A stretch of DNA of 64,000 bases from a virus (lineage: Duplodnaviria > Caudoviricetes). Below the pieces are notes generated by a model. It saw only the letters and a list, made by a program, of their open reading frames with translations, was not told the DNA's origin and did no database searches. Below are positions 1 through 64,000 of this stretch, piece by piece. The stretch spans positions 1 through 64,000 of the IMG/VR virus record IMGVR_UViG_2833005253_000001; one strand, written 5' to 3'. The position numbers and the translations under genes were made by a program. How positions within the stretch are numbered: position 1 is the first letter of the stretch; each line of letters opens with the position of its first letter.

Positions 1-1173
1 TCAACTTTTTAATATTTTTAAGTGGGACAAATTTGGGACATGATTTGAGATTTTTCTATTAAATCTGTCAAAAACGCCGTCAATTTGTTTGGCGTGTTCA
101 GTAAGATGATTAGACGCTAAGTGTGCATATCGCCTTACCATTTCGACTGATTCCCATCCACCCATTTCTTGTAAAACAGAAAGTGGAACGCCAGACTGAA
201 TTAACCAGCTAGCCCAAGTATGTCTCAGATCATGAAAGCGAAAATTTTCTATTCCGGCTCGTTTTAATGCCGCCCTCCATGCCGTATTAGAATCGACCCG
301 CATTTTTCTAATCGAATTTGTTTGTGAACCATCAGATCGCTTTGCTGACATTGTATGTACGAATACCCATTTTTGATGATTACCCAATTGTCGCGTCAGA
401 ATACAGCAAGCCGTATCGTTTAGAGCTACACCTATAGCTTTTCCCGATTTGCTGTTTTCTGGCTCTATCCAGGCAACTTTTCTTTGCATATCAATTTGTG
501 ACCACGCTAAATTAAGGATATTTGAACGACGTAACCCGGTTGCCAGCGCAAATTCAACCGTCGATCTAAGGGGTTCAGGACATTCATTGATTAATCTTTC
601 TGCTTCATCCGGTTCTAACCATCTAATACGTTTTTCTCTAGCCGATGGAACCTTAATAACCGGTGATTTTTCTATCCATTTCCAATCTCTTTCAGCAGAT
701 CTCATCATTGATTTAAGTAGTGCCAAATGCTTAGCTTTTGTTGCTATAGAAACTTCTTTCGCTTGATAAGCGGGTATTTCTATTCCTTTTCTTTTTGCTG
801 AATTAACTCTACTTTTCCATCTTAATTGTTCCTGCCTATTTTTCATTTTGCTAATAGCACTATATATTTTTGCTTCTGTAATATCTTTTAATCGGGTACC
901 GCTGAAATACAGTAGCCAAAAACCAAGTCTACCCTTGTCATCGTCTAAAGATTTCTTGTTAGCCTTCTCTTCAATCCATCTCAAGCAGGCTTCGTCAAAT
1001 GTGACATTAGGAAAATCATCTAACTTTGCTATTCTCCATAATTCAGCTTTTCGTTTGTCGTGTAACTCCTGAGCTTGTTTTTTGTCCTCTGTGCCAAGTG
1101 ATTCCTTAATTCTTTTTCCGCACGGTGTTGTGTAACTGCCGTACCAAATTTTACCACGTTTGAAGATTGACAT
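1..1173 (-). CDS. int: Tyrosine integrase (P22/DLP12-like), 390 aa
   Basis: ATGLRRSN (Arg I), [11 protein letters not shown] (H-x-x-R), MGGW and RRYAHL (catalytic Tyr). Confidence 0.96.
21..40 (+). promoter_or_regulatory. Putative integrase arm-type binding sites (TGGGAC direct repeat), left arm
   Basis: AGTGGGACAAATTTGGGACA; an 18/20 copy lies at 38796-38815 near attR. Confidence 0.65.
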
Positions 1174-1409
1174 TTTTTACTCCTGATGACATCAATCTCG
1201 CTCTCAGAGAGAGTATTGATCGAATTTTTAACGGCTTCAATACAAGCTTCTTTTGTAAATAAATAAGGTGATTTCTTTTTGTACGGATTTTTGCGTTGAT
1301 AACTAATGATCCCCAGCTTGCACCAATTACTCAGAGTGTCTTCACTTATTCCTATTATTTTCGCTGCCTCTTGCCGCGTTAAAGTCGCTTTGTTCATTAC
1401 ATTCCTCAT
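1029..1409 (-). CDS. xis: Excisionase / MerR-like HTH recombination directionality factor
   Basis: [23 protein letters not shown]; overlaps the int start. Confidence 0.8.
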
Positions 1410-1540
1410 TCAAAAGTGGAAAAGAGAGTACTAGAGATTATTTGCTGTATGGTTTTTTGTGGTAATATTGTTGCCGTTGTGTGTTAGTTAACAGCAATAT
1501 TTTTCCCCGGTGCTGGGCAGCTTTATGCTGGTATTTTTTT

Positions 1541-2923
1541 TTATTTCCTTTTCATCGCTTCCAGTAATAAATCCTGTATTTCCCGTTTTGAATTGCGTCG
1601 TTCCATGACCACTTCATCGAGGGTATCTTTAGCAACGATATGGTGAATAAAGACAGGGCGGTTATGTCCGGCTTGTGCCTGACGAGTCGGGCCTATACGT
1701 TCGATAATTTGCTGGTACTGCTCTAAATCCCACCAGTGGGAAAAAAAGACCAGAATATTACCGCCGTCCTGTAAATTTAAGCCGTGTCCACAGCTTGCGG
1801 GGTGAGCAAAGAGCAAGGGGATTTTGCCATTATTCCAGTCGGTAAGGGTTCGGGGGTTGGCATCTAAATTTTTTCCTTTGGGAAAGGCTTTTAATAAACG
1901 CTCGAGGTCATGTTTCCAGTGGTAAGCGACCAGTACTGGCGTCCCTCCTGATTCATTAACAATACTCTCTAGCGCCTGAATTTTGGCATCGTGTATCTCT
2001 GTCCAATTGCGATTGTCATCGCTATAAATAGCGCCACTGGCAATTTGCAAAATTTTTATTGTTTTGGCCGCCGCGTTTAACGCTTCAATCGCACTCTCGC
2101 CCAATTCAAGAAACAGTTCTTTTTCCATGGCATGATAGTGTGCTCGCGCTTTTGCAGGTAGTTCAACGTTGATAACGTTGTGTATCGGTTCATCGATATC
2201 AAACCAGTCGGCTGCATCAAGGGATAAGGTGACATCGCTAAGCGCTAACGGAATTTGTAGATGCGCAAATCCTAAAGGCTCAAACCGACTCCATTGTTGC
2301 CCGGGCAACTGGATACGCTTAAACCAGCGAGACGTAAACGCATTATAGGTTCTGCCTAAGCGCTCGCCCTGGTCAACAAACCACGCTTGCCCCCATAAGT
2401 CCATCAGGCCATTAGGTGAAGGCGTGCCTGTCAGATTTACCCAGCGATGAACAGATTTATGCGCTATTTTGGCGAGGGCTGCGGTGCGTTTACCGCCTTT
2501 GCGTAACCGGAATGATTTCAACCGGGTGCTCTCATCGGCAATAATTGTGCCAAAAGGCCAAGTGTCACCAAGTATGTCAACCAGCCAGACGAGATTGTCA
2601 TAATTGACCGTAAATACGCTGGCATGGGTATTTTTGAGTGCCGCTATCCGTGCTTTGGCAGAGCCAATGATGGGTTGTACTTCAATATTACGCAGGTGGC
2701 TCCATTTAAGCGCTTCATCTGGCCAGGTGGATTGCGCTACCCGTAACGGGGCTAACACTAATGTCGGTTTGGTTTCACTGCCTGATAAATAGAGATTTTC
2801 TAACGCCGTCAGTGTGGCTGCCGTTTTTCCCATTCCCATTCCCGCCCAGACATTTGAGCGTTTGATATCGAGTAGGTGATTGATAATGAGATGTTGGTAA
2901 GGTCGAGGGGTGAAGGTTTTCAT
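1541..2923 (-). CDS. SNF2/DEAD-like phage helicase
   Basis: GMGMGKT Walker A, IIADES Walker B, LTGTP, HPASCGHGLNLQ, ERIGPTRQ. Confidence 0.92.
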   Translation of the reverse strand: MKTFTPRPYQHLIINHLLDIKRSNVWAGMGMGKTAATLTALENLYLSGSETKPTLVLAPLRVAQSTWPDEALKWSHLRNIEVQPIIGSAKARIAALKNTHASVFTVNYDNLVWLVDILGDTWPFGTIIADESTRLKSFRLRKGGKRTAALAKIAHKSVHRWVNLTGTPSPNGLMDLWGQAWFVDQGERLGRTYNAFTSRWFKRIQLPGQQWSRFEPLGFAHLQIPLALSDVTLSLDAADWFDIDEPIHNVINVELPAKARAHYHAMEKELFLELGESAIEALNAAAKTIKILQIASGAIYSDDNRNWTEIHDAKIQALESIVNESGGTPVLVAYHWKHDLERLLKAFPKGKNLDANPRTLTDWNNGKIPLLFAHPASCGHGLNLQDGGNILVFFSHWWDLEQYQQIIERIGPTRQAQAGHNRPVFIHHIVAKDTLDEVVMERRNSKREIQDLLLEAMKRK

Positions 2924-2942
2924 AAATTGCCTTTTAGCTGTT

Positions 2943-3674
2943 TTAAAATAATTCAGCGATATCGATACCGTGTATTTCAAGCCACGCCTCCCTCGGATAA
3001 ATCACTTCACGGCAGTTTTGGTCAGGATTGAAACAGGTTGGGTATCCCGAGGTGAGTGCGTCATAAATATCGTGTTTGTCGAGCCAGGCATTTAACACTT
3101 TCCAGCCAAACATTTTTCCCGTCGCTCTCCACACTGCCTGTTGAGAAGCCCATTCTTTACTTGCGCCAAATCGGGCGGCCATTTTTTCACGCTCTCGTAT
3201 CGCACGATTAGCAATGCGCTGGTAGGCTGAATTACGTTGGAGTGCAGTGGCTTCCCTTTTGCGACTAATATGGGATTTGGTACGGATAGCTTCATCTCTC
3301 TGGTCAGTAATAACAGCCTTTTCCTTTTCTGAGATAACCAAGGTTTCAAGCGCTTCAATGTAGTTAGTGGGTAATGAAGGGGGGGTTAATTTCTGTTCCA
3401 GTTCTTGCCAACGATCAACCAGGCAAGCCGTAAATTCAGGGCAAAGTTGAGCAACAACAATAATGCTGTCACGTTTACCTTGTTCTCCCTCGAATAGGTA
3501 AACTGTTGTCGGGCGACCTGCGGTGGGCTTTTCCTCAATTTGAGGAGAAGTAATTACGTTCCGGCTACTTAGCGTTTCGATAGTCCGTTTTACGTTGTCG
3601 TGACGTTTGTTAACGAGTTCCGCAATTTCAAGGCTTGACATAGTTAAACTTTGGAAAGTTATTAAATTTTGCAT
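2943..3674 (-). CDS. Rha-family phage regulatory/antirepressor protein
   Basis: TMSSLEIAELVNKRHDNVKRTIE N-terminus and VAQLCPEFTACLVDRWQELE are typical of the Rha domain. Confidence 0.85.
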   Translation of the reverse strand: MQNLITFQSLTMSSLEIAELVNKRHDNVKRTIETLSSRNVITSPQIEEKPTAGRPTTVYLFEGEQGKRDSIIVVAQLCPEFTACLVDRWQELEQKLTPPSLPTNYIEALETLVISEKEKAVITDQRDEAIRTKSHISRKREATALQRNSAYQRIANRAIREREKMAARFGASKEWASQQAVWRATGKMFGWKVLNAWLDKHDIYDALTSGYPTCFNPDQNCREVIYPREAWLEIHGIDIAELF

Positions 3675-3709
3675 GTAAAAATTCCTCAATAATGAAATTG
3701 ATAAAAGAT

Positions 3710-3728
3710 CGCCCCTACAAAAGGGGCG
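3710..3728 (-). terminator. Hairpin, probable intrinsic terminator between the bro and rha genes
   Basis: CGCCCCT-ACAAA-AGGGGCG stem, followed on the minus strand by ATCTTTT. Confidence 0.5.
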
Positions 3729-3738
3729 TTAAGATTAA

Positions 3739-4521
3739 TTAGTGGCGTTCTAGGAAGTGGGTCAGTTCACCTTCGTACCACTGATCCGTACGAGCGGTAA
3801 TTATCCCGATTTGTTGATGGTGGAAGTGCTCAAAAAGCTGTTTGATCTCCGCTAATACGGTATCGATATTCTCACGCTTGCGTAAAAGTCGTTTGATCGT
3901 CTGCTTTTCAGCCTCATTGATAATCTGGCGCAATGTCTCAGTGATATAGTAAATGCGTCTGCACTCATCAGCCATTAACGGTATATGCTCTATTTGAAAA
4001 CGCTCCGGTGAGGGTGTGCCAGTCACTTCACGTAAAGCCAGCCACACCGCTCTAGTCCATGACTGTTCAAACCGAAAGCCATTTGTCATGCACCAGACTA
4101 AATGCGTTAGATTTCGAGTATCCGAATGGGTAAAACGCTCTACGGCTTTCGGTTGGGGTTGGTATTTTGGTGTAAAGTTAGCGGTTTGGTTAACTGTTTG
4201 CTTATCAAGGATATCCAGCACCCATTTTCTGAATTCTTTTGCTACAGGCGTATTAGCGAACATAGCGATCAGATGTGCACCACGTAAAGAGAAAATTCGT
4301 ACCACTTTCTCACGTAAGCTATTGTTTATTCCATTGACCCTCAAATTGAGTGTCATTGACATCTGAGATGTAAACTCGTCCAAATTACGTGCATAAATCT
4401 GGGTGATGGCATCAATTTTCTTGTATTGTAAAGCTCTTGCGATTTCAGCAGAAGTAAACCAGATTTCGCCATTACGGGAAATAGTTTCAAGAATAGTGTT
4501 ACGGAAAATTAAAGTATTCAT
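3739..4521 (-). CDS. Bro-N / P22 Ant-like antirepressor
   Basis: NGEIWFTSAEIARALQY and RIFSLRGAHLIAMFANTPVAKEFRKWVLD (Bro-N/P22_AR_N-like). Confidence 0.85.
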   Translation of the reverse strand: MNTLIFRNTILETISRNGEIWFTSAEIARALQYKKIDAITQIYARNLDEFTSQMSMTLNLRVNGINNSLREKVVRIFSLRGAHLIAMFANTPVAKEFRKWVLDILDKQTVNQTANFTPKYQPQPKAVERFTHSDTRNLTHLVWCMTNGFRFEQSWTRAVWLALREVTGTPSPERFQIEHIPLMADECRRIYYITETLRQIINEAEKQTIKRLLRKRENIDTVLAEIKQLFEHFHHQQIGIITARTDQWYEGELTHFLERH

Positions 4522-4579
4522 AGTAATGATTCCCTGTTTAGTTAAGGATAATCACCACCTTAAGATGCGAATCTAATAG

Positions 4580-4657
4580 GCGGCGAGCTGGACGGAGTTC
4601 GCATTACCGGCTAAACAGGACCCGGCGGGCCTTTCGGCTCCCCCATCCGGCCCACCA
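4580..4657 (-). ncRNA. C4-type antisense RNA (P1/P7 c4, P4 CI family)
   Basis: Closing stem 4582-4595/4642-4655 favours the minus strand (G-U pairs); GCC-GAAA-GGC tetraloop; the loops at 4597-4604 and 4611-4619 are complementary to duplicated a/b targets at 4734-4744/4717-4727 and 4563-4573/4533-4543. Confidence 0.8.
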
Positions 4658-4686
4658 TTGATTCTTGATATGGTAGACTAACGCAT

Positions 4687-4803
4687 AAAAAAAACACGCT
4701 GTCGGCGTGCTATGCGCCTGTTTAGTTACGGCGAGATGCGAATCCCGACATCTGATTTTGCAGATGTAAATAAACTATAGCGCATGATTTCTTCTTTCGT
4801 CAA
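4687..4803 (-). promoter_or_regulatory. Sigma70 promoter, a1/b1 C4 target sites and attenuator hairpin for the c4-bro operon
   Basis: Minus strand: TTGACG (4798-4803), 18 bp spacer, TATAGT (4774-4779); hairpin CACGC-CGACA-GCGTG followed by a T8 tract at 4687-4709. Confidence 0.65.
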
Positions 4804-4814
4804 TAAGTTAATTT

Positions 4815-5096
4815 TCAGTTCACAGCGGGTAAGATACTGCTTAGATCCTGACTGTCCAGTACGATAACTTGATGGCCCAGGGCAAAAAGCCGTGCGTGTT
4901 CGCGTAATTGGTAAGGGGTAGGTTTTTCGCCCGGTGCTTTACACTCCACAAAAATAATCTTGCCATTGGGCAGGGCGACTAATCGGTCAGGCACGCCTCG
5001 TCGTCCGGGTGAAACGAATTTATAGGCAATCCCGCCGATTTTTTGCACTTCACTCACCAGGTGTTTTTCAATGCTGTCTTCCCTAATTAACCGCAT
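4815..5096 (-). CDS. VRR-NUC domain nuclease
   Basis: KFVSPGRRGVPDRLV...FVECKAPG PD-(D/E)XK signature. Confidence 0.9.
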   Translation of the reverse strand: MRLIREDSIEKHLVSEVQKIGGIAYKFVSPGRRGVPDRLVALPNGKIIFVECKAPGEKPTPYQLREHARLFALGHQVIVLDSQDLSSILPAVN

Positions 5097-5304
5097 GGAT
5101 ACATCCTTTTTATGTTTTCCCGTTTAATTTGCATCAGGCAAAAATCGGCGCGGTGTTCACTCCAGATACGATTATTGCGATTGCGCGCCAGCCGATTTGC
5201 CTGTGACCATGCGCGCGCGGCTTCATGGTATTGACCGGATTGTTCAAGGTGAAATCCTGTGCCGCCTTAAAATAAAGTGGGCTGTCGTTTTTTCTAAAGG
5301 CCAT
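5087..5304 (-). pseudogene. Frameshifted small regulator, ANR (AraC negative regulator)-like
   Basis: MAFRKNDSPLYFKAAQD, then a frameshift near 5250 into HLEQSGQYHEAARAWSQANRLARNRNNRIWSEHRADFC. Confidence 0.5.
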
Positions 5305-5330
5305 GATGTTTATTTTATCCTGTGTGTTAT

Positions 5331-7394
5331 TTATTCCTTTCGGTAGCGATAAGTCTCAAACCCATTGGCGCTAAGCGGTAAATCCCAAGCCCAGTCCGAA
5401 TTAAAACTTAAGAGTTTGCTTAATCCCTCGGCTGAAAATTGGGGTGTATCGGGGGCTTCGCTGATAATTTCATCATGGACGGTTAGGACAATCTCATAAC
5501 CTGCCTTTTCAATAGGCGGCATGTTATATGCCAAAACATCCCGTGCAGTGCTCTGACATATATTTTCAATAATTTTGCCCCCGTAGGTTTTTAGCCTTTC
5601 CCATTTACGGCTATAGGGGTTAGTTCCCATGTAGGTGATTTGTCCATTCTCTGTTCGCGCAGAAGGGTAGCAAAGACTACGCCCTGAAGGTAAACAAATC
5701 CTGAGCCAGCCTTTATCGCGACGAACGCTAAGTTTACGGCACTTAAACGCTATCCCCGGTGACTGAATCGCTTGTTTTACGGCGTCTTCAATGTCGTACC
5801 AGAATGATACGGTTTGTGGATGGGCATTGCGCCACATACGCTTAAGGGCATCGCAGGTAACAAAGATTTTTTCGCTGAGGCCATACGTTTTATCTGTTTC
5901 AACGGATTTTTGATACCAGCGCATCGCCTCTCGTTTAACGCCAGGCAGTATATTAGGTAATGCGGCTTCCGCCAGTTCATCTAAATCCAGACCGTAGGCG
6001 AGGGCGAATGTCAGAAATGCCGCAACGCCTCCACCATAGCCTAAGCCGAGCTCCATCACCTTACCGATTTGCCGTTGTTCTTTGGTGACGTCCTCAGGTA
6101 AAAGATTAAACGCGCGCGCATAGGCGAGTTTATAGAGGTCATCACCTTTGCCGTTATCAAACTCGCTAAAAGCGTTGACTTTCCAGTTTTCCCCTGCCAG
6201 CCACGCCAGCATGCGGCCTTCGATATTCGACAAATCCGAGATAACCAGCTTTTTACCCGGTGGTGCAATAATACATCCTCTTAGCGCGGAACTGGTCAGT
6301 TGCATAATGTCATCACAAATCAGCTCGGCGCAACCGGCTTTTAAGGCTTCAATCCCGTTATCAATGGTGTTTGGGTCAAGCGTGGGTCTGGGGAGATTAT
6401 CTGGTTGAAAAACGCGCCCCGCCCAGCGTCCGGTGCGTGAGGCGCCACAAAATTGCTTAGTTCCTCTAAGTCGTCCATCTGCACTCACCGATTTTAACAG
6501 CGCTTTATATTTACTGGTGCTGGTTGTACAGGATTGCAGACGGACTGACAGCAGTTCGCGTAAATCCGGTGGGATATCAGGGTCATTAATGCGGCGCTGT
6601 AGCGTACTGGCCTGCATATCTGGTAACGTGATGCCAAATGCAGAAGCGATATGTTGTAGCAGAGCATCGCGTTGTGTTGCGTTTTGTACGGCATTATCCG
6701 TTAATTGCTGGGTAACAGTTGATAGCCGATTTTGCTCGTTTTCAACGGCGGTCAAGGCGCTTTTGGCCAACTCAACGTCCATACACATCCCACGGCGATT
6801 AATTTTTTGGTCTAGCTGCCATAGTTCGGTTTCATCGACATTCATATTCCAGTTGGGTAAATGTTGATAAATTTCCCGCATGGCTAAAATATCAGAGCCT
6901 GCGTAATCCTTAAAACGTTGCCATTCCTCTGCATGGGTTAACGCCGTAGCGCGTTGTATTTTGCTATTTTTAGGGCGGGGTTTGCACAATAAAGAGATAA
7001 GGGCTTTACCCTCTTTATCTTTGGCTTTATCGCTATTGACGTTGAAGATATCGCAAAGCAAGCCAAGCGCACCGGGTAGCCCATGTGCTAGTGCTTGCAC
7101 CAGCGTATCGTGAACACGGGATAAGGGTAAGTCGATATTTAACACTCGTTTTAAAATGACCGTATCGAACATACCGCCATTATGCCAGACGGTTAAGATT
7201 TCTGAGTCATCAAGATAGGCTTTTAAATCTGCGGGCATTGTTTTATCTTGCGTCACATCCCACACCTTGACAGGAGCATGATTGTACGCATACGCAAAAA
7301 GTAATATTTCTGCATTTTCAGCGTAGCGATGAGTGCCACAATTAATGGGGATATCGCTGTAGGTTTCTAAATCGCAAAATAGTAAATTTTGCAT
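5331..7394 (-). CDS. Family A DNA polymerase with 3'-5' exonuclease domain, 687 aa, no intein
   Basis: CDLETYS (ExoI), [15 protein letters not shown] (motif A), [14 protein letters not shown] (motif B), TVHDEI (motif C). Confidence 0.95.
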
Positions 7395-7406
7395 AATCCA
7401 TCCTTA

Positions 7407-7739
7407 TCAGGCCGTAACAGAAAAACGCCCCATTTTAGGGTGATACCACTGACTGCCGCATTTCTCAGCCCTAAGCATCATTTTATCCAGTGCATTTTTA
7501 AAGGCTTCTTCATCAACCACTGACATTTGGGTAATAGGGCCACCGGGTACAACATGAGGCACTTTTTTATAAGGTATATTCCACGCCATCACTAACTGGC
7601 GACATTTCGCATCACTCAAAACATTTCTTCTGAGACCTGTATCTTTTCGTGTTTCATTGACCATGACCAGTAATTGTTGTGAGTCGATCGTTTCTCCGCC
7701 GGATAGGGTGATATTTTGTGCATTCATTAAATTTTGCAT
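7407..7739 (-). CDS. Short antirepressor-like protein, probably internally deleted
   Basis: ETIDSQQLLVMVNETRK N-terminus resembles phage antirepressors; shares a 49-bp leader with the rha gene. Confidence 0.45.
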   Translation of the reverse strand: MQNLMNAQNITLSGGETIDSQQLLVMVNETRKDTGLRRNVLSDAKCRQLVMAWNIPYKKVPHVVPGGPITQMSVVDEEAFKNALDKMMLRAEKCGSQWYHPKMGRFSVTA

Positions 7740-7829
7740 GTGAAAATTCCTCAATAATGAAATTGATGAAAGATTTTGCAGATGGAACCCTAAACCCGTT
7801 ATACTTACCTAAACACGGGAGGATTACTT

Positions 7830-8324
7830 ATGGGTCAGGTTGCATTTGATGCACTACAAGCATCGGAAGAACTAGAAAGTGCTGGTATTTCTAGAGAAAA
7901 GGCTAGAGCTATCTCACTGGTAGTACGCAAATCGCATGAGGTTGCAGATGTAGCGACTAAAGCGGATATTGCAGAAGTTAAGCGTAATATTGCTGATGTT
8001 CGTAAAGACTTATCTGCTGAGATCGCTGATGTTCGTAAAGACATGGCTATTCGTTTTGAAAAAACAGATGCTCAAATAGCTGATGTTCGTAAAGACATGG
8101 CTATTCGTTTTGAAAAAACAGATGCTCAAATAGCTGATGTCCGCAAGGATATGGTTAATCTTTTCGATAAAACAGATGCTCAAATATCACTAGTTCGCAA
8201 AGACCTGCAACTTGAGATGTCAGGTATTCGCGCTGAGCAAAAGTTAATACGCTGGATGTTAGGCGCTGGTATTTTGGGTATCCTTTCTCTGGTGGTAAAA
8301 GCCTTTTTGATGCCTGCGCTATAA
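7830..8324 (+). CDS. DUF1640 / CCDC90-like membrane-anchored coiled-coil protein (moron)
   Basis: FDALQASEELESAGISREKARAI head, VATKADI neck, repetitive coiled coil, C-terminal TM helix WMLGAGILGILSLVV; opposite strand to its operon. Confidence 0.85.
   Translation: MGQVAFDALQASEELESAGISREKARAISLVVRKSHEVADVATKADIAEVKRNIADVRKDLSAEIADVRKDMAIRFEKTDAQIADVRKDMAIRFEKTDAQIADVRKDMVNLFDKTDAQISLVRKDLQLEMSGIRAEQKLIRWMLGAGILGILSLVVKAFLMPAL
8025..8186 (+). repeat. 54-bp (18-aa) tandem repeat in the DUF1640 stalk
   Basis: Identical units at 8025-8078 and 8079-8132; diverged third unit at 8133-8186. Confidence 0.9.
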
Positions 8325-8342
8325 TGATATTGGGCTGTTAGC

Positions 8343-8615
8343 TTAACGATAGAGCAGAGGGCTTTTAGCCCATTGCTTTCGGGTTTGAGTCCTGCACAGC
8401 CCGCCAACTCCCCGATGGCGTTTAGCCAATAGATTATTCTCTTTTCTTAGGTACTTGTTTTCTTCTACCAGTAGTCGAATCATATTGATTAATGTTTTGG
8501 TTTCCTCATCGGCATAACCCTGTTGTTCCAGGTTAAGCAAATATTGGCTGTTATTACTGGGGTTAGTGAGCACAATCGTTTCACCAATATACCGATGCGG
8601 GTTATCTAATTTCAT
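8343..8615 (-). CDS. Hypothetical phage protein
   Basis: 90-aa ORF with a GAGGAGG RBS, in the leftward operon. Confidence 0.65.
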   Translation of the reverse strand: MKLDNPHRYIGETIVLTNPSNNSQYLLNLEQQGYADEETKTLINMIRLLVEENKYLRKENNLLAKRHRGVGGLCRTQTRKQWAKSPLLYR

Positions 8616-8646
8616 TTTAAGCCTCCTCGAGTGACTAACTGCCTGA

Positions 8647-8685
8647 TTATTTAACCACTTAAGGCGGCAGTGGTTCCCGGGTGTT
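8647..8685 (-). repeat. 39-bp hairpin-forming repeat, copy 2
   Basis: 34/39 identical to 11659-11697; minus strand AACCACT-GCCGCCTTA-AGTGGTT stem-loop. Confidence 0.75.
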
Positions 8686-9238
8686 AGCTGGCCAATAATT
8701 CTTCTTCCGCAGCCATGCTCAGGTCGTCAAACTCTTCAACGGAAGCCACACCTCCCCCTGTGAAAGCATCGCCATCTCTGAAAAACTGAACACCTCTTAA
8801 TGAGGCTGAAACCCCTTTACCGTTATTGTCATAGCCGTAAAATTCAACGGTGGCGTTCACGTAGCAGCCAGAGTAGGGACGACCATCCTGTGCGGTTAAC
8901 GGGGAGGTGTTACGGTCAATGACTAATGGGCGGGATTTGTTACTGGCGCTGAGGTACAGGTTTCCGGCGTAACCGTCGTACTCTTTACTATCCCCATCGC
9001 GTAAGCAAAAACGGTTAGGATTATTACAAATGCTGTTATAGATTTTTTCGATATCCTTGTTGCCCCATTTTTCGCCAATCACGTGTTTGATACCGGCTTT
9101 GATTTCCTCAATCAGGTCCGTACGACTTTTGGGGATAAGAAAATTGGCGCGGTATTTGAACGCCCCTTGACCACTGACTTGCGTAGGCTCAAATAACTCA
9201 GGAAAAGCCAGACGTACGTTGTTTAATTTGATTTTCAT
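8684..9238 (-). CDS. DUF2815 ssDNA-binding protein (T7 gp2.5-like)
   Basis: NVRLAFPELFEP, YSGCYVNA, LRGVQFFRDGD and an acidic C-terminal tail. Confidence 0.9.
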   Translation of the reverse strand: MKIKLNNVRLAFPELFEPTQVSGQGAFKYRANFLIPKSRTDLIEEIKAGIKHVIGEKWGNKDIEKIYNSICNNPNRFCLRDGDSKEYDGYAGNLYLSASNKSRPLVIDRNTSPLTAQDGRPYSGCYVNATVEFYGYDNNGKGVSASLRGVQFFRDGDAFTGGGVASVEEFDDLSMAAEEELLAS

Positions 9239-9253
9239 AAAGTTACCTTTTGA

Positions 9254-10552
9254 TTAAATGGATTTATCAACGAGTGCCGCTTCGGTCACATCGTCAAAGT
9301 CGTTTAAGGGGGTAGTAATAATGGCAGGTCTTGGGTCCGATTCCGGTGCGATAACGGGTTTAGCGTCTGCTCGCTCGATAAGCGCTTCCAGTTTTGCCCA
9401 TCGATGGGGTTTGTCTTTTTTAAGGAGTTTCTCAGCCTGGGGTGGGCTGATAATTTTCTTGTGGTAGATTTGCTCCTGTTTAAGTTTGGCGCCTTTTAAC
9501 AGGGTTTCGGCTTCACGTTCATCACCCCAGGTGCGATTACCCTGTTTGCCGGTAACCAGTTTAAAGCCAGGTACCGATTGCCCCGTATGTAATGCCTCGG
9601 CGACCCGATTTCGCAGGGCTTTACAAAAACTCTCTATCAAATCGACATGCGGGTAGAGTTTTGCCATTTGTTCAGGGGTTAGTAGCGTAATGCGTTTTGG
9701 TGCATCGCTTAATTGTGGTGCCAGCGGTTGGGTTAAATCGACAAAATCGCCTTTGACTTCATTATGGACGAATTGCGCCTGTGCAAAACACAATCCACCT
9801 TTTGCTTTACAAAACAGGCATTGTTTAGCCCCCGGTGAAAAGGCACTATCCGGTAGGGCATCGAGACCACTGCGCTCGGCAAGGCTTGTCATCTCCATGG
9901 CTTTTTGCGCCCTCAATCTGGCCAAATCACCAAAGTCTTTTAAGTCCTCAACTGATACTGCCCATTCAGACAGATGGTTAAGTCTGGGCTGATGGATAAA
10001 AAGCCGAACCGAGTTAAAATCATAAACAAGGTCAAACTGTTGTAAAGCGCCCAGCGCATAAAGCATGAGCTGCTCATTGTTCTGGGCATCCACTTTAACG
10101 CCTTTACCATATTTTAGGTCATGAATTTGTAGTTCATCACTACTTACGATAATTGCATCTGCGGTGCCAAACGAATTATCTACGCCAATGACCGCTGAAA
10201 AGTCCACCCGTTCTTCAACCTGTAACATTTTCCCGTTCGCCAGTTGCCAGACGGTATCGATATAGGTTTGGACGTGTTCAATCATCTCTTCATCCACTTG
10301 GGGTGAGTTGGCTTTTAGCAGCGGATACGTGCCGATATACTCTTTCGCATCAAAACCGTATGTTTGTCTACGCCCGTCACTAAACGGGTTTTTGCGCCTT
10401 TTTAAGATACTTTCCGCTAACGCATGCGCCGCGCTGCCTTCTTCAGCAAACGGCGATGTTTTATCGGGTAAGGTGGCTTCTAATGCGGCACTGCCAGGGC
10501 ATTTAAGCCATCTATGCGCTGAGGAGGGGGCAAGTTTTGCATGTTCAGCCAT
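9254..10552 (-). CDS. DUF2800 PD-(D/E)XK (Cas4-like) exonuclease
   Basis: [40 protein letters not shown]. Confidence 0.88.
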
Positions 10553-11468
10553 CGCTACCCTCTGATTTATCATCGGATAAAACGCTTTGGGCTTTTTCAA
10601 TAAACCGAGCTAAATTATCATCGGTAACATCACCTAGTTTTTTAGCGTTGAAGGATGCAAGGATATCCAGCGCTTCGTTACGATATCCGCCTTTGACCAA
10701 TTGAGTAATGCGTGCGGAGGCCTCACTGCGAAGCGCATTAAAATCAATCGGTTTGACCTCCGTCGGCGTAGGCAATTCATGCAGTAATGACAAGGCGAAT
10801 TCTCGACGTTCGGTAATACCAAAGAGATTATCCCAATTGGCCAGCATTTTTAGGCATAAATCAAAACTCGAGGTTTTTGAGAGCGTTTTAATGTTACTTA
10901 TGCCGTTTAAAGCGCAATAAAGCGCATCAATTTGTCCGGTAACGCCATCTGCTTTTTCGGCCGCAAAAGTGGCTTTGGCTTTAGCGACCTGCGTATGGTC
11001 AGGTTTAACTGCTTTATCACCGAACAAGACGGACAGGGAGACCACGTGACGCAAATCAAGCGATTCAATATCAACCGGTTCAGGTTCAATGGCTACTTTA
11101 GGGTCTTCAACCATCGGTTTAACGGCTTTAGCAGGTTTCGTTTCTGCCTTGGCGACTTTACCCTTTTTCTCGGCAACAACCGGTGCTGGCTTGTCATCGG
11201 CTTTAGTGTGTGCTTCGACAACAGGCGCAGGCTCAATGACTACTTTAGGCTCAACGATAACTGATGGTGCAACGGGTTGTGGCTTAACATCCTGCGCAAA
11301 GGGTTTCGGTTTATTTGCCTCTGTCGGTTCATGCGGGTCATGTTCAAATTGTACGACCAGCTGGCTAATTAACATTGTATGGGCTTCGGTCAGTTGATTA
11401 TGCGCCATTAGCATTTGCGTATGGTTTTCTGCCAGTCTGGCCAGCAGAGGGGTATTTGCGGTAAGCAT
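10545..11468 (-). CDS. Hypothetical APSE early protein with Pro/Ala/Lys/Val-rich linker
   Basis: 307-aa ORF overlapping the next gene; conserved position upstream of DUF2800. Confidence 0.75.
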
Positions 11469-11480
11469 GATGCGTCGACC

Positions 11481-11675
11481 TCAACGATATAAAGTGACAG
11501 GGAACGGGTAATGGGTGTTGCGTTTTAACGCGTCAAGTTTTCTCAAATAGCGTAAGCGCCGGACGTGGTTATTCATCGGAAATCGCTCCGATGACAGAAT
11601 TTTTGCTTTTTGCATAGTATTTTTTCCGATGGAGGGTGTTAGATAGGGTGATGCTTGGTTATTTAGCCACTTCAA
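11481..11675 (-). CDS. Small basic early protein (true start probably internal)
   Basis: First ORF after pL/boxA; Arg-rich HVRRLRYLRK. Confidence 0.45.
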   Translation of the reverse strand: MKWLNNQASPYLTPSIGKNTMQKAKILSSERFPMNNHVRRLRYLRKLDALKRNTHYPFPVTLYR

Positions 11676-11697
11676 GCGGCAGTGGTTTCCTGGTGTT
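11659..11697 (-). repeat. 39-bp hairpin-forming repeat, copy 1
   Basis: 34/39 identical to 8647-8685. Confidence 0.75.
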
Positions 11698-11905
11698 TTC
11701 TTGCAAACAAAATTTGTAAGCCAATCCGTTTTATTAATGTTGTTTGCGTTTGCCTTTCTTTCTCTGCCAGTGTTGCCCTTTCACGACCGTTATTCTTTAC
11801 GAAACGGTGCTAATCTTCTCGCCAACCGGATCGCGTTTGGCGGTACATCGCATTTTATGCGCAGGGGTCTCAACAGAAAAATCTGTGCTGTTCCGACTTT
11901 CTAAA

Positions 11906-11990
11906 TTGTTAAAGAGCAAGGCGTTTATTCATAAACGCATAACCAGTATTATGCGAAAAATACACTTAGTCAATTATTTTTCGCATTTAT
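11906..11990 (-). promoter_or_regulatory. pL promoter, operator-like ATGCG/CGCAT sites and boxA
   Basis: Minus strand: TTGACT (11968-11973), 17 bp spacer, AATACT (11945-11950); TGCTCTTTAACAA boxA at 11906-11918; ATGCG/CGCAT half-sites recur here and at 12770-12845. Confidence 0.65.
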
Positions 11991-12035
11991 TTTGCTAAAC
12001 CTTAAATAAGGTGGCGGTTTTAAAAAAGGGATTAC

Positions 12036-12734
12036 TTATTCTCTATAGTAAAGCGAATCTTTAGCAATACCCGCTACATAGATAATTTTTTCAATAGTTG
12101 ACGCGGCGAGACGTATCGGCGGATGGTTGGAGTTAATTGAAAGCAGATGAACAACATCATCTCTTTGATACAGAAATGTTTTTACCATAACCTGGCCGTG
12201 ATCGTCTTGAACGAGAACCTCATCACCCGGTTTATACTTATGGTTGGGCTCCATAACCACGAATTCTCCATGTTGAATTCTCGGCATCATGGATTCACCT
12301 TGACAACGAAGGGCAAAAGCATCTCGATCTTCAGTCGGCCAAATAATATAACCATAGTCATGTCCGGCTGAGGATTCTTTAGGATTCCAATATCCCCCTC
12401 CCCCCAATTGTGTTGTTCCCAGCACCGGCACCTTACAGAAGTTGAATGGAATAGCCTTGACTTCGACTCTTTCGTATGCTTTTGTCTTATTTTCTATAGA
12501 AATATGTGATGTGATTAAATCTTTATATAGCAATTCATTAGCTTCCACCCTAAAAAAATCCGCAATTTTTTGGATTATTTTTAATCGTGGACTTTTTACT
12601 TCCCCACTTAACATTCTATGTAGTGTAGGTTGTGGCATCCCAATTCGGCGTGATAGTTCAGCAACGCTTTTCACTCCTTTTTCAGCCATTAATTTCTTGA
12701 TATTCTTATTTAGTTTGGCCGTCATCATTCCCAT
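12036..12734 (-). CDS. cI: CI-like repressor (XRE HTH plus S24 autoprotease)
   Basis: SVAELSRRIGMPQPTLHRMLSG HTH; GESMMPRI (Ser) and MVKTF (Lys) S24 dyad. Confidence 0.92.
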   Translation of the reverse strand: MGMMTAKLNKNIKKLMAEKGVKSVAELSRRIGMPQPTLHRMLSGEVKSPRLKIIQKIADFFRVEANELLYKDLITSHISIENKTKAYERVEVKAIPFNFCKVPVLGTTQLGGGGYWNPKESSAGHDYGYIIWPTEDRDAFALRCQGESMMPRIQHGEFVVMEPNHKYKPGDEVLVQDDHGQVMVKTFLYQRDDVVHLLSINSNHPPIRLAASTIEKIIYVAGIAKDSLYYRE

Positions 12735-12764
12735 TATGTTACTCCCCTTTAATCCTATATAAAA

Positions 12765-12850
12765 TTCAAAATATACTTTTACGCATATTATATTTAAATT
12801 TAAATAAATCTTTCGCATTGCAAATATTTATGCGAATTGGTATTTTTGAA
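12765..12850. promoter_or_regulatory. oR region between divergent cI and cro
   Basis: AT-rich intergenic region with ACGCATA, TCGCATT and TATGCGAA motifs shared with the pL region. Confidence 0.55.
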
Positions 12851-13114
12851 CACTTAAAGGAAATGAACAATGGGAGAAAGACCGTGTATAAGAAATCACC
12901 TATAGAAATCGTCCAGGCATTATTAGCGCAGGGATTAACTCAATCAGAAATAGAAGCTAATACGGGTATTAAACAGCCTTCAATAAGCCGAATACTGACA
13001 GGAAAGAATAAAGATCCGCGTATATCTACCATGGTTGCCTTAGAAAAATTGTATTTAGAGCTAGCCACTAATTCTTTTAGTACATCAAGGCTAAATAAGT
13101 CAAAGGCCAAATAA
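12818..13114 (+). CDS. cro: Cro-like HTH regulator (true start probably downstream)
   Basis: GLTQSEIEANTGIKQPSISRILTG HTH; divergent from cI. Confidence 0.85.
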   Translation: MQIFMRIGIFEHLKEMNNGRKTVYKKSPIEIVQALLAQGLTQSEIEANTGIKQPSISRILTGKNKDPRISTMVALEKLYLELATNSFSTSRLNKSKAK

Positions 13115-13117
13115 CCT

Positions 13118-15391
13118 ATGCAAATAAGTTATTCCGTCGGGCGTAGTGTTAATGACAAACGCCCGAGGCCTGCTGTTGCTGACTCTTTTGCCGAGTATCA
13201 GCGGGCGATAAAAAAATTAACCAAACATATTAATATTAGTCCCACCGATCCAAAAGCCATTTTCGACAAAAAGAAAAAAGCCCTTAATTATATCTGGGGC
13301 GCAATGAAAAATGCCAAGAAAGGGCGTAATGCCCTTAATGCGGGTAAACGCAGCGTGCTATGGCTCGACATGGACGGTTGTACGTTAGCGGCGTGGGACA
13401 TGCTAACAGGTATTCTCCGTTTTTATCGATGTTTCGCTTATACCACTGCCAGCCATGAACACCCTGTTGCTCAGGGTGAACAACGCTGGCGCATTGGTTT
13501 TTTGTTGTCCCGTGATGTGACTGCATCAGAGTACAAACAGCTAGGGCCCCGCATTGAACAGGAGTTGATAGATTGTTTCGAATGGCTCAGTGATTTAGCA
13601 ATCAAGTGGGACAGCTCTGTCTATGAGCCGTCGCATATGATTTTTGCGCCTCATGAAGGGGCTAAGTACGAAAGTTTTGAAGGCACGGTGATCGATGTGG
13701 ATACGTTATTAGCCTCGGATAATACGCCTGTTATTGAGCATGCTGATGTCCCTAAGACTGCTGATGACGATTTAACCCGTTTAGTCGATTTGCAAAATAT
13801 CAATGACCAGACGTTTGAAGATTTACGTTCCGCATTATGGTATCCGAAAATATTAAACCAGGCCGAGAATTACCCTTCATGGGTCGATATGGGCAATCGC
13901 CTCGCCTGGTTCAAAGACACACGCTTTGAAGATGAAGCTAAAACGATGTGGCTTGATTGGTCTTCTGCAGCGGCTAAAGGTGATATCGAAGCCGCCGAAG
14001 CCAAATGGGCTGAACTACGTGCTGATAGAACAGGTTATCAGGCGATATTCAGTTTAGCGCAAAAAGCTGGGTGGGTAAATCCCGGTGCTGAGCGATTAAA
14101 AACTGCGGTAGCTACGGTAGATGAGTTCGACGATCTAACAGATCCTACCGAAAATTCAAAATGGCCTACGTTTAAACGCAATAGAACGTCAGGCCAAATA
14201 GAAGCCACCATTGACAACGCGGCTAAAGCGGTTATGTGCGCCGATTTTGTCGGTGTAGAAATTCGGTTTGATACTTTTCGTGATGAGATCATGTTTGCCC
14301 CTGTTGGCACTAAAGAGTGGCAAACCTTTACCGATGCCGATTATTCCCGATTGCGTATCACAATGGAAAAGCGAGGCTTTAGAGCGGTTGGACGTGAGTT
14401 AATTCGCGATGTGGTATTACTGGCAGCCGTTGAGAACCCCTTTGATTCCGCTATGGAATGGCTAAAAAGCCTCGAATGGGACGGCATACCGCGTATCGAA
14501 ACGTTTTACCATACCCATTTTGGTACTGAAGATACCGCTTATACCCGTGCGGTATCGCGCTATATGTGGACCGCCCTTGCGGGACGTGTGTTAAAGCCCG
14601 GTATCAAAGCAGATATGGTACCGATCTTGGTGGGTGCGCAAGGTTCTGGAAAATCGTCTGGCGTGGCGGCATTATCCCCTGATCCGACTTTTTTTACTGA
14701 AATTTCCTTTGCTGAAAAAGATGATGATCTGGCACGTAAGATGCGGGGCTGTCTGGTGGCAGAAATTAGCGAATTACGCGGACTTAATACCAAAGAACTG
14801 GAATCTATCAAAGCCTTTGTCACGCGGACACATGAAAAGTGGATCCCCAAGTTTAAAGAATTCGCCACCCAATTTCCCAGACGCTCATTGAGTATTGGTA
14901 CTACGAATGAAGATGAATTTTTAGGTGATAAAACCGGTAATCGGCGTTGGCTGCCCGTTGAAGTTGGAAAAATGGATGTAGAAGGTATCAAAAAGGATGT
15001 CATTCAACTTTGGGCAGAAGCGCGAGAACTATTTAACGAAACCGGTATTCAATTTCAAGAAGCAGAGCAATTGGCTAATCAGGTACATGAAAAGTATTTT
15101 ATCAAAGATGCGTGGCAGGAAATTATCGAGCGTTGGTTAGATGAACCGGATTTAATGACAGGACAAAAACCACGGGCACGGCAATTTTTACGATCTGCAG
15201 ATATTTTACGTGAAGCATTGAACCTTGAACCGAAAAATATATCGCGACGGGAACAAATGCGAATGGGCCATGTTTTGCAAAATTGCAACTTTAAACAAGT
15301 TCAACGTCGAATAAATGGAAAAGTTTGTCGAGTTTGGGAGTTATGTACCAACCTGTACCAACCTAAAATAGGTAGGTTGGTACACTATTAA
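13118..15391 (+). CDS. Primase-helicase (AEP-like N-terminus, PriCT-2, VirE/VapE SF3 helicase, C-terminal winged helix)
   Basis: WLDMD and YTTASH primase motifs; YPSWVDMG PriCT-2; GAQGSGKS Walker A; GTTNEDEFL..GNRRW. Confidence 0.9.
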   Translation: MQISYSVGRSVNDKRPRPAVADSFAEYQRAIKKLTKHINISPTDPKAIFDKKKKALNYIWGAMKNAKKGRNALNAGKRSVLWLDMDGCTLAAWDMLTGILRFYRCFAYTTASHEHPVAQGEQRWRIGFLLSRDVTASEYKQLGPRIEQELIDCFEWLSDLAIKWDSSVYEPSHMIFAPHEGAKYESFEGTVIDVDTLLASDNTPVIEHADVPKTADDDLTRLVDLQNINDQTFEDLRSALWYPKILNQAENYPSWVDMGNRLAWFKDTRFEDEAKTMWLDWSSAAAKGDIEAAEAKWAELRADRTGYQAIFSLAQKAGWVNPGAERLKTAVATVDEFDDLTDPTENSKWPTFKRNRTSGQIEATIDNAAKAVMCADFVGVEIRFDTFRDEIMFAPVGTKEWQTFTDADYSRLRITMEKRGFRAVGRELIRDVVLLAAVENPFDSAMEWLKSLEWDGIPRIETFYHTHFGTEDTAYTRAVSRYMWTALAGRVLKPGIKADMVPILVGAQGSGKSSGVAALSPDPTFFTEISFAEKDDDLARKMRGCLVAEISELRGLNTKELESIKAFVTRTHEKWIPKFKEFATQFPRRSLSIGTTNEDEFLGDKTGNRRWLPVEVGKMDVEGIKKDVIQLWAEARELFNETGIQFQEAEQLANQVHEKYFIKDAWQEIIERWLDEPDLMTGQKPRARQFLRSADILREALNLEPKNISRREQMRMGHVLQNCNFKQVQRRINGKVCRVWELCTNLYQPKIGRLVHY

Positions 15392-15626
15392 ATATATTAA
15401 TATCAATAAGTTAAATGTAGTGTACCAACCGTACCAACCTTTTTGTTATTAATAGCCTTAGGTAAGTCTATGGCATACAAAACATTACATAGAAGGTTAT
15501 AGATAGCTTATATATATATTTAATAGCGAAAAGGTTGGTACGGTTGGTACGGTTGTTACATTCTTTCAAAATCAATAACTTATGGTGTACCAACCTACCT
15601 ATTTTAGGTCGTTACAGGTCGTTACA
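15344..15626. other. Putative APSE replication origin: symmetric GTACCAACC iteron array
   Basis: Outer inverted repeat 15344-15385/15585-15626; inner inverted repeat 15422-15443/15529-15550; AT-rich centre; IHF consensus matches at 15401-15413 and 15570-15582. Confidence 0.75.
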
Positions 15627-15818
15627 CCTACGAACGGCAAAAAATTTCCCCGTTCACAACAGGAGCGAAAATAACAGGAGTAGAGACATTGAGAAAATAT
15701 GACTTCACTTGTTGTGCAGGTAATTCATATGCGGGTTGCTACTACCAGTGAACTGACAAATTCACCCCACAAAATATTTCGAATAAAGCAATTAGAGTAA
15801 GACTGAGGGTAAAATGCG

Positions 15819-16265
15819 ATGCGCAGAGATATTAAACAAGTGTTAGAGCGATGGGGAACCTGGGCCCGTGATAACAACACCGGGATAGACTGGTCGCCGA
15901 TAGTGGCAGGTTTTAAGGGATTGCTCCCATTACGCCCGTCTATGCGCCCTTCGTGCTCGGATGAGGATGGTCTTATTATCGATAATTGCGTTTCGCAATT
16001 GCAAAAAGTACGCCAGCCTGAAGAACTAAGTTTAATTATTGCGTATTACGTCAAGGGCTATTCGAAGCGGGCCATCGCTCGCCGACGTCGAGTGGATGAG
16101 GGGCTGATACGGGCAAAATTACTGATTGCCGAAGGATTTATTGACGGTTGCTTATCGCTGCTCGCCGTGCGATTAGACATGGACCCCGAGGTTAAAATGT
16201 ATTCGCCACAAAAAAGTGAAAAAAGGATTAGTGCGGTCCGCAAAAAGTTTGTTAATGTGCTATGA
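15819..16265 (+). CDS. Q: Antitermination protein Q
   Basis: MRRDIKQVLERWGTWAR, CSDEDGLIID, AEGFIDGCL (933W/82 Q-like). Confidence 0.92.
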   Translation: MRRDIKQVLERWGTWARDNNTGIDWSPIVAGFKGLLPLRPSMRPSCSDEDGLIIDNCVSQLQKVRQPEELSLIIAYYVKGYSKRAIARRRRVDEGLIRAKLLIAEGFIDGCLSLLAVRLDMDPEVKMYSPQKSEKRISAVRKKFVNVL

Positions 16266-16517
16266 GTCGGTGATTTAGCTTGATCGAACAAATCAAGGTA
16301 GTGAGCCGATAGTCACAGCATATTAGTGGTGAATGATTCACAAATTTTCTTTCTGCGTCATAGTCCGCTCCATAAAAATATCCGTTTGATAAAATTCACA
16401 TCTGAAAACATAAATTAATATTGAAATTACCTCGCTGATACATGTGTACGGCGCAGTAATCCTTTTAAAAAAAAAACTATATTTTACTTTTAATAAACCT
16501 ATTGTCGAGAAATAAAA

Positions 16518-17585
16518 ATGACTGAAGCAACACAATCCGATAATCCAAATGATATCGATAGCCTTAGTACACTAAAAATACAAGCTGTTTCTGGAAATCT
16601 ATCACCTAGCATATATGCCAACGGGAGAAATCAGCTGCCCATTGAAATTACAGCCAAAGCGGTCAATAAAGACGGGAACCCGCTTAAATTTTCTAACAAT
16701 ACGTGGATTTCTATATTGAATTTATGTTTTGCTGAATCTGATAAAAAACTCAACAGAAACGGTAACAGCGGTTGGTGTTTTACGGAGGTGGAAAATCAGT
16801 ACAGTAAAGAAATTCAGCTAGGCTCACACCGTAGCAAGCGATTCCTTAGCGGCGAAGATGGCACGGCCATTATTATTCTGTATGTTTACACTGATGATAT
16901 AAACACAAAACGTATCGCCGTCAGTGTCGATACGCCTAATGGTAAACACTTTACTACCGCAGATATTCACTCTGGCGCTGAAAAAATGTCAGTTACGGTT
17001 GCTGCTATTCAGCAAATAATTTATCGTAAAAATATGCTGACTATCACTCCGATTTATGAACTAGAGAAAGGGGTAAACAAAGTTATTTATTCGGATGGAT
17101 ATACGCGAGAATTTGATTGTCATTACGATAATTATTACATTACGATACCTTTGCCTATAATTAATGCTATCGCTCATGGCTACGGAAACGGAACGACATA
17201 CCCAAAATGGATATGTGCATACGATAAGCAAAGCAACAATCAGCATATGATTGTTGCACATCCCGATAATACTAAAAAAGGAACAGAGACTTTTGGTTTC
17301 GAAGGTAGAGCTACATTCTTAGGGTTGGACAGTGGTGCTAGATTTGACCTAACAAAAAAAGTCACTTTTAGTGAACATGATAATGCCATTTGCTTCACGC
17401 AGATTGCTTTTCAAACAGGTGGGAATGCATGGCGACTTAATGATGGGCAATGTCTAAGTAATTTCGTCCCATATGCGTTTGACACGTGGTTTGAACTTTT
17501 TGATATATATGGAAATTATGGCAAGTTTAACGTTCAATTTACCGACGATAAGCTATATATCAAAATAACCGATAGATATAAATAA
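16518..17585 (+). CDS. Uncharacterised toxin-cassette protein, 355 aa
   Basis: Long AT-rich ORF between Q and the YD toxin; IYANGRNQLPI motif; beta-rich composition. Confidence 0.8.
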   Translation: MTEATQSDNPNDIDSLSTLKIQAVSGNLSPSIYANGRNQLPIEITAKAVNKDGNPLKFSNNTWISILNLCFAESDKKLNRNGNSGWCFTEVENQYSKEIQLGSHRSKRFLSGEDGTAIIILYVYTDDINTKRIAVSVDTPNGKHFTTADIHSGAEKMSVTVAAIQQIIYRKNMLTITPIYELEKGVNKVIYSDGYTREFDCHYDNYYITIPLPIINAIAHGYGNGTTYPKWICAYDKQSNNQHMIVAHPDNTKKGTETFGFEGRATFLGLDSGARFDLTKKVTFSEHDNAICFTQIAFQTGGNAWRLNDGQCLSNFVPYAFDTWFELFDIYGNYGKFNVQFTDDKLYIKITDRYK

Positions 17586-17693
17586 CAAAAAAATACCATG
17601 ACCGGTAAACTCTTCTCATTTTTTACCCTCGCGTGATGTAACTGATTATCGGTCATCACCTTTCACTTATCATAGTTGTTACTCAAAATTATC

Positions 17694-20600
17694 ATGAACT
17701 CATCTTCACACTATACCAGCGCCGGTAATTTTATCAGCGCCGTTCAGGGCAGCGTCGACCCACGGACTGGATTGTTTAATCTGCAGCTTCCTTTGGCCAA
17801 TATTCATGCGAATGGGCTGACGGGCCCGTCGTTATCACTTGCCCTGATGTACTCGCCCTTATCAACGGCAAATCCGACGGGATTTGGTATTGGTTTTCGG
17901 TTGAACTTATCGCAATACGATAAAAATACCGGCCAACTCTTGCTGTCTACGGGTGAGGAGTACCGCGTTGACAGTAATGGCAGGGTAAAACAGCAAAAGC
18001 TGAAAACCTTTGTCTTTAAAAAAGCGGATAAAAATACCTATCAGGTCATTCACAAATCGGGTCTAATAGAGCGTTTATCGCTACGTAGCGGTGAAATTTA
18101 TGTTCCGACGCAGATTGCCTCCGCTGAAGGACGAACGTTACACCTCAGCTGGGACTCGCAGTTTTCTCCCGCCAGATTGACCCAAGTGACCGATGACGAT
18201 GGGCATATTCTTTGCGCAGTGGCCTACCCGGATAAAAACTCAGGCTTCACGCGTTTCACTCATTTGCCGGATAGTGTGGATCTCAGCTACAAAATAATCT
18301 TTGAGTTCATCAACGACAGGCTAAAAAGCGTTACCAGTGATGCGGTTGACCCCGCATTGGTCTGGTCTTTTGACTACGACGATGTTGGGTCCCAAGCCCG
18401 TTACCGGGCGATTACCGCCGTGCATTCGCCCACCGGCCTAACAGAAACAGTCAGTTACCATACCCAAACGGCTGACAGTATGGCCTTCCCGGAGATTGCC
18501 AACCTTCCCCCACTTCCCTGTGTCCATCGGCACACCGTTATTCCGGGCGGCGAACAGCCGCCCAGTGTGACCAACTGGACGTATACGCAAAAAAACTATT
18601 TAGGGAAAGATGCGGGCTTTAATCTGTGGCAGCCAGATAAAGACCAGATGTTGAACTTCTTTCTGCCTGATTATCAGTACGGCTCTACCGAGCAACGGTT
18701 GGATGCGGACGGCCATATTCTTTGTCAGGTAACCCGCCGCTACAACGCCTATCATCTGCTTGCGTCTGAAAAAACGGTGCGGGAAGGCAAAACTCATCTC
18801 AGTGAGACCGAGTATTACGCAAAAGCGGGGGTTAAATTTGATGACCAACCGACTCAGTATGCTTTGCCGAAGATGCAAAAAGAGACGTGGTCCGAACCTG
18901 GCGAAAAAGGAGGTACCGCTGCTCGCACCGTGGTGACACATTATGCATTTGATGAATTCGGCAATCCTGTGAGCCAGAAAGCCCCGGACGGCACTCTGAG
19001 TGAATACACCTATTACTCTGCCGAAGGAGAGGGCAGTAACTGTCCGGCAGACCCGTATGGCTTTACCCGGTATGTTAAAAGCCAATCGCTCACCCCGTTA
19101 CAAAAGAGCGGTCGTGAACCGAAAAATATGACCCGGTACACGTGGCAGCCGTTAGCGGCATTAGAGACAATAGCAGGTAACGGCTATGCCGTGGTGCAAA
19201 AAACGGTCGAGCAAACCACGGGAAACAAACGTAGCCTGACGGAGAATACCTATTATGCTGATAAGCATTCACGCCCGCTATATGGGCGCCTTCATCGCCA
19301 AACTATCACGTTAACACCCAATATCCTTCAAGAAAAAACGTTTACGTATAGCCAGCTATTCACTTACACCATGACGGAGCAGGCTGTCACTGAGCATCAC
19401 GCGTTCACGGGCCACGACGGGCTAACGGCAAAAAACACCACCGTTAGACACATCAGCACAGGCAATGTGTTGTCTGAAACCTCTGCCCAAGGAATAGAAA
19501 CCCGTTATGCTTACGATAAACTGGGACGGATAATCCGTCGGACACTCTGTCCTGATTCAGTGTATACCAACACCAGCACCTGGGAATATGGGATTCATCC
19601 GGCAGGGCCTTATTCAATCGAAACGGATGCACGGGGAAATAAACATAAAACAACTTTTGACGGTGCGGGCCGGGAACTCCATCAAGACACCTTTGATACC
19701 GAGACGGCGCGGTGGTATGCCACCTTTAGCTGTCAACATAATCAGTTAGGTGAGGTTAGCTCCGGTACCGTCAAGGATTGGTTAACCGGAAGCCAGACGG
19801 CTTACCCGTTAACCTCCGAGATTACCTATGGCGGATGGGGAGAAAAGAAAGCGGTCTCGTTCTCTGACGGTAGAAAATCGCTGCAACAGACAGACCCCAT
19901 TGCGCTCACGCAGACCGTTTACAGCCAGGGCGGTAACGGTAATACAGCGCTGACTAGCGCTAGCGTGACCACCACGTTAGATAAAATCAGTCAGCTTCCG
20001 CTTAATAAAATCGTCAAAGACCTCACCGGGGCAAAATATAGCGAATCCACTTATCAGTGGGATGGCCTAGGGCAGTTACTCGAAGAACAGGACGAGCTGG
20101 GTCAGATTACACAAAGAACCTATGATGAATATGGTCGGGTATTAACCCAAGCATTGCCTGACGGTACCGTCGTTGGCCGGACGTATGCCCCTCACCTTAC
20201 CGGCAATGCGGTGGCTTCCATTAGCGTCACCGGCCCCGATGCCAATGGTGCGTCCAAAACCTGGGAGCTCGGGACTCAAACATTCGATAGTCTAGGCAGG
20301 GTGACGGAACGCGTCAGCGGGGGTCGCACGACCGCCTATCGCTATCAGGGCGTCTCGCCCACGCCCTCAACGATTACCCTACCATCGGGTAAAACAGTGG
20401 AATACACCTACATTCCAGAATTAGGGAATGTCGTTAGCAGAATGAAGGCTGATGGTATTAGCCAAACATTCAACTATGACAAGCAAACCGGAAAATTACT
20501 GAACGCTCAGGAAGACAGCGCCAAGCTTGAAAACACCTGGTCAAAGGCCGGCCAGTTGAAGGAAGAGGGATTTTTACATAATGCACAGAACCGCAAGGCA

Positions 20601-22745
20601 AAGCATACGTATACGCTAAAAGGTGCTCCAGTTTCCTATACTGATATTACTGGGAAACAAACCCAGTACAGCATGGATGCACAGGGTCGCGTCACCCGCA
20701 TTACCGATGATAGCTTAACGGTTAACCTAACTTATGATGCATTGGGTCGATTAAATAGCCAGACAGTGCGTGATAAGGCTTCTGCGTCGTCTTTAACGAC
20801 TGCTTTCAACTATGACAGTTTTGGGCACGAAATCACCCGTACTGTGACCGACAACCGGGGTATGACGCTGAGGCTGTCACAAGCCTGGTTAAAAAACGGT
20901 CTATTGGCTTCCCGCACGACACAGAAAAATGGCCTCACCTGCCGTGAAGAGCAGTATGGTTATGACAACCGTAACCGACTGATTCGCTACACAGCCTCTG
21001 GAGACAGCCTACCGGTGGATGCGTATGGTCATCGCATGAGCGCGCAAACGTACCGCTATGATGCCCTCAATAACTTGACTTCCGTCAAGACCACTTTGGT
21101 TGACCGCAGCACCAACACGGCGACCTATAGTTATCAGAACGCGAGCGACCCGACCCAACTGACAACGCTAACTAATACGCACGATAACTATCCGAAGACC
21201 ATCAACTTAAACTATGACGCTGAAGGCCGGATGACCCGAGATGAAGCTGGTCGAACCCTGACCTATGACGTGATGGGACGTCTAACGGGCGTAAGTGATG
21301 AGACAATCCACCGCGCAGGGACCTACAGTTACGATGCCTTGAACCGTTTGATTACGCGCCACGCGGGCAATAATGACATCAGGGAGATTTATTATCGTGG
21401 GGCTGAATTGGTCAATGAAGTTAACACGTCAGCAAACAAAGCAACCCGGTTGGTTAAAACCGGGCATACCTGTTTGGGCGTGAGTGACGATAAGGGATTG
21501 ACGCTAACGGCGGGAGACAAAAACGACAGCTTGCTGTGGTCTGAAGAGGCGGGGACCTCTGCCGAAGGTGAGCTCCACGTCTGGTCACCTTACGGCAGTG
21601 GTAAAACGAGCGATAGGCTCCCGGGCTTTAACGGTGAACGGGTTGACCCTGTCAGTGGGACCTACCACCTCGGCAATGGTTACCGAGCCTACAATCCGGT
21701 CTTAATGCGTTTTAACTGTCCAGATAGCTTAAGTCCCTTTGGGGCTGGCGGCATTAATCCTTATGCTTATTGTGCTGGTGACCCTATCAATCATACGGAT
21801 CCGTCCGGCCATATCAGTGGGTGGGCGATTGCTGGGATTGTCATGGGCACCATAGGACTTGGCTTGGCGGTGTTCACGGCAGGGGCATCAATCGCGGCCG
21901 CAGGCGGGGTAATGGCCGCACTGAGTTCAGCATCAGCTTCATCATTAATTATCGGTGGGCTGGGTGTGGCCGCGGATATCACAGCGATAGCGAGTGGCGC
22001 GCTGGAAGATACGAATCCGGAGGCTTCATCAACATTGGGCTGGGTATCATTGGCCACCGGGTTGCCAGGGATGGTGGTAGGTATTACAGGTATTTGTCGA
22101 TGGGGGGCTAAAAAATTTCTTGGAAACATGAGAAATGTTGAACATGCTACTGTCCACACTGGTGTTCATCTTGACGATCCCTCTAATGTTATAGTGAAAA
22201 GTATGGCGAAATGCGGAATCGAAGACACCCAGTGGAGAGTGTATGCAGTTGGTGAGGTAAAATGGGATCGTAGTGGGGCGCTTAAGCTGGGTGCGGATAC
22301 AAAAATAAACTGTGGTAGTATCCGTGCTCCCCTTGAATTTATAGCAAAAAATGAATATGGTCCTAAACTCCCCATTTATATTATGACTGGTGGGCACGGT
22401 GCTAAAAGAGGTAATAACTACTCTATGGCCTCAAAATTTTGGAACAAGTTGAAAAGCCAAATGATTAAGCTTAATTTGGTCAGAGATCCAGAGTTGAAAG
22501 AATTAGCTTTTTTAAAGCAGGATACACGCGCGTACGTTAAGAATATAGGACGCGACAGTAACCCCCTCCTTGCAGGATTAGCTGGTAGAGTTCATCCACT
22601 AGATACTCATCTCTACTCCCCAAAAGCTATAGCAAAAATGCTTAGTCAAGATAAAGCACATGTTATTAACGGATTTTGTTTCGGCTCAAGTGACGAAATA
22701 TACCGTTCTGTCTTCGATGTGATAAAACCTATATCTTATTTGTGA
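17694..22745 (+). CDS. YD-repeat / Rhs toxin (APSE-3 Ydp type)
   Basis: Many YDxxGR repeats; Rhs core GFNGERVD..YHLGNGYRAYNP..PYAYCAGDPINHTDPSGH; hydrophobic segment followed by a divergent C-terminal domain. Confidence 0.95.
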   Translation: MNSSSHYTSAGNFISAVQGSVDPRTGLFNLQLPLANIHANGLTGPSLSLALMYSPLSTANPTGFGIGFRLNLSQYDKNTGQLLLSTGEEYRVDSNGRVKQQKLKTFVFKKADKNTYQVIHKSGLIERLSLRSGEIYVPTQIASAEGRTLHLSWDSQFSPARLTQVTDDDGHILCAVAYPDKNSGFTRFTHLPDSVDLSYKIIFEFINDRLKSVTSDAVDPALVWSFDYDDVGSQARYRAITAVHSPTGLTETVSYHTQTADSMAFPEIANLPPLPCVHRHTVIPGGEQPPSVTNWTYTQKNYLGKDAGFNLWQPDKDQMLNFFLPDYQYGSTEQRLDADGHILCQVTRRYNAYHLLASEKTVREGKTHLSETEYYAKAGVKFDDQPTQYALPKMQKETWSEPGEKGGTAARTVVTHYAFDEFGNPVSQKAPDGTLSEYTYYSAEGEGSNCPADPYGFTRYVKSQSLTPLQKSGREPKNMTRYTWQPLAALETIAGNGYAVVQKTVEQTTGNKRSLTENTYYADKHSRPLYGRLHRQTITLTPNILQEKTFTYSQLFTYTMTEQAVTEHHAFTGHDGLTAKNTTVRHISTGNVLSETSAQGIETRYAYDKLGRIIRRTLCPDSVYTNTSTWEYGIHPAGPYSIETDARGNKHKTTFDGAGRELHQDTFDTETARWYATFSCQHNQLGEVSSGTVKDWLTGSQTAYPLTSEITYGGWGEKKAVSFSDGRKSLQQTDPIALTQTVYSQGGNGNTALTSASVTTTLDKISQLPLNKIVKDLTGAKYSESTYQWDGLGQLLEEQDELGQITQRTYDEYGRVLTQALPDGTVVGRTYAPHLTGNAVASISVTGPDANGASKTWELGTQTFDSLGRVTERVSGGRTTAYRYQGVSPTPSTITLPSGKTVEYTYIPELGNVVSRMKADGISQTFNYDKQTGKLLNAQEDSAKLENTWSKAGQLKEEGFLHNAQNRKAKHTYTLKGAPVSYTDITGKQTQYSMDAQGRVTRITDDSLTVNLTYDALGRLNSQTVRDKASASSLTTAFNYDSFGHEITRTVTDNRGMTLRLSQAWLKNGLLASRTTQKNGLTCREEQYGYDNRNRLIRYTASGDSLPVDAYGHRMSAQTYRYDALNNLTSVKTTLVDRSTNTATYSYQNASDPTQLTTLTNTHDNYPKTINLNYDAEGRMTRDEAGRTLTYDVMGRLTGVSDETIHRAGTYSYDALNRLITRHAGNNDIREIYYRGAELVNEVNTSANKATRLVKTGHTCLGVSDDKGLTLTAGDKNDSLLWSEEAGTSAEGELHVWSPYGSGKTSDRLPGFNGERVDPVSGTYHLGNGYRAYNPVLMRFNCPDSLSPFGAGGINPYAYCAGDPINHTDPSGHISGWAIAGIVMGTIGLGLAVFTAGASIAAAGGVMAALSSASASSLIIGGLGVAADITAIASGALEDTNPEASSTLGWVSLATGLPGMVVGITGICRWGAKKFLGNMRNVEHATVHTGVHLDDPSNVIVKSMAKCGIEDTQWRVYAVGEVKWDRSGALKLGADTKINCGSIRAPLEFIAKNEYGPKLPIYIMTGGHGAKRGNNYSMASKFWNKLKSQMIKLNLVRDPELKELAFLKQDTRAYVKNIGRDSNPLLAGLAGRVHPLDTHLYSPKAIAKMLSQDKAHVINGFCFGSSDEIYRSVFDVIKPISYL

Positions 22746-22766
22746 ACGTAGTATGGGGATTGTCAA

Positions 22767-22958
22767 ATGACTGTATCAGGTACTACTAGTGCCTCCTCTT
22801 ACTGCTGGAGCTTTTCTACCTGCATGTTGGGCCTATTTTCGCTCAGTGACTGGGCGCTGATTACCGGTATCATTTGCACCTTATTGACCTGTGTGTTGAA
22901 CTGGTACTACCGGTATAAGGAATACCGTTTTCGGGTGAAAAAAGATAATGAGTCCTGA
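22767..22958 (+). CDS. Class II holin
   Basis: 63 aa, two hydrophobic segments, basic tail NWYYRYKEYR; overlaps the lysozyme gene. Confidence 0.85.
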   Translation: MTVSGTTSASSYCWSFSTCMLGLFSLSDWALITGIICTLLTCVLNWYYRYKEYRFRVKKDNES

Positions 22959-23421
22959 CCTTAAACGACGACTGCTGACGGCAATGACAGGCGGCGCTGT
23001 TGCTATTGCGGCGGTATTAGTCCAGTGGCATGAAGGAATAAGGCATAAAACCTATAAAGACGGTGGCGACGTGCTAACGGTGTGTTACGGGCATACAGGT
23101 AATGATGTTATTCCGGCTAAACACTACACAGACGAGGAATGTCTAGCTTTGCTGGAGAAGGACCTGAAGGCGGCGATGGCGGTAGTTGAGACTCAGGTTA
23201 CTGTGCCGCTGACTGAAATGCGAAAAGCCGCTTTGGCCTCATTCGTTTATAACGTAGGAAGTGGGGCTTTTGCGCGTTCAACGTTACTGAAAAAACTGAA
23301 TGCCGGTGATATGGCCGGTGCTTGTAATGAAATGCGGCGCTGGAAATATGATGAAGGTAAAGTCTCTAAAGGACTGATTACTCGTCGAGCTGTAGAGCGT
23401 GAGCTTTGTCTACCGGATTAA
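22948..23421 (+). CDS. SAR endolysin, GH24 lysozyme (phage 21 R-like)
   Basis: N-terminal SAR helix AMTGGAVAIAAVLV; E-x8-D-x5-T triad; FVYNVG. Confidence 0.93.
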   Translation: MSPDLKRRLLTAMTGGAVAIAAVLVQWHEGIRHKTYKDGGDVLTVCYGHTGNDVIPAKHYTDEECLALLEKDLKAAMAVVETQVTVPLTEMRKAALASFVYNVGSGAFARSTLLKKLNAGDMAGACNEMRRWKYDEGKVSKGLITRRAVERELCLPD

Positions 23422-23812
23422 CGTTATGCATTGGAAACTCCTTCTCACGGCTGGATTACTTGCCACAATCACCGCACTTTCCATCGTAGTCAGGTTTCAA
23501 TATGTTGAGAACGTCCGCCTAAAACTGGCGAACCAGTCACTGAGTGCCGAACGCGACGCTGCCCGTGCTCAGTTTACCCACTATGCGCAGGCGATTGATA
23601 TTTTTAACACCATAGCGGGAGCCACCCAGGATGCACACCAACAGGCCATACAGGTATCCCAGCCTCAAACGATTAAGATACAGGAAGCGATTACCCCTGA
23701 ACGCTGCGCTCATCTGCCTGTGCCTACTGCCGCTGTTAACCGGTTGCGGGCGCACGCCGATAAAATATATCCCCGTGCCGCCCGCGCCCATTCCAGCAAC
23801 GTTACTCGATGA
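23399..23812 (+). CDS. Rz-like inner-membrane spanin
   Basis: N-terminal TM helix followed by coiled coil; follows the endolysin. Confidence 0.8.
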
Positions 23813-23960
23813 TTGCGCCCTGCCGGTGATATCGGAACACATGACCTGGGGCGATAGCCTGATACTCAATGAGCAACTGCTGCTGGCTCTCGAGATGTGT
23901 AACCAGGATAAAGCGGCGATAAGGCAAATTGAAGAACAGAAAAATGATAGTCGAAAATGA
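23631..23960 (+). CDS. Rz1-like outer-membrane lipoprotein spanin (overlapping frame)
   Basis: Lipobox LLTGC, Pro-rich mature part, CNQDKAAIR. Confidence 0.8.
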
Positions 23961-24033
23961 AAAGCAGACTGAATCTCTACAGAAACACATCAAAACACGG
24001 CGTTACGCCTTTTTCAGTCAATCTGGCGAGTAA

Positions 24034-24447
24034 ATGATGGTCAGTAAGAAGAAAATGGGACGTCCAAGCAAGTTAACCGTAAGCCTCGAAAAGGCCAAAG
24101 CCTATTTAATGGGGGAATACAAAACCGTGGGCGATGTGGTTCCAAGTGTAGCGGGATTGGCCTGTTATTTAGGGATTAGCCGGTCTACCGCACAGGAATA
24201 TGCCAAAGAAAATCAAGAATTTTCAGGCACGTTAGCCGCCATCAAAACCATCCAGGAAAATAGTCTGATAAATAAAGGGCTTACGGGTGAATTTAACCCA
24301 ACGATTGTTAAGTTAATGTTATGTAATCACGGTTATGCCGAAAAACAAGAAACCGCCCTTACGGGCAAAGCGGGCGGCGCGATAAAAACGGACAACAAAA
24401 TCAGTATTGAATTTATCGGCATACCTCAGCGTGAAAGTGCAAATTAG
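24034..24447 (+). CDS. terS: Terminase small subunit (Sf6 gp1-like)
   Basis: MGRPSKL, PSVAGLACYLG, LTGKAGGAIK; directly upstream of terL. Confidence 0.85.
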   Translation: MMVSKKKMGRPSKLTVSLEKAKAYLMGEYKTVGDVVPSVAGLACYLGISRSTAQEYAKENQEFSGTLAAIKTIQENSLINKGLTGEFNPTIVKLMLCNHGYAEKQETALTGKAGGAIKTDNKISIEFIGIPQRESAN

Positions 24448-25873
24448 CGAAAAGTTCGCCCCCATGTTCAAACCGAAACGCATAAAGGTTTACTTTGGCG
24501 GGCGGGGTGGTATGAAAACCGTTTCATTTGCGAAAATAGCCTTAATCACGGCCTCCATGCATAAACGCCGGTTTTTGTGCTTGCGGGAATTTATGAATTC
24601 GATTGAAGATTCTGTCCATGCGGTATTGCAGGCCGAGGTAGAAACGTTGGGATTACAAAATCGGTTTCGTATTCTTAATACTTACATTGAAGGCATCAAT
24701 GATTCCATTTTCAAATATGGCCAGCTAGCGCGTAATATCGCTTCTATCAAATCCAAACATGATTTTGATGTTGCTTGGGTGGAGGAAGCGGAGACCGTAT
24801 CTGAGAAAAGTCTGGATACCCTTATCCCCACCATTCGCAAGCCGGGCTCTGAGTTATGGTTTTCTTTTAATCCAGCAGAAGAAGACGGTGCTGTATATAA
24901 GCGTTTTGTCAAGCCCTACAAAGCGATAATCGATAAGCAAGGTTACTATGAAGACGATGATTTATATGTTGGTAAAGTGAGCTACCTGGATAATCCCTGG
25001 TTACCGGCAGAGCTTAAAAATGATGCGCAGAAGATGAAACGGGAAAACTATAAAAAATGGCGGCATGTTTACGGGGGCGAGTGTGATGCGAATTACGAGG
25101 ATGCATTAATTCAGCCTGAGTGGGTGGAGGCGGCGATTGATGCACATATCAAGTTAGGGTTTAAACCAAGCGGAATTCGTGTTGTCACTTTCGACCCCGC
25201 TGATTCCGGTCAGGATGAAAAGGCATTATCCAAACGCTATGGCGTGCTGATTGAAGATTGCGTGAGCTGGTCAGAAGGTGATGTTGCTGATGCAACGATG
25301 ACGGCTTTCGATGAAGCGTTTGACTATCGGGCGGATGATTTTATCTATGACAATATCGGGTTAGGGGCAGGCACTGTAAAAACGCATCTAAGACACAGCA
25401 ATGACGGTAACAAGATGGTGGTGACGGGCTTTGGGGCGGGCGATTCGCCTGATTATCCTGATGAAATCTATGTACCCGGCAATGGTGAGTACCTGCCTTC
25501 TTCAAATAATGATGACAGAACTCACCGTGATACCTTTAGAAACAAACGCGCGCAATATTGGGTTTATTTAGCGGACCGATTTTATAAAACGTGGCGCGCC
25601 GTCGAAAAGGGCGAATATCTCGATCCGGAGGCGTTGATCAGTCTCTCTTCGAAAATAGCGAAACTGTCACAACTCAAGTCAGAGCTGATTAAACAACAAC
25701 GAAAACGCACACCCGGAAACCGATTAATTCAGTTGATGAGCAAAGATGAAATGCGATTAAAAGGAATAAAATCGCCCAATATGGCAGATACGCTGATGAT
25801 GTCCTTTGCTAATCCTCTGCGCATAACAGAAGACACGGAAATCGTGGTCCCCTCATCGTCAAGTTGGTCATGA
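24407..25873 (+). CDS. terL: Terminase large subunit (PBSX/Sf6 type)
   Basis: GGRGGMKT Walker A, WVEEAE Walker B, SFNP, FDPAD nuclease, SPNMAD. Confidence 0.93.
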   Translation: MNLSAYLSVKVQISEKFAPMFKPKRIKVYFGGRGGMKTVSFAKIALITASMHKRRFLCLREFMNSIEDSVHAVLQAEVETLGLQNRFRILNTYIEGINDSIFKYGQLARNIASIKSKHDFDVAWVEEAETVSEKSLDTLIPTIRKPGSELWFSFNPAEEDGAVYKRFVKPYKAIIDKQGYYEDDDLYVGKVSYLDNPWLPAELKNDAQKMKRENYKKWRHVYGGECDANYEDALIQPEWVEAAIDAHIKLGFKPSGIRVVTFDPADSGQDEKALSKRYGVLIEDCVSWSEGDVADATMTAFDEAFDYRADDFIYDNIGLGAGTVKTHLRHSNDGNKMVVTGFGAGDSPDYPDEIYVPGNGEYLPSSNNDDRTHRDTFRNKRAQYWVYLADRFYKTWRAVEKGEYLDPEALISLSSKIAKLSQLKSELIKQQRKRTPGNRLIQLMSKDEMRLKGIKSPNMADTLMMSFANPLRITEDTEIVVPSSSSWS

Positions 25874-28035
25874 TGGCTGAAACATTACAAAAAAGACATG
25901 AACAAATTATGCGCAAGTTTGACCGAGCGCACTCCCCGCAGGAAGCGGTGAGAGAAAAATGTCTCGAGGCGACAAGATTTGCGCGCGTCCCGGGTGGGCA
26001 ATGGGAAGGGGCAACGGCCGCGGGCTCTGAATTAGGCAAACATTTTGAGAAGTATCCAAAGTTTGAAATTAATAAAATATCGACCGAGCTTAATCGGATA
26101 ATCAGCGAATATCGCAACAATCGGATTACGGTTAAGTTTAGGCCCGGCGATAAGGCCGCCAGCGAAGCGTTAGCCAATAAATTAAATGGCCTGTTCCGCG
26201 CAGACTACGAAGAAACGGATGGCGGCGAAGCGTGCGATAACGCTTTTGATGACGGCTCAACCGGGGGGTTTGGTTGCTTTAGGCTGACGACAAATTTAGT
26301 CAATGCGCTTGATCCGATGGATGAGAGACAACGTATTTGCCTCGAGCCAATATACGACCCCGCCCGCTCTGTTTGGTTCGATCCTGATGCGAAGAAATAT
26401 GATAAATCTGACGCAGAATGGGCTTTTTGCATGTACTCACTCTCTACTGAAAAGTATAAGGCGGAATACAACAAAGACCCGGCAACGTTAATGAGCGGCA
26501 TTGAACGATCATGGGATTATGATTGGTACGATGTTGATGTGGTTTATATCGCAAAATACTACGAAGTAAAAAAAGAGTCGGTGGATGTGGTGAGTTTTCA
26601 AAACCCATTGACAAGTGAAACCGTCACCTATGACAGTGATCAGCTTGAACTCGTTGAGGATGAGCTGGCAGACATCGGGTTCATTGAGGCGGCACGGCGA
26701 ACCATTAAGCGCCGGCGGGTTTATGTCTCCGTGGTGGATGGTGAGGGCTTCCTTGAGAAAGCGCAACGAATACCCGGTGAGCATATCCCGTTAATTCCGG
26801 TATATGGTAAGCGGTGGTTTATCGATGATATTGAGCGAGTCGAAGGTCACATAGCAAAAGCCATGGATGCCCAACGTCTGTATAACTTACAGGTGTCGAT
26901 GCTGGCAGATTCGGCCACACAGGATACGGGTTCAATTCCGATTGTCGGTAAGAGTCAGATAAAAACCCTGGAGAAATATTGGGCGAATCGAAATAAAAAT
27001 AGGCCGGCTTTCTTGCCACTCAATGAGATTGTTGACAAGCAAGGTAATATTATTGCGCCCCCGACGCCAGTCGGATACACGCAACCCCAGCCACTGAATC
27101 AGGCGATGGCGGCGTTATTAAAGCAAACGGGGGCGGATATTCAAGAAGTCACCGGTTCAAGCCAGGCGATGCAGCCAATGCCCAGCAATATAGCCAAAGA
27201 AACGGTTAATCATCTGATGCATCGTTCCGATATGTCCTCGTTTATTTATCTTGACAATATGGCGAAGAGCCTTAAGCGCGCGGGTGAAGTTTGGTTATCG
27301 ATGGCCCGTGAAGTCTACGGCTCGGATAGACAGGTTCGTATTGTTAATGCGGACGGCACTGACGATATCGCCTTAATGTCGGTGGTCATCAATGATAATC
27401 AGACCGGGCAAGTCGTCGCGATGAATGACTTATCCAGTGGGCGTTATGATGTCACGGTCGATGTGGGGCCGTCTTATACCGCAAGACGGGATGCGACGGT
27501 TTCAGTGCTGACCAATCTGTTGGCGGGCATGTTACCGCAAGACCCAATGCGACAGGTTTTACAAGGTATCATTCTGGATAATATGGAGGGTGAAGGACTC
27601 GACGAGTTTAAGGAATATAACCGTAAACAGTTATTAACGCAGGGCGTCGTTAAACCGCGCAATACAGAAGAAGAGCAGATGGTTGCGCAGATGATACAGC
27701 AAGCACAACAACCTAATGCTGAACTTGTCGCCGCTCAAGGGGTATTGATGCAAGGGCAAGCGGAGGTTCAGAAAGCGAAGAACGAAGAACTGGCTATCCA
27801 GGTGAAAGCCTTCCAGGCACAAACGGAGGCGAGAGTAGCAGAAGCGAAAATGGTTCAAATTCTCGCCTCTGCTGATAGTGCTAAAAGAGCAGAAATTAGG
27901 GAAGCCCTTAAAATGCTTCACCAGTTCCAAAAAGAACAGGGTGATGCTTCTAGAGCGGATGCCGAGTTAATTCTAAAAGCAACCGATACGCAGCATAAAC
28001 AAAATAGGGATGCGGCTAAAAACCATTCAATCTGA
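25870..28035 (+). CDS. P22/Sf6-like portal protein
   Basis: About 720 aa after terL; ARVPGGQWEG, YDVTVDVGPSY; Gln-rich C-terminal barrel. Confidence 0.93.
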   Translation: MMAETLQKRHEQIMRKFDRAHSPQEAVREKCLEATRFARVPGGQWEGATAAGSELGKHFEKYPKFEINKISTELNRIISEYRNNRITVKFRPGDKAASEALANKLNGLFRADYEETDGGEACDNAFDDGSTGGFGCFRLTTNLVNALDPMDERQRICLEPIYDPARSVWFDPDAKKYDKSDAEWAFCMYSLSTEKYKAEYNKDPATLMSGIERSWDYDWYDVDVVYIAKYYEVKKESVDVVSFQNPLTSETVTYDSDQLELVEDELADIGFIEAARRTIKRRRVYVSVVDGEGFLEKAQRIPGEHIPLIPVYGKRWFIDDIERVEGHIAKAMDAQRLYNLQVSMLADSATQDTGSIPIVGKSQIKTLEKYWANRNKNRPAFLPLNEIVDKQGNIIAPPTPVGYTQPQPLNQAMAALLKQTGADIQEVTGSSQAMQPMPSNIAKETVNHLMHRSDMSSFIYLDNMAKSLKRAGEVWLSMAREVYGSDRQVRIVNADGTDDIALMSVVINDNQTGQVVAMNDLSSGRYDVTVDVGPSYTARRDATVSVLTNLLAGMLPQDPMRQVLQGIILDNMEGEGLDEFKEYNRKQLLTQGVVKPRNTEEEQMVAQMIQQAQQPNAELVAAQGVLMQGQAEVQKAKNEELAIQVKAFQAQTEARVAEAKMVQILASADSAKRAEIREALKMLHQFQKEQGDASRADAELILKATDTQHKQNRDAAKNHSI

Positions 28036-28085
28036 ACATAACCTACAGTTACCTGCGGACTTCTCGCAGAGTTAAGGAGTCATAA

Positions 28086-28982
28086 ATGGAAAACGAACTG
28101 ATCATCGATGGTCAGGCGATACCGGTATCCAAAAATCAGGAAACACCCCCGCAAAATACCGCTGAGCAGCCAGCGCAAGAGCGTGAGAATAATGCTGCTC
28201 AAGTGCAAAAAGTTGATACTGATAATATTGAAATAAAATCCGATCAGGAAGTCGAGCAGGATCAAGACTATTCATTGCAAATTGGCGATGAAGAAATATC
28301 GCTAAGCGAAGAAGATGACTCAATAGAAGGTAAACCTGCGCCTAAGTGGGTTAAAGATCTGAGAAAAGGTTTTAAAGAAACACAGAAAGAAAATCGCGAT
28401 CTGAAACGTCAGCTTGAGGAATTAACCACCAAGCAGTCTCATCAATCGCAGGTTAATCATAATAACGTTATTCCCGATAAACCCACCTTGGGATCGTGTG
28501 ATTATGATGAAGAAGTCTATGAAAAAGCACTTACCGATTGGCATGAGAACAAAAGCCATGTCGAACAAAAGCAACAAGCACAGCAAAGGCAGCAACAAGA
28601 AGTTCAGGAACGATTTATTCAACGTTTAAAGTCTCATCAACAACGCGCGGCTAAATTACCCGTTAAAGATTATACGGAGATGGAAGAGGTTGTGCGATCA
28701 GAGGTACCCATATTACAGCAGGAAATTTTAATTCATGCGGCTGATGAGGGAACAGAACTTATCGCCTATGCACTTGGAAAAAACAAAGCATTACGCCAGC
28801 GGCTGACCGCTGAACATGATCCTATTCGTGCCGCGTTTCTGTTAGGCCAAATTAGCCAGAAGGTAAAACTGGCCCCCAAACCTAAGAAAACCCCTAAACC
28901 AGAGCCTGAGCTAAAAGGGGGTGCTGGAAACGTGAAATCCGATGAGTTTACCCAATTGTGCCCCGGCGCAATGATTGAATAA
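28086..28982 (+). CDS. Scaffolding protein
   Basis: Acidic coiled-coil protein between portal and coat; APKWVKDLRK. Confidence 0.88.
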   Translation: MENELIIDGQAIPVSKNQETPPQNTAEQPAQERENNAAQVQKVDTDNIEIKSDQEVEQDQDYSLQIGDEEISLSEEDDSIEGKPAPKWVKDLRKGFKETQKENRDLKRQLEELTTKQSHQSQVNHNNVIPDKPTLGSCDYDEEVYEKALTDWHENKSHVEQKQQAQQRQQQEVQERFIQRLKSHQQRAAKLPVKDYTEMEEVVRSEVPILQQEILIHAADEGTELIAYALGKNKALRQRLTAEHDPIRAAFLLGQISQKVKLAPKPKKTPKPEPELKGGAGNVKSDEFTQLCPGAMIE

Positions 28983-28992
28983 GAGTAAAAAA

Positions 28993-30264
28993 ATGGCAAA
29001 TAATCTAGAGTCAAATATTAGTCAAATCGTGTTAAAAAAATTCTTACCCGGTTTTATGTCGGATATTGTTTTGTGTAAAACCGTTGACAGACAATTATTA
29101 TCGGGTGAGATAAATTCAAATACAGGCGACAGTGTGAGCTTTAAGCGTCCGCATCAATTTAAGTCTGAAAGAACAGAGACGGGTGACATTACGGGGAAAG
29201 ATAAAAATGGTCTTTTCTCTGCTAAAGCGACAGGCAAAGTGGGTAAATATATCACGGTGGCCGTCGAATGGACACAAATTGAAGAGGCGCTAAAGCTTAA
29301 TCAGCTTGATCAAATTTTATCACCCATTCATGAACGCATGGTCACTGATTTGGAAACCGAATTAGCCCATTTTATGATGAACAATGGCGCTTTGTCGCTC
29401 GGTTCACCGAATACAGCGATAAAAAAATGGGCTGATGTAGCTCAAACCGCTTCATTTATAAAAGATATCGGTATTAAAACAGGCGAGAACTATGCCATCA
29501 TGGATCCCTGGTCAGCCCAACGGCTGGCGGATGCGCAATCAGGGTTACATGCTGCGGATCAATTAGTGCGTACAGCCTGGGAGAATGCGCAGATATCAGG
29601 TAATTTCGGGGGCATTCGTGCATTGATGTCTAATGGGTTGGCCTCGAGAGAACAAGGTGATTTTGACGGAGCCATCAAGGTTAAAACCGCCCCTAACGTT
29701 GATTATCTGTCGGTTAAGGATTCCTATCAATTTACGGTAGCATTGACCGGCGCCACCCCGAGTAAAACAGGCTTCCTAAAAGCCGGTGATCAACTTAAAT
29801 TCACGTCTACTCATTGGTTAAATCAGCAAAGCAAACAAACATTATATAATGGATCAACAGCGATGAGTTTTACGGCAACGGTGCTGGAAGAGACTAACTC
29901 TACCGCTTCGGGTGATGTCACTGTCAAATTATCTGGTGTTCCGATTTATGATGAAAAAAATTCTCAATACAATGCCGTTGATGCAAAAGTTAAGGCAGGA
30001 GATGCAGTTTCTATCATAGGAACGGCTAAACAACAGATGAAACCTAATCTTTTCTACAATAAGTTTTTCTGTGGGCTTGGGACCATCCCCTTGCCAAAAT
30101 TGCATAGCCTTGACTCCGCCGTGGCAACGTATGAAGGGTTTTCTATTCGTGTACACAAATATGCGGATGGTGACGCAAACAAGCAGATGATGCGTTTTGA
30201 CCTGTTGCCTGCTTATGTCTGCTTTAATCCGCATATGGGTGGTCAATTCTTTGGTAATCCTTAA
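28993..30264 (+). CDS. Major capsid protein (P22/Sf6 gp5)
   Basis: MANNLESNISQIVLKKFLPGFMSD, C-terminal NPHMGGQFFGNP. Confidence 0.94.
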   Translation: MANNLESNISQIVLKKFLPGFMSDIVLCKTVDRQLLSGEINSNTGDSVSFKRPHQFKSERTETGDITGKDKNGLFSAKATGKVGKYITVAVEWTQIEEALKLNQLDQILSPIHERMVTDLETELAHFMMNNGALSLGSPNTAIKKWADVAQTASFIKDIGIKTGENYAIMDPWSAQRLADAQSGLHAADQLVRTAWENAQISGNFGGIRALMSNGLASREQGDFDGAIKVKTAPNVDYLSVKDSYQFTVALTGATPSKTGFLKAGDQLKFTSTHWLNQQSKQTLYNGSTAMSFTATVLEETNSTASGDVTVKLSGVPIYDEKNSQYNAVDAKVKAGDAVSIIGTAKQQMKPNLFYNKFFCGLGTIPLPKLHSLDSAVATYEGFSIRVHKYADGDANKQMMRFDLLPAYVCFNPHMGGQFFGNP

Positions 30265-30278
30265 ATTTATGACGAAGT

Positions 30279-30299
30279 GGGCGCTTTAGTGCCCTTTTT
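30279..30299 (+). terminator. Intrinsic terminator after the coat gene
   Basis: GGGCGCT-TT-AGTGCCC followed by TTTTT. Confidence 0.65.
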
Positions 30300-30305
30300 A
30301 TCGAG

Positions 30306-30503
30306 GTGAAAATGGAAAGAAAAAGTGTTTTTGCCTGGTCGGATAATGCAGCAGGGTATGTCCAAGCGGTGATAGTGACAAGGGATTTCCCTGAGTTCGA
30401 AAAAAGGGGCTTTGTGTCGTCGATTGACGAAATAAAGACACCAGAGAAATCCCAAGAACCTAAAAAAGGGAAAAGGGCTAACGATGACAAAACCGCTGAC
30501 TAA
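30306..30503 (+). CDS. Small conserved P22-like phage protein
   Basis: 65-aa ORF between coat and gp4, with RBS GAGG. Confidence 0.7.
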   Translation: MKMERKSVFAWSDNAAGYVQAVIVTRDFPEFEKRGFVSSIDEIKTPEKSQEPKKGKRANDDKTAD

Positions 30504-30966
30504 AGGGGAGATTGTTCTGTTTGCATTACGTAAAGCGGGTATTGCTTCAGAGGCGACTAATATAGATGTAGAGCCCCAATCCTTTGAGGAGGGCATTAAT
30601 GACCTTGAAGACTTGATGGCCGAGTTGCAGATTACATTTGGGGATTTGGGCTATCAATTTTCCGCAGAAGAAGAAAACCCCACCTCCGATGATGCTTCCG
30701 GGCTTCCTCGCAAATATAAACAGGTGATGGGTTATCAATTGATGCTGAGAATGTTATCGGATTATGGCATTGAACCCACACCGAGACAAGAAGCTTCAGC
30801 GGCGGCCGCCTATGATGCGTTGCTCACTGATACGCTGAGCGTCCCCTCGATAGCAAGACGGGGTGATATGCCGGTTGGCCAGGGGAATAACTATACCGCG
30901 TTAGGTACGGCGAGTTATTATGTTGAGCGAGGTTTTCATGCCAAAAATACAGATCCCGTTAGCTAA
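30484..30966 (+). CDS. Head-tail adaptor, P22 gp4-like
   Basis: TKGEIVLFALRKAGIAS, DLEDLMAE, MPVGQGN. Confidence 0.9.
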   Translation: MTKPLTKGEIVLFALRKAGIASEATNIDVEPQSFEEGINDLEDLMAELQITFGDLGYQFSAEEENPTSDDASGLPRKYKQVMGYQLMLRMLSDYGIEPTPRQEASAAAAYDALLTDTLSVPSIARRGDMPVGQGNNYTALGTASYYVERGFHAKNTDPVS

Positions 30967-32353
30967 AGGATTAGTTAAAGATATCAAAACAGCCGATTAT
31001 ATTGATGCCTTACCTGTAAATATGTTAGCCACACCCAAAGAAGTCCTGAATGCCTCGGGTTATTTACGCTCTTTCCCTGGCATTGAGAAAAAGCAGGACG
31101 CAAAGGGTGTTTCACGGGGTGTCCATTTTAATACCAAAAATAACGCGCTCTATCGGGTCTGTGGCAATACACTTTATCGTAATGACAAAGAAGTTGCTGA
31201 TATAGCTGGAATGAGCCGAGTATCTATGTCTCACTCGAGTCATAGTCAGGCGATTTGTTTTGAAGGTAAAGTAAAGTTATATAGATATGACGGTACCGAG
31301 AAGGCATTATCAAACTGGCCAAAGGATAAATACCCTCAATATGATTTAGGTGAAGTGATTGATGTTTGTCGAAATCGGGGGCGTTACATCTGGTTACAAA
31401 AAGGGGGTGAACGATTTGGCGTAACTGATTTGGAAGATGAATCCAAACCGGATAGATATCAGCCTTTTTATCGCGCTGAATCTCAGCCCGATGGCATCGT
31501 TTCCGTCGACGCATGGCGAGACCTGATTGTTTGTTTTGGGTCGTCAAGTATCGAGTATTTTACCTTAACCGGATCGGCGGATACATCCCAACCGCTTTAT
31601 ATTCATCAAGCCGCTTATATGATCCAAGCGGGTATTGCCGGTCGTGATTGCAAATGTCGTTATCAAGACAAATACGCCATCTTGAGCCATCAATCGACCG
31701 GGCAACCGGCGGTTTATCTCATCGGCGCAGGTGAAAAAAACAAAATATCTACCGCGACCATCGATAAAATTATCCGTTATTATTCTGCGGATGAATTAGC
31801 GGCTTCCTTTATGGAGTCGATTCGATTTGACAACCATGAATTATTACTCCTTCACCTGCCCAAACACACCCTTTGTTTTGATGGCTCAGCAAGCCATCAA
31901 TATTCGCAATGGTCATTACTGAAAAGCGGATTTTATGATGAGCCTTATCGGGCGATTGATTTTATGTTTTTTGACAATCAAATCACCGTCGGTGATAAGA
32001 AAGAAGGCGTGCTCGGTCATTTAATTTTCAATGCGTCAAATCAATATGAACAGCAGACTGAACACCTTCTTTATACCCCGATGATAAAAGCGGATAATGC
32101 CCGATTATTTGATTTTGAACTGGAAGCTTCAACGGGTGTTGCTCAAATCGCGGATAAGTTATTTCTGTCTGTCACAACAGACGGCATTAATTACAGCAGA
32201 GAACAACTAATAGAACAAAATTCCCCTTTTCAGTATGACAAACGCATTCTCTGGCGACGGATTGGACGCGTGAGAAAAAATATCGGCTTTAAAATCCGTA
32301 TCATCACTAAATCACCGGTGACCTTATCCGATTTGTCAATCAGGATGGAATAA
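30938..32353 (+). CDS. Tail hub / DNA stabilisation protein, P22 gp10-like
   Basis: About 470 aa; DALPVNMLATPKEVLNASGYLRSFPGI, AESQPDGI. Confidence 0.92.
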   Translation: MPKIQIPLAKGLVKDIKTADYIDALPVNMLATPKEVLNASGYLRSFPGIEKKQDAKGVSRGVHFNTKNNALYRVCGNTLYRNDKEVADIAGMSRVSMSHSSHSQAICFEGKVKLYRYDGTEKALSNWPKDKYPQYDLGEVIDVCRNRGRYIWLQKGGERFGVTDLEDESKPDRYQPFYRAESQPDGIVSVDAWRDLIVCFGSSSIEYFTLTGSADTSQPLYIHQAAYMIQAGIAGRDCKCRYQDKYAILSHQSTGQPAVYLIGAGEKNKISTATIDKIIRYYSADELAASFMESIRFDNHELLLLHLPKHTLCFDGSASHQYSQWSLLKSGFYDEPYRAIDFMFFDNQITVGDKKEGVLGHLIFNASNQYEQQTEHLLYTPMIKADNARLFDFELEASTGVAQIADKLFLSVTTDGINYSREQLIEQNSPFQYDKRILWRRIGRVRKNIGFKIRIITKSPVTLSDLSIRME

Positions 32354-32709
32354 TGAACCGACGTAATGCGGATAACCCGGTTGAGCTTCAGGTCACGCAC
32401 ATTGACCCAACGATTTTACCCGCTAATTTTTCGACCGCCTACCGCATGATTGTCTTAAACAATTTATCGGATATGGGTAGAGTGGCCGGTAAAGCCAATG
32501 AAGCGGCGGACGATGCCTATCAGTCGAAAACAAGAAATGATGAGCAAGATAGGGTACTGGCGACACAGGCGCAGCAGATTAATGCGGTAAGCATACAGGC
32601 TTCCGCTCATCAATCGGAAATTCAGACTTTAGAAAATGGATTAATCGCAGCCAGACAACGCATTAACGCATTAGAAGAGGCGTTACGTTCGCATGGATTA
32701 ATTGACTGA
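32353..32709 (+). CDS. Tail needle, gp26-like (short, no knob domain)
   Basis: IDPTILPANFSTAYR, VAGKANEA, RNDEQD coiled coil. Confidence 0.82.
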   Translation: MNRRNADNPVELQVTHIDPTILPANFSTAYRMIVLNNLSDMGRVAGKANEAADDAYQSKTRNDEQDRVLATQAQQINAVSIQASAHQSEIQTLENGLIAARQRINALEEALRSHGLID

Positions 32710-33176
32710 TGGAAATTAAAGTGATTGAGAATATCGAACAGTTTTATCGGTTTTTTACGGATAAAGCCAAAGTCGGTTATGCCATGGAAAATAACGGGGA
32801 GTATCAATTAAAAAATAATCAGCTTTATGTGGGTGTTTACGAAGGGTTAATGCTCGTTGGTTTTTTCTCAATTGAATTTATTCGCAACAAGTTAATTGAA
32901 GTGCATCCGGTGTTTGAGCCTGGATTCAGAGGTCAATACGCATTAGCGGCAACAAAACGATTTTCAAACTGGTTGATTAATAATATCCATTTTTCCACCG
33001 TCATCACGTATGTCCCTGAGAAGACCCCATGGGGAAAAGTCATTTGTCAATTAATGAAGATGCGAAAAGTGGGGGTGATTGATAACGCCTTGACGGCAGG
33101 TCATCACCAAATCAATATGACCCTGTATCAAGTCACGAAAGAGGAATTAGTCAATGGGTGGAAGCAGCGGAGATAA
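32709..33176 (+). CDS. Head assembly protein gp14-like (DUF2824)
   Basis: YVGVYEGLMLVG, EVHPVFEPGFRG; position after gp26. Confidence 0.8.
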   Translation: MEIKVIENIEQFYRFFTDKAKVGYAMENNGEYQLKNNQLYVGVYEGLMLVGFFSIEFIRNKLIEVHPVFEPGFRGQYALAATKRFSNWLINNIHFSTVITYVPEKTPWGKVICQLMKMRKVGVIDNALTAGHHQINMTLYQVTKEELVNGWKQRR

Positions 33177-33783
33177 TGGCGCAAGCGAACAGGCCAGAGC
33201 ATCACGTGAAGCAATCGGCTTGCAAAGAGCACAATGGAATCAGGTGATGCAAAATTTGGCGCCGTATATGAAAGTGGGCGGCCCGGCATTAGGGGAATTG
33301 CAAAATCTGACGACATTAGACGGTCAAGGACAGGCATTAAACCAATTTTACCACTCCCAACCGTTTAATGATTTAGCCAATCAAGCCCGCTATCAACATT
33401 TAAATGCCGCTGAAGCGACAGGCGGTTTAGGTTCAACCGCAACCGGCAATCAATTAGCCGCGATTGCACCCGCATTGGGTCAAAACTGGTTATCGGGACA
33501 GATGCAAAATTACGGTAATTTAGTGGGTATTGGGATGAATGCGGCCAGTGGACAGGCTTCTGCCGGGCAAAATTATGCCAATAACGTGGGTCAGTTATTA
33601 CAGAATATGGGGGCTGCTAATGCCGCTGCGGCCAATAGTCCTTCTGGATTTCACCGCGCGTTAGGTGGGGGTACGGCCGGTGCTTTAACCGGGGCAAGCA
33701 TTGGGGCGATGAAGGGGTCTATTGGCGGCCCCTGGGGTGCTGCCATCGGTGGAGGGCTCGGTCTGTTAGGGAGTTTATTTTAA
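33154..33783 (+). CDS. DNA ejection protein gp7-like
   Basis: Gly/Ala/Gln-rich; AAEATGGLGSTATGNQLAAIAP. Confidence 0.88.
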   Translation: MGGSSGDNGASEQARASREAIGLQRAQWNQVMQNLAPYMKVGGPALGELQNLTTLDGQGQALNQFYHSQPFNDLANQARYQHLNAAEATGGLGSTATGNQLAAIAPALGQNWLSGQMQNYGNLVGIGMNAASGQASAGQNYANNVGQLLQNMGAANAAAANSPSGFHRALGGGTAGALTGASIGAMKGSIGGPWGAAIGGGLGLLGSLF

Positions 33784-33795
33784 TCAGGAGTTTCT

Positions 33796-35184
33796 ATGGC
33801 AACGTTTCAACTGGCGGGATTGCCAAGTCTGCAAATAGAAAATCAAACGGCGGGCGGATTAGGCTTGCCCACTGTACCGCAATATGCAGAAAGGCCCAAT
33901 ACGGGTGTGATGTTAGCCCAGGGTTTAGGGGCCATTTCTGAGCGATTAGAGGCGAACAAACAACAGCAGTCAGAAGCGGATTTTATGAAATCATTGGGTA
34001 CGGCTTATGCGGCTAATGATCGTGATGCCATGAAGCAATTGGCCGCGGCACATCCTGAACAAATCGAGCGCATTCAAAAAGGGATGGGTTTTATTGATCA
34101 GGATAGAAATCAGATGATTGGTCAAGCGGCAATGGATTTGCGTCTTGCAGCGAAAAGGGGGGATCAATCGCTTATCGCTTCTTTACAGAAAAATGTACCC
34201 CTATTAGGTCAATTCGGTTTGACACCCGAAGAAGTCTTTTTATCCTACAAGCAAGACCCCCAACAATTTGACAAAATGACCGATTTAATTCATCTGCACG
34301 CTGACCCAAAGAGTTATTTTGACGTTCAGGATAAACAAGAAGGGCGGAACATTGACAGAAATAAATTGGCTGAAACGGAACGAAGCAATCGAGCAGGTGA
34401 GACTTTAACAATGCGAGGACAGTATATCAGTGGAGCAAATGCGTTAACTGCTGCTTATGCGCCTACTGCGGCGATGCAAAACTATCGTCAATACGCTGAA
34501 ATGCTTCAGTCAGATCCGGATGCGGCGATGGCATTTGCGAATGCGGCGGGTATTAATACCGTCAGTAAAAAGCTCATGAAGGTTGAGAAAAATGACGATG
34601 GCTCAGTAACCAAATATTACACGGATGGGAGTGAAGAAACGGGAAAAATAAACCAGCCCATTGCGGGTGATGGCATTAAGCCAATCAGCCTGCCACACGC
34701 GCAAAGTATCATTGATAAAGCCAATGAGGGATCAAAAAAAGCAGCGGGATTCGCCCTCCGCCTGAAGGATTCCATGGATTCAATGCATAAATTAGGGAAA
34801 AAAATAGACACTAAACGCGTGGCATTAATCAATCGCGCGCTGGGTGAGGGAGCCATTGCGAACCTGAGTCTTTCTCCAGTAGAGCAACAGTACATGGTCA
34901 ATGCAAGGGATGCCCTGTATGCCATTCTTCGTCCAGAAACAGGCGCCGCCATTACGCTCCCCGAGATGCAAGAATATGCAAAAATGTATCTCCCTCAGCC
35001 GGGCGATTCTACACTCGCAACAGAAACAAAAATGAAAAAGATGCAAGGTCAATACAACGCCCTGAGAGGGCAATCAGGAAGAGTCTATGATGCTTTGGTC
35101 GTCTCTTCCGCTGCCCACAATCAACGTCTGCAATCAGATGGTCGCTATACATCAAAGTCAGGCATTCAATTTAAGGTAGAGTGA
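33796..35184 (+). CDS. DNA ejection protein gp20-like
   Basis: MATFQLAG start, [12 protein letters not shown]; position between gp7 and gp16. Confidence 0.85.
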
Positions 35185-37061
35185 TGAAAGTAACGGCAAA
35201 GGGGAAAACGTTTGTGTTTCCCGATGGTACTCGCATCGATGGTATTGGTGAGGCCATTGACGAGTACTTTGCTGGGCAATCTACTCAGTCTGGGGAAATA
35301 GCGAATCATCACGATAATAATGCGTTGTCATCGGCTCAAATGGCCAATCTTGATATCCCCACGGATGAAATCTTAGCTTATCACGACAAACAGAATCCCC
35401 ATGAATCGTCGCAAATACAAGATCCGTTCACGGAGGCGGGACGGGGTTTAGTGAATATCCCGTTTGATGTCCTTCAAGGCGGGGCTAATCTTATCAATGC
35501 ATTAAGTCAAGCTGTCGGTGGGGGTCGATTATTAGGCGATATTTATCGTCCCGTAGACAGGCCTGCAGACCCTTACGCCCTGGCTGGGGAGACAGTGGGT
35601 GATTACCTTATCCCAGGGCTTGGCGCAGCAGGAAAGATGATGGTAGGTTCGCTTGCTGATGCCTCGAATCAACGAGGCGATTTTGCCCAGAACGCTGCGA
35701 CAAATGCTGGGGTTAACCTTGCCGCGCAAGGGTTGCTGTCTGCAGCGGCAAAAGGGGTTGGGAAGGGGATTGCGGCACTAAAAGGTGAGATTGCTCCAGA
35801 GGCAGCCCAGAAGATGATGACAGCTGAATCAATGGGCGTTGCGCCAATGACATCAGACATGCTTCCACCCCAGAATGCACTGACTCGTGGGCTGACTCAG
35901 GGCGGGGAAGGTGCGTTGCTGGGTACGGGGGCGCGTAGGGCAGCGCAACAGACAACACGCCGCAAACTGGTCAGTGATTATCTCGACCGGTTTGGTGAGT
36001 ACAATCCTGATACGGTGGTTAAGTCACTGACCTCAAATTTGAAAAGTCGTAAAGATGCCGCGGGGCGTGTTATTGACGATATAACGCAAAAAATGGGCGT
36101 AAATCCGGTAGAAACAACCCATGCCGTTAACGCCATTGATACCGTTCTACCAAGGCTTGAGAAGCTAGGGACATCGGTAGACCAGAATTTGCTTAATACC
36201 CTCCGAAATTTAAAGGGAGAATTAACTCAGCAAGGCGGTGTTGATTTTGACCTGCTTAAGCAACACAGAACGGCCTTTCGCTCAAATGTTCAGGGAGATG
36301 CCCTGGTGTTTCCAAACCACGCCAAAGCAATCACAAATCGGGTTGAAAATGCCATGACAAAAGATTTGCGAAACTCAGTCAGCAAGTCCCTTAGCCCCCA
36401 GGAAGCCGCCACTTACCTCAAAGCGAATTCGGATTACGAAAACGTCTACAACAAGGTGCTGAATAAACGCATCGCTCGCAACCTAAATAAAGCGACCCGT
36501 GAAGCCACCCCCGAGTTAATTAACAGCGTAGTCTACAGTCGTAATGCCTCAGATATTAAACGTATATGGCCAGCGCTGGATAATACCGGAAAGGATGCCG
36601 TACGTGCAGCATATATCGCCAAAATTGCTGAAACGGTAGGGGATTCGCCCGCAAAATTCATGACACAAATTAGCAAGTTGAAGAAGCAAGCTGGTGGCGA
36701 AATCTATAACACGGTATTCAGCGCAAGGCATATGAAGGAGCTTGAGGCGCTCAATGATGTCCTCCAGACAACTCAGCGCGCGGATACGGCAAATATAGTG
36801 ACACAGACGGGTCAGGCATTGGCTAATCCGCTAAGGATTGGAGCGGCTTTCGGCTCTGGCGGGGTGTCTCTAGCCGGTGAAGTGGGCTTCGGGATGGTGA
36901 TGAGGATGTATGAGTCCAGGCCGGTAAGAAACGCATTGTTGCGGCTGGCAAACAAAAAGACGGGCACGCCAGCTTATGAGCGGGCCTTAAATAACGCTGT
37001 TAAGCTTTTTCGCCCTATCATTGCGGCCTCTTCCAGTCAACAGCAGTCAGAAACGCAATAA
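35181..37061 (+). CDS. DNA ejection protein gp16-like
   Basis: [32 protein letters not shown]. Confidence 0.87.
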
Positions 37062-37089
37062 AAAACTTACTCTATGCAGGGAGAAAGGT

Positions 37090-38109
37090 ATGTCAAAAAT
37101 TATCCCCAATATTGTCGTGAGTATGCCCACTCAGTTATTTACGCTAAGACGAAAATTTCAGGCATGTTCAAACGGCAAAATCTATATCGGTAAAAGCAAT
37201 ACCGATCCAACAATACCAACGAACCAGATTCAAGTGTATATTGAAAACGAAGATGGCTCAACAGTGCCGGTTGCTCAACCCATTATGATTAATCACGCCG
37301 GGTTCCCGGTTTATAATGGACAAATCGCTAAATTTGTGACAGTCGAAAGCCACTCGATGGCGGTCTATGATAGTGATGGCGCCCAACAGTTTTATTTCGC
37401 TGACATATTGAAATATGGCCCCAATAGATTTAAAGAACAGGCTGCACAGTATATTGCGTATATCGAAAAATTAAAAGGAACGACTACACAAACGACCGGT
37501 GACTCAACAACCGATGTGATGAGCCAAAAAGCCTGTACAGATACTTTTGCGGAAAAAAATTCAAAAGAACCCCTCAAAGCTGGAAGACTTAACCTTGAAT
37601 CCTCAAACGGTGATACGATTTTTAATCTGGGCGGTACAGACGGGTCAGCAGGTTCTGAGTTTGCGTATGTCAAAAATTCAAAAAGAACCCAGATTTACGA
37701 TACAGCCACACAGACCACTTTATTATTTCCACAAAAAAATGGCACGCTGGCAGTAGAGGAAGATACCTATACAAAAACAGAAGTCGATGCAAAAATAAAT
37801 TCAGTAAAATGGACAACAAATAAATTGGCAAATGGTTGGATGAAAGATCCGAATACGGGCATAATTATTCAGTGGGGTAGCGTGTATAAAACTGATAGGT
37901 CAAGAAAGTTATTTCCTATGGCTTTCCCAAATACCTTAGCCGGAATGGGATTGGCTAATTTCAATTACAATGATACGCTATCTGAAATGTATGCACCTAA
38001 TATAATGAGTGCGGATAAAGTTGGATTTAAAATGCGTCAGAGTTTGGTCACTGATGGATATAAGGATTCTCCATTAACTGATATGAGATGGATTGCAATA
38101 GGATGGTAA
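37090..38109 (+). CDS. Tail fibre with P22 tailspike head-binding N-terminal domain
   Basis: NIVVSMPTQLFT..NGKIYIGK..DPT..NQIQVY head-binding domain; C-terminal GIIIQWG..FPMAFPN..WIAIGW fibre tip. Confidence 0.88.
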   Translation: MSKIIPNIVVSMPTQLFTLRRKFQACSNGKIYIGKSNTDPTIPTNQIQVYIENEDGSTVPVAQPIMINHAGFPVYNGQIAKFVTVESHSMAVYDSDGAQQFYFADILKYGPNRFKEQAAQYIAYIEKLKGTTTQTTGDSTTDVMSQKACTDTFAEKNSKEPLKAGRLNLESSNGDTIFNLGGTDGSAGSEFAYVKNSKRTQIYDTATQTTLLFPQKNGTLAVEEDTYTKTEVDAKINSVKWTTNKLANGWMKDPNTGIIIQWGSVYKTDRSRKLFPMAFPNTLAGMGLANFNYNDTLSEMYAPNIMSADKVGFKMRQSLVTDGYKDSPLTDMRWIAIGW

Positions 38110-38555
38110 TCATGAATTCAGTAAACGAAGAAACTTATTATTTTGGTCAGAGAAAATTAGCCTGGTTCGCCGGTTCAATGAAAAAGGATTATATCGAAGC
38201 GGGTAGCTGGGATGATAAAGCCAAAGCAGTCCCCTACAGCGTTTATCGTGAATTTGCGCTTAATCCAGCCCCTATCGGTAAAACGTTAGGGATCAGTGAA
38301 AAGGGTGACCCAATTTGGGTAGATATTCCGCCTAAAACAAAGCATCAATTAATCACAGAGGCTGAAGATAAAAAAAGCGGGCTAATGCAGGGTGCAAGAG
38401 AGGTTATTTCCCCTTTGCAAGATGTGATTGATTTGGAGATGGCAACGCAAGAAGAGACGCAAAAATTGACAGCATGGAAGCGATATCGAGTACTGCTTAA
38501 TCGTCTCGATACCTCAAACGCGCCGGATATTGATTGGCCTAAGAAACCGGAATAA
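38103..38555 (+). CDS. tfa: Tail fibre assembly chaperone (Tfa)
   Basis: ISPLQDVIDLEMAT..LTAWKRYRVLLNRLDTSNAPDIDWP. Confidence 0.9.
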   Translation: MVIMNSVNEETYYFGQRKLAWFAGSMKKDYIEAGSWDDKAKAVPYSVYREFALNPAPIGKTLGISEKGDPIWVDIPPKTKHQLITEAEDKKSGLMQGAREVISPLQDVIDLEMATQEETQKLTAWKRYRVLLNRLDTSNAPDIDWPKKPE

Positions 38556-38795
38556 CTGCATCATAAAGATATTATCTTAGTGATTGAGTGTGTTGTTAAG
38601 TGCGACTAACTTAGCCATAAAAATTTCTTGGTGGTTAAACGAATGGTTAGGGCGGTTTTGGATTAGTTAATCCAAAAATTGGAAATTCAACACAGAGCTA
38701 AAAGACTTAATGGTTGTTTAGCAAATTATTCTGTATAACTTGAAAAATAACTTTTTTAATGTGATTAGTACAAAGACGCTTAGCTATATTTATTT

Positions 38796-38815
38796 AGTGG
38801 GACGGATTTGGGACA
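38796..38815 (+). promoter_or_regulatory. Putative integrase arm-type sites, right arm
   Basis: AGTGGGACGGATTTGGGACA; 18/20 match to 21-40. Confidence 0.65.
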
Positions 38816-38922
38816 AGTATCCGCAAGTATGATGGATTATCTGTACGTTTCTGAAAGCATCTTTTGACGTGAGAGCGAGGAAAGATGGGGTATATCAATG
38901 AATTATAAGGTGAAGCTACTCA

Positions 38923-38967
38923 CTTCTAAGCCGTAGGTCACTGGTTCGAATCCAGTAGGGCGTACCA
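38923..38967 (+). other. attR core: 3' half of tRNA-Arg(UCU), flanked by IHF consensus sites
   Basis: CTTCTAA anticodon loop, GGTTCGAATCC T-arm and terminal CCA, but no matching 5' half; WATCAANNNNTTR matches at 38893-38905 and 38972-38984. Confidence 0.9.
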
Positions 38968-38998
38968 ATAAAATCAAGGGGTTACGTAGTTTTGTCTC

Positions 38999-40145
38999 CT
39001 AGGAATTATTTAAAAGTGCCAGATTAGTGACATCGTTTGCCAACGCCTCGTCAATTTTCTTGGCATGCTCAGTCAGGTGGCTGGGCGAAAGGTGTGCGTA
39101 ACGACGTACCATTTCGATAGATTCCCAGCCGCCCATTTCCTGCAAAACAGAGAGTGGAACACCTGATTGTATCAGCCAACTTGCCCAAGTATGTCTAAGA
39201 TCATGAAAACGAAAATTTTCTATCCCCGCTTTTTTTAACCCCGTTTTCCAAGCTCTATTATCATCAACCCTGAATTTACTCACAAGATCCTGCTTTTCTC
39301 CTTCACGGCCTTGGACTGTCTTCTTTCTCACAAAAACCCAACGAGAGTGTCTTCCAAGTTGCTCTCTCAGAACCCTACAAGCCGTCTCATTAAGGGCAAC
39401 TCCAATCGCTTTACCTGCCTTTGCTTGCTCCGGATGGATCCACGCCACTTTTCTTTCCATATCTATTTGCTGCCATTCTAAATGGATAATATTAGAACGA
39501 CGTAACCCCGTGGCTAACGCAAAGATCACTATCGGCCTGAAATTTTTGATTTACCACTGAAATCAGTCGATTCGCTTCTTCACGAGATAACCAGCGGACA
39601 CGCTTATCATTTGGTTTTCGTACTTTTAAATTCAGGGGCTTGGCTAACCATCCCCATTCATTGGCGGCAATACGCATGAGACCTCGCATAAAAGACAGAT
39701 ATTGACTGCGAGTAGCGGGTGACACCGCCTTATCATTAAAATCAGGTACTTGATAACCTGTTTTTAAGGAGGCACGCTTTATTGAGACCCACCGTTGCTG
39801 ATGTCTGCGATTTTTCATCTCTGAAATCACATGGGTGACTTCATCTTCTGTAATATTTGACAAGGACTTTTTTGAAAAATGCAATAAAAAAAATGCAATT
39901 TTGGTTTTATCATCATCCAATGATCGCTTATGTTGCTTTTCTTTAATCCATCTCACACAAGCTTCTTCAAATGTTTTTTGCGGAATTTCTCCGAGTTTAT
40001 TTTCTCGCCAAGCATTCGATTTTAGTTTATCGTGCAACTCCTGTGCTTCCTTCTTGTCCGCTGTTCCAAGAGATTGCCTAATTCTTTGGCCGTCTGACGT
40101 AACGAAATCACAGTGCCAGATCCCGTACCGCATTTTGATTGACAT
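38999..40145 (-). pseudogene. int: Tyrosine integrase paralogous to APSE int, frameshifted near 39540
   Basis: ORFs 39492-40145 and 38999-39529 join into one integrase; shares [34 protein letters not shown] with 1-1173. Confidence 0.92.
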
Positions 40146-40372
40146 ACGAACTGCTCCTTTTGTCTGCCAACCGCATTCACATTTTCATTGTTGATCGTGC
40201 GGCGGATGGATTCAATACAATCTGTTTTTAAGAGGCGATATTCACCTCTTTTCCCATCGTGCCCAGTTCTATTGCAAGGCAGCCGTCCAGATTTAATCCA
40301 TGTTTTGAGCGTATTTTCGCTGAGTTTCATAAATTGGCAGGCTTCTTTCAGGGTAAAAATTTCTTCATTCAT
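40022..40372 (-). CDS. xis: Excisionase-like HTH protein
   Basis: FTLKEACQFMKLSENTLKTWIKSG HTH; overlaps the int start as in APSE. Confidence 0.8.
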   Translation of the reverse strand: MNEEIFTLKEACQFMKLSENTLKTWIKSGRLPCNRTGHDGKRGEYRLLKTDCIESIRRTINNENVNAVGRQKEQFVCQSKCGTGSGTVISLRQTAKELGNLLEQRTRRKHRSCTIN

Positions 40373-40892
40373 TCTGTTTTCCTCTCAATTTGAGATTTAA
40401 ATCCGGAGCCAAACGCCCTGAGATGTCTTTTTTTAGTGCATCCAATAACGCTTTCTGATTGATGTGTTTGTTCTCTAGAGCCTCAAGGACAGTGATATCT
40501 ATAGAGTCATTCATGACGAGATGATGGATAAAAACAGGCCTGGTCTGGCCTTGGCGGTGAAGCCTTGCGTTAAATTGCTGATACAGTTCAAGCGACCAGT
40601 TCAAACCAAACCACACAATGATGTTGCCGCCAGATTGAAGATTGAGTCCATGCCCCGCACTGGCAGGATGCGCCAGGAGGAGAGGGATTTTTCCAGTATT
40701 CCAACGGTCAATCGTGTCAGCGGCATGGCCAATAAGTTCAGCCTTGGGGAATCTCACTTTGATTCGCGCTAAATCTGATTGGTAGTTGTAGGCAACCAGC
40801 ACAGGTTGGCCAGCCGCTTCTTGAATCATTTCTTCCAAGGCGTCCAGCTTGGTATCGTGAACTGTTTCAAAAGCGCCTTTATCGTCTGTATA
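40365..40892 (-). pseudogene. C-terminal remnant of SNF2-like helicase, truncated by IS630
   Basis: YTDDKGAFETVHDTKLDALEE..HPASAGHGLNLQ..NARLHRQGQ aligns with the APSE helicase C-terminus; the frame ends at the IS. Confidence 0.9.
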
Positions 40893-41795
40893 TAGCTGAA
40901 CGAAATAATTTTGGTGACGTCATGTAATGAGAAAATAAAGCATCGATACTGCAATTGACCGCTCTTCTTTTGCTTTTTGCTTCTGCCCATTTATGCTCAA
41001 CAGGATTGAGATCAGGCGAGTAAGGAGGCAGATATTCAATGATATGCCCCGCGTCATCGATCACTTTTTGAGTGTCCAAACGTTTGTGGAAGGTCGCATT
41101 ATCCATGACCACCACAGAGTCGGGTGGCAAACTCGGCAGAAGTATCTGAATGACCCAGGCGTGAAACACATCACTATTCACAGAACACATGAACAATCCC
41201 ACCGCCATCAGCGCTTTTCCCAGTAACGCCCCGATCACATTGGTTCGACCCTTTGCCTGCCCATTATGTTGACCGAAACAGCGTTGACCCCGTGGGGCAT
41301 AGCCATATCAACGCGGCATATCATGGGCAAAGCCGCTTTCATCCAGGTAAACGACTGATTTCCCCCGTTTTTCATAGTCAGCTATCTTGTTTTGGAAGGC
41401 TTGCCTCATATCTTCGTTCGCCTTGGGATGATTGAGGGTTTTTTTTATAGGTGACGCCCAAACGTTTCAGGGCGGACCAAATGGCTTTGGTACACACCCC
41501 GAAACGTTTAGCCCTTTCATGCTGGTAAGCATCCGGGTAACGCTCAACATCCTTGAGTAAAGCCGCTTTATCTATTTTACGCTGCCGGGGGAAGAGGGGT
41601 TCTTTTCAATTCGCTTCAGCCAGCGGGTAATCGAAGTGGCACCGATGTGAAAGCGTTTTGCCGTTTCTCTTATGCTCCACTTTTCTTTTTCTCTTACATT
41701 CAGCACGTGACGGCGAAAATCAACTGAATGACTCATCTCTCTCCCTTTTGAAATCATTAAATTTATTTCGTAACCGAAATTATTTCGTTAAGCTA
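40893..41795 (-). mobile_element. IS630-family element with inactivated transposase
   Basis: 19-bp TIRs TAGCT(G/T)AACGAAATAATTT, flanking TA, MDNATFH and YSPDLNPVE motifs; orfA ends early and orfB has an in-frame TGA. Confidence 0.92.
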
Positions 41796-41832
41796 TAACA
41801 TAAACAAGTAAAATCAATCTAATGGATGATAA

Positions 41833-42023
41833 AAGTAACAGGTAACACCTAATTTTATTAATTTATATAAAAATTTAACTAAAAAACTATATATATTTAT
41901 ATATAGTTTTTAAATGGGGGTGCTACCTACTTACTCCTGTTACCTTTTAATAAAAATATCATTATTATACATAGAGTTAGAAAAGATTCTGACAAGAGGG
42001 TGGTGCTACCCCTAGATGTGACC
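41833..42023. repeat. Ori-like module 1 (GGTAACA / TG(C/T)TACC iterons), left part lost to the IS
   Basis: GTAACAGGTAACACC 41835-41849; AT palindrome 41882-41911; GGTGCTACC at 41919 and 42002; TGTTACC 41938; TGTGACC 42017. Confidence 0.65.
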
Positions 42024-42024
42024 T

Positions 42025-42270
42025 TTGGAACTGATGGAGAATCCGCCTTATCCAGCGATGACTTTTCGTCAGATTGTTCGTGAAATGGGGAAGCTATCTG
42101 ACTTTGACACTCATATTGAAGAAGGTCAGTTGACGAAATTGCGACAGCATCACGCGCAACAAATGACTATCAAAATCGAAGGCAAAAAAGAAAGACCTTG
42201 GGTTCTTATCGAAGGAAAAAAGCTTGATAACAAAAAAATAAGGGAATCTGTAAAGCAATGCGGAATCTAA
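42025..42270 (+). pseudogene. Orphan fragment resembling a primase-helicase C-terminal winged helix
   Basis: Starts right after the last iteron of module 1 and ends at the first iteron of module 2; TIKIEGKKERPW resembles APSE primase RRINGKVCRVW. Confidence 0.5.
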
Positions 42271-42601
42271 AGGTGGCAGCTAAGTGGCACTTAAAAAGTA
42301 CAGGTGCCACCGATATTTTTTATATTATATCAAATGTATATCTAGAAAAGGTGGCAGGTGGCACTTATTTTTTACTAATGCGTAAGAAAAAAAATAATAA
42401 AAAATATTAAGTTGTATATATGTTTTTTATTAGTGCCACCTTACGAACTGTGCCACCCATCAAGCGGGAACACCGCATAGCATAAGGCTTTTAAGGCTGT
42501 CTCTGCTAAAACTGATGGTGCCACCTAATTGCCTGTTTAAAATGTATCCATTTGATATTAAATAAAAATATTGATTGTGTTTCTGCTTTTTAATTGCCAC
42601 C
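42270..42601. repeat. Ori-like module 2 (GTGGCA / TGCCAC iterons)
   Basis: Forward pair 42272-42290, reverse copy 42303, forward pair 42350-42364, AT-rich gap, reverse copies at 42433, 42450, 42517 and 42594. Confidence 0.75.
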
Positions 42602-42740
42602 TTATTTTGGTGTGGGCGACGAAAATAGCAAGTCTGATCTGAATGTGTTTATTGGTGGAGTCAAAAAATATCAGTTCAACAAAGATCAGGGAGTCTATCA
42701 AAACATGTGGATAAAAAAGGTTGCAACAGGTTGCAGGTAA
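42594..42740 (+). pseudogene. Second orphan 48-codon fragment running into module 3
   Basis: LPPYFGVGDENSKSDLNVFIGGVKKYQFNKDQGVYQNMWIKKVATGCR*; the last codons are made of the iterons, as in the APSE primase gene. Confidence 0.4.
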
Positions 42741-43030
42741 AAAGGCAAAGTGCAACCTCAAAAAATATATTAAATACAATAATTTACTTTAAAAAGGTTG
42801 CAGGTTGCACCTGTTCTTATTAAATGGTAAGGGAATAAAATAATTTAGTCACCTGCTGTTTTATACTATTACTAAGTTTTAAAAATGGTGCAACCCTCCA
42901 ACCGCTGCAACTTTTTTAGTTAAAGACTAATTAAAACAAAGCATTAACCAAAAATATTATTAAAAGCTTGGTGCAACCCTTAAACCTGACAGACCAAAAA
43001 ATACGCTGTGACGCATCGAATAACGCAACC
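42719..43030. repeat. Ori-like module 3 (GGTTGCA / TGCAACC iterons)
   Basis: Forward pair 42719-42735, reverse copy 42750, forward pair 42796-42811, AT-rich gap, reverse copies at 42887, 42905, 42970 and 43024. Confidence 0.75.
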
Positions 43031-43060
43031 TGAACCGGATGACGCAATGGAGAAAGCAGC

Positions 43061-43405
43061 ATGAATGTATTGCACGAAATCGCCGAAGTCATCGGCCCCG
43101 ATATGGCGGTGAAGTTAGGGCAATTAATGGGCGGAGCACGTTTATACGTGCCCGCCAAGGTGGCAGAGGACCACCCGTTCAGCTTGATTCTTGGGGCCAG
43201 CACCGCACAGAAGCTGTGTGACTACTATTGCGGGGATGTGATAGAAGTCCCCTGTAAAAAAGTCTTTCGACAGGTGAGGAATGACATCATCAGCCGCGAA
43301 TATCACAGCATGACACCTGAAAAAGAGAATCGGGCTAACATTCTCGCGTTAAAGTATGGCCTGACGTCTCGCCAGGTCCTGAATATCGCCAGAATGGCCG
43401 CTTAG
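43061..43405 (+). CDS. Mor/C-family (Mu-type) late transcription activator
   Basis: IAEVIGPDMAVKLGQLMGGARLYVP and C-terminal HTH LALKYGLTSRQVLNI. Confidence 0.82.
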   Translation: MNVLHEIAEVIGPDMAVKLGQLMGGARLYVPAKVAEDHPFSLILGASTAQKLCDYYCGDVIEVPCKKVFRQVRNDIISREYHSMTPEKENRANILALKYGLTSRQVLNIARMAA

Positions 43406-43595
43406 TCACCGTTGGTGTGCTGGCGGCCATCAAGGCTTCGACTCTTGATATCGTTTCATCAGACGCCAAAAACCGTCAAAATGCTTCTTAACCTGTTCAT
43501 TCCCCTCCCCATTAGGTGAAACATTTCATCTGAACTTTGACAACGTTTATCCCCAAGCTACCGCGTTATCAGAAGACCTGAAACGAGGTAACGTT

Positions 43596-44081
43596 ATGGC
43601 TTACAAATTAGGCCCCCGCTCACGCCAACGTCTGGAAGGGGTTCACCCTGACCTTGTGTGTGTGGTTGAACGGGCTATCCAAATCACCCCTGTGGATTTT
43701 ACTGTGCTGGAAGGCGTGCGAACAGTCGAACGCCAGAAAACCCTCTTGGCCAAGGGCGCTTCCAAAACAATGAATAGCCGCCACTTAACCGGTCACGCCG
43801 TTGACTTGGGGGCTTGTTTAGATGGCTCAGTTCGTTGGGATTGGCCGTTGTATTACCCGATAGCGGACGCGATGAAGCAAGCCGCGGAAGAACTCGGAAT
43901 TCGTGTTTACTGGGGGGCGTGTTGGAGTTGCATTAACGATGAAGACAATGTAAGCGACGCAGTTATCGCGTACATAGAGCGTAAAAAAGCGGTGGGTAAA
44001 AAGCCATTCATGGATGGCCCACACTTCCAGCTTCCATGGTCAGACTTTCCCGACAATGCATGCCTGGAGGAGGCCTCATAA
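43596..44081 (+). CDS. Peptidase M15 endolysin (L-Ala-D-Glu peptidase)
   Basis: EGVRTVERQ, SRHLTGHAVD, DGPHFQ zinc-binding motifs. Confidence 0.92.
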   Translation: MAYKLGPRSRQRLEGVHPDLVCVVERAIQITPVDFTVLEGVRTVERQKTLLAKGASKTMNSRHLTGHAVDLGACLDGSVRWDWPLYYPIADAMKQAAEELGIRVYWGACWSCINDEDNVSDAVIAYIERKKAVGKKPFMDGPHFQLPWSDFPDNACLEEAS

Positions 44082-44485
44082 TGGCGGTATGGCCTTTTTT
44101 ATCCGGGCTGGTTCAGCCCGTCACACAGTTAATTGATGAAATGCACACCAGCGACGAAGAGCGCCTTCAAGTGAAATCCAGGCTGTTTGAAATGCAAAGT
44201 GCTATGGCGGCACAGATGTTAAATTATGAAGCCCGTCTTGTTGAAACCAAGACAAAAGTCATCGCCGCTGAAGCACAGGGGGCAAGCTGGATGCAGCGCA
44301 ATTGGAGACCCCTCACCATGTTGACTTTCCTGGGTCTGGTGGTGGCCGATACATTCGGCCTGACAGAATTCAGATTGGCACAGGAAGCATGGACATTGCT
44401 TCAAATTGGCCTGGGGGGGTATGTCGTGGGTCGCAGTGCTGAAAAAGTCATTCCTAAACTCACTGAACTCATGCGTAAGGACTAA
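44081..44485 (+). CDS. 3TM holin (GTA-holin-like)
   Basis: EAQGASWMQRNWRP, LGGYVVGRSAEK; overlaps the endolysin stop. Confidence 0.8.
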   Translation: MAVWPFLSGLVQPVTQLIDEMHTSDEERLQVKSRLFEMQSAMAAQMLNYEARLVETKTKVIAAEAQGASWMQRNWRPLTMLTFLGLVVADTFGLTEFRLAQEAWTLLQIGLGGYVVGRSAEKVIPKLTELMRKD

Positions 44486-44645
44486 GTCATGATTGAAAAA
44501 GCCACCGTGGCAGCGGTCTGATGAGGGCAAGACGGCTGACCGATTCTATTGAGCAAAAACGGGGATTGGTCTGTACGGGGATTGCCGAAGAAAACACCCA
44601 GCGTTAGCCGCCTCCGTGAATGCGATATCAATAAAGGGTTATAGA

Positions 44646-44924
44646 ATGAATCCACCCAATGGCCGCCGCGAGTGGCACTTAGATAAGACCGTGAGTATCG
44701 GCCACATCATCAGCACCCTGGTGATTGCCCTGTCTTTATTTTCATGGGCCTTAACGATAGATAAACGCGTTGAACAAAACGCGCAAAGCATCGAATTTCT
44801 CGCCCAAAACCATAAGCGTCTTGAAAACCATGTTGACTCAACCCGAAACGAAATCAGGCAAGACCTACGGGCCATCAATGCCAAATTGGACAGATTGATT
44901 GAACGAAGAATGGACGGTCAGTGA
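44646..44924 (+). CDS. Small membrane coiled-coil phage protein
   Basis: WHLDKTVSIGHI, a TM helix, then INAKLDRLIE coiled coil. Confidence 0.7.
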   Translation: MNPPNGRREWHLDKTVSIGHIISTLVIALSLFSWALTIDKRVEQNAQSIEFLAQNHKRLENHVDSTRNEIRQDLRAINAKLDRLIERRMDGQ

Positions 44925-45454
44925 TGGCTAACATCATTGACTGGCTGGGGGTAGAAACCGAGTACCGTGCCGGGTTGCAGTCGTTACGCAAAATGGCCAC
45001 GGAGTTTGGTACCTCTGAGGGCACGATTCGCCGTAGAGCAAAGCAATACGGTTGGGTTCGTGACGGGAGCATGGTCAAGCGCGAACGCGTCAAAGCGCAC
45101 TTTGCTGGTAAACCCGCCCCCGAAGTCGCCAACCAACCTCAAGCGGTGGTTAAAGCGATTGATGCGGCGGCCATTGAAGACATCAAGGACATGGGCACCG
45201 GTTTGGAGAATGCCCGGTTAGCGCTGGAAATCGCCAATAAGGCATTGAAAAGGTTGGCTGAAGAGAAACAGTACCTCCATTTAATCGTTCAGGATGCCCG
45301 GAACCTGAAAGTATTGACAGAAACCAACCGCCATAATGTGGAAGTGATCCGCCGTATTCGGGGACTGGATGACCCAGCAACAAATGACCGTATCCCCCTG
45401 TCTGAGGTGGATGACGTTATTATAGAGCGATATCTCCATGCACGTACCCAATAA
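44921..45454 (+). CDS. terS: Probable terminase small subunit
   Basis: IDWLGVETEYRAG..SLRKMATEFGTSEGTIRRRAKQYGW HTH; overlaps the terL start. Confidence 0.78.
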   Translation: MMANIIDWLGVETEYRAGLQSLRKMATEFGTSEGTIRRRAKQYGWVRDGSMVKRERVKAHFAGKPAPEVANQPQAVVKAIDAAAIEDIKDMGTGLENARLALEIANKALKRLAEEKQYLHLIVQDARNLKVLTETNRHNVEVIRRIRGLDDPATNDRIPLSEVDDVIIERYLHARTQ

Positions 45455-47781
45455 AGCCCAGTTCTATGAGGCGATGTTACGTGATGACCTCTCCAGCTTC
45501 ATTCAACGCACCTTCGCCACAGTAGACCCCGGTGCTCAATATTTGCATATAGCTAAACGACATAAGAATAGTTACATAATATGTTCTGAAAACAAGGTAT
45601 TGATGTCGCATTGAAGTTCTCTTCTTTTTCTTTTAGCTTGAGCCCATGTGTGCTCAATAGGGTTGAACTCGGGCGAATAAGGAGGCAAATATTCAATAGA
45701 ATGACCGGCGTTGAGAATGGCGTGTTGAATATCTTTTCGCTTGTGGAAAGAAGCGTTATCCATCATCATCACGCACGGATGAGGAAGAGCGGGTAGGAGC
45801 AGCTGAGTGACCCAGGCATAAAAAACATCGCTGTTAATGGAGCAGTTAAAGAGGCCCACCGCGATGAGAGTGACCCCTAATAAGGCACCAATGACGTTAG
45901 TGCGGCCCTTAGCCTGCCAATCGTGAGTCCCAAAACAGCGTTGACCTCGTGTAGCGTATCCGTAGAGGCGGGGCATATCGTGAGCAAAGCCGCTCTCATC
46001 GAGATAAACCAGAGATTTACCCTGCTTTTGATACCCCGCGATTTTTTCCTGGAACCCCTGTCGTGCCTCTTCGTTTGCCTTGGGATGACGCAGAGTTTTT
46101 TTTATAGGTCAGACCCCATCTTTTCAATGCTTGCCAGATGGCTTTGGGGCACACCCCGAAACGGGCCGCCCGTTCCCGTTGATAGCTATCTGGATACTCT
46201 GCCACATCTTTGATAAACGCCTCTTTATCCATCTTGCCTCGACGCGGACCCGAGGGTTTCGGTTCTATTCGCTTGAGCCAACGCCTGAGAGTATCTGTAC
46301 CTACGTGAAAACGCTTCGCCGTTGCTCTGATGCTCAGTCCTTCTTTCTCTCGAATACTCAGGACTTTTTGACGAAAATCCACTGAATAACTCATAGTGAC
46401 CTCATGCTAATTAGTTCTTTATATTGTAACTAAAATTAAATCGCTTAGCTATAACTGGCACGTTGACCTGATAGCGGAATACCTGAAGGCCTGTACTGAC
46501 CGTGACATAAAGCGGCTGATTATCAATATACCGCCGCGCTATCTGAAATCCATCGCCGTGTCTGTCGCCTGGCCCGCATGGGTATTGGGTCATACGCCCA
46601 GTTCAAAGTTTTTAGCGTCCAGTTATTCAGATAAATTAGCCCTGAAACACAGTGTGGATTGTCGTTTAGTGGTTCAAAGCGCCTGGTACAGGCAAGTCTT
46701 CCCACAGATTCAACTGGTCAGGGACCAGAATGAAAAATCCAAGTTTGTCACCACGGCACGGGGGCACAGAATAGCCACCAGTACCGGCGGCACCGCGACG
46801 GGTGAAGGGGGGGATTTTCTGATTGTGGACGATCCGCACAATCCACGACAAGCGGAAAGCCCAACAGAACGAGAAAAAGCGCTGGAATGGTTTGACCAGA
46901 CTTTCTACAGCCGTTTAAACGACAAGAAAAACGGCGTCATTGTGGTCGTCATGCAGCGGCTTCATGAAAAAGACCTGTCTGGCCACTTACTCGCCCAAGG
47001 GGGCTGGGAACATGTCAAAATTCCGGCCATCGCAGACAGCAGGACGATGATTGACTTTGGCCGTATCCGTAAAACCCGAAGCCCGGGTGAACTTCTGCAT
47101 CCAGAACGGGAAGGGAAACCTGAAATCGCCAAGACCCAGACAGCATTAGGCACTTATGGCTTCTCGGGTCAATACCAGCAGGAACCGGTCCCGGCTGAAG
47201 GGGGCATGATTAAAAAGCCGTGGGTCCATCGTTATAAAACACCCCCGGCTCACCCTGTCCGAATTGTTCAATCATGGGATACCGCCTACAAATCGGCCCA
47301 ACTGAATGACCCGTCTGTGTGTACCACATGGGCAGAAACCAGACTGGCTTATTACTTGCTGGAGGTGTGGCGTGACCGGGTGGAATATCCGCGTTTAAAG
47401 TCGGCAGTAAAGAGCCTGGCTGAAAAATGGCACCCGAATGCGATTTTGATTGAGGACAAAGCCAGCGGTCAATCTTTGATTCAAGAACTCAAAGCAACGA
47501 CCCCACTCCCCATCATTGCCATCACCCCTGAACAGGACAAGCTGACCCGCATGTCTGCCCAGTCTGCGAGATTTGAAGCGGGCAAGGTCTTTATTCCTGA
47601 TTCGGCCCCCTGGTTACTGGATTTTGAGAAAGAGCTATTCACTTTCCCGCTGGCAGAGCATGACGACCAAATCGACAGCACCAGCCAATTCTTGGGCTGG
47701 GTGAGCAATCAGCAACAAAGTTACGCCTACAGCCCCGTCAAAGACGGCGGTCATCGCTTCAAACGTCAAGGAGCATGGTAG
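45438..47781 (+). pseudogene. terL: Terminase large subunit interrupted by IS630
   Basis: MHVPNK..GAQYLH [IS] NWHVDL..IPPRYLKS; LIVDDPH Walker B; QSWDTA, IEDKASG, HDDQID nuclease motifs. Confidence 0.92.
45550..46451 (-). mobile_element. IS630-family element, apparently intact (orfA/orfB joined by a frameshift at an A8 run)
   Basis: TIRs TAGCTAA(A/G)CGA; TA duplication at 45548-49 and 46452-53; orfA 46017-46394; orfB open from the A8 run (about 46100) through YLDESG, MDNASFH and YSPEFNPIE to 45572. Confidence 0.93.
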
Positions 47782-49199
47782 AGATGGTTCGAAAAAAGAA
47801 ATCGCAGAAAAAGCAGGAGACCCAAAAACTCTCAGGTGAACTGGCGGGGCCTACCGCTGTTCGCAATCTATGGGGAAGCGGTTCGGTCGCCAGTGGCTTA
47901 ACCCCGCAACGATTGGCCAATCTCTTGAAATCCGCAGCGGAAGGGGATACGGAGGCGTATTTGACCCTGGCTGAAGAAATGGAAGAACGTGACCCGCATT
48001 ATTCCAGCGTGTTGCGTACCCGCAAGATGGCGGTGGCCAGTTTACCGGTCACCGTCGTTGCCGGGGGCGAAGACAGCCGGGCACAACAATGTGCACAAGA
48101 CATTCACCGCCTGATGGAGGCCCCTGACTTTGGCGACCTGGTAGACAATGCCTTGGACGCCCTCGGTAAGGGCTATAGTGTCAATGAAATTATGTGGGAT
48201 AGAACGGGTGTGAAGTGGAAGCCGAAAGCATACCGCTGGCGCGATCCGCGTTTCTTCCTGTTTCATCCTGAACATCCTGAAGACATGCGCATTGTGGACG
48301 AAGCCGACCCCATTCATGGCCTGTCGATGCCCCCTTATAAGTTTATTGTTCATCAACCCCGATTGAAATCAGGCTTGGCGCTTCGTGGGGGGTTAGCCCG
48401 ACTGGTGGCCTTTTCCTATCTCTGCAAGATGTATGGCATGAAAGACTGGTTGGGATTCCTTGAGAGTTACGGTATTCCGCTCCGCTTAGGCAAATATGGC
48501 CCGTCAGCCAGTGAAGAAGATAAAAAAGTATTAAAAACGGCGGTGGCCAATATAGGCTCTGATGCGGCGGCCATCCTGCCTGATTCCATGGTGATTGAAT
48601 TTCAGCAGGTCGCGCAGGCGTCCGGGGCCTCTGAAGTCTTTTCCCGTATGGTCGAATGGATTGACCAACAAATCTCCAAGGCCGTATTGGGTCAAACGGC
48701 GACCACGGAAGGCACGCCGGGGAAATTAGGCAATGAAGCCTCACAGGAAGCGGTTCGCCAAGACATTATTGCCGCAGATGCCAGGCAACTGGCCAATACC
48801 CTCAACCGTGACCTGATCCGGCCCTATATTGATATTAATTATGGCCCTCAAGCCGTTTACCCGCGTGTCATGATCACTCTCCCTGAAAAGGAAGATGTGA
48901 CCGCATTAGCGGCGAATTTAGAAAAGCTGGTGCCATTAGGTCTGAAAGTCTCGGCATCAGAGGTAAGAACAAAGCTGGGGCTCTCAGAGCCGGCGAAAGA
49001 GGCGGATTTATTGAGTGTCTCTACAACCCCCGCTCAAGCCTCCGCAACAAACCGCGCACAGGGTAAAGGCTATTCCTGCTCTGCCTGTTCAAACAGGGCT
49101 ATCAACAGAAGCCAGGCGGATGAAATAGATTTATTGGCATCGGAGATGTTGATGGATTGGGAACCCCAGATAACCCCCAGCGCACCTTTGCGACGGTAG
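47775..49199 (+). CDS. Mu gp29-like portal protein (DUF935), C-terminus probably truncated
   Basis: LAEEMEERDPH, DALGKGYSVNEIMW, YGIPLRLGKY, ISKAVLGQT. Confidence 0.9.
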   Translation: MVEMVRKKKSQKKQETQKLSGELAGPTAVRNLWGSGSVASGLTPQRLANLLKSAAEGDTEAYLTLAEEMEERDPHYSSVLRTRKMAVASLPVTVVAGGEDSRAQQCAQDIHRLMEAPDFGDLVDNALDALGKGYSVNEIMWDRTGVKWKPKAYRWRDPRFFLFHPEHPEDMRIVDEADPIHGLSMPPYKFIVHQPRLKSGLALRGGLARLVAFSYLCKMYGMKDWLGFLESYGIPLRLGKYGPSASEEDKKVLKTAVANIGSDAAAILPDSMVIEFQQVAQASGASEVFSRMVEWIDQQISKAVLGQTATTEGTPGKLGNEASQEAVRQDIIAADARQLANTLNRDLIRPYIDINYGPQAVYPRVMITLPEKEDVTALAANLEKLVPLGLKVSASEVRTKLGLSEPAKEADLLSVSTTPAQASATNRAQGKGYSCSACSNRAINRSQADEIDLLASEMLMDWEPQITPSAPLRR

Positions 49200-49240
49200 A
49201 CCCGGGGGCGGAATATTTGCATAACTGGCACGTTGGCCTT
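49178..49240 (+). repeat. 63-bp fragment of a paralogous terL gene
   Basis: Encodes QRTFATVDPGAEYLHNWHVGL versus QRTFATVDPGAQYLH/NWHVDL at the IS-split terL; mostly third-position differences. Confidence 0.85.
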
Positions 49241-50085
49241 GTTCTGGCTTAATGAATTCAGCCAGTAAATTAATCCCGAAAGCGTTACTGAACAAAGGAA
49301 GTACAAGAAAATGTCTCAGCCAACATTTAAACCAGAATTGAAACGCGAAGTAGCCCATCTGGTTATCGAACAAAATTACCCGTTTCGTCAAGGCAGTGAA
49401 GCCATGGGTGTGAGTATCAGCGCCCTCCGTGATGGGGTGAAGCGGTCAATGAGCGAAAAAAGAGGACAAACTATTTCCCAGGGTAAAACAATGACAGCAG
49501 ACCAACAACGGATTCAAGAGCTGGAAGCCAAACTCCGCAAGGTTGAACGGGAGAAAGATATCCTCAAAAAGGCTTCATCTCTCTTAATGTCAGAGTTCCT
49601 GAACACTTCCCGTGAGTAGAGAAACTTAAGAAGAGCCATGCAGTGACACGCTGATGTCAAGTGTTTGGGATACATCGAAGCCGTTATCAATATTGGGTAA
49701 AGGGGGTTAATAGAATCAAGCCTGAACAGATAGAGTGACAAGCTCAGGTACGTCAGGAGCAAGAACGATGTCTGCCATGGTATCAGAACGGGGTATTCCG
49801 CCAAGTCGCTACCGGGCAACGAGAGTCATGCGTCAGTTGGAACGGGTCAGCCATCAGCCACCGACTCATCAATATAAAAAGGCGAGACAGGAACATCAGG
49901 CTATTCCTGACGTGTGAGCGCGTCAGTTTTCTGTGGCTGCCCCTCATCAGATGTGACCTATCTCTGGGCAGGGAATCGTTGGACCTGTCTAGCCGTACTG
50001 ATAGACCTGTTTGCACGTAAACGGACAGGATGGGCCCTCTCTTCTTCCCCAGACAGTGAATTCACCTGCAAGGCATTGTGGATGG
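49240..50085 (+). mobile_element. IS3-family (IS911-like) remnant
   Basis: Left end TGTTCTGGCTTAATGAATTCAGCCA; orfA 49311-49619 (FKPELKREVAHLV..ERDILKKA-like); degraded orfB with SDVTYLWAGNRW. Confidence 0.85.
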
Positions 50086-50327
50086 CTGAAGACGCCGATA
50101 ACGTCATTTCAGAAATGCACGCTTTACTGGAAGCGGCGGCACATCAAACCGAACACACCTTGTCATCGACCCTGGAAAAGTGGCAACAGCGTGAATTAAG
50201 GCAATTTCTTCACCGAGGCCAGACGACTTAAACATCGCCTTTTTTTGACTTTTTACTCTCACCTTTTATCGGGCGGGTTCTTTTCGCCCTTCATACGGCC
50301 TCATTCATCGGCCGTAGGCCTTGCCTA

Positions 50328-50771
50328 TTGACTGATAAGTACTTGACTATGTCTCAAACACATCCCCTGATTGCCATCAAAGCGCACCTCATCAATGGGA
50401 AAACCGTTCAAACGGTCAATGCCCGTGACCTTTATCACTTTTTGGAAGTGCGGCTCTCGTTTTCAACCTGGATGAAAAATCACATCAACCGCTACGAATG
50501 GGTCGACAATACAGACTATCTCGTTTTTACCCATTCTGGACCTCATGCCGGACGCCCGTTCAAAGACTATGTCCTCACCCTGGAGAAAGCGAAAGAGATG
50601 ACGATGCTGACATGCACCGAAAAAGGTCACGAATTACGGGAATACTTGATGAATGTAGATAAAGAGCCTTTTGAATCGCTCAACGACCCTGCCGAATTAC
50701 GTCGCCTTCTGCTGACCTACACCGACAAAGTGCGCGCTCTTGAAAACAGGTTGAACGAAATCCTGTCCTGA
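50328..50771 (+). CDS. AntA/AntB antirepressor (probably truncated)
   Basis: TVNARDLYHFLEV..FSTWMK..GRPFKDYVLTLEKAKE. Confidence 0.85.
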   Translation: MTDKYLTMSQTHPLIAIKAHLINGKTVQTVNARDLYHFLEVRLSFSTWMKNHINRYEWVDNTDYLVFTHSGPHAGRPFKDYVLTLEKAKEMTMLTCTEKGHELREYLMNVDKEPFESLNDPAELRRLLLTYTDKVRALENRLNEILS

Positions 50772-50872
50772 CCTAACACCTTTGTTCTTTTTTGGCGAAT
50801 TGCTCTCGCCCTCAATCTCGCCTCATTCGAATGAATGGGGTTTTTTTATCTCAATTTTAAAGGAAACACCCC

Positions 50873-51107
50873 ATGGAAATCACGCTTAAAGAGTGGAATC
50901 AAAAACAGCCTCGCCCCCGTTGCATCGAACAAGTCCGTCGATGGGTCCGCGCGGGCATCATCTACCCCGCTCCTCGTCTCGATGGCAGGGAATACCTCGT
51001 TCAGGCCAATGCCATCAAAATCAATCCCCTCAGCGTCAAACATCACACATCACACTGGACAAACCCTCATGGAAAAAATACATGGCCCGCAAAAGAAAAA
51101 CGGCTAA
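50873..51107 (+). pseudogene. xis: Lambda-type excisionase, frameshifted by a 7-bp duplication
   Basis: ITLKEWNQKQPRPRCIEQVRRWVRAGIIYPAPRLDGREYL closely resembles lambda Xis; removing one ACATCAC restores a stop at 51107. Confidence 0.88.
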
Positions 51108-52150
51108 TCGGGACTTGCCTCCTCATCTGTACGTTCGCAACAACGGCTACTACTGCTTACTGCTACCGAGACCCAAGGACGGGGAAAGAATATGGATTAG
51201 GAAAGGAAAAGCGAATGGCCATCAATGAAGCCATTTCCGCCAATCGGCAGATTTTTGACGCCCCTGTGAGCCTGAACGACAGAATCAACGAAGTGAAGAC
51301 GCTCTCAATGACAGAATGGATGGAACAATTTACAAAAAAATGACAGCAACGCGGGCTTCGTCCCAACACACTGAGAGATTACCGTTTAAGATTAAAAGCC
51401 ATCAACAATACTTTTGGTGACAAAGAGATTAAAAAAGTCACCACGAAAGAGATGGCAGAATTTTTGAACAGTTACCCTGAGCAGGGAAAAACCGCCACGG
51501 CAAAATTAATACGGGGAATATTGATTGACCTTTTCAATGAAGCAATCGCAGAAGGACATTTAGACAATAATCCGGCAGTGCCGACAAAGAATCCTCGCGT
51601 ACAGATAAAAAGAGCCCGTTTATCTTTAGAGGAATTTTTGTTGATAAGGCAGTGCAGCCATCCCCGCTCAACTTGTATCAAATTAGGCATGACTTTAGCG
51701 TTACTGACAGGACAAAGACTCGGAGATATCCAACAAATGCAGTGGCAAGACATTCATGATGGGAAGTGGTGGCTGAAACAAGAAAAAACGGGCATGAAAT
51801 TAGCGATACCATTAACGTTAAGTTTGGGAGCGATTCAAGAGACGTTTGAAGGCATTCTCAACGAATGTCGAAAAAAGATAGGAGGAGAAAAATATGTTTT
51901 AATTAAAGAGGGGAAAAATAACCCTGAATATGCTCGCTTATCGGTCGGATTTAAAGAATTAAGAAAAAAATCAGATTTAAAATGGGAAGGAAAAACACCG
52001 CCTTCATTTCATGAAATCAGAAGCTTATCGGCCAGGTTGCACAGTGATGAAAAAGATAAAGAGTTTGCTCAGAAATTATTGGGCCACAAATCGGCGAATA
52101 TGACAGACCAATATCGAAACAGCAGAGGCAGTGAATGGGAGACGATTTGA
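51082..52150 (+). pseudogene. int: Lambda-type integrase with frameshift and nonsense codon
   Basis: RDLPPHLYVRNNGYY/CYRDPRTGKEYGLG matches the lambda Int arm-binding domain; TGQRLGD, FHEIRSLSAR, LLGHKS, QYRNSRG; TACTGCT duplicated; TGA at 51341-51343. Confidence 0.92.
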
Positions 52151-52500
52151 ATTTCTTTTTTAATTTTTGGGGATTCAATTGAGTCTCTAAAAAAGAGAGA
52201 GATGAATAAAACCATTATGAGTGAATTGTGATTTATTGTGACTTTTCTATTTTAATGTGTTGATATTTATAGCAAATAAAATATATCACATTCGATCCTG
52301 AAATACAAACTTATTAAAAATAATTCATTTAAAATCAATTATATAACTTATTTTTTGATTAAAAAACAGGCAGTAAAAGACCATAAAATGGGATAAAAGC
52401 CGATATTTAAAGTGTGATTTAACAATGAGTTAAATTTTATTATGACCTGTGATTTTGCTCAAAATCAGGACATTCAGAGTCTTTTTTAATTTCAATCTTT
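52150..52500. other. Putative att region of the lambda-type integrase
   Basis: AT-rich; TGTGA(T/C)TT repeats similar to the reverse complement of the lambda arm consensus; IHF consensus on the minus strand at 52253-52265. Confidence 0.4.
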
Positions 52501-52826
52501 GATTTTCTCCCTCATCCCCCTTTTTCACACTCTCTTTCAAGCTGACAATAAATCCATCATTTCTGTTTTGATGAGAAACTAGAGAAAACTTGCCATCGGT
52601 CTATCTGGTTTTGCAATGAGAAGTTGCCCCAATTTATATTTGAGAGCTTATGCTATAATGGCCTATGAATGCATAGTTTACACTGAAGCAGTGTATCTCA
52701 CCTCTTCAAAAAAGAGCCGTACTTTTTTCCGAGATGTCAAAACTAAGTATGTTTGAAGATGTTGTTTTTTGATTATCAATACAAACTAGAGTGCTTTTTT
52801 CAGTAATTTAGATTTTTAATGTAATT

Positions 52827-54536
52827 CTAATGTAATAACTTGGCTTCACTGACCCCCTGAACTTGTAACCCATCATCCGGTACTTCTAAATAAGCTGAAA
52901 ATTGCATATTACATCCAATTTTAGAAGGATCACGAGCTATATTTAAAAATAGGTTATTACAAATAGGGATCGGTTTTTCTAACTCTATTTCATAAAATGA
53001 GACCTCTTCCTCTGAAAATGCCCCATTTTTATGGCTCCATAGACCAGTTGGCTCATCTCTGCGCATAAAATGATAACCAAAATCATTTGCAAATAAGGCA
53101 ACTAAATATGTTCCATCATTTGTCTTTTTTGGCAAATCATTTATATTCTTACTTATTAGATGCACATCTTTCCTCTGCTTTTTCCCATCTTCAATTACAG
53201 CCTCAGCAAATCCCATTTTTTTGCTTGTTCCAGAAAATAAGCCAGGGGTTGAATTAAGCCCTAATCCTTCTGGTTTGAGGCATTTCATAGCATATGCATA
53301 ACAATTGTGATTTTCACCATATCCCTTATTTTTTTTAGGGTATACGCCTAGTTGACAACCTTCGTCTATTATCCAATTATCGAGTTTAGATATATAATTA
53401 TATCTGGTGGTGCAGGCCCAATTTTTATTGCTTAGATTATCTCGCTTTGATAATTTCCATTCACTTATTCTATTTAGCATTTTTTTATAATTGTCAGTGC
53501 TTTTTTCATTACAAAAGGTACGAATACTTTTTTGCATTTTTATAAATGATCGTGTTTTGATAAAGTTGGATATTAGTGATTGAGATGTTGAATCTGAAAG
53601 TAACTTGCTATCGTTTAATAATCGATTAGATGACCCACTCTCTGTTTCGTTTATTAAAGAATCAGCTGGTATGCTCCCGTTTCCAGGTTCTTGAGTACTT
53701 CTTACTTCTATAGCATTCTCTAATTCTATCTGTTTTCTTTCGTTTGTTTTATATTGATATCTCTGTGCAGAAGACGCCGAAAAGCTTGCAATTTGCTCAG
53801 TTCTCTCCTCTCTTAAATAAGCTCTATGTTTGTATTTTTGGGCCAGCTCATTTTGCTTCTGCAACTCAGTTTGTTTATCTCGACGCAGATTTTCTTTAAC
53901 ACGGGCGTGATGCTCTTCAAGCCCATTAAAAGCCATAATAGTTGCGGTCCCTAAAAATCCTTCTAATGCACTCCCTTGAGTTGATGAGGTTGTCATACCT
54001 GACGTTTTACCAGCTCCTCCGTTCACAATCGTTAAAATTTGTCCCACAATTTTCCAAAATTTAGAATCCTTTGTAGGCGTTGCTAATGTTTTTAAATTGT
54101 TTAAAGCATGCATGAGCGGTTTTATTTTTTGCTTCGAGTACACCGGAAAATATGAGCGTAAGATTGAATCTTCTTTGAACATTTTATTCGTTCTTTTGTA
54201 TAAATCCTGGATTGTCTTGTCGTCAAATTGTTCTGTCTTTATTGCGTTTTGAAATTCATTTTGAATATTTTCCATTTGTTCTTTACTGAGCGAAGACCCA
54301 ATTCGCTTTATTTCTTCCCAAAATTTTGGAGCGTCTACTAGTCTGTTAAGCTCTTGAGAAATGAATTTCATTTGTTCCTTTTTTTGAGAGGGAATTTCAG
54401 ACGAAAAAAAATCATTTCTATTCTTGATTGAAACTAATTGATTCGACATTTGTCCGGATTTTAACGAGGACAAGGTGTTATTTGGTTTGTGAATATTTAT
54501 GTTTGGATTAGATGGCGTAAGATTATTAGCAAACAT
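52827..54536 (-). CDS. AT-rich putative secreted effector with papain/NlpC-like C-terminal domain
   Basis: 569 aa; N/S/P-rich N-terminus; C-terminal NCYAYA ... YHFMRRD ... WSHKNG Cys/His motif set. Confidence 0.7.
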   Translation of the reverse strand: MFANNLTPSNPNINIHKPNNTLSSLKSGQMSNQLVSIKNRNDFFSSEIPSQKKEQMKFISQELNRLVDAPKFWEEIKRIGSSLSKEQMENIQNEFQNAIKTEQFDDKTIQDLYKRTNKMFKEDSILRSYFPVYSKQKIKPLMHALNNLKTLATPTKDSKFWKIVGQILTIVNGGAGKTSGMTTSSTQGSALEGFLGTATIMAFNGLEEHHARVKENLRRDKQTELQKQNELAQKYKHRAYLREERTEQIASFSASSAQRYQYKTNERKQIELENAIEVRSTQEPGNGSIPADSLINETESGSSNRLLNDSKLLSDSTSQSLISNFIKTRSFIKMQKSIRTFCNEKSTDNYKKMLNRISEWKLSKRDNLSNKNWACTTRYNYISKLDNWIIDEGCQLGVYPKKNKGYGENHNCYAYAMKCLKPEGLGLNSTPGLFSGTSKKMGFAEAVIEDGKKQRKDVHLISKNINDLPKKTNDGTYLVALFANDFGYHFMRRDEPTGLWSHKNGAFSEEEVSFYEIELEKPIPICNNLFLNIARDPSKIGCNMQFSAYLEVPDDGLQVQGVSEAKLLH

Positions 54537-54782
54537 TTTTTTCCCTAATATTATTTTAAAAGTAAATATTTTTTTATATTCAGTTTTTAGAGGCGTTATT
54601 CGTGTATTTTTTATTTAATTGTGGTTTATTTTTATTCGATTTTATCTTCCTTTAATACAAATAAATATCAAAAATCGCTCATGTTTTATTTAAAAAAATA
54701 AAGGCTATAAAATCATCAACACTGCCCCCACAACCCGCTTCCAGCCGGACGCCCTTATCATCTAAGCAGTTCGGCCCGGTGG

Positions 54783-54890
54783 TCATTAAAAATGATATTG
54801 ACCCCGATGGTACCTCGGGTGTCTTGCGTACTTTTCCCCCCAGTTTGTTGAGCCAAATCTCCCCATACATCTAAACGCGCACGGATTAAT
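54783..54890 (-). pseudogene. 3' remnant of a paralogous autotransporter gene
   Basis: IRARLDVWGDLAQQTGGKSTQDTRGTIGV, then (shifted) YHF*; matches the end of 56245-59334 (ISARLHLWGHVAQQIGTKEYTDTRGTIGIKYHFQ). Confidence 0.85.
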
Positions 54891-54918
54891 GTCCGCAAAA
54901 ATTCCCAGAGAGCAAGAT

Positions 54919-56184
54919 ATGACACATGCCCAGCCACCAGAACTCCTGAAACAGGCTCGCAGCAGGTTCACGCAACGCGAAATAGCCGAACATGCAGGCA
55001 AGGACACCAGGACCGTAAGGCGATGGGAAAAAGGCGAAACGCCCTGTCCGTCAATGCTCGAACCCGTGTTGCGCGACCTGCTGCAACAACCCTCAGCCAG
55101 CACAAAAAAAGTGAGCCCCCGCTTCCGCTTCATTGACCTGTTCGCCGGCATTGGCGGCATCCGTATGGGCTTCGATGCTCAGGGCGGTGAATGCGTTTTT
55201 ACCAGCGAATGGAACAGGTTCTCGAAAAAGACCTACATTGAGAACTACGGCGCCCCTCATCCGTTTGTGGGTGACATCGTTCCATATCCGGCAGAGGACG
55301 TGCCGGACCATGATGTACTGCTCGGCGGGTTCCCCTGCCAGCCGTTCAGTATTGCGGGCGTCAGCAAAAAGAATTCGCTGGGCCGCCCACATGGTTTCGA
55401 ATGCACCACGCAGGGAACCCTGTTCTTTGACGTGGCCCGTATCATCGCCACCAGGCGCCCCAGGGCGTTCCTGCTGGAAAACGTCAAGAACCTGCTTTCA
55501 CACAACAAGGGCCACACCTTCAACGTCATCCTGCAAACGCTCAGGGACGAGCTGGGCTATGACGTGCATTACAGGGTAATCGACGGGCAGCACTTCACAC
55601 CGCAGCATCGCGAACGAATCATCATCGTCGGTTTCCACGAAAAAACGGGCTTCTCATGGGATGACCTGAAACTACCGGAAGAAGGTCCGCGCCTGGCGTC
55701 AATTCTGCACAGGACGGATGGCACAGAGCCGGTGCTCCCCTGGGATGGAGAGCGCTTTTTCGATCACGACAGGCGGGCCGTGCCGCCTCGATACACGTTG
55801 ACGCCCAACCTGTGGGCCTACCTTCAGGCCTATGCAGACAAGCACCGCGCCGCCGGCAATGGGTTCGGCTTTGGTATGGCCTATCCCGACAGTGTGACAC
55901 GCACACTGTCAGCCCGGTATCACAAGGACGGGTCAGAAATCCTGGTATGGCAGGGCAGGAACAAACGGCCGAGACGCCTGACGCCACGCGAATGCGCCCG
56001 CCTGATGGGCTTCCCTGACGCTTTCCAGATACCTGTCAGTGATACACAGGCTTACCGTCAGTTCGGCAATAGCGTCGTCATGCCGGTCATGCAGGAAGTC
56101 GCCCGCATCATGACGCCCCACGTGCTGGCCCAGATCGCGCATGAACGAGACGGCACCTCACTTGCATTGCCCCTGTTTTCCTGA
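54919..56184 (+). CDS. dcm: DNA cytosine-5 methyltransferase, Dcm/EcoRII type, with N-terminal XRE HTH
   Basis: FIDLFAGIGG, GFPCQPFS, ENVKNL, QHRERI, TLSARYHKDGSEIL, RRLTPRECARLMGFP, QFGNSV. Confidence 0.93.
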   Translation: MTHAQPPELLKQARSRFTQREIAEHAGKDTRTVRRWEKGETPCPSMLEPVLRDLLQQPSASTKKVSPRFRFIDLFAGIGGIRMGFDAQGGECVFTSEWNRFSKKTYIENYGAPHPFVGDIVPYPAEDVPDHDVLLGGFPCQPFSIAGVSKKNSLGRPHGFECTTQGTLFFDVARIIATRRPRAFLLENVKNLLSHNKGHTFNVILQTLRDELGYDVHYRVIDGQHFTPQHRERIIIVGFHEKTGFSWDDLKLPEEGPRLASILHRTDGTEPVLPWDGERFFDHDRRAVPPRYTLTPNLWAYLQAYADKHRAAGNGFGFGMAYPDSVTRTLSARYHKDGSEILVWQGRNKRPRRLTPRECARLMGFPDAFQIPVSDTQAYRQFGNSVVMPVMQEVARIMTPHVLAQIAHERDGTSLALPLFS

Positions 56185-56235
56185 TGGTTGACGTAGTAGA
56201 CCGCGCGACACGTAGCCGGATGATGTCAGGCATGG
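56184..56235 (+). pseudogene. vsr: 5' fragment of Vsr very-short-patch repair endonuclease
   Basis: MVDVVDRATRSRMMSG starts in a TGATG overlap with dcm and is cut off at the autotransporter 3' end. Confidence 0.8.
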
Positions 56236-56244
56236 GCATGGCGG

Positions 56245-59200
56245 TCATTGAAAATGATATTTGATCCCGATTGTACCTCGGGTGTCCGTGTACTCTTTTG
56301 TCCCGATTTGTTGAGCCACATGGCCCCATAGATGTAAACGCGCACTGATTTTTGCGTCCACGCCCATTTTGAATTCACCGAGGTGACGCGCCCCTTGAAT
56401 CTCATACTTTCTGTCGTCCATCCTGATGGCCGTCGGCTTGGGTTGATAAATCCAGTTAGCTTCAATAAAAGGTTCAAACTCCCGTTGTTTTCCTTCATCC
56501 TGCGGACTGTGCCCCAGCAGATGCGCCCGTAAACCCAGCCGGCCCTGCAGGTAATCCCCTCGGCCCGTCACACGGGTGCCGTTCATGTCAGTGTGGTCTT
56601 CGGGTTTGACGTTCATCCAGGTGAGCTGCGCTTTGGGCTGAACCCAAAAACTATGCAGTATTTGAGACCGGGAAACATATTCCCCTACCTTCAACAGATA
56701 TCCACTCTCCACAGACGCGGTCACCCCCCGGCTTTTGTAAGACTCCGTACGCCGCTCTTCAGGCGTCACGTCATTCTTGAACCAGTGATACAGCGCCCAG
56801 GTATCGACGTAAAAACTCAAAGGCGCTTTGGGATTCTGATACCAGGTGGCATACCCCCCTGCGCTGTAGCCGCGCACCTTCCCTTGCGACGACATCTCAT
56901 GATGACGATGATGCGCTTTGCTGTACTCATGGCCATATCCGCCCATCACGCCCAAATGATAACGGTTGAGGCCATCAGAAGACCACTGGGCGATGTCTCC
57001 GCCGAGCATCATCACATAACGGTGAGATTGCCCGTCGTTGTCAGACAGGGAAGAGGTATGATGACCTCCTGACGCCCTTATCCACATCCCAGGGACAGGG
57101 CTGTCCTCTGACAGAGCCTCGGTATACTGGGGTTCCCCCAGGCGTTCATGTAACGTCATGTGAAACATCGTATTGGCCGCGTGAAGATTCTGGGCATAGC
57201 TGAGGCTCTCAGGCCGGGCAAACCATGAGGACACCAGATACCAGTGGTTTTTGCTGCCTTCTGTCGTTCCTTTCCGTAGAGAGTACTGATAAGAGCCTGC
57301 CACGATGGGGCCGTCCTGAACAAAAGTGCCGTCAGTGCCCTCTTTGGCTTCAATCAGTCGAATGCCGCCTTTGGTGGCGCCCCCTTTTCCACCCACATTA
57401 CGCACTGTCACACGGGTGGTGCCTTTGGAGGAGTCATTGATAATCAATTTATTCGCCGGTGAATCGTCGCCTTCCAGGCGGGCGTGAAACAGGATTTTCC
57501 CGGAATCGCCCTCGTAATGGTCTGTCGTGAGGGTAGAAAACGAAGCGGTGTCATGAGGGGGTTCAAAGACAATCTTTCCTGCATTATTCAGCTCTGTCAC
57601 CGTGGCATTCTCCTTAAACGACCAGGTACTGCCAGAGTCCAGGGTCACTTTGGCTTTATTCCCACCCTCCGCCACAATGTTCCCGGAGAGGGCTGTCTGG
57701 TTCAGCGTTAAATCGACTTCTCCTCCTGTCCCGGTAAAATGAATGGCATGACCACTGCCCGGCGGCGAGATAACGACCTTGCTGAAAACCAGGTTCGTTT
57801 TTCCGCCTTTAGACACAATCAGGTCACCTGCGGCATGGAGAGACCCGCCCGTGATGGTCACTGTCGTGTCTGTGGCGCCTGTTTCCGAATACAGCACCGC
57901 GGAGGGTGTGGCCAGGGTTTGAATATGGCTGTCATGAAGATGAATCGTTGCATTTCCGTTAGTTGCTACAGCATTGGCACCTTGACCCTCTACCTTGATG
58001 TCCAAATCATTGCCTGTCACCCTGGCAGTCGCGACAATACCCCAAGCGTTGTCCCCGATACTGCTCAGGGTGCTGTTTTGGATATCCACTGTGGAATCGT
58101 CGTTAGCGTATATAGCGGTGACATTTTGCCCCTCTGCCTTGATGTCCAGATGATGGCCTGTCACCCTGGCAGTCCCCCCTGAGGAAATACCAGAAGAATT
58201 GTCCCCGTTAATGCTCAGACTACTGTCTTTGAAAGTGATCTTGGCACTGTCGAGTGCAATAATACCAGAAGAATTGTCCCCGTTAATGCTCAGGGTACTG
58301 TCCTGGATATCCACTGTGGAATTTTGGTTAGCGTTTATAGTGCTGGCATTTTGCCCCTCTAAATTGATGTCCAGATGATGGCCTGTCACCCTGGCAGTCC
58401 CCCCTGAGGAAATACCAGAAGAATTGTCCCCGTTAATGCTCAGACTACTGTCTTTGAAAGTGATCTTGGCACTGTCGAGTGCAATAATACCAGAAGAATT
58501 GTCCCCGTTAATGCTCAGGGTACTGTCCTGGATATCCACTGTGGAATTTTGGTTAGCGTTTATAGTGCTGGCATTTTGCCCCTCTAAATTGATGTCCAGA
58601 TGATGGCCTGTCACCCTGGTAGTCCCCCCTGAGGCAATACCAGAAGTGTTTTCCCCGATACTGCTCAGGGTGCTGTCTTGGATATCCACTGTGGAATTAT
58701 GGTTAGCGTATATAGCGGTGACATTTTGCCCTTCTGCCTTGATGTCCAGATGATGGCCTGTCACCCTGGCAGTCCCCCCTGAGGCAATACCAGAAGAATT
58801 GCCCCCGTTAATGCTCAGGCTACTGTCTTTGAGAGTGATCTCAGCACTGTGTGCAATAGTACCAGAAGAATTGTCCCCGTTAATGCTCAGGGTACTTTTC
58901 CTAATATCCACTTTTGCCCCTGTCTCAACAGAGACCGCAATGTCGTTGGTCCCCTTCAACGTTATGTCCATATGTTTGAGTGTCAGGGTGGACTTGTCTA
59001 TCGCCCAAAGACCGTAAGCGCCGCCGTCTGCTTCGGTGTCCACTGTAATTTTTTGCTTTTCAGTGCCTTCCAGCATCACAGAGGTGCCCTCTCCGCTGGC
59101 TTTGACGGCGGTTTTTTCATTTCCACCGCTGGATAGGGACAGCGCCTGGCCGGGTTTATTATTCACCTGAGCTTTATTCCTTGCCTCTATCCCCTCAAGG

Positions 59201-59334
59201 TAAGCCTGTTCAGTCAACTCATGGGTGCCTACTCCATCAAACACCGTTGTTTCTGAAACACTGCCCCCACTGTGTATCAACATCGTCAGCACAGACAGCC
59301 TGAGGGTGTGCAGTGTGATTTTTTTGTATCGCAT
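56245..59334 (-). CDS. AIDA-I/pertactin-like autotransporter, 1029 aa
   Basis: Signal peptide, beta-helical repeats, autochaperone (LEGDDSPANKL, GSYQYSL), TLHERLGE linker and C-terminal beta-barrel. Confidence 0.93.
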   Translation of the reverse strand: MRYKKITLHTLRLSVLTMLIHSGGSVSETTVFDGVGTHELTEQAYLEGIEARNKAQVNNKPGQALSLSSGGNEKTAVKASGEGTSVMLEGTEKQKITVDTEADGGAYGLWAIDKSTLTLKHMDITLKGTNDIAVSVETGAKVDIRKSTLSINGDNSSGTIAHSAEITLKDSSLSINGGNSSGIASGGTARVTGHHLDIKAEGQNVTAIYANHNSTVDIQDSTLSSIGENTSGIASGGTTRVTGHHLDINLEGQNASTINANQNSTVDIQDSTLSINGDNSSGIIALDSAKITFKDSSLSINGDNSSGISSGGTARVTGHHLDINLEGQNASTINANQNSTVDIQDSTLSINGDNSSGIIALDSAKITFKDSSLSINGDNSSGISSGGTARVTGHHLDIKAEGQNVTAIYANDDSTVDIQNSTLSSIGDNAWGIVATARVTGNDLDIKVEGQGANAVATNGNATIHLHDSHIQTLATPSAVLYSETGATDTTVTITGGSLHAAGDLIVSKGGKTNLVFSKVVISPPGSGHAIHFTGTGGEVDLTLNQTALSGNIVAEGGNKAKVTLDSGSTWSFKENATVTELNNAGKIVFEPPHDTASFSTLTTDHYEGDSGKILFHARLEGDDSPANKLIINDSSKGTTRVTVRNVGGKGGATKGGIRLIEAKEGTDGTFVQDGPIVAGSYQYSLRKGTTEGSKNHWYLVSSWFARPESLSYAQNLHAANTMFHMTLHERLGEPQYTEALSEDSPVPGMWIRASGGHHTSSLSDNDGQSHRYVMMLGGDIAQWSSDGLNRYHLGVMGGYGHEYSKAHHRHHEMSSQGKVRGYSAGGYATWYQNPKAPLSFYVDTWALYHWFKNDVTPEERRTESYKSRGVTASVESGYLLKVGEYVSRSQILHSFWVQPKAQLTWMNVKPEDHTDMNGTRVTGRGDYLQGRLGLRAHLLGHSPQDEGKQREFEPFIEANWIYQPKPTAIRMDDRKYEIQGARHLGEFKMGVDAKISARLHLWGHVAQQIGTKEYTDTRGTIGIKYHFQ
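57990..58920 (-). repeat. Tandem 75-bp rung / 225-bp block repeats in the autotransporter passenger
   Basis: Near-identical blocks offset by 225 bp (for example 58216 and 58441; 58276 and 58501), built from three 25-aa rungs. Confidence 0.9.
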
Positions 59335-59503
59335 TGTTTTTCACTCTGGTTGGAAGGGATGGGCTCGTGATGGATGTCGCGTCATACAGACTGATTAATA
59401 TATTGACCAATTCAATAATTAAATAAGCTTTTACAAAAAAGTCAAATTTCTAATGAGCAAAAGGAGGGAACAGATGAGGGGTTTTTTTGAGGCGATTTTC
59501 ATC

Positions 59504-59590
59504 CTACCCCTTCGGCACTTCCGGCCAGGCTATTTCCCCCGCCTTGGGGGCAAGGGGCTTTCCAGGCGAAGCGGGGTATTCTACAGAGGC
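59504..59590 (-). pseudogene. C-terminal remnant of tail fibre assembly gene
   Basis: APKAGEIAWPEVPKG* resembles Tfa C-termini; the rest of the gene is absent. Confidence 0.5.
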
Positions 59591-59597
59591 ATCAAGC

Positions 59598-60488
59598 TCA
59601 GGCGCCTCGAACAATGTAGTTGAACGCCACATTACGGGGCCGGTTTTCGTGGGCGGTGGTGACGACCCGGGAGGCATCAAACGCAGAGACGGAGCCCAAG
59701 TTATCGGGGTCGCCTCTTTTGATGGCCGCACTGAATGTCGAGGTCTGATAAAAAGCCCCGGTGGCGGTCACCCAGGGTCCCCATTGCCCTTGCCTCACAT
59801 ACCCGAACTGGCCCGTGATGTTTCTGATGGCATCCCCCTGTGTGCTCAATACCGTTCTGCCCGTATCGACCTGTCTTCCTGCATCTGCACCCCGAATAAA
59901 TTATCCCCTTAAGTTCGGCAATTGTCCTGAAGGATAGGCTGAGGCCAGAAGGGGATAACGTGTTTTGTCAAATCCGGCGCCATTGCACAGAAGCCACCCT
60001 GTCGGGGGCCTGTCCGTTGGCCAGGGCAGAGGCACCCCAACCGGGACTTCCAGACGTAATCTTTGTGGCGTCACCGCATTCACATCGGTGGCGGTGAGCT
60101 GCACATCCTGAGTGAGGGATTTGCCATTAATTTTACGATGATACGGGATGGCCTCTTTGGCGAGCTCGACCGTTTCTGTCAATCCGAGGTTTTCTATAAA
60201 TTGCGCTTTGTCCAGGATGTCCTTGCCGTTTTTCTTTTTAGACAGCTTTCGATTGGCCGCGTTTTCGGCACAGGTCTGGATGGCCTGATACAGTTGCGTA
60301 TGTTCGTGTTTGTTTAATCTTGTCCCTGTTTTTTCAATGACGGTGCAGAGTTCTTCCTGGAGGGCATCAAAGAAGTCGCTGTTCAAATCCGTGGCACGGG
60401 TTCCGGTGGCGGGGTCTCCGTTCGTAAACCCCGGTTTGCCTTGCCCAAATTTGTCTGGTTGGGCCGTAGGGGTGTCAATGCGATGCAT
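59598..60488 (-). pseudogene. Tail fibre with collar domain, nonsense codon at 59901-59903
   Basis: MHRIDTPTAQPDKFGQGKPGFTNGDP start; PVGVPLPWP..LPNLRG*FIRG..RPRNVAFNYIVR in the same frame. Confidence 0.88.
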
Positions 60489-61074
60489 GGGGGGTTCCTT
60501 TGGGGTAAGCAAAAAGGACTTTTGTATGGGACGGACACAGGCGCTCTATCACACATTCGACCGCTCGCTCCCCCCAATGACGCAGGGGGGCATCACAGGC
60601 ACTGAGAGCGGTCATGGGGCGTATCCTGGCCTCGGCCGGAATATGGACTCGCCAGTAATAGCGCCATCGGTCGCCCCAAGCGGGGTCCGGGGAGCGGTCA
60701 AGATGTTGACACTGTTCCAGGGTGGCCGTGGGATAGCCCAACAGGCGGAGCTGTTCGAGGAAAAAGCCCTCATGTATCCCACCGACGGTGTTGACCTTGG
60801 CATCGAGAATCTGTTGGCGCTCTTCCCGGGTTTGGGGTCAGGGGTCGAGACACGGGTCCGGCAAACCACAGAGGGTGTCGTAACGGTCTGTCAGTTCCAT
60901 CGATTGGGCCGGGTTGATTTCCTTCATCAGGTCGTCGGCCCGCTGATGCACTCTCGCCAGAGACGGGGCCAGGCCGTCGAGCAGTGGGTTGTCCCCGGCC
61001 CAGGCAGGGCCGGGCGGTAACAGCGATTGTAACAGTCGCGTATAATCTTCATCTAAATTCGGTTTATGGGGCAT
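60475..61074 (-). pseudogene. Mu gp48 / YmfQ (DUF2313) baseplate protein, frameshifted
   Basis: LLQSLLPPGPAW..CGLPDPC in one frame and WRYYWRV..VECVIERLCPSHT in another. Confidence 0.85.
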
Positions 61075-62134
61075 AGGGCGTCCAGGTCACGGGGCCTGAT
61101 ACGGGCACCTCGGTTTTGCCCAGGGGAAGGTCGGTGGTCGGCAGCCTCAGCTGGTGCGCCACTTCTCCGGCGGCCAGGCTGATGACCTCCCTCAGGCGGG
61201 AGAGAAAAAGTGTGCTTCCCGGTTCGCCCTCCCGTTGAAAAAAGGCCTTGATTTCGGCGATGACGGCAGACCGGATGTCGGGCCGGTCGGTCGATAACGC
61301 GAGAGAAACAGGCACGGATTTGGGGGTCACCGCAAAGACCGTTAAGCCGCTGCCCGCCACGGGTATCAATGGCAGGAGATGGTCTCGCACCTGGGTCAGC
61401 ATGTCCTGTGTGGGCGCGGGATGGTCCGGGTCATCGGTCGCCACCATGACGCCCACGGTACCTGGTCCGTTTTGGTGTCGATGCGTCCAGGCCCGGTCAA
61501 TCCCTGGGAGGGCTTTCGCCCAGCGCACATAGTCTCCATCCGCGTCCCCTTGAGGGATGTCATACCAACGCGCGATGATGCGCTGTCGCCAGCGCTCCAG
61601 GTCTTCGATATCCTGGCCGCCCTGTATCTCATCCGCATAGCCCGTGGAAGAGAGGCCGGGTATCGGCGTCGTTAAACGTAAGGCGGTCCTGTCTTCACAG
61701 TTGCCGGCCTGTCCTGCCTTCTGCGCTCTCACCGGCACGCGAAGCACGCCGTTCACGACAGAGGTGCTGGCCAGGGCAGTGTAGGTCTGCCCATCGTCTC
61801 TTTGTATTTCAGTATCAGAGGACATCGATAGGGCATTGGGCACCCCTTCCCAGCGGACAAACCCCTGGGCCTTAGTGGCCCCTTTTCGGGGACAGCGCTT
61901 GATGTTCGCATGTCGCCCCAGCCAGGCTTCGTCCGCCAGGTCAGGTAACATGTTTCTCGCTAAATAATCCAGATATCCGTATAAGGTGTGCACGGCCGCC
62001 GCCTGCACCCGCGCAGTGACTTCCGCATCACATCGCCTTAACACATTGTCTTCTTGACATCGGGTCAATACCTCACTGCGGATGGTGTCGATCAAGGTCG
62101 GTAGTGAAGGGCGGGAAAATCCGCTATGTTGCAT
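61064..62134 (-). CDS. Baseplate J / Mu gp47-like protein
   Basis: FSRPSLPTL, YLARNMLPDLAD, DYVRWA, GPGTVGV. Confidence 0.92.
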   Translation of the reverse strand: MQHSGFSRPSLPTLIDTIRSEVLTRCQEDNVLRRCDAEVTARVQAAAVHTLYGYLDYLARNMLPDLADEAWLGRHANIKRCPRKGATKAQGFVRWEGVPNALSMSSDTEIQRDDGQTYTALASTSVVNGVLRVPVRAQKAGQAGNCEDRTALRLTTPIPGLSSTGYADEIQGGQDIEDLERWRQRIIARWYDIPQGDADGDYVRWAKALPGIDRAWTHRHQNGPGTVGVMVATDDPDHPAPTQDMLTQVRDHLLPLIPVAGSGLTVFAVTPKSVPVSLALSTDRPDIRSAVIAEIKAFFQREGEPGSTLFLSRLREVISLAAGEVAHQLRLPTTDLPLGKTEVPVSGPVTWTPYAP

Positions 62135-62531
62135 GAATGACCTCCCATAGATGATGAAAGGTGAGGGTTGTCGGGGGGCGCTGGCGCACGGTGAGGGTCA
62201 GCGTCGCGGTGAGCGTATCGGGACCGGAACGAGTGACCGCAATATCTGTGCGATCGACTATCCCATCCTCCCTCATCCACTGGAGGGCCTGCGTGATATA
62301 GTCACGGGCTTTGTGTGCGGTCTGCGCGGTGAGTCTGCTTCGCCTGAGCAGATACAGTCTTGAGCCGATGCGGTCATTCGCCACCGCTGGCCAGGTATCG
62401 CCCCACCATCCCATCGGGGTGTCGGTGTCGTCATCCGGTTCCGCCCGTCGCCAGGTGAACAGGGAGATGACCACCGCTCGGGTCAGTCTGTCTGAAACGG
62501 TCTCAGCAGGATGGCCATGGACCCTCATCAT
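62124..62531 (-). CDS. Mu gp46-like baseplate protein
   Basis: AVVISLFTWRRA, GWWGD, IGSRLYLL. Confidence 0.9.
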   Translation of the reverse strand: MMRVHGHPAETVSDRLTRAVVISLFTWRRAEPDDDTDTPMGWWGDTWPAVANDRIGSRLYLLRRSRLTAQTAHKARDYITQALQWMREDGIVDRTDIAVTRSGPDTLTATLTLTVRQRPPTTLTFHHLWEVIHAT

Positions 62532-63101
62532 TTACCTCATCCTCTGATGAGGCTGGCCTGTGCTGCCCCCGCTGTCGCCTGGGTGGGTGTGGCGGTTGTA
62601 CTGGTCTCGCATTGAACTCAGGGAACCCAGCTTGTCCTGTATTTCAGACTGGGAGACGATGGATTTTTCAGCGGTGATTTCTCCGGAGGTGTCCACCCGA
62701 GGGGTATCGAGCACCACTTTATTTTTGGCTTTCACCACAAAGGTGTCGGTGGTGACTTCTATCACCCGTCCGCGTTTGAGCACAATATGGTCTCCTTCAT
62801 CCGTATACAGGGCCACTTCTCCCGTTTGTAAGTCTTTGAGACGATAACGCCTGTCGGCCATATTGATGACGATGCCATGCGAGCGGTCGCCAGAGAGAAA
62901 CAGGGCCACCCCTTCTGCCCCAGCATGCGCGATGCCGGTGAACCCGTACGGCTCCAGGTATTCCATCCCTGCTTTCGTTTCCCCTGCCATCAAGGAGACA
63001 TCCACTCTCTGGCAGGCCGCGGTGCTGTTCGTTCCTCTGACCATCAGTCTCGAGCAGAGGCGCGATAATCCACGTTGGAACGTCCATAGGGCGTTTTTCA
63101 T
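62532..63101 (-). CDS. Mu gp45-like baseplate spike
   Basis: EYLEPYGFT, DRRYRL..GEVALY, YNRHTH iron-binding tip. Confidence 0.9.
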   Translation of the reverse strand: MKNALWTFQRGLSRLCSRLMVRGTNSTAACQRVDVSLMAGETKAGMEYLEPYGFTGIAHAGAEGVALFLSGDRSHGIVINMADRRYRLKDLQTGEVALYTDEGDHIVLKRGRVIEVTTDTFVVKAKNKVVLDTPRVDTSGEITAEKSIVSQSEIQDKLGSLSSMRDQYNRHTHPGDSGGSTGQPHQRMR

Positions 63102-63102
63102 T
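63088..63102 (+). repeat. 15-bp direct repeat, left of the TA module
   Basis: AGGGCGTTTTTCATT, identical at 63843-63857. Confidence 0.9.
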
Positions 63103-63153
63103 CAATCTCTCCAAAAAAGTGGCGAATTATGTCTATATGGGTATAATTGAGTC

Positions 63154-63525
63154 ATGGAACTGCACATAAAAAAACTGTTTTGGCTGGGTTCATCCAGGAA
63201 AGACTTGAAGAGGATGCCGAGCGATGTTCAAGACACCTTCGGTTATGCATTGCATCAAGCACAAGCTGGGAAAAAACACCCGCAGGCTAAATCGTTAAAG
63301 GGTTTCGGCTCAGCAGGGGTTATTGAAGTTGTCGAAAACTCAGTGGCTGGTACGTTTAGGGCGGTCTACACCGTTAAGTTTGAAGATGCGGTTTATGTAC
63401 TGCATTGTTTTCAAAAGAAGTCAACGCAGGGCATTGCAACACCCAAACCAGATATGGACTTGATCCTGGAACGACTAAAAGCCGCGACATCACATTCCAA
63501 AGGAGAAAAAAATGATCACAGTTGA
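63154..63525 (+). CDS. RelE/ParE-superfamily toxin (HigB / phage gp49-like)
   Basis: WLGSSRKDL, GYALHQAQAG, FRAVYTVKF..VYVLHCFQKKS. Confidence 0.9.
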   Translation: MELHIKKLFWLGSSRKDLKRMPSDVQDTFGYALHQAQAGKKHPQAKSLKGFGSAGVIEVVENSVAGTFRAVYTVKFEDAVYVLHCFQKKSTQGIATPKPDMDLILERLKAATSHSKGEKNDHS

Positions 63526-63835
63526 GGAAAGCAGCGGTAACATCTACGCTGATTTAGGCATATCTGATCCTGATGTGATGCTTGTAAAAGCACAGCTTGC
63601 CACTAAAATCGGAGAAATCATACAAGGTCGAAACTGGAGTCAGTTACATGCCGCTGAGGTTCTCGGCATTCCCCAATCTAAATTATCTAAAATGCTGCGC
63701 GGTCAGTTTCGGGGGATCAGTGAATCCAAGATGCTCGATTGCTTAACTCGACTTGGTCGTGACGTACAGATTGTCGTTAGGCCTGCTCGCCGTGCTGTAT
63801 CGACTGGACGAGTGGATGTTGTGTTCAGCAAATAA
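63512..63835 (+). CDS. XRE HTH antitoxin (HigA-like)
   Basis: SSGNIYADLG, SQLHAAEVLGIPQSKLSKMLRG; overlaps the toxin stop, toxin-first order. Confidence 0.9.
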   Translation: MITVEESSGNIYADLGISDPDVMLVKAQLATKIGEIIQGRNWSQLHAAEVLGIPQSKLSKMLRGQFRGISESKMLDCLTRLGRDVQIVVRPARRAVSTGRVDVVFSK

Positions 63836-63842
63836 TAAAAAC

Positions 63843-63857
63843 AGGGCGTTTTTCATT
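63843..63857 (+). repeat. 15-bp direct repeat, right of the TA module
   Basis: AGGGCGTTTTTCATT; retains the gp44 stop / gp45 start TAATG overlap on the minus strand. Confidence 0.9.
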
Positions 63858-64000
63858 AAAAAAAATCCTCTTCTTCTGACTTCTGTTCTTGAAGAGGGGG
63901 AATATAAGCCGCTTCGGGGGCCACGCGTAATTGGCAGAGGGTGCCCCCTTCATTCTGGGTATACACGACTTCTCCAATCACCAGCTCTCGATGGTGAAAA
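63856..64000 (-). CDS. C-terminus of Mu gp44-like baseplate hub (partial)
   Basis: ELVIGEVVYTQNEGGTLCQLRVAPEAAYIP..EEEDFF*; position upstream of gp45. Confidence 0.75.
   Translation of the reverse strand, partial: FHHRELVIGEVVYTQNEGGTLCQLRVAPEAAYIPPLQEQKSEEEDFF

Follow-up and report, generated by a model that had tools for sequence, protein, structure and literature searches.

Immediately upstream of a Mor-family late activator gene, the 64-kb window analysed here (the whole stretch of viral DNA, 64,000 nucleotides) carries three origin-like modules in tandem (41834-42985), which share one layout, use different repeat words (GGTAACA/GGTAGCA, GGTGGCA and GGTTGCA) and are separated by short open reading frames (ORFs). 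Why should a single locus hold several apparent replication origins of differing specificity, and what are the sequences that link them? An earlier note on this DNA proposed a stack of cassettes, each consisting of the origin-binding tip of a primase-helicase and its cognate origin. We compared the modules and the intervening ORFs with related loci, other strains and known replication systems. The stretch is best explained as the origin region of a decayed temperate prophage of Mor type that adjoins APSE, a remnant in which both terminase and integrase are broken. The features discussed are collected in Table 1.

Table 1. Features of the origin zone, its borders and the APSE region used for comparison (positions in the window)
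Feature	Position	Strand	Basis or remark
APSE origin (GTACCAACC), comparison	15344..15630	+	overlaps last codons of VapE-like primase-helicase gene 13118-15391
IS630-family element, broken transposase	40879..41797	-	Pfam DDE_3 and HTH_Tnp_IS630; right end abuts module 1
Module 1, origin-like, GGTAACA/GGTAGCA	41834..42023	+	left arm absent; begins at adjacent forward pair
Tip A, orphan C-terminal 81 codons of Prim-Pol/PriCT_2/DUF5906 primase-helicase	42025..42270	+	homology to full-length C-termini
Module 2 (M2), complete, origin-like, GGTGGCA	42272..42535	+	word counts and 10-sequence alignment
Inverted partial copy of M2-like left arm	42545..42601	-	blastn, 42284-42340 versus 42600-42545, 75% over 57 bases
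AAA_25 (RepA-like) helicase-core piece, ~15 codons	42606..42649	+	around DENS motif after Walker B
DUF5906-type tip tail, ~21 codons, frame of 42643	42643..42714	+	stop 4 bases before first GGTTGCA
Module 3 (M3), complete, origin-like, GGTTGCA	42719..42985	+	word counts and 10-sequence alignment
mor promoter region, three TGACGCA-like repeats	42996..43060	+	99% identity to L291 7339-7443
Mor-family late activator, right border of origin zone	43061..43405	+	Pfam Mor, phrog_836

Layout, words and borders of the modules

The repeat words are tightly clustered. Counted on both strands of the window, 8 of the 13 copies of GGTGGCA lie within 42272-42601 and 7 of the 11 copies of GGTTGCA within 42719-42978, while all eight window copies of GTACCAACC fall inside 15344-15626, behind the APSE primase gene; given these totals, the corresponding probabilities of clustering by chance are 6e-16, 6e-15 and 1.5e-19. 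An alignment of ten sequences (M2, M3, the APSE region and seven origins of other loci) defined the common layout, in which a spaced forward pair, a single reverse copy, an AT spacer and an adjacent forward pair are followed by an AT-rich core, a reverse pair 17 bases apart and a terminal reverse pair. M2 contains three forward and five reverse copies of GGTGGCA, and M3 four forward and three reverse copies of GGTTGCA, all seven of them perfect. Module 1 reads AGTAACA-GGTAACA in the forward direction, then TGCTACC, TGTTACC, TGCTACC and TGTGACC in reverse, and keeps an AT-rich palindromic core, the reverse pair 17 bases apart and the terminal reverse pair. Counts, clustering odds and alignment together bear out the initial description of three modules with one layout and different words, and of a matching layout, with a fourth word, behind the APSE primase. 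The inverted copy of the M2-like left arm had been missed on first reading and occurs also in the related provirus L291.

To the left, the IS630 element ends (~41797) one spacer length short of the adjacent forward pair of module 1, which makes plausible the suggestion that the left part of this module was lost to the insertion. G204, a 2.2-Mb genome with the same stack, shares this junction, and in other strains both reads and contigs depart from the window sequence at 41771 and 41797. To the right, the TGACGCA-like repeats next to mor, similar ones of which also precede mor in locus L006, were rejected as part of module 3, being a separate set; the activator itself shares 53% identity with the gene that follows the single origin of L006. 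A blastn search of 41790-43420 against 50,697 phage records gave no match, and neither the 102-kb record nor G204 yielded a full-length cognate initiator.

Gene remnants between the modules

Both ORFs that the earlier note placed between the modules are present where it located them. The first, tip A, is on homology a gene remnant: its 81 residues share 71, 66 and 63% identity (E from 3e-29 to 9e-21) with the C-termini of 743-744-residue proteins carrying PF09250, PF08707 and PF19263, and align with residues 666-748 of a 753-residue E. coli phage protein (E 6e-16). The catalytic Prim-Pol and helicase domains are absent from the ORF, whose frame opens only at 42022, a TGA at 42019-42021 closing its upstream side. 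The remnant comprises two helices, a beta-hairpin (KIEGKKERPW) and a final helix, and its stop codon lies 1 base ahead of the first GGTGGCA. GGTGGCA origins stand behind its closest full-length relatives, as in L006, where the word follows a tip 71% identical to tip A. The search for homologs of this fragment thus recovered primase-helicase C-termini with matching-word origins downstream, in support of its proposed identity as an orphan C-terminal tip cognate to the next module. Searches of the 102-kb record and of G204 gave no further match to the tip A family.

Structure prediction for the tip points towards a winged helix at low scores. A 119-residue model (pLDDT 73.8) has best structural matches that are almost all winged-helix DNA-binding domains; with Foldseek these reach E 0.2 or worse, none being at 0.001 or better, and with VIA the best Z is 6.9 (rmsd 3.0, 84 aligned), 35 chains having Z of at least 5 and none of at least 8, all below the distinctive level of the tool. 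Neither fold search of this model listed the origin-binding domains of P4 alpha or SaPI Rep, which is no evidence of different folds. A shorter model of 81 residues was of low quality (pLDDT 64) and had no match of note, Foldseek staying at E 0.14 or worse and VIA at Z 3.6 or less; a profile search of PDB sequences gave a best E of 0.066, to unrelated chains.

The second ORF had been read as another origin-binding tip, with a hairpin-then-Trp ending (YQFNKDQGVYQNMW). This ending proved to be a reading-frame accident: in that frame, tblastn against phages yielded only E = 5, and phmmer against 1.84 billion representatives returned only the ORF itself and repetitive giants. The genuine tip remnant of the region lies in the +1 frame, and the fragment is a piece of an AAA_25 helicase core joined to a tip tail in a different frame. 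The former has as its source type a Prim-Pol/PriCT_2/AAA_25 replication gene; 21 of 29 residues are identical to residues 470-498 of protein P0005, placing the piece within the Pfam AAA_25 match of that protein (residues 331-495), and a longer relative, P0006, which was not found in two genomes of the genus of G204, continues as helicase. The tail shares 14 of 21 residues with the last 21 of P0003, ending at its C-terminus (E 6e-6), and is missing the helix-turn-helix and the hairpin. Given this composition, the stack is a scarred mosaic and not a neat array of complete cassettes: the pairing of a tip with its cognate origin is supported for tip A and M2, and the second fragment is a mosaic leftover. 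At least three illegitimate joins can be located in the window, at 42019-42027, 42601-42606 and ~42640-42655.

Pairing of tips and words among relatives

Of 124 related loci, 62 have exactly one such module by a strict repeat scan, and in all six full-length loci examined the layout lies directly after the stop codon, each time with its own word. It follows genes of two helicase families (VapE-like and DUF5906) at dozens of loci, which supports the modules as origins of the type found after primase-helicase genes. By sequence they belong to the origin type known 3' of initiator genes, and we infer origin activity from this likeness. The alternative that they are operator arrays of a transcription factor, or else remnants of an IS or att site, is highly improbable: AT-rich DNA with short inverted and direct repeats ahead of a late activator gene may have a regulatory role, but this placement behind primase-helicase stop codons and the covariation of the words with the end of that gene (below) speak against it, as do the separateness of the mor-proximal repeats and the end of the IS to the left of the stack; the IS/att version was rejected.

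Tips ending in K-I-x-G-K-K-x-R-P-W (in the window, L291, L006 and G204) all stand ahead of GGTGGCA. An orphan tip of L291 with GEVRRSW precedes G(G/A)(T/G)GACGC words, a pairing that resembles that of locus L008, where a GEMRRAW tip precedes GGAGACGC. Across 22 enterobacterial-type loci, many of them near-identical prophages, an identical hairpin always accompanied an identical word (six hairpin types, five words). Comparison in 30-residue windows separates tip from body: the body of the L301 protein is 93-100% identical to those of L300, L305 and L304, whereas the last two windows are only 67-90% identical and the word differs; between L301 and L313 the N-terminal half is 43-83% identical, while the last two windows (~60 residues) reach 97% identity and the word is shared. 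Across relatives the hairpin follows the word while the protein body can stay 97-100% identical, which supports tip plus origin as a unit apparently exchangeable across the family, and with it the cassette idea; the covariation itself is confounded by linkage, tip and word lying ~100 bases apart and being co-inherited. When viral contigs were scanned for exact 14-base matches to the adjacent iteron pairs, most hits were due to chance, and a local word-count filter left only a few real origins of other families, such as L129, where GGTTGCA follows an unrelated helicase end.

The earlier note had also proposed a survey of related prophages for changes in the number and order of modules, and L291 is such a case, with another stack between primase and mor. 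Here an intact 743-residue primase is followed by a GGTGGCA origin, a 53-residue tip piece, a GGTAGCA origin, an 85-residue tip, another origin, a 7-codon tip start and mor. The 85-residue tip starts at the same codon as tip A; this start (a stop, then P-L-E-L-M-E-N-P-P-Y-P) is common to tip A, the G204 tip and the L291 85-residue tip, among few independent arrays, and the 7-codon remnant behind the last L291 module derives from it. M2 with tip A is 88.7% identical to the origin directly after the intact L291 primase. The tail of module 1 is collinear with L291 from 41938, and 41831-41950 matches L291 6495-6614 at 87% identity in inverted orientation; the inversion of the module 1 core between the two is a sign of instability. 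As the L291 stack sits beside an intact primase, stacking is not confined to wrecked prophages. Stacks are rare, with one further locus among the 124 scanned and two or three lineages in all; searches with the mor-promoter pattern, and of viral contigs with P0007, returned only the L291 contig, and a metagenome scan with the tip alignment yielded three loci and no new stack.

Formation of the stack and its likeness to known systems

We regard the stack as probably the fossil of serial replacement and unequal recombination of tip-plus-origin units, orphaned by an IS630-linked deletion. The family gene (Prim-Pol, PriCT_2 and SF3 DUF5906) ends in a putative DNA-binding tip of ~80 residues, with a putative origin of ~270 bases starting within a few bases of the stop and holding iterons in both orientations around an AT-rich core; the beta-hairpin of the tip may read the middle of GGTNNCA. 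Relatives would exchange tip and origin jointly, an incoming module leaving the 3' end of the old gene and its origin downstream, and the new module could enter through illegitimate joins, or through unequal crossing-over within the conserved 5' portion of the tip (ELMENPPYPAMTF). Several such rounds would pile up three origins of differing specificity with gene leftovers between them, and an IS630-linked deletion would then have removed the primase body, leaving orphan origins that should bind or fire only if an incoming relative supplies the matching initiator. This order of events is a reconstruction drawn from only two or three lineages with stacks.

Variation among strains bears on whether the stack has instead been maintained. 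Between the window and G204, modules 1 and 3 are identical, 42 of 245 sites differ in the central part of tip A, and the tandem copies of GGTGGCA number two and eight, respectively; in X18, one contig of an RNA library (such contigs may contain DNA), 83 bases of M3 are deleted between two direct copies, 42885 to 42969. In a comparison of the window with L291, none of the 62 iteron positions of M2 has changed as against 18 of 273 other positions (Fisher p = 0.02). Intact orphan iterons could mean selection rather than recent origin. The iteron expansion and the M3 deletion suggest drift more than they do maintenance. In our judgement it is unlikely that the stack is a maintained bank, of heterospecific iteron origins and spare tip segments, which in trans would sequester or exploit superinfecting initiators, with exclusion or hitch-hiking as the outcome, and in cis would provide ready tip-plus-origin units for a switch of specificity by recombination in the conserved 5' part of the tip. 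Were it true, it would be the DNA-site counterpart of orphan toxin-immunity arrays.

Two narrower forms of selection can be weighed separately. A multi-key origin bank, selected for replication in trans by several related initiators and for hitch-hiking as satellites do, seems to us quite unlikely. M2 and M3 are complete with perfect iterons, the full-length proteins whose tips match the orphan specificities are assigned by their sources to the same symbiont group, and the stack is kept in both the window and G204, with another form in L291. With terminase and integrase broken, however, amplification would not yield transfer, and the iteron expansion and M3 deletion among strains, the rarity of stacks and the want of a cognate initiator in G204 argue further against a bank. 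We think it decidedly unlikely that the stack acts as an origin decoy or incompatibility determinant, its orphan iterons titrating or handcuffing an incoming initiator to give superinfection exclusion, or, in a variant, tip A alone serving as competitive binder. Any iteron set left intact would be expected to bind its cognate initiator, the increase to eight tandem copies in G204 would enlarge titration capacity, iteron positions are more conserved than their surroundings, and iteron loci are known plasmid incompatibility determinants. Yet one copy in the chromosome makes a poor sink, the deletion within M3 in one strain speaks against maintenance, tip A has no clear ribosome-binding site, and a promoter scan of the stack region gave five signals against 5.4 expected from shuffles, none above shuffle level. 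RNA reads over the stack (45 in X24, none in X22) are too sparse to judge transcription.

Satellites are already known to have iteron origins behind self-loading primase-helicases, and the loci described here add the same design in ordinary prophages and for two helicase families. Near-isogenic initiators that differ only in the terminal hairpin, together with the middle bases of GGTNNCA, offer a series for the reading of DNA by the wing. Heterospecific stacks with leftovers suggest that tip and origin are exchanged as one unit and that earlier units can accumulate; if stacks act on incoming phages, they would open a new route to replication-level exclusion or parasitism among insect-symbiont prophages.

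One of the closest known parallels is with SaPI/PICI elements. In the portions of the published accounts drawn on here, an origin of ~300 bases lies directly 3' of the gene for Rep or Pri-Rep, a self-loading SF3 helicase, and can overlap its last codons; it contains two opposed sets of 5-7-base iterons around an AT-rich region, and a C-terminal winged helix of the initiator confers island-specific recognition, a beta-hairpin contacting bases (10.64898/2026.10.17.759575; PMC6092414). The window modules likewise lie 3' of tip stops (by 1 base for M2 and 4 bases for M3) and have iterons in two orientations. Unlike those satellites, the elements here are prophages with full virion modules, and their initiator family has a Prim-Pol/PriCT_2 N-terminus and no sequence match to solved chains; one origin per element is described in those portions, as against a heterospecific stack with gene leftovers here. 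The iteron of SaPI5, TGCAACC, is the module 3 word, a coincidence. PMC6092414 also mentions the alpha protein and its cognate ori site. ORF904 of pRN1, in the sections consulted, combines a prim-pol, an SF3 helicase and a winged helix, with a cis-essential region downstream of the gene (PMC2777425; PMC4234260). Domain order and downstream cis-essential region are thus shared; pRN1 is, however, an archaeal plasmid with a single origin, and those sections describe no series of iteron words or exchange of tips.

Other parallels concern parts of the arrangement. P4 alpha is a primase-helicase with a C-terminal origin-binding domain and iterons, and P4 ori and crr contain one repeat type, both used by one protein, whereas neighbouring modules here carry different words and their proteins persist only as fragments. 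In Rhs/CDI systems an incoming unit, recombining at a conserved junction, pushes the variable C-terminal tip downstream together with its cognate partner. The analogy to displaced Rhs tips drawn in the earlier note fits a possible route of stack formation, although the cognate partner here would be a DNA site and not a gene, and two of the three leftovers in the window are too short for a working tip. The DNA-binding part of lambdoid O and the ori iterons co-vary between relatives, as tips and words do here, but lambda has its ori within the O gene, and the binding part of O is at the N-terminus. Finally, extra iteron sets at plasmid loci such as P1 incA can titrate initiators; such control loci carry the iterons of their own plasmid, whereas the stack brings together those of other specificities.

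Prophage setting and the common origin layout

The window covers the opening 64 kb of a provirus record 102 kb long and carries an APSE-type prophage, whose virion genes reach ~38555, beyond the Rhs toxin, adjoined on the right by a second, wrecked prophage that holds the stack, by which we mean origin-like modules M1-M3 with the gene leftovers between them. This arrangement matches that described in the available text of PMC5841374, where a Mu-like prophage island always lies 3' of each integrated APSE in symbiont genomes. Two overlapping ORFs make up the second prophage's integrase, which is therefore probably a frameshifted pseudogene.

Features of the two prophages and the stack (window coordinates)
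Feature	Position	Strand	Setting
cI	12036-12818	minus	APSE-type prophage
cro	12818-13114		APSE-type prophage
VapE-like primase-helicase	13118-15391		APSE-type prophage
Q antiterminator	15819-16265		APSE-type prophage
Rhs toxin gene (toxin cassette)	17676-22745		APSE-type prophage, between Q antiterminator and virion genes; 1689-aa Rhs-repeat protein, C-terminal Tox-HDC domain
Split integrase	38999-40145	minus	second prophage; ORFs of 176 and 217 aa
Excisionase; SNF2-type helicase C-terminal piece		minus	second prophage
IS630-family element	40879-41797		second prophage, left of AT-rich origin stretch
M1	41834-42023		stack
Fragment 1 (tip A)	42025-42270		stack
M2	42272-42535		stack
T-run motif	42364-42385		within M2
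Fragment 2 ORF	42594-42740		stack
AAA_25 piece	42606-42649		first ~15 codons after M2
TAA of +1-frame tail	42712-42714		stack
M3	42719-42985		stack
Three TGACGCA-like repeats	43005-43047		just before mor
Mor	43061-43405		second prophage, right of origin stretch
Endolysin, holin, small terminase			second prophage, after Mor
Second IS630-family copy	45572-46394		second prophage, between small and large terminase
Truncated large terminase (N-terminal part missing), Mu-type portal			second prophage

Iteron words are strongly clustered in the window: GGTGGCA occurs 13 times, eight in a 330-base cluster (P = 6e-16); GGTTGCA 11 times, seven in a 260-base cluster (P = 6e-15); and GTACCAACC eight times, all within 283 bases after the APSE primase (P = 1.5e-19). 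M1 uses GGTAACA and GGTAGCA variants. When M2, M3 and the APSE region are aligned with seven origins of other loci, the result bears out the proposal of the earlier note that the modules and the region after the APSE primase share one layout. The stop codon is followed by a forward pair ~12 bases apart, a single reverse copy and an AT spacer; next come two adjacent forward copies, a T-rich motif, an AT-rich core, a reverse pair 17 bases apart and, ~60 bases further on, a terminal reverse pair. Most of the ten aligned origins, APSE's included, carry after the adjacent forward pair a non-iteron motif, a T-run then ACTAATGCGTAAG-like bases (A4 columns ~118-142), possibly a site for a host factor or for priming. 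The TGACGCA-like repeats before mor, 99% conserved in L291 (a provirus with another stack) and resembled by repeats in the related locus L006, are likely binding sites for a regulator of this late activator gene.

The same layout stands directly 3' of the stop codon in all six full-length primase-helicase loci whose downstream DNA was inspected (words GGTGGCA, GGAGACG, GGTACCAC, GGTGACAG in two loci, and GGTGACGG). Of 124 related loci scanned under a strict repeat criterion, 62 had a single module, 58 had none (many being truncated or related at the N-terminus alone), and four had more than one; three of these four were discounted as GC-rich simple-sequence calls, leaving L291 alone.

The initiator tip and its cognate word

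Fragment 1 had been proposed to resemble the C-termini of primase-helicases, and the matches agree. By tblastn of phage records it matched the end of a 753-aa gene after cro in four E. coli myophages (residues 666-748, pairwise E 6e-16), and in a large protein collection it matched the last ~81 residues of three 743-744-aa proteins with Prim-Pol, PriCT_2 and DUF5906 domains (71, 66 and 63% identity), one attributed by its source to Candidatus Hamiltonella defensa. These matches identify fragment 1 as a genuine initiator tip, the ~80-residue end of such a protein. DNA 3' of its full-length homologues was checked as the earlier note had suggested, and L006, whose tip is the nearest (71%), carries the matching layout with the M2 word, GGTGGCA; because L006 uses this word and continues from its origin into a Mor homolog (53% identity, E 5e-44), M2 and fragment 1 are the normal 3' end of a replication module of the L006 kind. 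For a 119-residue tip model (pLDDT 73.8; helix, helix, strand, helix, helix, hairpin, helix) the best structural rows were nearly all winged-helix DNA-binding domains; as the scores were modest (Foldseek E 0.2 or worse; VIA best Z 6.9, none 8 or above), the predicted fold is described as consistent with a winged helix.

Hairpins and words were tabulated for 28 loci, and in the 22 of enterobacterial type, which are not independent and whose tips and origins are in tight linkage, the word can be predicted from the residues flanked by the conserved hairpin G and W: FVYRI accompanies GGTGACGG (7 loci), (M/L)TVRM and DTLRF both accompany GGTGGCAG (4 and 2 loci), and MGYRF, IAQRF and STQ/FTN/CTN-RF accompany GGTAACAG, GGTGACAG and GGTGTCAG, respectively (3 loci each). 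Mosaicism is the stronger evidence for a tip-plus-origin unit. The protein of locus L301 is 93-100% identical per 30-residue window to those of L300, L305 and L304 up to ~residue 690, with 67-90% identity in the last two windows and a different word; relative to L313, identity is only 43-83% in the N-terminal half but 97% over the last two windows (~60 residues), and the two loci share their word. By these comparisons, tip and origin move as one unit. The cluster of the related protein P0002 (90% identity) likewise has members with differing tips (e.g., P0002 versus P0010), and P0005 is P0002-like over its first ~59 residues and then an AAA_25 helicase; the replication genes of these symbiont phages are highly mosaic.

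Junctions and variation among strains

Fragment 2 had been read as a second, hairpin-bearing origin-binding tip, a reading we reject. Its opening codons match P0005, a 541-aa Prim-Pol/PriCT_2/AAA_25 protein, in the DENS region of its AAA_25 helicase domain (21/29 residues identical; domain at residues 331-495), and the frame beyond (YQFNKDQGVYQNMW) had no relative by tblastn of phages or phmmer of 1.84 billion representatives. Read in the +1 frame, the 21 codons that precede the TAA match the extreme end of P0003 (14/21 residues, E 6e-6, ending at residue 744/744), and the stop codon falls four bases before the first GGTTGCA, as for intact genes. M3 therefore keeps just the tail of its own gene, lacking helix-turn-helix and hairpin. 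Because P0005 runs on into M3, in yet another frame, it represents the window's AAA_25/M3 junction as found in a different strain that has kept the gene body; its 629-aa relative P0006 continues as helicase. An inverted copy (75%) of an M2-type left arm separates M2 from the AAA_25 piece.

A search of related loci for varying stacks, also suggested earlier, yielded L291 (estimated 74% complete), with a different module order: an intact 743-aa primase; a GGTGGCA origin, with its tip 88.7% identical to tip A plus M2; the first 11 codons of the window's AAA_25 piece; a 53-aa portion of a tip, of the same type as the P0002 end; a 240-base insert (6258-6498); a GGTAGCA origin, its core inverted relative to M1 (87% identity); an 85-aa tip that shares its opening codon with the window's tip; an origin whose words are a GGTGACG/GGAGACG mixture; the first seven codons of a further tip; and a mor promoter 99% identical to the window's, then mor. 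The insert, with flanking TTGCTTAATAA direct repeats and an internal 12-base inverted repeat (GGACTTACGCAA), may be a miniature mobile element. Locus L290 combines a single origin with a half-tip fused to the following gene; this 84-codon ORF (6033-6287) starts like the relatives' post-origin gene and continues as a 5' half-tip (LNDPPALAMT...), a further scar of recombination within the tip.

Among 401 sampled genomes of its family, G204 (2.2 Mb; locus L409) alone contains an orphan tip; its stack is that of the window, IS630 junction included, with M1 and M3 identical. Although the loci are otherwise near-identical, the middle of tip A (window 42090-42240) differs at 42/245 sites, the G204 version equalling the intact L291 tip apart from 6 sites; both versions retain the K-I-x-G-K-K-x-R-P-W hairpin, and the divergent middle has the look of a tract acquired by gene conversion from the tip of another phage. 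In G204 the adjacent forward GGTGGCA pair has become eight tandem copies (L409 1829-1884), versus two in the window and L291, a reverse copy in the left arm carries a mutation (TGCCCCC, shared with L369), and no full-length relative was found. The G204-type tip recurs in contigs of two RNA libraries. One of these contigs, from run X18, is missing 83 bases of M3 (window 42885-42969), and its joint between two 12-base direct copies around TGCAACC suggests an iteron-mediated deletion.

Proposed formation of the stack, its possible role and known systems

On sequence evidence the modules would be origins of already known design, the novelty being a heterospecific stack with gene leftovers. The stack fits an origin by repeated replacement of tip-plus-origin units, old pieces being left behind, and unequal recombination between units, followed in the window by IS630-linked loss of the primase body, because the leftovers are unequal (window: 81, ~15 and ~21 codons; L291: 53, 85 and 7), the joins illegitimate (at least three in the window's stack), a left arm and a core inverted, the module order different between window and L291, and the tip start common to both. 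A selected role, as decoy, hitch-hiking device or spare cassettes, could also apply, given that the iterons are intact (in M2, 0/62 iteron positions changed versus 18/273 others between window and L291, p = 0.02) and that a provirus with intact primase, L291, also has a stack; in the window's lineage, however, iteron expansion and deletion differing among strains and the missing cognate initiator argue against maintenance.

Systems for comparison include P4 ori/crr, Rhs orphan arrays and plasmid incA-type loci. The limited literature searched yielded no description of tandem origins of differing specificity with initiator remnants, and the words "primase" and "iteron" are absent from the text of the APSE comparative-genomics paper. 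In SaPI/PICI islands, as described in the available portions of 10.64898/2026.10.17.759575 and PMC6092414, the origin lies 3' of rep, with opposed iterons around an AT-rich region, and the initiator reads the major groove through the wing of its C-terminal winged helix. That design is described there for islands, whereas here the origin adjoins primase-helicase genes of prophages: the organisation termed "unique" to PICIs in the text seen of PMC6092414 stands behind such genes at window 13118-15630 and at 4006-6530 of the related locus L001, in prophages that have complete virion modules and represent two different families of helicase (VapE-like and DUF5906). The available text on pRN1 ORF904 (PMC2777425, PMC4234260) describes the same domain order as in the family reported here, with a downstream cis-essential region.
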